Assembly (NCBI RefSeq): GCF_001465345.1
Contig: NZ_CP013655.1
Span: forward strand, 2,313,741-2,337,740
Source: Enterococcus rotai
GTDB lineage: Bacteria > Bacillota > Bacilli > Lactobacillales > Enterococcaceae
Reading direction: 5' to 3'
DNA: 24,000 nucleotides
Shown here: in pieces, positions 1-24,000 of the stretch
How the letters are laid out: each line of letters opens with the position of its first letter
Numbering within the stretch: position 1 is the stretch's first letter
Notes under the pieces: model-generated
What the model saw: the letters and a program-made list of their open reading frames with translations, nothing else
The model's database searches: none
Told to the model about the DNA's origin: nothing
Position numbers and translations under genes: made by a program

Positions 1-369
1 AAAGGTGCGGTTCTTTCACTAGATAAAGGCTGGGCCAATTCCAGTGGTACTAGTGAAGCGCCTACCGTGATGCGAGAAACGATTGCCTTAAATTCGATTG
101 GGTCAGCATATGAAGTCGCAACTGCCAGAGCAGACAGCGGTAAAGGTGTTTGGACCATTGCCTTTGGCGCATCGGATACGAATTCTAGCAATCAACCTGT
201 CACACTGACACCTGTAGTAGATCAAGCAGGAAAACCAGTGATAGACAGTATTTATACTAAACCAGTGTATAGCAATTCAGCAATCACACTAAGTATACCG
301 GAAGCAACGAAGATTCATCCGGTAGAATACCAAACGGAGATAACTTGGATATTAGCCAAGTTGCCTTAA
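1..369 (+). CDS. WxL domain-containing surface protein, C-terminal part (5' end outside window)
   Basis: Frame 1 is open from base 1 to the TAA at 367-369, so the Met at 67 in the ORF track is internal. The C-terminus ...YQTEITWILAKLP carries a W-x-L motif. The gene lies directly upstream of a second WxL protein and a DUF916-type gene, the usual WxL cluster layout. Confidence 0.7.
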   Translation, partial: KGAVLSLDKGWANSSGTSEAPTVMRETIALNSIGSAYEVATARADSGKGVWTIAFGASDTNSSNQPVTLTPVVDQAGKPVIDSIYTKPVYSNSAITLSIPEATKIHPVEYQTEITWILAKLP

Positions 370-403
370 TAAAAACACACAATCAATTAGGAGGAATAGC
401 AAT

Positions 404-1207
404 ATGAAAGCAAAAAGTCTTTGTGCATCAACATTAGTAGCAATTTTGGGAGTAACGGTTTTAGGAGCAGCAACACCTGCATTCGCAGCACCAACTGAAC
501 TAACTTCAGAAGGGACTGTAACAGTTACAGAAGGAACTGCTGGTGGTGGTGAATCTGAAACAGTCGATCCAGAAAAACCAGGTGAAGTATTACCGAAACC
601 AGATCCAGAATCTCCAGGTGAAAATACAAATACAGAACAAGGCTCCTTAGTTATTGAAAAAACGACTGATTTGAATTTTGGTTCTGTTAAAACATCTGCT
701 AATGCTGTAACAAGCTATGCCAAACCAATGACATTTAACGGTGGAACAACAAAACGTGGTGCTTATGTACAATGGGCTGACGTTCGTGCCGGAGGCGTTT
801 TTGGTTATACAATCACAGCACAATTAACAAAACAATTCACATCAGGAACAAACGTATTATCTGGTTCAACAATTGACTTTAGCAATGGACTTGCTGTAGC
901 GCAAGGAGATAACACAAATGCTGTTCCTTCAAATGTTAAAACTGGTTTCCAATTAACAGAAGAAGAGAATGATGCACAACCAGTCGTTGTAGCTGACAAA
1001 GACAAAAAAGAAGGAAAAGGCCGTCACATCATCGAATTTGGTCAAAGCTCAACATCACAAAACGGAACACCAGGAACAGATGAAGAATCTGTAAAATTAA
1101 CAATTCCTGCAGCAACTGCTTCAAACATGGCTGTAGCGGATTACACTGCTACTGTAACTTGGAAAATTACTGCTGCACCAGCTGCAGAAGAAACGCCAGA
1201 AGCATAA
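404..1207 (+). CDS. WxL domain-containing secreted cell-surface protein
   Basis: AGGAGG at 389-394 lies 9 nt before the ATG. There is an N-terminal signal peptide (LGVTVLGAATPAFA/AP) and a Gly/Glu/Pro/Thr-rich linker. The C-terminal domain has YVQWADV and TATVTWKITAAP (WxL-type motifs). Confidence 0.85.
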   Translation: MKAKSLCASTLVAILGVTVLGAATPAFAAPTELTSEGTVTVTEGTAGGGESETVDPEKPGEVLPKPDPESPGENTNTEQGSLVIEKTTDLNFGSVKTSANAVTSYAKPMTFNGGTTKRGAYVQWADVRAGGVFGYTITAQLTKQFTSGTNVLSGSTIDFSNGLAVAQGDNTNAVPSNVKTGFQLTEEENDAQPVVVADKDKKEGKGRHIIEFGQSSTSQNGTPGTDEESVKLTIPAATASNMAVADYTATVTWKITAAPAAEETPEA

Positions 1208-1227
1208 GCAGGATCTTCGATTTTTGT

Positions 1228-1254
1228 AGAGGAACAAGTTTAACTTGTTCCTCT
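1228..1254 (+). terminator. Perfect 12-bp hairpin after the WxL gene (terminator or attenuator-like; no U-tract)
   Basis: AGAGGAACAAGT-tta-ACTTGTTCCTCT lies 21 nt after the stop at 1207. It is followed by GTGTAC rather than a T-run, so it may be a partial terminator or an RNA-stability element within the cluster. Confidence 0.45.
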
Positions 1255-1295
1255 GTGTACATAGAAAATATACTTTAGAATAAACGAGGTTAGTT

Positions 1296-2438
1296 ATGAA
1301 ATCACATATAGGATCTATAAAACAATGGGTAAGTATTTTTTTGAGTATCGTGGTTATTGGGCTCTTTTTTTTAAAAGCAGTTCCTGGTTATTCCGCTGAT
1401 AAGAATCCAGCAGGTGTTACAGGGTTTACGTACAGTATTACGTTTCCAGATAATCAAGTAAAAAAAGATTTAGGCTACTTTAAATTAAAAATGGAGCCAG
1501 GTAAAAATCAACAGATTTCCATCGCATTAAGTAATCCTGGTACTGAAAAAGTGACGATTGACGTTAAATTAAATGGGGCAAAGACGAACCAAAACGGTGT
1601 GATTGAATACGGTGAATCAACAATTAAAAACGATCCATCCGTACAATTTGATTTTACCGATATTGTCACTGGACCAGAATCAGTTGAGCTAGCACCAGGA
1701 GAAACCAAGAATCTTGATTTGACCATTCAAATGCCAGAAACAAGTTATGATGGAGTGATTGCTGGTGGTATCCAGTTGATGAGAGCAGATCAAAATGGCA
1801 CCACTTCTAATGAAGGCGGCTCAAAAATCATTAACCAATATGCCTATGTGATTGGTGTTGTACTACAAGAATCAGAAAAAGCTATTGCACCAGATTTAAA
1901 ATTGAACAGTGTGAAAGCTGGCCAAAGCAATTATCGCAATGCTATTTTTGTGAATTACTCTAATGTGATGGCAGCGTATTTAGATAATATGACTGTTGAA
2001 GTTCAAATCACAGAGAAAGGGAAAGAGACTGTTCTATATGAACGCAAACAAACCGCAATGAGAATGGCACCAAATTCCTTTATTGACTTTCCTGTCAGTA
2101 TGAACGGTGAGCGGATGGTTGCAGGAGATTATGTAGCAAACATTCTCGTGACCTCTGGCGATAAAAAATGGAAATGGACCAAAGACTTCAACATTTCAGA
2201 TAAAGATGCGAACAAATTCAACGAGCGAGATGTTGGTTTAGTGCAAGAAAAAGGGCTGGACTGGAAATTGATCGCCCTAATCGTTGTTGGTATTTTAGCC
2301 TTAATTATCCTAATTTTCGTGATTATTCGCATACGTAATAAGAAAAAACAAGAAAAAGAATTAGCCTTAAAAAAAGAACGTAAAAAGAAGAAACAACAAG
2401 GGTCATCTAATGGAAAAAGCAGTAAGAAAAAGGATTAG
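1296..2438 (+). CDS. DUF916/DUF3324-type cell-surface protein (WxL-cluster partner) with C-terminal TM anchor and polybasic tail
   Basis: GAGG RBS at 1286-1289. N-terminal signal/TM segment. FTYSITFPDNQ...GYFKLKMEPGKNQQISIALSN matches the DUF916 N-terminal pattern as I remember it. C-terminal TM helix LIALIVVGILALIILIFVII is followed by RIRNKKKQEKELALKKERKKKKQQ. Confidence 0.8.
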   Translation: MKSHIGSIKQWVSIFLSIVVIGLFFLKAVPGYSADKNPAGVTGFTYSITFPDNQVKKDLGYFKLKMEPGKNQQISIALSNPGTEKVTIDVKLNGAKTNQNGVIEYGESTIKNDPSVQFDFTDIVTGPESVELAPGETKNLDLTIQMPETSYDGVIAGGIQLMRADQNGTTSNEGGSKIINQYAYVIGVVLQESEKAIAPDLKLNSVKAGQSNYRNAIFVNYSNVMAAYLDNMTVEVQITEKGKETVLYERKQTAMRMAPNSFIDFPVSMNGERMVAGDYVANILVTSGDKKWKWTKDFNISDKDANKFNERDVGLVQEKGLDWKLIALIVVGILALIILIFVIIRIRNKKKQEKELALKKERKKKKQQGSSNGKSSKKKD

Positions 2439-2460
2439 GAAAGTATAGGAGCTGTAGTGT

Positions 2461-3129
2461 ATGTCTGTTTTAGATTGGATTTTCATCATAGGGATAGCAC
2501 TGTCAATTGTTGCGCTCCTAGGGTCAGGCTATTTTTTAGTACAGTTTTTTCATAAACGTAGACTGCTAAAAAAACTTCCAAATAAGAAATTTAAAAATAA
2601 AAAGAAAAATAGAAAAATCGCACGAAAAAAACAGCAGTTGATGAAACAGAAAAAAAAGAGCGTACGCTTATTTTGGGTAATGGCAGTAATAACAGCTATT
2701 TTAGCTGGTGGGATGTCGTATCTTTCTTATTATCAGTCGATGAATTTGACAACGGAGGATTCAGATTCGGTTGTGAAAGGCTACTATCTATTGCGGGATT
2801 TTGAAGACCAGTTGATTATAGCTCGTGATAAAAGTGATGAGGAAGAAAAATTACAAAAAAACCTTCGTTACTTAGCCACCTCTATGGCAAGCTATGGGAC
2901 AAAAAAAGCGAGTGACGTCAATTCAGAAGAAGGTCAAATCACCTTGAATCGTTATTATAATTCAGTCAAGCAATTAGGGATGAATGCAAGTACGCAAACC
3001 AAAAACTTTTTCGGCAACCAAGAATTGGTGGATAGTTTTTTAGCCGATATCAAGAAAGCGCAAGTCTATGAAAAAGAAACTTTTGATTATTACAAAGTGA
3101 ATGAATCTGCTTTTAAAGAAGAAAAGTAA
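2461..3129 (+). CDS. Membrane protein of unknown function (two TM helices flanking a polybasic loop)
   Basis: GGAG lies 10 nt upstream of the ATG. TM1 is WIFIIGIALSIVALLGSGYFLVQFF, then HKRRLLKKLPNKKFKNKKKNRKIARKKQQLMKQKKK, then TM2 LFWVMAVITAILAGGMSYL, then a soluble helical C-terminal part. I recognise no family. Confidence 0.6.
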   Translation: MSVLDWIFIIGIALSIVALLGSGYFLVQFFHKRRLLKKLPNKKFKNKKKNRKIARKKQQLMKQKKKSVRLFWVMAVITAILAGGMSYLSYYQSMNLTTEDSDSVVKGYYLLRDFEDQLIIARDKSDEEEKLQKNLRYLATSMASYGTKKASDVNSEEGQITLNRYYNSVKQLGMNASTQTKNFFGNQELVDSFLADIKKAQVYEKETFDYYKVNESAFKEEK

Positions 3130-3148
3130 TCAGAGTGAGTGATTTTCG

Positions 3149-3826
3149 ATGGAGAAAAAATCAAAGCGCACAATAAAAAAGAAACCGACAACCGCAAGAA
3201 AAAAACGTCCTTCTCAAAAAGTACCAGCAAAAAAGATAGGAAACAAAAAAAGACCACACCATAATAAAAAGACCAAACGTAAAAAACAACCTGTCAAAAA
3301 CTATCTAAAAGAATTTATCGTTGCTATAAGTTTGAGTGTCGTATTGATACTTGTCATCAGTTCCTTTTTCCTGACGATCGTAACGGTTCATGGTTTTAGT
3401 ATGATCCCAACGTTACGAGAAAAAGATCAGGTCCTTGTTCAAAAAACAACTGGCTTCAAACGCTTTGATTTAGTTGCCTTTAAAAGTGGCAATGGGAACA
3501 CGCAAATTAGACGAATCATTGGTCTGCCAGAAGAAAAAATTGCGTACACGGACGATACACTTTTCGTGAATGACCAGCCAGTAGACGAAAAATTTATTAT
3601 GGATGAAATCAATGAAAGCCAACGCAACGGTAAAAATTATACAGAAGATTTCACGAATCGAACGTTAACTTCTGCTGTTGTGATTCCTGAGGGATACTAC
3701 TTGGTTTTGGGGGATAATCGACCGTATGCGACCGATAGTCGGCATTATGGTTTGATTGCAAAAGAGAATGTGATTGGGAAAGTTGCGATGCAGCTTTTGC
3801 CGTTTGGTGAGATGAAGAGTTTTTAG
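3149..3826 (+). CDS. Signal peptidase I (S26) homolog with polybasic N-terminal extension; catalytic Lys position occupied by Arg
   Basis: Box B GFSMIPTL retains the Ser nucleophile. Box D reads TQIRRIIGLPEE, where SipS-type enzymes have YVKRIIGLPGD. Box E is GDNRPYATDSRHYG. One TM helix follows about 50 Lys/Arg-rich residues. Confidence 0.8.
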   Translation: MEKKSKRTIKKKPTTARKKRPSQKVPAKKIGNKKRPHHNKKTKRKKQPVKNYLKEFIVAISLSVVLILVISSFFLTIVTVHGFSMIPTLREKDQVLVQKTTGFKRFDLVAFKSGNGNTQIRRIIGLPEEKIAYTDDTLFVNDQPVDEKFIMDEINESQRNGKNYTEDFTNRTLTSAVVIPEGYYLVLGDNRPYATDSRHYGLIAKENVIGKVAMQLLPFGEMKSF

Positions 3827-3842
3827 AGTGGGAATATAGTAC

Positions 3843-3873
3843 AAAAAGGATGGAGATGTTCCATCCTTTTTTT
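3843..3873. terminator. Bidirectional rho-independent terminator
   Basis: AAAAA-AGGATGGA-gatgt-TCCATCCT-TTTTTT. An A-run precedes it and a T-run follows, and it sits between the convergent genes ending at 3826 (+) and 4017 (-). Confidence 0.8.
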
Positions 3874-4016
3874 ATGCTATATTCAAAGTTAGCGAAGATG
3901 AACTAAAGACTGTATAAAAAAACACCTTTCCCATCATCAGTAATATTTTCTGATAGCATAATTTGATCCATATAAAAACCCCCTTTACATATAAGTACGT
4001 AAAGGAGGAAAAAATC

Positions 4017-4313
4017 TTATTTGATGAAAACACTGTTGTCAGAGTGAGTAATTCTCCAAAAAACATAAAGTGAGTATATCGAGTACGCTATCAAAACTAC
4101 AAAAAATAGTTTGCTTAGATTTATCATAGAATTTCCTAAATCATAATTGATAGAAAACTCTTTTTGCAGTTTAAACTTTTCTTCCATTGTTAATGTTTCA
4201 GGGTCTTGAATAGGTAAAAAATTCAGTGTCAGAAAAGTTCCAACAACTTTCAAAACTATAAATAGACAACTAAGTGTAATGATTAGCAACTTATTATATT
4301 TTATGAAACTCAC
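4017..4313 (-). CDS. Small two-TM membrane protein (possible immunity partner of the upstream truncated ORF)
   Basis: The 98-aa ORF starts 13 nt downstream of the stop of 4326..4652 on the same strand. It has two hydrophobic helices (LLIITLSCLFIVLKVVGTFLTL and LFFVVLIAYSIYSLYVF). I recognise no family. Confidence 0.45.
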   Translation of the reverse strand: MSFIKYNKLLIITLSCLFIVLKVVGTFLTLNFLPIQDPETLTMEEKFKLQKEFSINYDLGNSMINLSKLFFVVLIAYSIYSLYVFWRITHSDNSVFIK

Positions 4314-4325
4314 TCCTGTCTTATC

Positions 4326-4652
4326 TTATCTTGACATAGATCTTACTATTTCAATTTTATAAGGTTTTATATATCCACGAGATTGCATAGCATAGCAATA
4401 GTTATTCCCAAAACCGACAGCAAAATTATTACTATATCCATTTGGTTCCCAAGCAAAATCAAATATATCAGTTACTTTTACAGTAGTAAAGTAATTTCCA
4501 TTTGCTTGTCGTTTATAGGACACTGTATAAGACACACCTCGTAAAGCTGTGAGTAAATGTCCACTTGTGAACGTATGTGACCCTGTGAAAGATCCTAAAA
4601 CTCTACCTCCTCGGAAAGCTTCAGCTTTTAAACGACCGTAGTAAGAGCGCAT
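4326..4652 (-). CDS. Hypothetical protein; probable 5'-truncated remnant of a larger gene
   Basis: The reading frame stays open upstream of the Met at 4652 as far as the stop at 4722-4724 (LPILGYFFFTNDTWAKIVDSEDL-M...). There is no start codon or RBS in that stretch. The open frame ends exactly at the left copy of the 4704-4837 direct repeat. Confidence 0.4.
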   Translation of the reverse strand: MRSYYGRLKAEAFRGGRVLGSFTGSHTFTSGHLLTALRGVSYTVSYKRQANGNYFTTVKVTDIFDFAWEPNGYSNNFAVGFGNNYCYAMQSRGYIKPYKIEIVRSMSR

Positions 4653-4703
4653 TAAGTCTTCACTGTCTACTATTTTAGCCCAAGTATCATTCGTAAAGAA
4701 GAA

Positions 4704-4837
4704 ATAACCGAGAATTGGTAATCATACTTGTCACATTTAGAGAATGTTTTCGAGTGAAGGAATGAGGAGCTAAAATACGGAAACGGTATGTTGCTGTATA
4801 TAATGGTGAAGTAGGAAAAAAGAGCATATTTTTGGAT
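4704..4837 (+). repeat. Left copy of a ~135-bp direct repeat (partner at 10912-11052)
   Basis: Hand alignment: ATAACCGA...TTGTCACATTTAGAGAATGTTTTCGAGTGAAGGAATGAGGAGCTAAAATACGGAAACGGTATGTTGCTGTATATAATGGTGAAGTAGGAAAAAAGAGCATATTTTTGGAT versus the 10912-11052 sequence. Identity is high from about 4727 onward, with a 7-bp length difference near the left edge. Confidence 0.8.
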
Positions 4838-4852
4838 CAATTTAAAAACTAA
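4775..4852 (+). pseudogene. Degenerate 5' fragment of a paralog of the 10990..11553 membrane-protein gene
   Basis: It translates to IRKRYVAVYNGEVGKKSIFLDQFKN*, compared with MWKRYVAVYNGEAGEKSIFLDTVTKK of the intact gene. The start codon position is ATA instead of ATG and there is a stop after 25 codons. The upstream GGAG RBS is conserved. Confidence 0.7.
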
Positions 4853-4934
4853 AAACGGAACACATAATTAAGTTGAAAAATGTATTTTATAATTTCCTTT
4901 TAAGTAAGCAAACGGAACATTTGAAAATTATATA

Positions 4935-4963
4935 TTTACATTGAGTTGTTTACGAATTACAAT
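4935..4963 (+). promoter_or_regulatory. Candidate sigma-A promoter of the LXG operon
   Basis: TTTACA, a 17-nt spacer, then TACAAT, about 70 nt upstream of the ATG at 5033. This is the only good -35/-10 pair I found in the AT-rich 4853-5030 spacer. Confidence 0.5.
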
Positions 4964-5032
4964 TAAGTATATATACTATTATAAAAACTAAGTCGTTAGA
5001 CGTTTACTTTTTAATTATAGGAGGAAAAAACG

Positions 5033-5320
5033 ATGCCAAAGGATATAAACAGTAATTCCGCAGTAGCACAAGCTGTCGCTACTTCTATAGCATCATCCGT
5101 GAGCTCCTTAAATCAAGGGACAACGATCACAAAAGATACCCAAACAACTGTTGCAGGCAATAGCAATGCGCAACAGGCTATCACGCAACTAACGACCTTT
5201 AACACCTCACTTGTCCAAGCCGTTACCCAAGCAAGTAACAATATCCGGTCAGTGGCAGCTGAATTCGAAGCAGTTGATCAACGAATCGCTCAAATGCAGT
5301 ATAACCAAATGCTTCCTTAA
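5033..5320 (+). CDS. Small helical T7SSb LXG-partner protein (TIGR04197/DUF3130, Lap1-like)
   Basis: AGGAGG RBS. The 95-aa Ala/Gln/Ser/Thr-rich helical protein has no Trp, so it is not a canonical WXG100/EsxA. It is the first gene of a three-gene unit ending in an LXG toxin, which is the arrangement described for Lap1-Lap2-LXG. Confidence 0.65.
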   Translation: MPKDINSNSAVAQAVATSIASSVSSLNQGTTITKDTQTTVAGNSNAQQAITQLTTFNTSLVQAVTQASNNIRSVAAEFEAVDQRIAQMQYNQMLP

Positions 5321-5340
5321 GCTGAAAGGAGGAATAAAGT

Positions 5341-5697
5341 ATGTCCAACCTTGAAGAAATCAACCAGCAAAAAATCCAACTCGAACGCGAACAAAAAAAA
5401 CTCGAAGATCTAAAACGTGACCTCAACCAAACAGAAGAACACTACGAAGAATATTTTTTCTATCAAAAGCAATTATTCAATGAATTACAAGAAGAATTTG
5501 CCCAAAGCCAGACAGATATGTTATATCAAGATATGGCCGAGCAAATCAACTGGCAAAGCCGAGGGGTTCAAGACTTTTTAGAAGAGCAACAGCAAGAACT
5601 AAAAAAACAAACAAGAGCATTAGAAGATCAACAAGAAGACTTACACTGGCAGGAAATAAAAACAAAAGAAGAAAGGTCGGAAAAGCATGAGTATTGA
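5341..5697 (+). CDS. Small coiled-coil T7SSb LXG-partner protein (DUF3958, Lap2-like)
   Basis: AAGGAGG RBS. The 118-aa protein is strongly Glu/Gln/Lys-rich and heptad-like (EINQQKIQLEREQKKLEDLKRDL...). Its stop overlaps the start of the LXG gene by 11 nt. Confidence 0.6.
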   Translation: MSNLEEINQQKIQLEREQKKLEDLKRDLNQTEEHYEEYFFYQKQLFNELQEEFAQSQTDMLYQDMAEQINWQSRGVQDFLEEQQQELKKQTRALEDQQEDLHWQEIKTKEERSEKHEY

Positions 5698-7087
5698 TAT
5701 GTACCTCGGTCAAGCGAGAAGCCAAGCATCCAGTGTTAAAAGTGCGTGTAGCCAATTAGCACAAGGCTATACGTCTTTGATGCAAAGTAATCAACAGTTT
5801 ATGAGCGCAGGCGAATTATCAAGTAAAGGCTATGACTCTGCCAAAGAATTCTTTGCGGCAGTGATCCAACCTTTAGTTCAAGGTGCCGAAGTAGGCGCAG
5901 AGATGACAGCAGAAGCTTGTCAAAAATTTGTGGATCAATATACATCTGAGGTCGATAGTATTGATTTGAAGTCAGATGACTTAGAAAGACGAATCCGACA
6001 AATCAATACGTCGATCCTGAATATGGAGAGTATTAATCGAGGCTTGCCAAAGCTTCCGACTGGAACGAATCCGTTGGAACAAGCCAATCGGCGGATTATT
6101 GAATCGTTAGAGACGACGAAACGTGATTTAGAGCAGAAGTTAGAGAAATTAATGACGTTTAATGGGACATCGCCTGCTATTTTTGATGGAGTGAATAGTT
6201 TTTATTCGACATTGTCGCAAGGCTTGCAGCAGGCGAATAGTGGGTTTAATCCTGCGACTGGGACGTTTTCGCTTCCGAAAGGGAAAGCGTTGGATTGGAC
6301 GAAAACAGTACAAACAGCTTACCAAAAAGCAAATCAGAAAAAGCTAGATAGTTTAATGAAATTACCTTATTCAATAGAAAATGCAATTAAGGTCTATGAG
6401 ATAGCTCAAAAAGATCCATCAATGAGGTTAGACGAAAAAGCGATTAAATGGTTTAGAGATCATAAAGATGATCTACAAGGATTATTTGTTGATTTTAGTA
6501 TGTCGACAATAGAAGAAACACTTAAACATAATGGAGATGATCTTGCACTTTCTCTCGGTTTGATGTTTGGGACATTATACAAAAATGCACCATATGGTTC
6601 ATGGATGGGCGCAGTAAACCAAGGATTAACAGCTGGTATTACAAGTTCTGCTAATAGTATGTTCAATGCCACGACAGACTTTTTAGGGTCTACAGCCAAA
6701 GCAACTTCACTTGGCTTAGGAATAGGAACCGTATTGGGTCTTGCCTCTGGCGATTCATTTGGTCAAGCTTTTGCAAGTTCTGCTGTTACGACTGGAGTTT
6801 CTTTAGGAATAAATAGTTTAGTTACAACAGGTTTTGCAGTAGCAGCTGTGGCGACACCTGTTGGCTGGGCCGCTGTTGGAGTTGCTGCTGTCGTCACTGT
6901 TGCAACCACTATTGCATTCAATAAAAACTTTTTAGGAATGAAAGATTTAGCAAAAAATACGGGGAATTTGATCGATGATGGTTTGGACTGGACTGGAAAA
7001 AAAGTAAATAATATTGGGCAAGGGATTAAGCAGGTACGCAGTGCGGTTGATGGTGCTTGGAATTCTCTAACCAATTGGAGTTGGTGA
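5687..7087 (+). CDS. LXG-domain polymorphic toxin (T7SSb substrate) with hydrophobic glycine-zipper-like C-terminal domain
   Basis: The N-terminus MSIDMYLGQARSQ...LSSKGYDSAKEFFAAVIQPLVQG resembles LXG domains (compare B. subtilis YobL ...FSGKGASNIKAFYHDHVG). The C-terminal ~115 aa is Gly/Ala/Val/Thr-rich (GLGIGTVLGLASG...AVAAVATPVGWAAVGVAAVVTVATTIAF). The gene is translationally coupled to the preceding one. Confidence 0.8.
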   Translation: MSIDMYLGQARSQASSVKSACSQLAQGYTSLMQSNQQFMSAGELSSKGYDSAKEFFAAVIQPLVQGAEVGAEMTAEACQKFVDQYTSEVDSIDLKSDDLERRIRQINTSILNMESINRGLPKLPTGTNPLEQANRRIIESLETTKRDLEQKLEKLMTFNGTSPAIFDGVNSFYSTLSQGLQQANSGFNPATGTFSLPKGKALDWTKTVQTAYQKANQKKLDSLMKLPYSIENAIKVYEIAQKDPSMRLDEKAIKWFRDHKDDLQGLFVDFSMSTIEETLKHNGDDLALSLGLMFGTLYKNAPYGSWMGAVNQGLTAGITSSANSMFNATTDFLGSTAKATSLGLGIGTVLGLASGDSFGQAFASSAVTTGVSLGINSLVTTGFAVAAVATPVGWAAVGVAAVVTVATTIAFNKNFLGMKDLAKNTGNLIDDGLDWTGKKVNNIGQGIKQVRSAVDGAWNSLTNWSW

Positions 7088-7089
7088 AA

Positions 7090-7722
7090 ATGATCGAAAA
7101 AACTACAAATAAGCGATATAAACATTTTAATTATAAAAATGAAAGTATTTTACTAGATATGGATAGTAATAAAATAACTTGGTTTTTCCCTTTTTTAGTT
7201 TGGTTTCTTCCTGTTAAAGGATATAGAAATACTCCCCTACCATCTGATAAGACAGGGGAGAAAAAAACAAAAGGTGGTATAGTTTTTTCAATACCGATTT
7301 TATCAATCATTCTTATCCGTCTGACAGATGGTGGTTTTGGTGATTTATCAAAACTTTCAAATTATCGAGAAATAATTATGGTTATACTGTTTAGTTCAAT
7401 GATTTTGGTCTATTTAATTCGCTATTTTTGGAGATACAAAAAAAATAACTTACTTATGCAAGATAAAGAAATAGTTTACTTGAAATTTAGCTTTAATAAA
7501 GGAATTATAGGAAAGTACGAATATATCTATAAAGTCTTTATTCTTACAATAGTTTGTTACGGGATTGTTATTTTTTTTAGTAGCTACTTTATAAATGACT
7601 ATCCTAATATTATTATTTTACCGCTCATTCTTCTTGTGGAATACTTTTTATTGATTATTAATACTACAATTGCACATCCAGAGAAAGACTGTACATTTGT
7701 TGTTACTAAAGAAAAAAAATAA
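7090..7722 (+). CDS. Polytopic membrane protein, immunity candidate, paralog 1 (DUF443/TsaI-like by analogy)
   Basis: I prefer ATG 7090 over the ORF-track start at 7057. GGAG at 7077-7080 lies 9 nt upstream, and the ATG follows the toxin stop (7085-7087) by 2 nt. N-terminal motif TNKRYKHFNYKNESILLDMDSNKITWFFPFLVWFLPVKGY, then 4-5 hydrophobic helices. Confidence 0.75.
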   Translation: MIEKTTNKRYKHFNYKNESILLDMDSNKITWFFPFLVWFLPVKGYRNTPLPSDKTGEKKTKGGIVFSIPILSIILIRLTDGGFGDLSKLSNYREIIMVILFSSMILVYLIRYFWRYKKNNLLMQDKEIVYLKFSFNKGIIGKYEYIYKVFILTIVCYGIVIFFSSYFINDYPNIIILPLILLVEYFLLIINTTIAHPEKDCTFVVTKEKK

Positions 7723-7758
7723 ATATGAAATCACTGACATTTGGAATACTCTAATTGA

Positions 7759-8376
7759 TTGGGGTTGTTAATAATATTTAGTGGAAGATTTAAAGAAGTA
7801 GAGGTAAATAACAAAAAAATGTTAGTAGATTTAGATACATCCAAACTGGTATGGATAGTACCTTGGGCTGTATGGTTATTTCCGAAAAATGCTTATTGTT
7901 ATGATGCTGTAAAAGAAGATAATAAACAAAAAAAAAAGAGTTCGTCAAAAGGATTGATTGTATTAACTAGTTCAATTTTAGCCAGTGCTTTGATTAGGAA
8001 TACGGATAAAAGTTTTGGTGAATTGTCTTTCTTACAAGGGCATCCTATTGAGCTATTCCTTTGCCTTATAGTTGTTACAGCAGCTGTTTTTTACTACAGA
8101 TGGTATAGTTCAAATCGTGAGTTAAAAAGACTTAGTGATATTAAAAAATATGAAATAGTAGTGTCAAAAAAAACTAGTGGACTGATGAGCCAATTGTTAA
8201 AAGTATGTGTAGGAATCTTTATATCAATTGTAGCGTTGTATTTCTTTGGAAGTATCTTTATTTTTAAAGGAAATATTTTAGGATTAGGCGTATATTACTT
8301 TTTTTTGATAAATATTTTGTTTAGAAACTATAGTGAAAAAATTCCTGAAACTATACATTTATCTCTAAAAAAATAA
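7759..8376 (+). CDS. Polytopic membrane protein, immunity-family paralog 2 (start codon uncertain, possibly decaying)
   Basis: It shares the family motif (GRFKEVEVNNKKMLVDLDTSKLVWIVPWAVWLFPKNAY). The position equivalent to the family start codon is ATA (7774-7776). The only upstream in-frame starts are TTG 7759 and 7765, and neither has an SD. Confidence 0.5.
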   Translation: MGLLIIFSGRFKEVEVNNKKMLVDLDTSKLVWIVPWAVWLFPKNAYCYDAVKEDNKQKKKSSSKGLIVLTSSILASALIRNTDKSFGELSFLQGHPIELFLCLIVVTAAVFYYRWYSSNRELKRLSDIKKYEIVVSKKTSGLMSQLLKVCVGIFISIVALYFFGSIFIFKGNILGLGVYYFFLINILFRNYSEKIPETIHLSLKK

Positions 8377-8406
8377 AACCTGTGAGATTGTTTGGAGCTG
8401 GTGAAT

Positions 8407-9045
8407 GTGATAGTAAAAACCGAAAATAAACGTTATAAGCAATTGACCTATAATGGTCAAAAAATACTATTAGATATGGATAGCAACAAATTAACTTGGT
8501 TATTCCCTTTCTTAGTCTGGTTTTTCCCAGTTAAAGGATATATGAACGAAGAACTGCCTATTTTTAAAGAAAGTAATTCAAAAGGAAAATCATCTGGAGC
8601 AATTATAATATCTTCGTCTATTTTAGCAAGTGTTTTGATTAGAATGACGAATAAAGGATTTGGTGATCTCAGGGGATTTTCAAATCCACAATTAGTTGCA
8701 GGAACAGTATTATTTTGTTCTATGGTAATAGTTATACTTATTCGCTATTTTTATAGATACAGAAAAAATCACGTGTTACTTTCGAATGAAAAAGTTGTTT
8801 TAATTAGATTTAAATTTATGGATGGTTTTAAGAGCAAATATAACTATATTGGGAAAGTGTTACTAGTTGTCATTTTTTGTTATGCAGTTGTGTTCTATTT
8901 TAGTATTACTTTTTTAACGTCTTATCTTAATATTATCCTTATCCCAGTTATATGTATGGTTGAATATCTAATCTCAATTGCTAACACAACGATTGAGCCA
9001 CCAGAAACGGATGTAGAATTGTTGATTGAAATAAAAGATGAATAG
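8407..9045 (+). CDS. Polytopic membrane protein, immunity candidate, paralog 3
   Basis: I prefer GTG 8407 (GGAG at 8394-8397, 9 nt upstream), the same geometry as paralog 1; the ORF track starts at TTG 8392. It is closest to paralog 1: ENKRYKQLTYNGQKILLDMDSNKLTWLFPFLVWFFPVKGY. Confidence 0.7.
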   Translation: MIVKTENKRYKQLTYNGQKILLDMDSNKLTWLFPFLVWFFPVKGYMNEELPIFKESNSKGKSSGAIIISSSILASVLIRMTNKGFGDLRGFSNPQLVAGTVLFCSMVIVILIRYFYRYRKNHVLLSNEKVVLIRFKFMDGFKSKYNYIGKVLLVVIFCYAVVFYFSITFLTSYLNIILIPVICMVEYLISIANTTIEPPETDVELLIEIKDE

Positions 9046-9069
9046 AAATTAAAACAGGGGGAACAAAGT

Positions 9070-9375
9070 ATGCAGACATTAGGAACAATCTTATATTTAA
9101 AAGATGGACGAGCTAAAGTAATGATAATAAATAGAGGACCTATCGTGGAAAAAGAAGGGATATCATTTTTATATGATTACGCGGGTTGCGTGTATCCCAT
9201 CGGAATGAATCCAGAACAAGTTTTATATTTTAATGAAGAGAATATCGATAAAGTTTTATTTGAAGGATATCGTGATGAAGATGAACAACGTTTTGAAGAA
9301 CTTTATAAAAAATCTGTTGAAGATTTAGGAGATTCTGTGATGAAAGGATTGCCTAATTTAAATCTTAAAAGCTAA
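9070..9375 (+). CDS. DUF4176-like small protein (recurrent T7SSb/LXG-locus accessory protein)
   Basis: GGGGG RBS lies 8 nt upstream. The 101-aa protein reads LGTILYLKDGRAKVMIINRGPIV...YDYAGCVYPIGMNPEQVLYFNEENIDKVLFEGY, which matches my memory of the DUF4176 pattern (YP.G......FF....I). Confidence 0.6.
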   Translation: MQTLGTILYLKDGRAKVMIINRGPIVEKEGISFLYDYAGCVYPIGMNPEQVLYFNEENIDKVLFEGYRDEDEQRFEELYKKSVEDLGDSVMKGLPNLNLKS

Positions 9376-9442
9376 ATAAAGTGCTCATCTTATATGTAAT
9401 GGAAAGGGAAAATAGCGGTATAGTAGGGCTATATGTTGAGAT

Positions 9443-10075
9443 ATGATGAAAGTTTATGAATCTACAAATAAAAGGTACAAACTAGCTGAACTAGATACAA
9501 ACTATTATTTAATTGATATGGATAGCAATATCTTGGCTTATTTTCTCCCTACTTTAGTTTGGTTCTTCCCTTTTAGAGCAGTTGAGATAGATAAAGGAAT
9601 GTTTAATAAGCTAGTGTCTAATGGTCAAAAAGAGTATGGTATTATGGCTACTGTTGCTATATCGATGTTTGTTGGAAGACCAGTTTACAAACTATCGACT
9701 ATTTTTTTTCAAGAGCTTGATGTTACTTCTGAACTAGATAAACGTGCAATTTATTTACTGATAACATTTGGCTGTTTGCTTATTTTTAGATCTATTATTA
9801 TGTTCTACAATAAGCATAAGCTTAGAAAAGTATTATTTGGAGTAGGTTACAATGTAACAATTGAGATTGAGAAAGAGAGTATTTCTACATATTACAAGAA
9901 GCATAGTATTATTCGATTGATTTTGATAGTTATGATTGCAGTAGGGATAATCTATATAACGATTGTTTATCTGTTTGATTTCATTGTAGTTTTTATTTTA
10001 AGTGTACTTATTTTTATATTTATGAATAGAAGTTATCTATTTCCTTACGGTAGTCGTTTTCATATAAAAGACTAA
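9443..10075 (+). CDS. Polytopic membrane protein, immunity-family paralog 4
   Basis: STNKRYKLAELDTNYYLIDMDSNILAYFLPTLVWFFPFRA followed by hydrophobic helices. The RBS is weak. Confidence 0.65.
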   Translation: MMKVYESTNKRYKLAELDTNYYLIDMDSNILAYFLPTLVWFFPFRAVEIDKGMFNKLVSNGQKEYGIMATVAISMFVGRPVYKLSTIFFQELDVTSELDKRAIYLLITFGCLLIFRSIIMFYNKHKLRKVLFGVGYNVTIEIEKESISTYYKKHSIIRLILIVMIAVGIIYITIVYLFDFIVVFILSVLIFIFMNRSYLFPYGSRFHIKD

Positions 10076-10198
10076 GAGATTGGAAGAATTAAACGTACAA
10101 ATAAGAGTCAATAACTTTATGGTTGTTGACTCTTCCTATATACACGGTACAGACGATTAGACTTCTCCAAAACTAAAGTAAAACAATATTAAAATGGA

Positions 10199-10915
10199 TT
10201 GGATGTGATAAAGCTGGAGTTTACCGCTGCAAAACCTCTGTATAATAACCATCGTTATAATGTAATACATTCTCAATCAAACTACTATCTAATTGACAAA
10301 GATAGTTCATTCTTAGGTTATTTCTTTTTCGGATTAAATTGGCTAATGCCACAAAAAGCGTACATCTTAAATAAAAGCCAAGCTGACGATTTGCTAGCTC
10401 ATCGAGTTGAAACTAAAAATAGAAAAGTGTTAAGCAGCATTTTAATAGTGCTAATGATTTTAATTTTTAATATAGTATTACCCAAGTTATTAACTCTTTT
10501 TTATGCTTCAACAAGTATAGAAAATAGCCGAATTATTGAAATTGGAAATACAGTTATGATGATTCCGCCAAGTCGGTACATATTTATGCTGTTACTTATA
10601 ACACTATTTCCTGCTTTGATAATTCGAGTATTCTGGTCTTTTCAATCAAAGAAATCCATGCTGAAAATAATTAAATATGATGAATTGTCTGTTACTCAAA
10701 TTAAGGTGAGACCAGGTTCGTTAGTTGACACTTTAAAAAAATTAGGTGTGTACTTTATGTTCCTATCATTAGTGATTATAGCGGGATTTTTGCTTGTGAT
10801 AACGGAAGGCTATTGGATTATCTCTTTATGTTTGGTGATGTTGTTTTTATTATTTCTATTAACCAATCATCTATCAATAAATACAGGGAAATACAAAATA
10901 TATCAAAAGAGATAA
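10199..10915 (+). CDS. Polytopic membrane protein, divergent immunity-family paralog 5
   Basis: The start is TTG 10199 or GTG 10205. NNHRYNVIHSQSNYYLIDKDSSFLGYFFFGLNWLMPQKAY keeps the family pattern, and multiple TM helices follow. Confidence 0.6.
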   Translation: MDVIKLEFTAAKPLYNNHRYNVIHSQSNYYLIDKDSSFLGYFFFGLNWLMPQKAYILNKSQADDLLAHRVETKNRKVLSSILIVLMILIFNIVLPKLLTLFYASTSIENSRIIEIGNTVMMIPPSRYIFMLLLITLFPALIIRVFWSFQSKKSMLKIIKYDELSVTQIKVRPGSLVDTLKKLGVYFMFLSLVIIAGFLLVITEGYWIISLCLVMLFLLFLLTNHLSINTGKYKIYQKR

Positions 10916-11052
10916 CCGATCAATAGCTATTGATAGACATATTTGTCGCATTTGGAGAATGTTCTCGAGTTAAGGAGTGAGGAGCTAAAATGTGGAAAAG
11001 ATATGTTGCTGTATATAATGGTGAAGCAGGGGAAAAGAGTATATTTTTAGAT
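10912..11052 (+). repeat. Right copy of the ~135-bp direct repeat (partner at 4704-4837)
   Basis: It spans the last codons of paralog 5, the intergenic region with its RBS, and the first 21 codons of 10990..11553. It is collinear with 4704-4837. Confidence 0.8.
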
Positions 11053-11553
11053 ACAGTAACAAAAAAGTTAGTAGTAGTTGAAATTGAGATGACTTCTTAT
11101 AGATCAACGATATTGTCAGGATTTTTAGGAGTGACTATTTATTATGTATTTGGGAATGTACTTTTTAAATCTTCTTTAAGTCCTGTTACTTTAATAGCAC
11201 TAATTTTATTTATTGGTTGTTTAGGTGGTGCTTTCTTTAATTTGTTAATAAATAAGATTGCTAATAGTGATAAAAATAAGTTGAATTATTTAACTAACGT
11301 TAGCGAAGATGAACTAAAAGCGTATCTTGTTAAAGGAAGAAAACAAATGAGGAAGAATTTTCTACTGATTATTTTTCTTTTTGTTATGGTAATACTCTCG
11401 TTGCTTCCAATTTATTTTAAGGAATATTCGCTATTGTTGCTTCTTGCTTCAATTTTTTTCACAACACTGTTTATATTCTTTATATGTATTGTTTCACCAG
11501 TTAAGAGGATAAAGGCTTATAGATATATTGAAAAAATGAAGTGTCTATCATAA
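10990..11553 (+). CDS. Four-TM membrane protein, distant member or neighbour of the immunity family
   Basis: AAGGAGTGAGGAG RBS. The N-terminus WKRYVAVYNGEAGEKSIFLDTVTKKL echoes the KRY..Y.....LD....K pattern of the paralogs. Four hydrophobic helices follow. Confidence 0.65.
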   Translation: MWKRYVAVYNGEAGEKSIFLDTVTKKLVVVEIEMTSYRSTILSGFLGVTIYYVFGNVLFKSSLSPVTLIALILFIGCLGGAFFNLLINKIANSDKNKLNYLTNVSEDELKAYLVKGRKQMRKNFLLIIFLFVMVILSLLPIYFKEYSLLLLLASIFFTTLFIFFICIVSPVKRIKAYRYIEKMKCLS

Positions 11554-11599
11554 AAAATGATAATAATTAACAATCTAGAATTAGAAAGAAGGGTTTGAG

Positions 11600-13597
11600 A
11601 TGGGGATTTATAAACATGATACAGCTCCTTTTTGTTATGAAAATATGGATAGATTTAAGTTCACGAGGAGTGAATTAAATGTGTGTTCAAAACTTATAGA
11701 TGTAATGTCCAAAGGGGAAGGGCTTTATGTATTTTCTGGTATGAGAGGTACAGGGAAAACAAGTATAAAAGAATTAGCTTTTTTAAAGATGGAAAAATCT
11801 AGTTTAACTGACTCAGAAAAGATAATAAAAATAAATATTCCTTTTTATAGTGATGATAATAATTTAAGAATACTTATTATTAAGGCACTTTATGATTACT
11901 TTAGTAAGAAGTCTGACATTAGTATACTTGAAAAATTAAAAGATTTACTATTGCTTTTTGAGAATCAAATAAAGGAAAGTAATATTTTTTCTCAAAGTGA
12001 TAAAAATGAAACGGATGTAGAGACAAAAACCTCATTTTTTAATAGTATTTATAATAAGTTTGGCTTGAGATTTTTAGGTAATTGGATTCCATTACAAGTA
12101 AAAAGTGAATTTAGTAATTCTAAAACAGACTCCTTAGAAAATTCCGAAAAGCAAAAATTTTCTAGGGAGGAACAAGTTGCAAAGGAGTTTAGCAAAGAAA
12201 TTACAATTCAAGAGAAGCATGTTCAACTAGAAGAATTTATGAGAAGTATATTGAAAAAGTATAGAATAGTTTTAATTATTGATGAGATAGATAAACTTGA
12301 ACATAGTAAGGTTGAAAAAATAATTTTACAAAATAAGGGAATGTTTTTCAATAAAAATTTGGTGACACTACTTATTACTGATTTATCTAGTGGGCTTTAT
12401 TTGGAAGAGCACTCAAAAGAATATGTAAGTGATTTTATATATTTAAATAACCTAACATTTGAGGAGTATGCATTAAAAGCAATTAATTTAGAATTAGAAC
12501 GAGGATATAGGTTATATAGTTTGATAGATGGTTATTATCAAACATGCGGAAATAATAGAAAGATGATTAACTCGTTAATTAATAGTAATGAAAAGTTTTC
12601 TCTTTCAAATTCATTGTCGCTATTTTATTTACATCATTCAAGTTATTTTGAAGGCTTGAAATATGAATACAAAGATATAGTTACTTTGTTTTATATAGAG
12701 TTTTTAGAACTCCTTTCCATACTTGAAGAACTTTCCTCAAATGAAATTTTTGAGTTTTTAGAAGATTTTATTTTGAGATACAGGCTTGATAACTTGAAAA
12801 TAAAATTAATTTTAGAAAAATTAATTTTAGAGTTAAAGAAGTGTTTTCATATTTATCCTTATATTTTTATGGAAGATATAAGTAGAAGTGTAACAAATTT
12901 TGAAAAAAATAAAACAATTATAGGATTACTAGAAAGTGTAGAATATAGGGTGTATGATCAATCATCTAAAATTTTCAAAAAAGCATTTCTTTATAATAAC
13001 TACAGGATATTTGAGAAAAATTATATAACTTTTCTTAAAGACTGGTCAAATGAAAAGCATGCCTATCTGGGGTCGGAAGCTGAACAAAAATTTTTGAATT
13101 ATTATTTAGAATGTTGTGGTTTGTTTATTGATGCAACAAATTTAGATTACTATAGTGCTAAATTAGAATTTATAATGCATCACAGTTTTAACAAAGAATC
13201 TAGTGCTGAGAAGGATATAGAAATCAATAAAAACGAGATTTTAGGAGTAATAGTTTTCTATCCATATTTTGAAGAGTTAGATGAAAATTATAAACCGTTG
13301 TATAATTGCTACATAATAAAAAGAAATTTTATGAATGAATTGATGGCATATTCGTATGTAGGTTATCCGGGATTAACTTCACATAAATCAAGTGATAGAA
13401 ATAAATTTATTCCATTTTTGAAAAAACAAGGAGTTCCGTATGTTGAAATTTCAAATGACTTTTTTAGTAAGAAAGAAAATTTTTGGTCTGTCGGTTTGGA
13501 GGATGAGTACGGTGATGAATTGGAGAAATTTATTGTTAATAAAACTAGACCGTATTTGAAAGACTGGTTGATTAAACTATGTGATAGAGTTTTCTAA
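11600..13597 (+). CDS. P-loop NTPase (AAA/Arch_ATPase-like N-terminal domain) with ~350-aa uncharacterised C-terminal region
   Basis: Walker A is GMRGTGKTS, preceded by the F.R.EL......L pattern. Walker B is IVLIIDEIDKL. A lid-like segment reads IYLNNLTFEEYALKAI. The gene is very AT-rich. There is no terminator between it and 10990..11553. Confidence 0.7.
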   Translation: MGIYKHDTAPFCYENMDRFKFTRSELNVCSKLIDVMSKGEGLYVFSGMRGTGKTSIKELAFLKMEKSSLTDSEKIIKINIPFYSDDNNLRILIIKALYDYFSKKSDISILEKLKDLLLLFENQIKESNIFSQSDKNETDVETKTSFFNSIYNKFGLRFLGNWIPLQVKSEFSNSKTDSLENSEKQKFSREEQVAKEFSKEITIQEKHVQLEEFMRSILKKYRIVLIIDEIDKLEHSKVEKIILQNKGMFFNKNLVTLLITDLSSGLYLEEHSKEYVSDFIYLNNLTFEEYALKAINLELERGYRLYSLIDGYYQTCGNNRKMINSLINSNEKFSLSNSLSLFYLHHSSYFEGLKYEYKDIVTLFYIEFLELLSILEELSSNEIFEFLEDFILRYRLDNLKIKLILEKLILELKKCFHIYPYIFMEDISRSVTNFEKNKTIIGLLESVEYRVYDQSSKIFKKAFLYNNYRIFEKNYITFLKDWSNEKHAYLGSEAEQKFLNYYLECCGLFIDATNLDYYSAKLEFIMHHSFNKESSAEKDIEINKNEILGVIVFYPYFEELDENYKPLYNCYIIKRNFMNELMAYSYVGYPGLTSHKSSDRNKFIPFLKKQGVPYVEISNDFFSKKENFWSVGLEDEYGDELEKFIVNKTRPYLKDWLIKLCDRVF

Positions 13598-13821
13598 ATA
13601 AGAATATAAGATAAAATATTGTGTGTAAGTTAAAATTATTTGAAGGAGCAGAAACTTTATATTCACGAGAGTAATCAAATATTTTTAGGAAAAAAGCTGA
13701 AAATGGAAAAATAGTTACACAATCTAGCAAGTTTTTACTATCAAATTTTAACTAACTGTACTTTATTCTTTTTTCGATGTATAATTTAACCAATTATTTA
13801 AAACATACTGGAGTGAAAAAA

Positions 13822-14550
13822 ATGACTGATGAAAAAAATATGAATCATAACAATGAAGAAATTATAGAAAAGGCAAAAAAATTTTTTAGAGAAATAATTG
13901 CTGAAAATCATGTGAAAAACACAGAGAAGCTAGAAAATATAAAGGAATTTAAAGTTAATCCATTTACTCATAAATATTTGGCAAACTTTTTGACGGGAAA
14001 TGATGACCCCAAAAGCTTGGCGAAAGCATTAATATATCCTAGAGTTTTGGGTACTTCAATTACCACATCATTTGGACAAAATTTACAAACTTTTGTCAAT
14101 ACTACACTTGAAGGATATGGGTCAACAACAACAGGAATGGATATTGAATTTATAGATAAATTAGACGGAAGAAAAAAATATTGCCAAATCAAAGCTGGAC
14201 CCCAAACAATAAATAAAGATGATGTTACAACTATAAGAAACCATTTTCGAGATGTTATTAATCTAGGTCGTACTAATGGTATTCCTATTGCAAATATGGA
14301 CTGTGTTGTAGGGGTTTTTTATGGAACTTATAATGATTTAAGCGCATTCTATAAGAATTTAGCTGAAGATTATACTGTATTAGCTGGAAAAGATTTTTGG
14401 TATCATTTAACTGGAGACGAGGACTTTTATAATAAGCTCACAGATGCAATTGGGGAAATAGCTAATGAATTTGATGGAACTGAGCTTTTAGAAAAAACCA
14501 TTAATCAGTTAGCGATGCAGTTGCAACAGGTTGATGGTATAGATGAATAA
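13822..14550 (+). CDS. Putative type II restriction endonuclease (PD-(D/E)XK-like)
   Basis: I prefer ATG 13822 (GGAG at 13810-13813) over the ORF-track start at 13777. That start lies inside a TATAAT box at 13780-13785. Candidate catalytic motif GMDIEFIDKLDGRKKYCQIKAG (D-x14-Q-x-K). The gene is convergent with a C5 methyltransferase and shares a terminator with it. A TdeIII/Eco47II-type family is only a guess. Confidence 0.55.
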   Translation: MTDEKNMNHNNEEIIEKAKKFFREIIAENHVKNTEKLENIKEFKVNPFTHKYLANFLTGNDDPKSLAKALIYPRVLGTSITTSFGQNLQTFVNTTLEGYGSTTTGMDIEFIDKLDGRKKYCQIKAGPQTINKDDVTTIRNHFRDVINLGRTNGIPIANMDCVVGVFYGTYNDLSAFYKNLAEDYTVLAGKDFWYHLTGDEDFYNKLTDAIGEIANEFDGTELLEKTINQLAMQLQQVDGIDE

Positions 14551-14556
14551 ATAGTA

Positions 14557-14597
14557 AAGAAGCAGTCATTTGTTGTAAATACAAAAGACTGCTTCTT
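14557..14597. terminator. Bidirectional terminator hairpin between the convergent R and M genes
   Basis: AAGAAGCAGTC (14557-14567) pairs with GACTGCTTCTT (14587-14597). An inner TTTGT/ACAAA pairing extends the stem. Confidence 0.7.
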
Positions 14598-14600
14598 ACT

Positions 14601-15935
14601 TTAAAATTGATTTAAGTAATCTATAACAGCCAGCCCCACATATTTAGCTAATTTAACGGGAACGGCATTCCCAATTTGCTTATATATACTTGTGACGCTT
14701 CCTTCGAACTTCCAAGAATCTGGAAAACTTTGAATCCTGGCATATTCTCTAACTTTGAATGGACGGGTTTCAGAGGGGTGGCAACGTTCTGTTTGTTTTT
14801 GACTAGGAGAAGTTGTTAAAGTTAGAGAAGGCTCATCCCAAGAAATTCTTCGAGCCATACCTCTTTTACCGCCACCAGAGTGATAAGAAGCACCCATGTA
14901 ATCTTTTGCAATATTTTCGGGAAGATTAACCCAGCAACCTCCTGGGGGAACTAATTCTAAAACTTTTTTTTTCTTTTCTGAATAGGGCGTTCCTTGACTA
15001 TCAGGTACATTTTTTAAAGCGTCTTTTAGTACGGGCTTTGTTGTTGAAATCTCTGGGAAAGCAAAAGGTTTCTTTTGCTTTTTAATCAGATCATTTCTGA
15101 TTCCAATTATTACAATGCGCTCTCTTTTTTGTGCAACATCGTAATTCCAAGCATTTAATACGTTCCAATATACTGTATAACCAGATTGTGAGAAGACATC
15201 AAGCATTGTCTCGAGAGTTCTACCCTCATCATGATTTACCAAACCTTTTACATTTTCGGCTATAAAAACTTTGGGAGTTAGCTCATTTAAAATTTGAGAA
15301 TATGGATAAAATAATGTTCCACGTATATCTTCTAGTCCATGTCTTTTACCAGCGTAACTAAAACTTTGACAAGGATACCCACCGGATAAAACATCTAACT
15401 CTTTATCAAGAGTGAATAATTCGTGATTTTTTATTCCATTATTTGCAATGTTTACAATATCCCCTTGAATCACATTCCAATGAGGTCGATTTTTCTTTAA
15501 AGTTTTACAAGCATCTTTATCTAATTCAATAGCACCTATCGAGTTAAGACCAGCTTCTTCTAATCCTAAAGAAAGTCCACCGGCACCGGCAAATGTTTCA
15601 AGAACTGTGTAATCTTTTTGAGGCGAAATATTTTTAACATCAGTATATCTATCCAATTTATATTCATATCTATTTATATTATTAGCAATAGATTCATCAG
15701 TAATTAATTCTAGCTGTTCCATGTGCTCACCAGTTTCTTCAATTATTAACTCCTTAAAAGGAATTTTTAACTCATTCATTAGATTTAGAACGTTTGTTTT
15801 TATAGGACAAAAGTCATCTGATAACATCTGTGAAAGTTGACTTTTGCTCATTCCAATTCGTTCAGCAAGCTCAGTTTGAGTAGCAATATTATTCTTTTTC
15901 ATAGCCAATTTTACTATATCTTTATTGATAAACAT
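14601..15935 (-). CDS. DNA (cytosine-5)-methyltransferase with N-terminal XRE-type helix-turn-helix domain
   Basis: Motif I TFAGAGGLSLG, motif IV GGYPCQSFSYAG, motif VI ENVKGL, motif VIII QKRERIVIIG, motif IX REYARIQSFPD, motif X GNAVPV. The N-terminal ~65 aa IATQTELAERIGMSKSQLSQMLS is a classic HTH. Confidence 0.92.
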   Translation of the reverse strand: MFINKDIVKLAMKKNNIATQTELAERIGMSKSQLSQMLSDDFCPIKTNVLNLMNELKIPFKELIIEETGEHMEQLELITDESIANNINRYEYKLDRYTDVKNISPQKDYTVLETFAGAGGLSLGLEEAGLNSIGAIELDKDACKTLKKNRPHWNVIQGDIVNIANNGIKNHELFTLDKELDVLSGGYPCQSFSYAGKRHGLEDIRGTLFYPYSQILNELTPKVFIAENVKGLVNHDEGRTLETMLDVFSQSGYTVYWNVLNAWNYDVAQKRERIVIIGIRNDLIKKQKKPFAFPEISTTKPVLKDALKNVPDSQGTPYSEKKKKVLELVPPGGCWVNLPENIAKDYMGASYHSGGGKRGMARRISWDEPSLTLTTSPSQKQTERCHPSETRPFKVREYARIQSFPDSWKFEGSVTSIYKQIGNAVPVKLAKYVGLAVIDYLNQF

Positions 15936-15979
15936 AGAAGATACCCCTTCGATAAGTTTAAAATATATTTAACAACCCA

Positions 15980-16008
15980 ATTATAATGGAGTTCAAATGC
16001 CAAGTCAA
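15980..16008 (-). promoter_or_regulatory. Sigma-A promoter of the methyltransferase gene
   Basis: The minus strand reads TTGACT, a 17-nt spacer, then TATAAT. A 5' UTR follows containing TTAAA-N5-TTTAA and a GAAGGGG RBS before the ATG at 15935. Confidence 0.6.
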
Positions 16009-16146
16009 CATTAAAGTTATAGTAGAGAATTATATAGTGTACTTTTTTTAAAATTTAATGTAATTCTATTTAAACTTTAGAGTTGTAAAAACGAACATTT
16101 AGACTGTATTATTTTTTTTAATGGGTTATACTAATAAATAGTATAA

Positions 16147-16947
16147 ATGAATAAGGAGTTGTTTATTATTATGGATAAATTAAAGATGAGGTTTAAAAAA
16201 AGTGTTAATGGAATAAGTTGGATCAATAAGAATTTTACTCCTGTTTTTAAACTTCTTTTTGGAGTCATGTCTTTATCACTTTTATTTCAAGCGAATAGCC
16301 TAGTACATAGTGGTAATATAGTAGCTAAAGAGATTGGACTACAGGCTAATGAAATTTCAGAAAAGCAATTAGAAGATACTGCTCCTTCCTTAAGTTTTAA
16401 TAGGAAAAGTTATGATGATGGAAATTTTTACTACGTTTTAAATAATGAACGAGGACACATGTCAAATGTAAGTTTTTATCAGTTTGATAGAATTAATTTT
16501 CATGCTAATAATAAACAATTTTCAGTTAATGCTGATGTAATGTCGAAAAATATATATAAAGGAAAAGCTAAAAAGAATCATTGGATATTTGATTCATCTT
16601 TAAAAAATTTTGATATTAATAAATTAATTGAGCAGTTAAATAAACAGTTAAATGAAAAACTTCAAACAAATGATTTTATGATTACAAGTACAAGTTACTA
16701 TTATGTCTCCTATAATGATTTTAGAAATGAAAAAAAATCAGAATATTATAGATTTAAAGACAAAGAAAGTGGAGAAGGAATTTATGATGAATATATGACT
16801 ATTCGAAATGATGAAATTGAAAATAATATCAAGAGATATTATACTAGTATATTCACTAGGCAAGAAACAAAATCTAGTGATGACGTATATAAAAATCAAG
16901 CTACAGTTTTATCAAATAGTATAATGAACTATTATAATATGGATTGA
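16147..16947 (+). CDS. Hypothetical membrane-anchored protein (Asn/Lys/Tyr-rich)
   Basis: The 266-aa ORF has an alternative start at ATG 16171, downstream of AAGGAG 16152-16157. There is one N-terminal hydrophobic segment (FTPVFKLLFGVMSLSLLF). I recognise no family. It is very AT-rich. Confidence 0.5.
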   Translation: MNKELFIIMDKLKMRFKKSVNGISWINKNFTPVFKLLFGVMSLSLLFQANSLVHSGNIVAKEIGLQANEISEKQLEDTAPSLSFNRKSYDDGNFYYVLNNERGHMSNVSFYQFDRINFHANNKQFSVNADVMSKNIYKGKAKKNHWIFDSSLKNFDINKLIEQLNKQLNEKLQTNDFMITSTSYYYVSYNDFRNEKKSEYYRFKDKESGEGIYDEYMTIRNDEIENNIKRYYTSIFTRQETKSSDDVYKNQATVLSNSIMNYYNMD

Positions 16948-16992
16948 CTATATGTAAGGAATACCAAATATGCTAGGTAGGCAATTTAATTC

Positions 16993-17020
16993 AGAGGATG
17001 GATCATCTCCATCCTCTTTT
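16993..17020. terminator. Rho-independent terminator between convergent genes
   Basis: AGAGGATGGA-tcatc-TCCATCCTCT followed by TTTT. It sits between the gene ending at 16947 (+) and the gene ending at 17035 (-). Confidence 0.75.
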
Positions 17021-17034
17021 ATAACATACGCAAT

Positions 17035-17343
17035 CTATTCCAAATTCATTTTCTTCCCCTCAAACCCAGTCTCAACCTTCTCAGCCCTAACCATCTCCAT
17101 CACCAATTCATCCCCCAACTCAATCAACCGATTATAATCCTCATAAAAAGCATGAAACATCTGCGCCCGCGCATAATACTCCTTCACAATCCGTTTCTTA
17201 TTAATCGGCCCAGACCGAAATTGAAAAAAATGATCCAAAATCGCCAAAGGCTCCTGCCAAGAAGCCATCTTTTCCATAAAATCCCGCAACTCAATAATAT
17301 CCTGATACGTAACCGCCTTTAAATTCTGTCCTTGTTTATCCAT
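17035..17343 (-). CDS. Hypothetical 102-aa protein
   Basis: I prefer the internal Met at 17343 (MDKQGQNLKAVTYQDIIELRDF...), preceded by AAGGAG 9 nt upstream. The longer ORF-track form (to 17559) runs through a hairpin, a terminator-like region and repeat-derived sequence. I recognise no family. Confidence 0.55.
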   Translation of the reverse strand: MDKQGQNLKAVTYQDIIELRDFMEKMASWQEPLAILDHFFQFRSGPINKKRIVKEYYARAQMFHAFYEDYNRLIELGDELVMEMVRAEKVETGFEGKKMNLE

Positions 17344-17552
17344 TCTCCTGATCTCCTTCAAATAAGGTGGAGAAAAGCCAATAAGCGCCAAACGAAACCC
17401 AAGCCCAAATCGAACTTCTCCCACCAATTTTTTCACTGAATTTCGTGCTTCAGCGATTCTTTCTATATACGCATTGACGAGACAAACCCATAACCCAGCG
17501 CTACAAAGGACTTTCAAAGCCTTGCTGTATTCATAACGCCTTCTCCCAGAGT

Positions 17553-17587
17553 AAAACAAAAAACGATACCGAACCTGTCAATACCGT
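17553..17587 (-). terminator. Minus-strand intrinsic terminator
   Basis: The minus strand reads ACGGTATTGA-caggt-TCGGTATCGT (10 bp including 3 G-U pairs that exist only in the minus-strand RNA), followed by TTTTTTGTTTT. Confidence 0.55.
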
Positions 17588-17660
17588 CATCAATCAGCCA
17601 AACCAACCCCACAATTCACTCCTAAACCACCCTTAATCCCAAGAAATTAACAAAACCAAC

Positions 17661-17689
17661 TAGAATTTCAAAAGAAAATTAGGTACAAT
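17661..17689 (+). promoter_or_regulatory. Candidate promoter of structured RNA copy 1
   Basis: TAGAAT, a 17-nt spacer, then TACAAT. The same geometry is conserved in copy 2 (TAGAAA-N17-TACAAT). The -35 is weak. Confidence 0.4.
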
Positions 17690-17695
17690 AAAGAA

Positions 17696-17805
17696 GCTAG
17701 TGCTTCGGTGCTAGCAAATTGGCAACTTGTATAGATAGCTAGTAGATGTCTATGCAAGGCTTCATCGTTCGGTTGCCGCCAAACGGTGAAGTGCCTTTTT
17801 GTTTT
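17696..17805 (+). ncRNA. Candidate ~110-nt structured small RNA, copy 1 (family not recognised)
   Basis: Hairpin GCUAGUGC-UUCG-GUGCUAGC, with a cUUCGg tetraloop and U-G/G-U pairs. An internal hairpin follows. The terminator stem is CUUCAUCGUU/AACGGUGAAG, with a U-G pair valid only for the + strand, followed by UUUUUGUUUU. The ends are estimates. Confidence 0.45.
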
Positions 17806-17863
17806 ATCCAGTTTTTCATCGATTCTTAAAACGTCCCTCCCTTCAAACATACTCGTAGGACAG

Positions 17864-17896
17864 AAAAAAACGGCATTGAGCAGATGCCCAATACCG
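17864..17896 (-). terminator. Minus-strand intrinsic terminator
   Basis: The minus strand reads CGGTATTGGGC-atct-GCTCAATGCCG (11-bp stem, two G-U pairs valid only on the minus strand), followed by TTTTTTT. Confidence 0.7.
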
Positions 17897-17959
17897 TCGA
17901 CAATAGTCTAATACCACATACACAACAACCAATCATACCAAGAAAAAGCAAAGATTCCC

Positions 17960-17988
17960 TAGAAATCCCAACCTATTTTAGGTACAAT
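17960..17988 (+). promoter_or_regulatory. Candidate promoter of structured RNA copy 2
   Basis: TAGAAA, a 17-nt spacer, then TACAAT, positionally equivalent to 17661-17689. Confidence 0.4.
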
Positions 17989-17994
17989 AAAGAA

Positions 17995-18105
17995 GCTAGT
18001 ACATGTTGCTAGCACTATTGGCAACTTGTTTGGACAGCTAGTACTGTCTTTACAAGGCTTCGATCGTAAGGTTGCCGCCGAACGATTGAAGTGCCAATTT
18101 TTATT
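17995..18105 (+). ncRNA. Candidate ~110-nt structured small RNA, copy 2
   Basis: It is collinear with copy 1 at a 299-bp period. The internal hairpin is GGACAG/CUGUCU, compared with AGAUA/UGUCU in copy 1. The terminator stem is CUUCGAUCGU/ACGAUUGAAG, with a G-U pair at the same column where copy 1 has U-G. AAUUUUUAUUUAU follows. Confidence 0.45.
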
Positions 18106-18354
18106 TATCTTTTTCAAATCCATTGACCTCAAATGATCAATGATCCTTATTTCTATCCTACACATTTTATTATACCGAAAGACACCCCCCACCGCAACGA
18201 AATTCGGCATTTCAACCCATTAAATAACACCAAAAACAGCGCCCTTATATATAAGATAAAATAACCAAAAAACTTTTTCCTCTTCAACCAATATTCACCC
18301 AAAAAAGCCCGAACTCCAGCTATGAGAAAAAACTAATAGTTCAGCCCGATATTT

Positions 18355-18383
18355 TTGAATTATTTATTTAGCCATACTATAGT
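18355..18383 (+). promoter_or_regulatory. Candidate sigma-A promoter of the large surface-protein gene
   Basis: TTGAAT, a 17-nt spacer, then TATAGT, 25 nt upstream of the ATG. The RBS is TAGGAGGT at 18391-18398. Confidence 0.55.
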
Positions 18384-18407
18384 AAAAGTATAGGAGGTAA
18401 GATATAA

Positions 18408-21400
18408 ATGAATAAAGTGCACAGAATTTCCCTGAATTATTTAGCCGTTTTGATGTTGGTGATTGCCAACTTGTTACCCGCCGCCAGTGTGTTTGCAGAA
18501 GGACTGACCAAACCAGATGAAAATACATTCGACTCAGAATCCTTATACATCAAAGCAGACACTAAGAAAAATGAAACGAACAACAAATTAATCGACGTAA
18601 ACTACGAAGTAACGAACAAAAGCGATCAACCAATCGATCACGTAGTTCTAAAACAAAAGAACCAAAATGACTCACCAGTAAAATTCGACGCAACAACCCT
18701 AAAAAGCGACGACCAATTGGTGGCGCCCTACGATCAAACGATCCAGTTTGACCAAAAAGAAAACCAAGGTGAGGGGACAGAACTAACCATCACCACGATC
18801 CAACCTCATACCACCAAACATCTGACAATCAGTGCCGAGCAAACAGACGAATCAATCTATCAGTTTGCTGTTGAAATAAATCAGGCAGATGAAAAAGTAG
18901 GAGACATCACACTAACACTGCCAAAGAATGAACAAGAACCGAGCAATACATCATTACAAGAAAAAGAATCTGACTCAGAAGTAGCAGAATCTCAATCAGA
19001 AGAGCCAACAACTGCTACACCAGAAGACTCAGTAGCAACGACCTCAGAAGAAAACAATCAAGCTGCACCAAGAGTACAACCAATCGGACCAAGAATTGCG
19101 CCAACGCCAGGCCGCGGCTTTGATAAACCAATTTATAAAAGCATCCACAAAGGAGAATTATTCTCTACAGGAAATACCAACTTAACCCCTGTAAACGAAG
19201 CGACAGCGAGCGCTTTTTTGAATACCAGAGCCCCAAGTAGTGGTCAAGCAATCAATAATTTTCAGTTGAAATTTGCGGATGTCGATGGCGATCCAACGAC
19301 CTATAACTCAAGTAAAGCCTACATCGATTTAGATGGTGCCAAAGAAGTCGCATGGGCAGGCTTATTTTGGAGTGCATCCCGTTTTAAAGGTCCAGCAACT
19401 GCGACGAATATGACCGATGATGAAATCAGCGCCCCCGTTCAATTAACCACGCCAAATGGAACAGTAACCCGTGTTGCGCCACAAAGATATCATCGAATTG
19501 ACCAAGATGCTACTAATCCTGGGCAAGGTTTTGGGTTTAATAATACGGGCTTTTCTAACTTTGCCGATGTGACCTCGATCCTTCAAGGGGATAAAAGTGC
19601 GACTGGTGCATACACATTAGCAGATATTCCGATGACCGATTTCCTACAAGGCAAATTTCAAAGTTTCAACTTCAGTGGTTGGAGTTTATTTATCGTGACC
19701 AAAGACCAAGCCAAACGATCCCGTGCCTTCAATGTCTATTATGGCGCTAGAGGGAACAAAGCTGGAACCAACAATGAATTTGTCATGAAAGACTTTTTAA
19801 CCTCTAAACAAGGAAAATTAAACCCAATCGTGACGTGGTTTACCGTTCAAGGCGATAAATTTTTCACAGGTGACAATGCTCAAATCCAAAATAGTGCAGG
19901 AACTTGGGTCAATATCAGCAATACAATCAACCCAGTCGGTAATGTCATGAACGGAACCGTTTCAGATAACGATCAACACATGGTGGATAAATATCCGGGT
20001 CAATTTAATCCTGGCTTTCCCAACTTTTTAGATATCGATGTCGATCGTTTGACCTTACCAGAAGGGATTATCACTAACAGTCAGAAACAAATCAACTTTA
20101 AAACAACCAGTAGCGGAGATGATTACTCAACCAACGCGATCGGTTTTTCAATCAATGCGGAAACACCCGAACTTGAAGTCACCAAAGAAATTATAAATCC
20201 AAAAGAAACGTATAAAATCGGGGACACCGTAACCTATCGTGTCCATCTCAAAAATACCAAAGAAAACACAGAAGCGGTCAACAGTCTTTCTAAAGACCAA
20301 TTAGATAGCCGTTTAGATTATGTACCCGACAGCTTATCCATCGTAAGTGGTCCAAATGCTGGCAATAAAACAGATGCCACAGGCGATGACCAGGGCGAAT
20401 ACACAGCAGCCGATCGTGCAATCACGTTTCGTGTAGGAGAGGGCGCCAACGCTACACAAGGCGGTAGCTACAAAGGAACGACCGCGGAAACAGTCTATGA
20501 ATTTCAAGCAAAAATCAATGATACAGCCAAAGGAGAAGAACTGATTCCAAATAGTGCCACATTCCAAGGGGTAGATTCTGCCACAAATACGATGATCGAG
20601 AACACATCCAATATCGTAGAGGTAAAAATCGCCCCAGAAGAACTGGTCGGCAAACTAGAAAGCTCAAAATCCGTCAACAATCAATCGCCAAAAATCGGCG
20701 ACGAAATAGAATACACGATTCAATTTAAAAACACCGTACCAAAGGGTATTTTAAACCAAGTAACCGTGACCGATACCTTACCAAAAGGCTTAACGTATAT
20801 TGAAGACAGCGTTACAAGTGCAGGGCCTGATCCCAAACCAACCGCATTAACGGTTGTCAATGGCCAAGTAACCGCTGAATACCCAAAAATCGCCGACACA
20901 GAAACACGCGCTATTTCCTTTAAAGTTCGTGTCAATGAAGAAGCGGTAGTCGGACAACCGATCATCAACAAAGCCAAAATCGATGATCACACGAATCCGC
21001 CCGATGAACCAGAAGTCCCAGTGACACCAACAGAAACACCAGGAGAATTAGAAAGTACCAAATCCGTCAACAATCAATCACCAAAAATTGGGGACGAAGT
21101 CGAATATCGTTTGTCTTTCCGTAATAAAATTCCGAATGGTGTCTTAAATCAAGTCACAGTGACGGATAATTTACCAAAAGGCATGACCTATGTCGACGGC
21201 AGTTTAACCAGCGAAGGCGCTGATCCGCAACCGACAAGTCTAACCATGACTGACGGCAAAGTCGTTGCAGAGTACCCAAAAATTCAAGATACCACAGTAC
21301 GAACCATTGTCTTTAAAGTCAAAGTCAATGAAGAAGCTATTGTTGGGCAAAAAATCGTAAACAAGATAACTGTAGATGACCATGTTAATCCGCCCGATGA

Positions 21401-24000
21401 ACCAGAAATTCCAGTCACACCTGTTGAAACACCTGGACGATTAGATGTCACCAAATCCGTCAATGATCAAGCACCAAAAATTGGGGACGAAGTCGAATAC
21501 CGTATCACATTCCGAAATAAAATCACGAACGGTGTTTTAAACCAAGTTACCGTAACGGATACTTTGCCAAAAGGCGTAACCTATGTAGAAGGTAGTTTGA
21601 CCAGTGAAGGAGACGATCCAAAGCCAACAAGCTTAACCATGGAAAATGGTCAATTGACTGCTGAATACGGTATGATCAATGACACCAAAGTCCGTTCAAT
21701 CGTTTTCAAAGTCAAGGTTAACGATGAAGCGAAAATTGGCGAAGCAATCGTCAATAAAGCCAAAATCGATGATCACACCAATCCGCCCGATGAACCAGAA
21801 GTACCGATTGTGCCAGTCATCACACCAGGCGAATTGGAAAGTAGCAAATCAGTGAATAATCAAGCACCGAAAATCGGTGACGAAATTGAGTATCGCATTA
21901 CATTCCGTAATAAAATCACAAACGGTGTCCTAAACCAAGTCACCGTGACCGACACCTTACCAAAAGGCTTAACCTATGTAGAAGGAAGTTTGACCAGTGA
22001 AGGCGCTGATCCACAGCCCACAAGTTTAACGATGGAAAACGGAAAATTAGTCGCTGAATATCCTGAAATCAAGGATACAACCATACGAACGATTAGTTTC
22101 AAAGTCACCGTAAATGCGGAAGCGGTAGTCGGACAACCGATCGTCAATAAAGCGAAAGTTGATGATCATACCAATCCGCCTGACGAACCAGAAGTGCCCG
22201 TCACACCCGTTGTAACACCGGGACAATTAGACGTAACGAAATCAGTCAATCATCAAGCACCAAAAATCGGAGATGAAATCGAATACCGTATTAGTTTCCG
22301 TAACAAAGTCACGAATGGTGTGATCGATCAAGTCACTGTGACCGACACATTACCAAAAGGGTTGACCTATGTAGAAGGTAGCCTAACCAGTGAAGGCGCT
22401 GATCCGATGCCAACAAGCTTGATCATGGAAAATGGCAAAATGACCGCTGAATACCCAAAAATCGACGACAATACCGTCCGCTCTGTTGTGTTCAAAGTCC
22501 GCGTGAACGAAGAAGCGGTAGTCGGACAACCAATCGTCAATCAAGCGATCATCGATGATCACACCAATCCACCGGATGAACCCGAAGTGCCCGTCACACC
22601 AGTCGAAACGCCCGGTGAATTAGAAAGCACTAAATCGGTAAATAACCAATCACCGAAAATTGGGGACGAAGTGGAATATCGTTTGTCTTTCCGTAATAAA
22701 ATTCCGAATGGTGTCTTAAATCAAGTCACAGTGACGGATAGTTTACCAAAAGGCATGACCTATGTAGAAGGCAGCTTAACTAGCGAAGGTGCTGATCCGC
22801 AGCCAACGAGTTTAACAATGGCGAATGGCAAAGTCGTTGCGGAATACCCGAAAATCCAAGACACAACAGTACGAACGATTGTCTTTAAAGTCAAAGTCAA
22901 CGAAGAAGCCATCGTCGGGCAAAAAATCGTGAATAAAATCACCGTGGATGATCATGTCAATCCGCCAGATGAGCCTGAAATTCCAGTTGTCCCAGTCGAA
23001 ACACCGGGACAATTAGACGTCACAAAATCAGTAAATGATCAAGCACCAAAAATCGGGGATGAAATTGAATACCGTATTACCTTCCGCAACAACGTCACAA
23101 ATGGTGTCTTAAACCAAGTCACAGTCACAGATACCCTACCAAAAGGCGTAACATATGTAGAAGGCAGTCTGACAAGCGAAGGTGATGAGCCAAAACCAAC
23201 AAGTTTAACGGTGGAAAATGGCAAACTAGTCGCTGAATACCCAAAAATCAGTGACAACAAAACCCGTTCGATAGTCTTTAAAGTCAAAGTAAACGAAGAA
23301 GCAAAAGTCGGTGAACCAATCGTAAACAAAGCCAAAATCGACGATCACACCAATCCACCGAACGAACCAGAAGTACCTGTAACACCAGTCGAAACACCAG
23401 GAGAACTAGAAAGTACGAAAACGGTGAACAATCAATCACCAAAAATCGGAGATGAAATCGAATATCGAATTCATTTCAACAATAAAATCCCGAATGGTGT
23501 CCTAAACCAAGTCACAGTCACCGATACTCTACCAAAAGGAGTAACATATGTAGAAGGTAGCTTAACGAGTGAAGGCGATGATCCCAAACCAACAAGCTTA
23601 ACCATAACAAATGGCCAGTTGATCGCGGAATACCCGAAAATCACCGACACTAACATTCGTTCAATCGTATTCAAAGTGACCGTCAACGAAGAAGCCGTTA
23701 TCGGACAGCCGATCATCAATAAAGCGAAAATCGATGATCACACAAATCCGCCAGATGAACCAGAAGTCCCAGTGACACCAGTAGAAACCCCTGGCGAATT
23801 AGAAAGTACGAAAACAGTTAATAACCAAGCACCGAAAATTGGGGAAGAAATCGAATATCGAATCAATTTCAATAACAAAATAGCAAAGGGTGTTTTAAAC
23901 CAAGTCACCATCACCGATGTGTTACCAAAAGGTGTAACGTATGTGGAAGGTAGTTTAACCAGTGAAGGGGACGATCCAAAGCCGACAAGCTTAACGATGA
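18408..24000 (+). CDS. Very large secreted surface protein with tandem DUF11 (TIGR01451 conserved-repeat) domains; 3' end outside window
   Basis: It is absent from the ORF track because no stop occurs before the window ends. I checked the frame by hand at 18408, 19071 and every repeat start (all positions divisible by 3). Signal peptide MNKVHRISLNYLAVLMLVIANLLPAASVFA/EG. The repeats read KSVNNQ.PKIGDE.EYRI.FRN...GVLNQVTVTD.LPKG.TYV.GSL. The minus-strand ORFs at 20334-23719 are antisense shadows of this gene. Confidence 0.9.
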   Translation, partial: MNKVHRISLNYLAVLMLVIANLLPAASVFAEGLTKPDENTFDSESLYIKADTKKNETNNKLIDVNYEVTNKSDQPIDHVVLKQKNQNDSPVKFDATTLKSDDQLVAPYDQTIQFDQKENQGEGTELTITTIQPHTTKHLTISAEQTDESIYQFAVEINQADEKVGDITLTLPKNEQEPSNTSLQEKESDSEVAESQSEEPTTATPEDSVATTSEENNQAAPRVQPIGPRIAPTPGRGFDKPIYKSIHKGELFSTGNTNLTPVNEATASAFLNTRAPSSGQAINNFQLKFADVDGDPTTYNSSKAYIDLDGAKEVAWAGLFWSASRFKGPATATNMTDDEISAPVQLTTPNGTVTRVAPQRYHRIDQDATNPGQGFGFNNTGFSNFADVTSILQGDKSATGAYTLADIPMTDFLQGKFQSFNFSGWSLFIVTKDQAKRSRAFNVYYGARGNKAGTNNEFVMKDFLTSKQGKLNPIVTWFTVQGDKFFTGDNAQIQNSAGTWVNISNTINPVGNVMNGTVSDNDQHMVDKYPGQFNPGFPNFLDIDVDRLTLPEGIITNSQKQINFKTTSSGDDYSTNAIGFSINAETPELEVTKEIINPKETYKIGDTVTYRVHLKNTKENTEAVNSLSKDQLDSRLDYVPDSLSIVSGPNAGNKTDATGDDQGEYTAADRAITFRVGEGANATQGGSYKGTTAETVYEFQAKINDTAKGEELIPNSATFQGVDSATNTMIENTSNIVEVKIAPEELVGKLESSKSVNNQSPKIGDEIEYTIQFKNTVPKGILNQVTVTDTLPKGLTYIEDSVTSAGPDPKPTALTVVNGQVTAEYPKIADTETRAISFKVRVNEEAVVGQPIINKAKIDDHTNPPDEPEVPVTPTETPGELESTKSVNNQSPKIGDEVEYRLSFRNKIPNGVLNQVTVTDNLPKGMTYVDGSLTSEGADPQPTSLTMTDGKVVAEYPKIQDTTVRTIVFKVKVNEEAIVGQKIVNKITVDDHVNPPDEPEIPVTPVETPGRLDVTKSVNDQAPKIGDEVEYRITFRNKITNGVLNQVTVTDTLPKGVTYVEGSLTSEGDDPKPTSLTMENGQLTAEYGMINDTKVRSIVFKVKVNDEAKIGEAIVNKAKIDDHTNPPDEPEVPIVPVITPGELESSKSVNNQAPKIGDEIEYRITFRNKITNGVLNQVTVTDTLPKGLTYVEGSLTSEGADPQPTSLTMENGKLVAEYPEIKDTTIRTISFKVTVNAEAVVGQPIVNKAKVDDHTNPPDEPEVPVTPVVTPGQLDVTKSVNHQAPKIGDEIEYRISFRNKVTNGVIDQVTVTDTLPKGLTYVEGSLTSEGADPMPTSLIMENGKMTAEYPKIDDNTVRSVVFKVRVNEEAVVGQPIVNQAIIDDHTNPPDEPEVPVTPVETPGELESTKSVNNQSPKIGDEVEYRLSFRNKIPNGVLNQVTVTDSLPKGMTYVEGSLTSEGADPQPTSLTMANGKVVAEYPKIQDTTVRTIVFKVKVNEEAIVGQKIVNKITVDDHVNPPDEPEIPVVPVETPGQLDVTKSVNDQAPKIGDEIEYRITFRNNVTNGVLNQVTVTDTLPKGVTYVEGSLTSEGDEPKPTSLTVENGKLVAEYPKISDNKTRSIVFKVKVNEEAKVGEPIVNKAKIDDHTNPPNEPEVPVTPVETPGELESTKTVNNQSPKIGDEIEYRIHFNNKIPNGVLNQVTVTDTLPKGVTYVEGSLTSEGDDPKPTSLTITNGQLIAEYPKITDTNIRSIVFKVTVNEEAVIGQPIINKAKIDDHTNPPDEPEVPVTPVETPGELESTKTVNNQAPKIGEEIEYRINFNNKIAKGVLNQVTITDVLPKGVTYVEGSLTSEGDDPKPTSLTM
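20652..24000 (+). repeat. In-frame 393-bp (131-codon) tandem repeat, 8 full units plus 1 partial
   Basis: Unit starts are at 20652, 21045, 21438, 21831, 22224, 22617, 23010, 23403 and 23796. Landmark motifs recur at an exact 393-bp spacing (for example 20670, 21063, 21456 and so on to 23814). Confidence 0.9.

Follow-up and report, generated by a model that had tools for sequence, protein, structure and literature searches.

We found that the row of membrane-protein genes at positions 7090 to 10915 is, with high probability on sequence comparison, the immunity side of a TspA/TelD-type toxin locus of type VIIb secretion, with an array that was built from cassettes. The window, i.e. the whole stretch of Enterococcus rotai DNA that was analysed, is 24,000 nt long. 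This type of locus is already known from bacterial warfare, and the layout found here shows how immunity arrays grow. An earlier note on this DNA had claimed five tandem membrane-protein genes, and all five ORFs (P1 to P5) are present on the plus strand. The features are as follows.

4714..4837, plus strand: truncated copy of the P6 upstream region and first ~21 codons (blastn)
5033..5320, plus strand: Lap1-type targeting factor (TIGR04197/DUF3130, SACOL2603 family)
5341..5697, plus strand: Lap2-type targeting factor (DUF3958)
5687..7087, plus strand: TspA-like LXG polymorphic toxin, 466 aa (full-length homology)
6812..7087, plus strand: hypervariable toxin tip, residues ~376-466 (allele comparison)
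7090..7722, plus strand: P1, DUF443 clade 3 (Pfam 45.5 bits, TIGR01218 52.9 bits)
7738..7776, plus strand: decayed toxin 3'-end remnant (..W N T L ..) fused to the P2 start (junction alignment)
7759..8376, plus strand: P2, DUF443 clade 2 (Pfam 51.2 bits, TIGR01218 52.8 bits)
8385..8406, plus strand: toxin 3'-end remnant (tgg agc tgg tga, W S W stop) directly 5' of P3 (junction alignment)
8407..9045, plus strand: P3, DUF443 clade 3 (Pfam 49.6 bits, TIGR01218 57.7 bits)
9070..9375, plus strand: small DUF4176 protein, 101 aa (PF13780, E=2.9e-25, 88.5 bits)
9443..10075, plus strand: P4, DUF443 clade 4 (Pfam 49.3 bits, TIGR01218 62.7 bits)
10103..10134, no strand: inverted repeat with 13-nt arms between P4 and P5 (repeat search)
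10199..10915, plus strand: P5, DUF443 clade 8 (Pfam 76.0 bits, TIGR01218 99.6 bits)
10990..11553, plus strand: P6, ~4-TM protein of a small unannotated non-DUF443 family (profile searches, context)

The proposal of a DUF443/TsaI array beside tspA was borne out, with a full-length TspA-type toxin homologue upstream and five of five genes assigned to DUF443 and TIGR01218. P1 to P5 all exceed the curated cut-offs of Pfam DUF443 (PF04276, gathering score 26.2; 45.5-76.0 bits) and NCBIfam TIGR01218 (Gpos_tandem_5TM, "tandem five-TM protein", cut-off 35 bits; stated range 52.9 to 99.6 bits), the family to which TsaI and TipD belong (PMC7456083, PMC9600955). Hydropathy and an AlphaFold model of moderate confidence (pLDDT 65.7) point to a fold with a small beta-meander at the N-terminus, a short aromatic stretch and four long helices. 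Alignments confirm the N-terminal signature (NKRYK ... LLDxDS ... FPxLVWFxP) reported by the earlier note and the strong divergence outside it: pairwise identity averages 40% over P1 residues 1-45 versus 16-25% elsewhere. P1 and P3 were rightly named as the closest pair, because pairwise BLASTP of the five proteins gives 48% identity over 207 aa (E=8e-67) for these two and E-values between 3e-15 and 6e-4 for the remaining pairs. In a repeat comparison, the paralogues share only short 5' DNA similarity; a 151-nt repeat (7075-7225 / 8392-8542) is 78% identical. P3 starts with GTG at 8407, and P5 with TTG at 10199 or GTG at 10205.

The toxin module and its hypervariable tip

By homology, the genes 5' of the array and the DUF4176 gene inside it are predicted to form a complete export module of Lap1, Lap2, a TspA homologue and a chaperone gene. 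Lap1 matches TIGR04197 (E=1.6e-23, 83.1 bits against a cut-off of 26), its translation contains the C-terminal FxxxD motif as 'FEAVD', and its dN/dS is 0.02; this motif and the role of LapT1 have been described (PMC11322744). Lap2 matches PF13125 (E=6.4e-11, 43 bits against 26.3) with a dN/dS of 0.06-0.17. The toxin comprises an LXG region (residues ~1-207), whose Pfam LXG match is sub-threshold (15.4 bits against 26.5), and a conserved middle (208-375). Its residues ~300-420 form a glycine/small-residue-rich hydrophobic domain by hydropathy, with 22.5 [GAS]xxx[GAS] motifs per 100 residues over 301-420. It has full-length homologues in Enterococcus at 84%, and is 32% identical, at 100% coverage (E about 1e-58), to the T7SS LXG toxin encoded in front of the DUF443 arrays of S. 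aureus; in S. schweitzeri, 12 DUF443 genes come after the orthologue. TspA homologues have been noted in enterococci before (PMC7456083). The DUF4176 gene interrupts the array between P3 and P4 and closes the type-A module, as the module of this toxin type is called; it is no paralogue of the array. Its product shows 100% amino acid identity to that of locus L016 and 95% to that of L001 (dN/dS 0-0.06), and belongs to a family of toxin-specific chaperones (PMC12478183, PMC11322744). Genes for the T7SSb core (EssC and others) were not found within the window.

Homology to LapT1, LapT2, SACOL2601 and the TelD system suggests that Lap1 and Lap2 would bind the LXG domain and that the DUF4176 protein would stabilise the toxin for export. 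The glycine-rich hydrophobic C-terminal domain would then, as in TspA, insert into the competitor membrane and depolarise it. DUF443 proteins in the membranes of the producer and its kin would neutralise the toxin, as shown only for TsaI, which neutralises TspA, and TipD, which neutralises TelD, both being DUF443 proteins (PMC7456083, PMC9600955). An immunity function is predicted for P1 to P5 because of homology and genomic context.

The locus flanks are conserved across Enterococcus species, and the toxin CT and array between them are exchanged, with the breakpoint at window position 6309, about toxin residue 207. The tip consists of the most hydrophobic hairpin and an amphipathic tail ending NWSW, and is presumed to be the specificity determinant. 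It is 98% identical to the tip of L001 and only 43-60% identical to those of other type-A alleles; over residues 208-375, these alleles reach 52-90%. DNA identity between the window and L016 drops from 97 through 87 and 76 to 54% from about position 6495, and homology is broken over 7012-7752, precisely the stretch of the tip and P1. Array length and order were also compared across strains, as the earlier note had advised: the type and number of DUF443 genes vary among close strains (1, 2, 3 or 5, with some pseudogenes). Each of the 8 type-A toxin loci has a clade-3 gene, and none of the 6 other loci does, a count that is the same for loci found via the toxin or via P1; P1/P3-type genes are found only alongside this toxin type. 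Clades 1 and 2 accompany type-A modules across species, for which a plain 'orphan' status fails to account. A clade-1 gene is absent from the window.

Probable displaced and orphan genes

We regard P2 and P3 as probable displaced cassettes because toxin 3'-end remnants lie upstream of both (local-alignment scores 29 and 28, respectively, each reached by 0 of 300 shuffles). A new unit of toxin tip and immunity gene would have recombined in and pushed these older cassettes downstream. Toxin-tail remnants (0/300 shuffles) also precede the displaced clade-3 genes of L005 and L017 and one S. schweitzeri tsaI gene, while those 5' of P4, P5 and P6 were not significant in the shuffle test. In L016, the gene right behind the toxin is the P2 orthologue (87%); the L001 orthologue is disrupted. 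In the window, the sole in-frame start of P2 (dN/dS 0.23) is TTG 7759, without a Shine-Dalgarno sequence, and the ATG start of the E. ureilyticus orthologue reads ATA; lacking a canonical start, P2 may be unexpressed. P3 likely guards against a sister toxin allele, such as that with the E. ureilyticus JZO78 tip.

P4 (dN/dS 0.31) is 42-47% identical to L002_1 and L003_1, both directly after type-B toxins, and groups with the leading immunity gene of E. moraviensis and E. ureilyticus LMG 26676, whose toxins are of another CT type. P5 (dN/dS 0.14-0.19) is 96% identical to E. moraviensis L002_3 and 40-41% identical to E. rivorum L004_a, which sits behind an orphan toxin CT fragment and with which it clusters. 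By these affinities, both are assigned as orphan immunity genes, P4 as kin to the type-B toxins' first immunity gene, and would act against other toxin CT types of related strains or species. Such clustering with genes of other toxin loci supports the earlier note's idea of an array that gathers immunity against non-self alleles. The inverted repeat between P4 and P5 is kept 5' of P5 in L002 and L016, and is possibly a module boundary or a weak terminator.

The sixth ORF had been credited with a faint echo of the signature. The KRY...IFLD residues are present, but DUF443 is not detectable: P6 has no match in Pfam, scores only 14.8 bits against TIGR01218 (cut-off 35), and gives 39.6% over 21 columns against DUF443 in hhalign with a decoy control run, which does not demonstrate the family. 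We do not class P6 as a diverged paralogue of the array but place it in a family of its own, which goes with a different type of toxin. The gene next to the toxin in L004 and L021 is of the P6 type, as is the one behind a type-D toxin tail in L022, and P6 is a probable orphan immunity gene for this different, 'type-D' glycine-zipper LXG toxin. The truncated copy at 4714-4837, in which the P6 ATG is mutated to ATA, aligns with 10929-11052 at 85.5% identity without gaps (E=1.6e-38, blastn), and this 124-nt direct repeat brackets the entire toxin/DUF443 module. The left-arm copy is also present in L016, persists as a 51-nt relic in L003, and is absent from L001, L002 and L015. The net outcome of the whole array would be resistance to self and to several non-self alleles.

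The probable cognate gene and competing explanations

P1 is likely the cognate immunity gene of the resident toxin, because it adjoins the toxin and tracks the hypervariable last ~90 residues (~376-466) with which it would partner. It occurs at 98% identity only where the toxin tip matches (L001) and is missing from L016, where the tip differs, a co-variation drawn from two genomes with a common tip. It also has the best start context among the paralogues, an ATG with a GGAG Shine-Dalgarno sequence 2 nt after the toxin stop. For P1 and P3 against L001, dN/dS is 0.5-0.9, from very few substitutions. Possibly, though we do not favour it, the immunity array holds but adjacency is not decisive, and P3, P1 and P3 redundantly, or P2 is the working cognate. 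P3 is kept at 92-96% in L001 and L016 and is the sole clade-3 gene of L016; moreover, the clade-3 gene is not first after the toxin in L005 and L017, and the first gene in L016 and L005 is of clade 2. The joint coming and going of P1 and the tip argues against this, and P2 has lost its start codon here and is disrupted in L001 despite the same toxin.

The recurrence of clades 1, 2 and 3 together, in shuffled order, in distant type-A modules (the window, L016, L005, L017 and L020) could mean that clade-1/2 paralogues are accessory partners, binding the hydrophobic toxin domain in the producer or hetero-oligomerising with the clade-3 protein, the analogy being Gallo_0563, a 6-TM protein that co-purifies with TelE (bioRxiv 10.64898/2026.03.12.711312). 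We consider this rather unlikely: the minimal module of L019 has a clade-3 gene as its sole DUF443 gene, the toxin is kept despite damage to P2, both here and in L001, and despite the lack of clade 1 in the window, and a single TsaI or TipD is enough for protection in E. coli (PMC7456083, PMC9600955). It is unlikely, too, that P2, P4, P5 and P6 are non-functional recombination relics without present benefit. The start of P2 and the fragmented P2, P4 and clade-1 orthologues in Enterococcus sp. 5H would fit such decay, but the ORFs are intact in the window and L016, P5 and P6 are 92-96% conserved into E. moraviensis, and dN/dS is 0.14-0.31 over dS of 0.08-0.31 for these four genes, which are therefore maintained. 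That P1 to P5 are housekeeping membrane proteins or transporters unconnected with the toxin is highly improbable. DUF443 is without a solved structure or an established biochemical mechanism; against this, its genes lie directly behind LXG toxins or fragments in every examined locus, vary in number and type between close strains within conserved flanks, and include two experimentally proven immunity proteins (PMC7456083, PMC9600955).

Comparison with known systems

The genes follow the order published for the telD cluster and for the S. aureus SID53 tspA2 locus (PMC9600955, PMC11322744). TspA-TsaI of S. aureus (Ulhuq et al. 2020, PMC7456083; Garrett et al. 2022, PMC9484751) likewise has an LXG toxin with a hydrophobic C-terminal domain (32% identity over the full length), followed by tandem non-identical DUF443 genes. 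Both systems conserve only the N-terminal block of the immunity proteins (P1 residues 1-45 here; ~75 aa in TsaI), are encoded away from the T7SS core genes, and contain toxin fragments or remnants in their arrays. However, Lap1/Lap2 and DUF4176 belong to the same operon here and to a distant locus in most S. aureus strains (PMC11322744), and the array is shorter (5 genes versus 2-16) and also holds the non-DUF443 protein P6. The genus differs, and the toxin domains are weakly similar beyond a few conserved Gly/Pro/Asn positions.

TelD-TipD-DUF4176 of Streptococcus intermedius GC1825 (Klein et al. 2022, PMC9600955; Gkragkopoulou et al. 2025, PMC12478183) has the identical order of lap1, lap2, LXG toxin, DUF443 genes and small DUF4176 gene, but its DUF443 genes number two, against five here. 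Toxin stability there depends on the small DUF4176 protein (PMC12478183). The TelD toxin domain is only about 13% identical to that of TspA (PMC9600955); the window toxin is TspA-like and is set beside TelD by published description. For P6 and the type-D toxins of L004, L021 and L022, the nearest analogy is the TelE-TipE system of Streptococcus gallolyticus (bioRxiv 10.64898/2026.03.12.711312), in which the gene of a membrane-active LXG toxin with a glycine zipper is followed directly by that of a polytopic membrane protein. There, however, TipE belongs to DUF5085 and is soluble, and Gallo_0563 is the partner with 6 TM helices; P6 has ~4 TM helices and no Pfam family.

The same joint exchange of toxin tip and adjacent immunity gene is seen in the orphan CT/immunity cassette arrays of CDI (cdiA-CT/cdiI) and Rhs systems and in the EsaG and TipC T7SS arrays, where displaced cassettes pile up downstream and toxin 3' remnants mark old junctions, as here, although with other secretion systems and protein families. 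Recombination between conserved paralogue blocks shapes the EsaG and TipC arrays (PMC9484751), whereas the signature here is displacement at the toxin 3' end, with paralogues sharing short 5' similarity only.

Gene block and toxin

We found that all genes of the array block are co-directional on the plus strand, according to the ORF listing and translation:

Genes of the array block (window positions)
5033-5320, plus strand, Lap1, 95 aa
5341-5697, plus strand, Lap2, 118 aa
5687-7087, plus strand, TspA-like LXG toxin, 466 aa
7090-7722, plus strand, DUF443 gene P1, 210 aa
7759-8376, plus strand, DUF443 gene P2, 205 aa
8407-9045, plus strand, DUF443 gene P3, 212 aa
9070-9375, plus strand, DUF4176 gene, 101 aa
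9443-10075, plus strand, DUF443 gene P4, 210 aa
10199-10915, plus strand, DUF443 gene P5, 238 aa
10990-11553, plus strand, sixth ORF (P6), 187 aa

The GC content falls from ~0.40 in the toxin gene to 0.28-0.30 over the array. Lap1 matches TIGR04197/DUF3130 (83.1 bits) and carries the FxxxD export motif as FEAVD near its C-terminus, Lap2 matches Pfam DUF3958 (43 bits), and the 101-aa gene inside the array matches Pfam DUF4176 (88.5 bits). The roles of Lap1 and Lap2 have been defined for TelC/TelD and LapT1/LapT2 (PMC9600955, PMC11322744), while small DUF4176 proteins are toxin-specific chaperones from a family enriched among DUF443 genes (PMC12478183). Neither EssC nor any other T7SSb core gene was found within the window. 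A promoter and terminator scan of the window returned sites in numbers not above chance, among them TTTACA-17-TACAAT, which lies ahead of Lap1 at 4935-4963.

Full-length homologues of the toxin occur in Enterococcus with up to 84% identity (E. ureilyticus). S. aureus proteins annotated as ‘T7SS effector LXG polymorphic toxin’ match it with 32% identity over 100% coverage (E ~1e-58); we took these for TspA because of their species, length and annotation, and because the S. schweitzeri locus has a DUF443 array. Behind the S. schweitzeri orthologue lie 12 DUF443 genes, which matches the published S. aureus arrangement, in which tspA is followed by DUF443 genes (PMC7456083). In the C-terminal domain, G343, G347, G359, P391, G393, N414, G417 and D430 are shared with the S. 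aureus homologues, and the alignment shows a common terminal W-x-W. In residues 301-420, G/A/S/T make up 54% and small-xxx-small motifs number 22.5 per 100 residues; the hydrophobic maximum lies at residues 385-403. The Pfam LXG score is 15.4 bits, below the GA threshold of 26.5; residues 1-207 are 42% identical to the staphylococcal orthologue, and PF04740 is present in the S. aureus homologues. An exact-sequence look-up of the toxin gave no match, and neither the toxin nor the DUF443 profile found relatives among PDB sequences.

The five tandem, divergent paralogues that the earlier note had placed behind the toxin are borne out, since P1-P5 all exceed the cut-offs of Pfam DUF443 (PF04276; 45.5-76.0 bits, GA 26.2) and NCBIfam TIGR01218 Gpos_tandem_5TM (52.8-99.6 bits, cut-off 35). 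Its further descriptions also hold. The shared N-terminal signature with a diverged remainder is visible in every alignment (mean pairwise identity 40% over residues 1-45, 16-25% beyond), and P1 and P3 are the closest pair (48% identity, E=8e-67 in BLASTP); the guess of a tspA/TsaI-type array agrees with a TspA-family toxin homologue next to DUF443 genes. The remaining pairs are all significant (E 3e-15 to 6e-4), and DNA repeats between paralogues are restricted to their 5' ends, with the exception of P1/P3. In S. aureus TsaI, conservation is limited to the first ~75 residues (Garrett et al., PMC9484751), and P1-P5 show the same pattern of a conserved N-terminal block and a variable rest. Hydropathy analysis gives 2-5 segments per paralogue; the family has five predicted TM segments (TsaI: N-out, C-in). 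The AF2 model of P1, of moderate confidence (pLDDT 65.7), has a small beta element at its N-terminus, followed by an aromatic short-helix segment and four long helices. A Foldseek search of this model against the PDB gave no match at E<=0.001, from which, at such confidence, we draw no conclusion. Tandem, non-identical DUF443 copies lie directly behind a tspA-like LXG toxin in the window and in 12 related loci. Within the family, immunity has been tested for TsaI and TipD only (PMC7456083, PMC9600955). From homology and context, we infer that P1-P5 are putative immunity proteins.

Proposed cognate immunity genes and displaced cassettes

A genome scan together with context look-ups gave 23 loci. 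Conserved genes flank the locus: to its left, WxL/DUF916/signal-peptidase genes, and to its right, a 174-aa gene and the ORF of a giant surface protein. The flanks share 89-96% identity with E. moraviensis, E. ureilyticus and Enterococcus sp. 5H. Homology to E. moraviensis and E. ureilyticus LMG 26676 ends at window position 6309, around toxin residue 207, which is the boundary between the LXG and C-terminal parts, and both strains have a different C-terminal part (type B). Eight loci encode a window-like, type-A toxin: the window, Enterococcus sp. 5H (L001), E. ureilyticus JZO78 (L016), L015, L005, L017, L019 and L020. Residues 208-375 of these toxins are 52-98% identical, but the last ~90 residues, the toxin tip, are only 43-60% identical, except in Enterococcus sp. 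5H (98%). Clustering of 35 DUF443 proteins gave clades distributed as follows:

DUF443 clades, their members in the window and their distribution
Clade 1: absent from the window; restricted to type-A loci
Clade 2: P2; restricted to type-A loci
Clade 3: P1 and P3; 8/8 type-A loci and 0/6 other loci
Clade 4: P4; among its members are the genes that come first behind type-B toxins, 42-47% identical to P4
Clade 8: P5; includes an E. rivorum gene behind an orphan toxin C-terminal fragment

The minimal module, in L019, has a single clade-3 gene ahead of DUF4176. P1 is 98% conserved in Enterococcus sp. 5H, the sole genome with the same toxin tip, and is absent from E. ureilyticus JZO78, where the P2 counterpart lies directly 3' of the toxin; the homology break between the window and JZO78 (7012-7752) covers exactly the toxin tip and P1. 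These three observations suggest that P1 is the cognate immunity gene of the resident toxin. P3, in turn, would confer immunity to the sister allele of JZO78, as it is the only clade-3 gene there. The earlier note had asked for array length and order to be compared across strains, and array content indeed differs between close ones: in JZO78 an additional gene, of clade 1 and ~700 bp long, separates P3 from DUF4176, the Enterococcus sp. 5H array contains several pseudogenes and a disrupted P2, and L015 has two DUF443 genes plus P6. The dN/dS values of P2, P4, P5 and P6 are 0.14-0.31, indicating that they are maintained as coding genes.

In a junction alignment, decayed last codons of a toxin gene were found upstream of P2 (..WNTL..) and P3 (WSW-stop), with scores reached by 0/300 shuffles. 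Such toxin-tail remnants are also significant at the displaced clade-3 genes of L005 and L017 and at one tsaI gene, the fourth, of S. schweitzeri (L007, upstream of 14079). Remnants at P4 and P5 looked plausible by eye and were rejected after the shuffle test, which was not significant at P4, P5 or P6. The ancestral ATG of P2, kept in JZO78, is ATA in the window, leaving a TTG without a Shine-Dalgarno sequence. E. rivorum (L004) has orphan TspA-like C-terminal fragments at 12390-12557 and 17075-17491, behind a main toxin whose own C-terminal part is of another kind; immediately after each fragment come a DUF443 gene and DUF4176. Together with the S. schweitzeri tsaI remnant, these fragments indicate that displaced toxin-tip/immunity cassettes appear to be general for the DUF443/TspA family.

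A joint reading, which we offer tentatively as a possibility somewhat short of probable, is that the locus records the growth of a tsaI array. Cassettes of a toxin tip and a DUF443 gene would enter the 3' end of the toxin gene, pushing older, remnant-tagged immunity genes downstream; the last ~90 residues and a clade-3 DUF443 protein would form the specificity pair, P6 would have been captured from an undescribed family serving a distinct glycine-zipper LXG toxin, and 124-nt repeats around the module could mediate its gain or loss. How S. aureus tsaI arrays grow was left open by Garrett et al. 2022 (PMC9484751), and cassette displacement is suggested here as a route for DUF443 array evolution, unexplained in the published S. 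aureus work.

The sixth open reading frame

The earlier note had seen in P6 a faint echo of the array motif. Homology to DUF443 is not detectable: P6 has no Pfam match at E<=0.1 and belongs to no Pfam family, BLAST against P1-P5 found nothing (E>=0.68), an HMM built from the window paralogues gave no match, and hhalign of the P6 family against DUF443 reached 39.6% over 21 columns. The TIGR01218 score of P6 is 14.8 bits (cut-off 35), with weak matches in 7/8 members of the P6 family, but locally shuffled decoys that preserve the TM layout attain the real TIGR01218 scores in 3-41% of trials and so explain this signal. The AF2 models of P1 and P6 both show an N-terminal beta-meander and helical hairpins, which at such confidence is not evidence of homology. 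A degenerate DUF443 origin was therefore rejected.

The P6 family has few members, with 8 clusters at 90% identity and 26 representatives in a set of 1.8 billion proteins, and shows no consistent Pfam signal, its distant members giving scattered sub-threshold TM matches. In E. rivorum (L004) and L021, a P6-like gene comes first after an LXG toxin and is followed by DUF4176; the C-terminal part of these type-D toxins is a long glycine zipper ending in ..GSAFG. A distant relative lies behind a toxin tail ending in ..GLGTVFG in L022, and L023 has a P6-like gene without an adjacent toxin. Given the P6-like genes directly after glycine-zipper LXG toxins, P6 is best read as a putative orphan immunity gene of a separate family.

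Repeats, flanks and known systems

A 124-nt direct repeat (4714-4837 and 10929-11052; 85.5% identity, no gaps, E=1.6e-38) brackets the whole 6.1-kb module from Lap1 and Lap2 through the toxin to P1-P5. The left copy is a dead P6 upstream region with the first ~21 codons, its ATG changed to ATA, and adjoins the Lap1 promoter region upstream. The same arrangement is found in JZO78, a 51-nt relic remains in E. ureilyticus LMG 26676, and the repeat is absent from Enterococcus sp. 5H, E. moraviensis and L015. Campbell-type integration could have given rise to it, or it could permit the module to be excised. An inverted repeat lies between P4 and P5 at 10103-10134; its arms of 13 nt (AAGAGTCAATAAC / GTTGTTGACTCTT) enclose a 6-nt loop. 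It lacks a T-tract and is kept upstream of P5 in E. moraviensis and JZO78. The overlapping segment 10091-10118 weakly resembles a DUF443 5' end (..TNK..) and could be a deletion scar.

A low-GC island (11537-16989; 0.24-0.35) separates P6 from the conserved right flank. It encodes a KAP-family P-loop NTPase of 665 aa, a restriction endonuclease of the EcoO109I type and, on the minus strand, a C5 cytosine methyltransferase whose N-terminus carries an HTH, along with a 266-aa ORF that has no annotation; PADLOC gave no match for the KAP-type ATPase or the 266-aa ORF. The island is present in JZO78 and missing in E. moraviensis, and other methylase/helicase islands take its place in E. ureilyticus LMG 26676 and L015. 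The site appears to be a defence-island hotspot. On the right, an ORF that exceeds 1864 aa and includes a signal peptide (18408-24000, plus strand) runs off the window end; repeated DUF11, DUF7927, DUF7619 and Cna-B-like domains identify its product as a large Gram-positive surface protein. This single giant ORF accounts for the few ORFs listed at the right end, from which an rRNA operon at 17-24 kb had been guessed and was rejected; Rfam gave no rRNA or other matches across the whole window.

On the left, positions 1-3826 hold a WxL-domain/DUF916 (WxLIP) cell-surface cluster and a type-I signal peptidase, 82-95% conserved across related species. The ORF at 4326-4652 (minus strand) is the C-terminal 108 codons of a gene for a 289-aa secreted protein, intact in JZO78 (7973-8842), of which ~667 bp are missing from the window. 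Next comes a conserved gene for a 98-aa two-TM protein (4017-4313, minus strand). Neither ORF belongs to a Pfam family, and 4017-4652 may be another toxin/immunity-like pair. A second E. rivorum locus (L006, 9974-11515) has the conserved LXG/Lap1/Lap2 scaffold with 77% LXG identity, but an EndoU nuclease C-terminal domain replaces the membrane toxin and no DUF443 genes follow. A single LXG scaffold is being fitted with toxin domains that are unrelated to each other.

In both what it saw and how it read it, the earlier note proves essentially right. Published papers already mention homologues in enterococci (PMC7456083, PMC11322744); our literature search found no dedicated description of enterococcal DUF443 arrays. 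What is added here is the cassette architecture, a reasoned cognate assignment, the reclassification of P6 and the recognition of the DUF4176 chaperone gene. We predict that P1 pairs with the tip shared by the window and Enterococcus sp. 5H and P3 with that of JZO78, and that type-B toxins are matched by P4 and type-D toxins by P6. One-way antagonism is also predicted: JZO78-type cells have no P1 and would be susceptible to the toxin encoded in the window, and the strain of the window would resist both. The compact all-in-one operon of targeting factors, toxin, immunity genes and chaperone would be handy for reconstitution.

The window locus is a known kind of system (TspA/TsaI, TelD/TipD), and the S. 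intermedius telD cluster has the same order of lap1, lap2, toxin, several DUF443 genes and DUF4176. It leaves the general picture of polymorphic toxin systems unchanged and brings environmental enterococci within the range of the TspA/TsaI and TelD/TipD system that experiments have defined.

Follow-up and report, generated by a model that had tools for sequence, protein, structure and literature searches.

Countertranscripts drive the attenuation of transcription of plasmid replication genes in pT181 (RNAI/II), pIP501 (RNAIII) and pAMbeta1, where hairpin loops are the specificity determinants. Tandem sibling small RNAs are also known, among them LhrC1-4 of Listeria, the csRNAs of Streptococcus and PrrF1/2 of Pseudomonas. 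In the prgQ/prgX system of pCF10, a small RNA called Anti-Q increases termination within the opposing operon's 5' leader (PMC3181467). We describe here a new regulatory RNA locus, a previously undescribed small RNA gene in two neighbouring copies, found in a 24,000-nucleotide stretch of Enterococcus rotai DNA (the window, whose first letter is position 1). Like the pCF10 system of E. faecalis (Anti-Q, Qs), which comes from the same bacterial family, the locus has predicted convergent promoters, a small RNA that would be antisense to the opposing 5' leader, and an intrinsic terminator in this leader downstream of the complementary region, the leader being a few hundred nucleotides long (PMC3181467). 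By contrast, BLASTN of the locus against a collection of 72,556 plasmids revealed no sequence similarity to pCF10 or to any other plasmid, the small RNA of the locus has its own terminator and a three-way junction, and the module forms a tandem duplication with two successive terminators. Furthermore, the locus lies on chromosome-scale contigs, it has neither a peptide-pheromone gene nor a PrgX-like repressor, and its effect on termination is a proposed one.

What the locus has in common with pT181, pIP501 and pAMbeta1 is a small, structured RNA, here a predicted antisense one, whose complementary leader bears a hairpin and U-tract before the gene. At the present locus two such elements, T2 and T1, are found, each about 100 nt beyond a small-RNA start and ahead of a gene for a 102-residue protein (p102), and the loop specificity of the plasmid RNAs recalls a variable tip on the P3 hairpin of the small RNA. 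By contrast, the context of plasmid replication or conjugation is missing, as the plasmid, phage and viral collections gave no match to the locus and the contigs that carry it reach 3.4 Mb; for antiterminator and terminator folds that exclude each other, there are weak indications in unit 2 and none in unit 1. As in LhrC1-4, the csRNAs and PrrF1/2, homologous RNAs (here two, of about 110 nt) lie side by side, each gene with its own promoter and terminator. The locus differs from these siblings in that it matches none of the Rfam models, several of their families being among these, has no C-rich seed, and shows a conserved antisense transcription unit that is predicted to cover its genes. Finally, the type I toxin-antitoxin systems of Firmicutes (par/Fst RNAI-RNAII) share with it tandem occurrence, a sense/antisense pair whose longer RNA has long-range 5'-3' pairing, and a Shine-Dalgarno-like motif, but the locus has no conserved toxin ORF and its RNAs would overlap over the whole small RNA and not at their ends only.

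The region 17553-18110 of the window is composed of two units of about 300 bp, each with a conserved promoter and a predicted + strand RNA of about 110 nt that ends in a U-run (Table 1). The original prediction had described collinear repeats with a 299-bp period; direct repeats with this spacing are found at 17660-17701/17959-18000, 17718-17744/18017-18043 and 17764-17785/18063-18084, and the whole units (17540-17860 versus 17845-18160) align with 80% identity. The promoter it had assigned to each unit can be read in both copies, and none of the 74 promoter positions is changed across 11 related loci. A consensus promoter scan listed the copy 2 promoter only, that of copy 1 being absent from the list. 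The motif TTAGGTACAAT is found at the promoters in nearly all aligned copies, with a few single-base variants and TTAGGTAAAAT in L036; it is missing at the Vagococcus copy, at both Melissococcus copies and at copy 2 of Enterococcus sp. BWR-S5. Since the predicted + strand starts are probably located around 17695 (copy 1) and 17994 (copy 2), the conserved AATAAAGAAG would be mostly promoter rather than RNA.

Table 1. Features of the locus, in window coordinates.
Feature	Position	Strand	Description and basis
Left edge of the module	16990-17034		Separates the 102-aa gene from the variable island; hairpin at ~16994-17018 read in sequence
p102	17035-17343	-	ORF for a 102-aa helical protein; downstream of the predicted minus-strand RNA
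Leader between T1 and p102	17344-17552	-	Less conserved; invariant GTCAATG, possible own promoter, 5' UTR hairpin 17436-17453
T1	17553-17588	-	Hairpin (5' arm 17588-17578, 3' arm 17572-17562) and U6GU4 tract; terminator scan
Promoter, small RNA copy 1	17661-17689	+	TAGAAT, 17 nt, TACAAT; read in sequence
Small RNA copy 1 (predicted)	17695-17805	+	Fold, consensus fold, covariance model (129.5 bits), pair counts
Copy 1, P1	17696-17715	+	
Copy 1, closing helix	17721-17723 with 17793-17795	+	GGC with GCC
Copy 1, P3	17726-17758	+	
Copy 1, P3 tip	17734-17750	+	Hypervariable; allele AGCUAGUA, matches copy 2 tip
Copy 1, P4	17759-17792	+	Loop GGUUGCCGCC at 17771-17780
Copy 1, U-run	17796-17805	+	
Shine-Dalgarno-like motif	17835-17844	-	GAAGGGAGG, immediately downstream of T2; alignments, also in Melissococcus
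Long-range helix, 3' strand	17855-17866	-	UUUCUGUCCUAC; end of T2 U-tract and 9 nt; pairs with 18161-18150
T2	17864-17898	-	Hairpin (5' arm 17898-17886, loop AUCU, 3' arm 17881-17869) and U7
Promoter, small RNA copy 2	17960-17988	+	TAGAAA, 17 nt, TACAAT; promoter scan, conservation
Small RNA copy 2 (predicted)	17994-18106	+	Fold, consensus fold, covariance model (124.1 bits), pair counts
Copy 2, P1	17995-18013	+	
Copy 2, closing helix	18018-18023 with 18092-18097	+	
Copy 2, P3	18025-18056	+	
Copy 2, P3 tip	18033-18048	+	Hypervariable; same allele AGCUAGUA
Copy 2, P4	18057-18091	+	
Copy 2, U-run	18098-18106	+	
Long-range helix, 5' strand	18150-18161	-	GUAGGAUAGAAA; +1 to +12 of the predicted minus transcript
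Minus-strand promoter	18169-18197	-	TTGCGG, 17 nt, TATAAT; points into copy 2; read in sequence
Right-hand element	18221-18266		TTAAATAAC, palindrome CTTATATATAAG (18244-18255), AAAATAAC; conservation profile, alignment; module right edge ~18278

The small RNA is predicted to fold into a 5' hairpin (P1) and a three-way junction, with a U-run at its end. The folding energies of the two blocks are -47.5 and -46.0 kcal/mol on the + strand (z -5.5 and -6.7), against -31.4 and -34.8 kcal/mol on the minus strand. In an alignment of 29 distinct sequences, 96.6% of 954 pair cells were paired and 17 of the 33 pairs displayed compensatory changes, which provides the covariation asked of homologues at the outset; none of 500 shuffles reached these values, and slid controls were 30-49% paired. 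About 15% of the pair cells are G·U. Because these many G·U pairs fix the strand, the folded RNA is that of the + strand, and the covariance model scores 124-134 bits on this strand and at most 20 bits on the other. It had been argued from the two copies of the window that their differences keep pairing on the + strand only, a view that these values bear out; the comparison of homologues thus establishes the predicted fold and its strand. Covariation is found in the stems; the junction and P4 loop bases are near-invariant (UUGGCAAC, CAAGGCUUC and GGUUGNCGCC) and the closing helix is invariant in the sequences collected, part of this invariance stemming from the search patterns by which homologues were collected (a strict pattern in the genome scan).

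A pseudoknot between GGCAAC and GUUGCC, also proposed initially, is not supported. All of its cells (100%) pair, yet covariation is zero, and a G-G mismatch is present in five copies with GGUUGGCGCC/GAUUGGCGUC loops (Melissococcus, Enterococcus sp. BWR-S5 and L036), the second Melissococcus copy having one further mismatch. The nested apical stem gains one compensatory change. Regarding the CUAG core, its three occurrences per unit apply to the E. rotai window, the third being specific to the P3-tip allele found there.

No known RNA family had been recognised in the sequence at first. In agreement, the whole window was without a match in Rfam 15 at gathering thresholds, and a search of 17300-18450 at E ≤ 10 gave two chance-level matches only, both outside the RNA. 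A literature search on the sequence motifs and on antisense or sibling small RNAs of Enterococcus found nothing relevant to the small RNA. Related RNAs are confined to an Enterococcus clade, Melissococcus plutonius and one Vagococcus, and they almost always occur as a tandem pair: the pair is kept at every Enterococcus locus of the genome scan, in four matching metagenome contigs, in E. rotai, in Melissococcus and in BWR-S5, a single copy being found at L015/L016 and L036. A well-supported structured small-RNA family, absent from Rfam, is thereby added to the Enterococcaceae, with hosts that include the honeybee pathogen M. plutonius.

Turning to the opposite strand, the promoter to the right of copy 2 is kept as TTGCnn-17-TATA(A/C)T at most Enterococcus loci read and in Melissococcus, with variants in the E. 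rotai/L019 lineage (-10-like TATATA) and in Vagococcus (TTGACA-17-TACAAT). It does not figure in the promoter scan list because its -35 box matches at 3 of 6 positions only. The first twelve nucleotides of the predicted minus transcript, a strand also present in BWR-S5 and with one mismatch in Melissococcus, would pair across T2 with the segment at 17866-17855. This long-range helix displays double compensatory changes at three positions in four lineages, and its 13 G·U cells would be A-C mismatches on the + strand. The terminator scan retrieved 6 sites where 1.2 were expected, and the best two are T2 (13 pairs) and T1 (11 pairs), the minus-strand terminators that the original prediction had placed between the units. 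The T2 consensus fold contains 2 compensatory pairs, with strongly covarying versions in BWR-S5, Melissococcus and L015. T1 is kept in 11 aligned loci, four of which carry loop insertions of ~40-150 nt with the stem base retained, and it is absent from BWR-S5 and L036. Taken together, these alignments demonstrate the conservation of both sets of predicted promoters, of the two minus-strand hairpins and of the putative long-range helix across T2. Given the conserved promoter and the covarying helix spanning T2, a minus transcript is predicted to run antisense through copy 2, past T2, towards T1 and the 102-aa gene, and since the helix across T2 covaries, the read-through minus RNA would itself be under selection.

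As 12-bp inverted repeats flank unit 2, an inverton was considered and rejected: relative order and orientation agree at every locus where p102 and the two copies could be placed. A domain scan of ten window ORFs (404-17343) and of the first 1000 residues of the surface-protein gene gave no recombinase domain. These repeats fit an RNA helix, because on the minus strand their mismatched positions form G·U wobbles. The idea that the inter-unit region is a relic of the p102 start was not significant either (local alignment score 30 versus 23 +/- 3.8 for shuffles, 20 of 300 shuffles equalling it).

The conserved module measures about 1.3 kb. BLASTN homology to the window begins at 16989-17009 in 11 loci, and at 16989-16995 in 10 of these, and the module borders variable islands with restriction-modification, helicase-nuclease and toxin-immunity genes. 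In every one of the 11 Enterococcus loci from the first scan, and also in E. rotai, Melissococcus, BWR-S5 and the metagenome loci, the p102 gene keeps to the same side. The protein has no match in Pfam, NCBIfam, PDB sequences or PADLOC; it has 48 remote relatives of about 100 residues. The leader at 17344-17552 diverges by 6-24%, against 1-9% for the coding sequence, and the small-RNA region is far more conserved than this leader and equal to the coding sequence. A candidate p102 promoter lies between T1 and the start codon (TTAACA-18-TATACT in E. rotai, TTAAAG-16-TACAAT in L001). Since p102 may thus have its own promoter, it need not depend on read-through.

Probably, the small-RNA pair and the opposite-strand RNA form an RNA-against-RNA switch. 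The explanation that we prefer, to which we give slightly less than an even chance, is that the siblings are countertranscripts acting on the long antisense leader. In detail, each of the two + strand genes would produce an RNA of ~110 nt from its own promoter, the closing helix, P4 hairpin and U-run serving as its terminator. The minus RNA would start right of copy 2 and proceed antisense to copy 2, T2, copy 1 and T1 towards p102. The small RNAs would pair with the perfectly complementary domains of this leader, the initial contact probably being a kissing loop formed by the variable P3 tip. Pairing would leave less leader extending past T2 and T1, through favoured termination and/or cleavage of the duplex, and convergent transcription together with duplex formation would in turn lower the amount of free small RNA. 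The initial interpretation, sibling small RNA genes or cis-antisense modules facing the region upstream of the 17035-17343 gene, is strengthened by the conservation of the pair, of its promoters and of its fold, by the linkage to p102, and by the conserved minus-strand promoter together with the covarying helix.

The arrangement of minus promoter, small-RNA antisense, terminator and gene within ~200 nt recurs in different contexts: in Enterococcus and Melissococcus the gene is p102, and in Vagococcus, where p102 is missing, it encodes a 406-aa membrane protein. At the metagenome locus L036, the small-RNA gene lies on the opposite strand ~75 nt from the p102 start, with no terminator between. 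In leader folds truncated ahead of the 3' arm, the 5' arm of T2, together with its flank, is paired to the stretch lying antisense to copy 2. This antiterminator-like duplex beat shuffles for unit 2 in most species (z about -2), but did no better than shuffles for unit 1 (z about 0) or in Vagococcus (z -1.2), so that folding weakly suggests an antiterminator duplex for unit 2. Full-length minimum-energy folds contain T1 and T2 regardless of whether the complementary segment is blocked; because they form in both conditions, thermodynamics alone gives no switch. In BWR-S5, the T2 5' arm no longer resembles the small-RNA motif. Three further points speak against the countertranscript reading: relatives of p102 in E. 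faecalis and E. testudinis have no adjoining small RNA of this kind, a plain countertranscript could do with less structure than a three-way junction whose junction and loop bases are invariant, and a purely cis-antisense model does not by itself need the same P3 tip in both copies. The architecture is nevertheless unusual, with two siblings opposed to a long predicted antisense RNA that carries two hairpin/U-tracts and a covarying helix closing across one of them. If the mechanism holds, it would constitute a two-stage countertranscript attenuator, extending the mechanism of plasmids and pCF10 to a chromosomal locus.

The P3 tip varies among species, even close relatives, yet the two copies in a given genome always share the same tip. 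Between loci it differs at 0 of 17 or at 4-8 of 17 positions, the flanks at 0-3. At L009, p102 has 4/309 nucleotide differences and an identical protein while the tip is fully changed. In plasmid antisense RNAs, incompatibility loops offer a comparison for such specificity groups. It is conceivable, although we regard it as unlikely, that the tip is a programmable specificity loop whose alleles circulate independently of the flanking DNA and are installed identically in both siblings, hence in both antisense domains, giving chromosomal RNA-RNA recognition with specificity groups. If true, a locus of this kind bordering a variable defence/toxin island might distinguish copies already present from incoming ones, or make expression of the neighbouring gene depend on the allele. 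Few small-RNA loci show a tip that is identical within a genome yet variable between species, for which short-patch conversion and selection for a common specificity are candidate causes.

The most serious competitor to the countertranscript reading, doubtful but with a fair amount in its favour, is that the siblings are trans-acting regulators with targets elsewhere, the minus RNA being an anti-sRNA (sponge and transcriptional interference) or a by-product halted by T2 and T1 before p102. The separate conserved promoter and terminator of each copy, as in known sibling small RNAs, and the compact fold with invariant junction and loop bases are consistent with this view. T2 and T1 are present in every full-length fold and therefore look constitutive, p102 may be transcribed on its own, and the gene adjoining the Vagococcus copy is a different one. 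On the other hand, no reverse complement of the P3 tip was found within the 5-24 kb of sequence around each locus, no C-rich or anti-Shine-Dalgarno seed is present, and the invariance is partly due to the homologue search patterns. Above all, the covarying helix across T2 indicates that the minus RNA is selected, and a by-product would not show such covariation.

It is rather improbable that the small RNA acts mainly by binding a protein or a ligand, as partner of p102 or as sensor, with the antisense layout being secondary. Covarying stems with a near-invariant junction and P4 loop are reminiscent of aptamers and protein-binding RNAs, and the p102 linkage is tight in five lineages. However, the tip can change fully while p102 barely does, as at L009, the Vagococcus copy has no p102, and the AlphaFold model of p102 is of low confidence (pLDDT 63) with no fold match (top Foldseek match E = 7). 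In addition, no riboswitch or protein-binding family of Rfam is matched.

We give little credence to a toxin-antitoxin or defence RNA module, either of type I (a minus-strand toxic peptide with an antisense small RNA) or resembling type III (tandem repeats and terminators before p102 as toxin). The convergent layout, the 5'-3' long-range helix and the strong Shine-Dalgarno-like motif of the minus strand do recall type I toxin mRNAs, the minus-strand order promoter-repeat-terminator-repeat-terminator-gene resembles type III loci, and the bordering islands carry restriction-modification, helicase-nuclease and toxin-immunity genes. By contrast, the ORFs that overlie the two blocks translate the repeat in different frames, and a conserved-ORF comparison found no small ORF with a ribosome-binding site conserved across species, in line with the earlier statement that the conservation of the blocks is not protein-coding. 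When all minus-strand ORFs of at least 10 codons with a Shine-Dalgarno motif were compiled for seven species, no ORF was common to them, and on these grounds the type I system was rejected; frames vary between units, between species and with A-run length, the candidates being broken by a stop in L003 and by frameshifts in L007, and no conserved start codon follows GAAGGGAGG in the alignments. These alignments establish the absence of a conserved ORF at the level of predicted reading frames. As for a ToxIN-like type III system, it was rejected since the conserved fold, with its G·U pairs, belongs to the strand that does not encode p102, and this protein matches no toxin family.

That the locus is a repeat without RNA function, whether duplicated intergenic DNA or what is left of a mobile repeat, is hardly credible: tandem duplication between variable DNA would fit, but this view is largely refuted by the many compensatory changes, and the region is as conserved as coding sequence and has no counterpart in the plasmid, phage and viral collections. 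The dispersed high-copy repeat envisaged in the original prediction as an alternative is likewise contradicted, as there is one locus per genome, the exception being E. crotali with an extra weak match at a second locus (36.5 bits).

The original prediction described two tandem units of about 300 bp, and the repeat search recovered them as two collinear units with a period of 299 bp, sharing three repeat families. The whole units (17540-17860 and 17845-18160) are 80% identical, the core of about 120 nt being the most alike. The promoter proposed before each small-RNA gene was found in both copies; of the two, that of copy 2 is listed in the consensus promoter scan, and that of copy 1 was read from the sequence. 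Folded as single strands, the + strand cores reached -47.5 and -46.0 kcal/mol (z -5.5 and -6.7), and their complements -31.4 and -34.8 kcal/mol. The terminator scan of 16800-18600 returned six sites where 1.2 were expected, the strongest being the minus-strand sites T1 (left of copy 1) and T2 (between the copies), which correspond to the predicted terminators of opposite polarity. The earlier failure to recognise a known RNA family was borne out, as Rfam gave no match at gathering thresholds in the whole window and none in the RNA at E<=10. On the basis of the period, promoters, folds, terminator sites and empty Rfam search, the earlier description is therefore accurate.

Homologues were collected from three sources. 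A pattern derived from the core, scanned over one genome per species, gave 12 loci, all in Enterococcus (moraviensis, plantarum, caccae, ureilyticus, ureasiticus, quebecensis, crotali, termitis, ikei and others) apart from Vagococcus acidifermentans. A looser pattern applied to metagenomes gave 4 further real loci and 9 chance matches. A third group, reached through relatives of the neighbouring protein, comprises E. rotai, Melissococcus plutonius, Enterococcus sp. BWR-S5 and two metagenome lineages. No locus was found in the viral contigs scanned, and BLASTN against plasmid and phage collections gave no match. In the first set the invariance of GGCAACTTG, CAAGGCTTC and GGTTGCC was imposed by the search pattern; loci of the third source are free of this bias because they were found through the protein. 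The tandem pair is present in every Enterococcus genome of the pattern scan, including L001 and L006, whose second copy the pattern had missed, and also in E. rotai, Melissococcus and BWR-S5. Single copies occur in Vagococcus, in L036 and in the L015/L016 lineage, where the lone copy (3375-3504, minus strand) is degenerate and scores 22.5 bits. Each genome holds one locus, bar a weak second match in E. crotali (L037, 1000-1121, + strand; 36.5 bits). This third, diverged RNA copy, without the P4 loop motif, belongs to a separate locus and has a p102 paralogue 1.4 kb away.

RNAalifold and the covariance model converged on the same single fold, with a U-run directly after its closing helix. Among 29 distinct sequences, standard pairs occupy 96.6% of 954 pair cells and 17 of the 33 pairs changed on both sides; none of 500 shuffles equalled the observed value in any of five measures, and sliding the partners by 1-3 columns lowered pairing to 30-49%. 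The + strand is the one that folds, as had been proposed from differences between the two copies: about 15% of the pair cells are G·U, and the covariance model gives 124-134 bits to the + strand and no more than 20 bits to its complement. The closing helix is invariant among full-length copies; the degenerate L015 copy has UUAGUA/UACUAA at this place, which fits two compensatory changes, its homology being weak. The GGCAAC/GUUGCC pseudoknot of the original prediction is not supported. It pairs in all first-set sequences without covariation. The five copies from Melissococcus, BWR-S5 and L036, whose loop is GGUUGGCGCC or GAUUGGCGUC, have a G-G mismatch in it, and there is one further mismatch in the second Melissococcus copy. 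The nested apical stem gained a compensatory A-U in these same GGUUGGCGCC/GAUUGGCGUC-loop copies, and the pseudoknot was therefore dropped. The small-RNA promoter region is under extreme constraint (0/74 changes across 11 loci). The sequence TTAGGTACAAT is found in nearly all aligned copies with a few single-base variants and TTAGGTAAAAT in L036, and is missing from the Vagococcus copy, both Melissococcus copies and the second BWR-S5 copy.

Features of the locus in window coordinates
Feature	Position	Strand	Description
Copy 1	17695..17805	+	small-RNA gene
Copy 2	17994..18106	+	small-RNA gene
Repeat family	17660-17701/17959-18000		repeat search
Repeat family	17718-17744/18017-18043		repeat search
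Repeat family	17764-17785/18063-18084		repeat search
Promoter, copy 1	17661-17689	+	TAGAAT, 17 nt, TACAAT
Promoter, copy 2	17960-17988	+	TAGAAA, 17 nt, TACAAT
P1		+	hairpin, consensus fold
Three-way junction		+	closed by GGC/GCC (UUGGCA/UGCCAA in copy 2), consensus fold
P3	tip 17734-17750 and 18033-18048	+	hairpin, consensus fold
P4		+	long hairpin, loop GGUUGNCGCC, consensus fold
U-run		+	immediately 3' of closing helix, consensus fold
Minus promoter	18197-18192 and 18174-18169	-	TTGCGG, 17 nt, TATAAT; right of copy 2, leftward
T2	17898-17869	-	13 pairs in window; G·U pairs valid on minus strand alone
T1	17588-17562	-	hairpin/U-tract
Long-range helix	18161-18150 with 17866-17855	-	GUAGGAUAGAAA with UUUCUGUCCUAC, 12 bp; inverted repeat flanking unit 2
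Shine-Dalgarno-like motif	17844-17835	-	GAA(A/G)GGAGG
Right-hand element	18221-18266		TTAAATAAC ... CTTATATATAAG (palindrome) ... AAAATAAC; conserved, upstream of minus promoter
p102	17035..17343	-	102-aa protein gene

The predicted minus promoter was unlisted by the consensus scan because its -35 box matches at 3/6 positions. Most other loci have TTGCGC, TTGCAG, TTGCTC, TTGCAA or TTGCGA at -35 and TATAAT or TATACT at -10; in the E. rotai/L019 lineage the -10-like sequence is TATATA, and Vagococcus has TTGACA-17-TACAAT. T2 shows two compensatory pairs in the rotai lineage, and its arms are mostly rewritten with complementarity kept in BWR-S5 (GACGAUAGCAG/CUGCUAUCGUC), Melissococcus and L015. 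T1 retains the base of its stem, with loop insertions of about 40-150 nt in four species, and is missing in BWR-S5 and L036. The predicted minus transcript begins with bases that pair, as a long-range helix, with the end of the T2 U-tract and the next nine bases. This helix carries double compensatory changes at positions 6, 7 and 8 (12 genomes; four lineages), namely A-U to G-C in L001 and L015, G-C to A-U in L015, and G-C to A-U in L013 and L019. Its 13 G·U wobble cells would be A-C mismatches on the + strand, and it is kept in BWR-S5 and, with one mismatch, in Melissococcus. It provides the strongest evidence for a putative minus-strand RNA, for its predicted start and for probable read-through, at least partial, of T2. 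The T1 U-tract is complementary to the segment antisense to the copy 1 terminator tail, an A/U-only and invariant match. Immediately past T2 a perfect Shine-Dalgarno-like GAA(A/G)GGAGG is conserved, and no start codon is conserved at a suitable distance from it in the aligned loci, Melissococcus included; it may serve, like Bacillus STAB-SD elements, to stabilise a 5' end, or be a relic. A weaker GGGAGAAGG follows T1 (17536-17546, minus strand). In four loci (L003, L004, L008 and L010) an insertion of 130-170 nt separates the minus promoter from copy 2 and forms a long nested hairpin resembling a terminator on both strands; L013 and L019 have a shorter + strand terminator at the same site. The L015/L016 lineage retains T2, the long-range helix and the antisense promoter beside its one degenerate RNA copy, so the minus-strand elements can outlast the small-RNA fold.

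The tip of P3 varies in a different manner from the rest of the RNA. Compared with the window, other loci differ at 0/17 or 4-8/17 tip positions, against 0-4 positions in the rest of each RNA, and in every case both copies switch together, with (0,0), (8,5), (7,6) or (4,4) differences. Within each genome the two siblings have a common tip core: AGCUAGUA in the window, L018, L003 and L008; GCUCUUAA in L002, L004, L005, L017 and L025; U(A/U)ACGG in L009, L011 and L007; GGUCUA in L001; CUU(U)CGG in L006; AGUUGACU in L013; AGUGUUCGCUGUC in L019; AGUGACUGCUG in Melissococcus; and GUUACAGCUGU in BWR-S5. When sibling partners were permuted among nine genomes, the observed sharing was reached in 0 of 20,000 permutations. 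The tip allele is independent of flanking divergence, as L009 has 4/309 p102 differences from the window yet another tip, and L003 and L008 have 27 and 18 yet the window's tip. The stems flanking the tip retain copy-specific sequence. Two readings remain: repeated exchange between the tandem copies, by short-patch conversion or template switching, and selection for a shared recognition loop. In plasmid antisense systems, loops set specificity; if the tip is a shared recognition loop, each small RNA could first contact both antisense domains.

Taken together, the locus is a real, conserved, strand-specific structured small-RNA gene pair with a conserved antisense partner, and is not in Rfam. 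In kind it is one of the cis-antisense and sibling small-RNA systems, and its function is inferred. Four things set it apart: a leader with two terminators in tandem, a helix that covaries across a terminator, a three-way-junction fold and a hypervariable tip that matches between the copies. The small RNA would be antisense to the minus-strand leader, with a hairpin/U-tract about 100 nt further along, a layout that by analogy matches countertranscript control of the leader. In pT181 and pIP501 a countertranscript acts on a leader with a hairpin/U-tract. Enterococcus has an example in pCF10: its two operons are convergent over 223 nt, and termination within the prgQ leader is enhanced by Anti-Q (PMC3181467). 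Like Anti-Q, the small RNA here would be antisense to a leader carrying a hairpin/U-tract. In leader folds cut off ahead of the 3' arm, base pairing links the segment antisense to copy 2 (UGUCCAA..GUUG.CCAAUAGU) to the T2 5' arm and its flank, and this duplex has z about -2 against shuffles in most species. The corresponding unit 1 duplex gives z about 0, Vagococcus gives z -1.2, and in full-length folds T1 and T2 form regardless. Because these results are mixed, we hold the countertranscript model tentatively, at slightly under an even chance. Its main rival, in which the siblings act in trans and their level is tuned by an antisense RNA, is held to be somewhat less likely. A promoter of its own may also serve p102.

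A type I toxin is unlikely because no small ORF is conserved: apart from p102, no minus-strand ORF of at least 10 aa with a Shine-Dalgarno motif is common to the species, in L003 a stop interrupts the 32-aa ORF upstream of T1, and an A-run whose length is 5 or 6 changes the frames antisense to copy 1. The two ORFs over the blocks lie in different frames, which agrees with the earlier view that the blocks are not protein-coding.

Homology with other loci ends sharply on the left at 16989-17009 (16989-16995 in 10/11 loci) and on the right at about 18114 or 18278-18299, except where the surface-protein gene is also common. These edges therefore delimit a module of about 1.3 kb, ordered p102, leader, T1, copy 1, T2, copy 2, minus promoter and right-hand element. 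The last, also found in E. rotai and BWR-S5, is possibly an operator. The p102 protein is helical, of about 100 aa, without family, fold or defence-system match, and has 48 remote relatives; the small RNA was not found near those of E. faecalis and E. testudinis. The E. faecalis relative (L032/L033) adjoins a small Xre-type HTH gene, the two being divergently oriented, and in L036 an HTH gene is nearby and the lone RNA gene lies about 75 nt from the p102 start. Vagococcus has the RNA, antisense promoter and terminator, and a different downstream gene, for a 406-aa membrane protein.

On the left the module is flanked by a low-G+C island (about 7000-16989) that is particular to the window's genome; in other species the flanks hold methylase, PLD-helicase, Eco57I-helicase or LXG/DUF3958 genes. 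The island contents (5687-15935) are a 466-aa ORF that matches nothing in Pfam and, after it, five DUF443 paralogues in tandem, together with genes for a KAP-family NTPase, an EcoO109I-type endonuclease and a C5 cytosine methylase whose N-terminus is an HTH domain. Positions 404-3826 hold a WxL surface-protein cluster. On the other side, a surface-protein gene runs from 18408 off the window end. The protein exceeds 1860 aa and combines a signal peptide with at least 8 repeats of about 130 aa (DUF11/DUF7927). The signal-peptide codons contain ATTGCCAACTTGTT (18462-18475), a 13/14 match on the same strand to ATTGGCAACTTGTT of the small RNA and thus complementary to the antisense RNA; the rough chance estimate for such a match in 24 kb is about 0.01. 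The sequence is retained in L011 and L002 and has one further change in L008.
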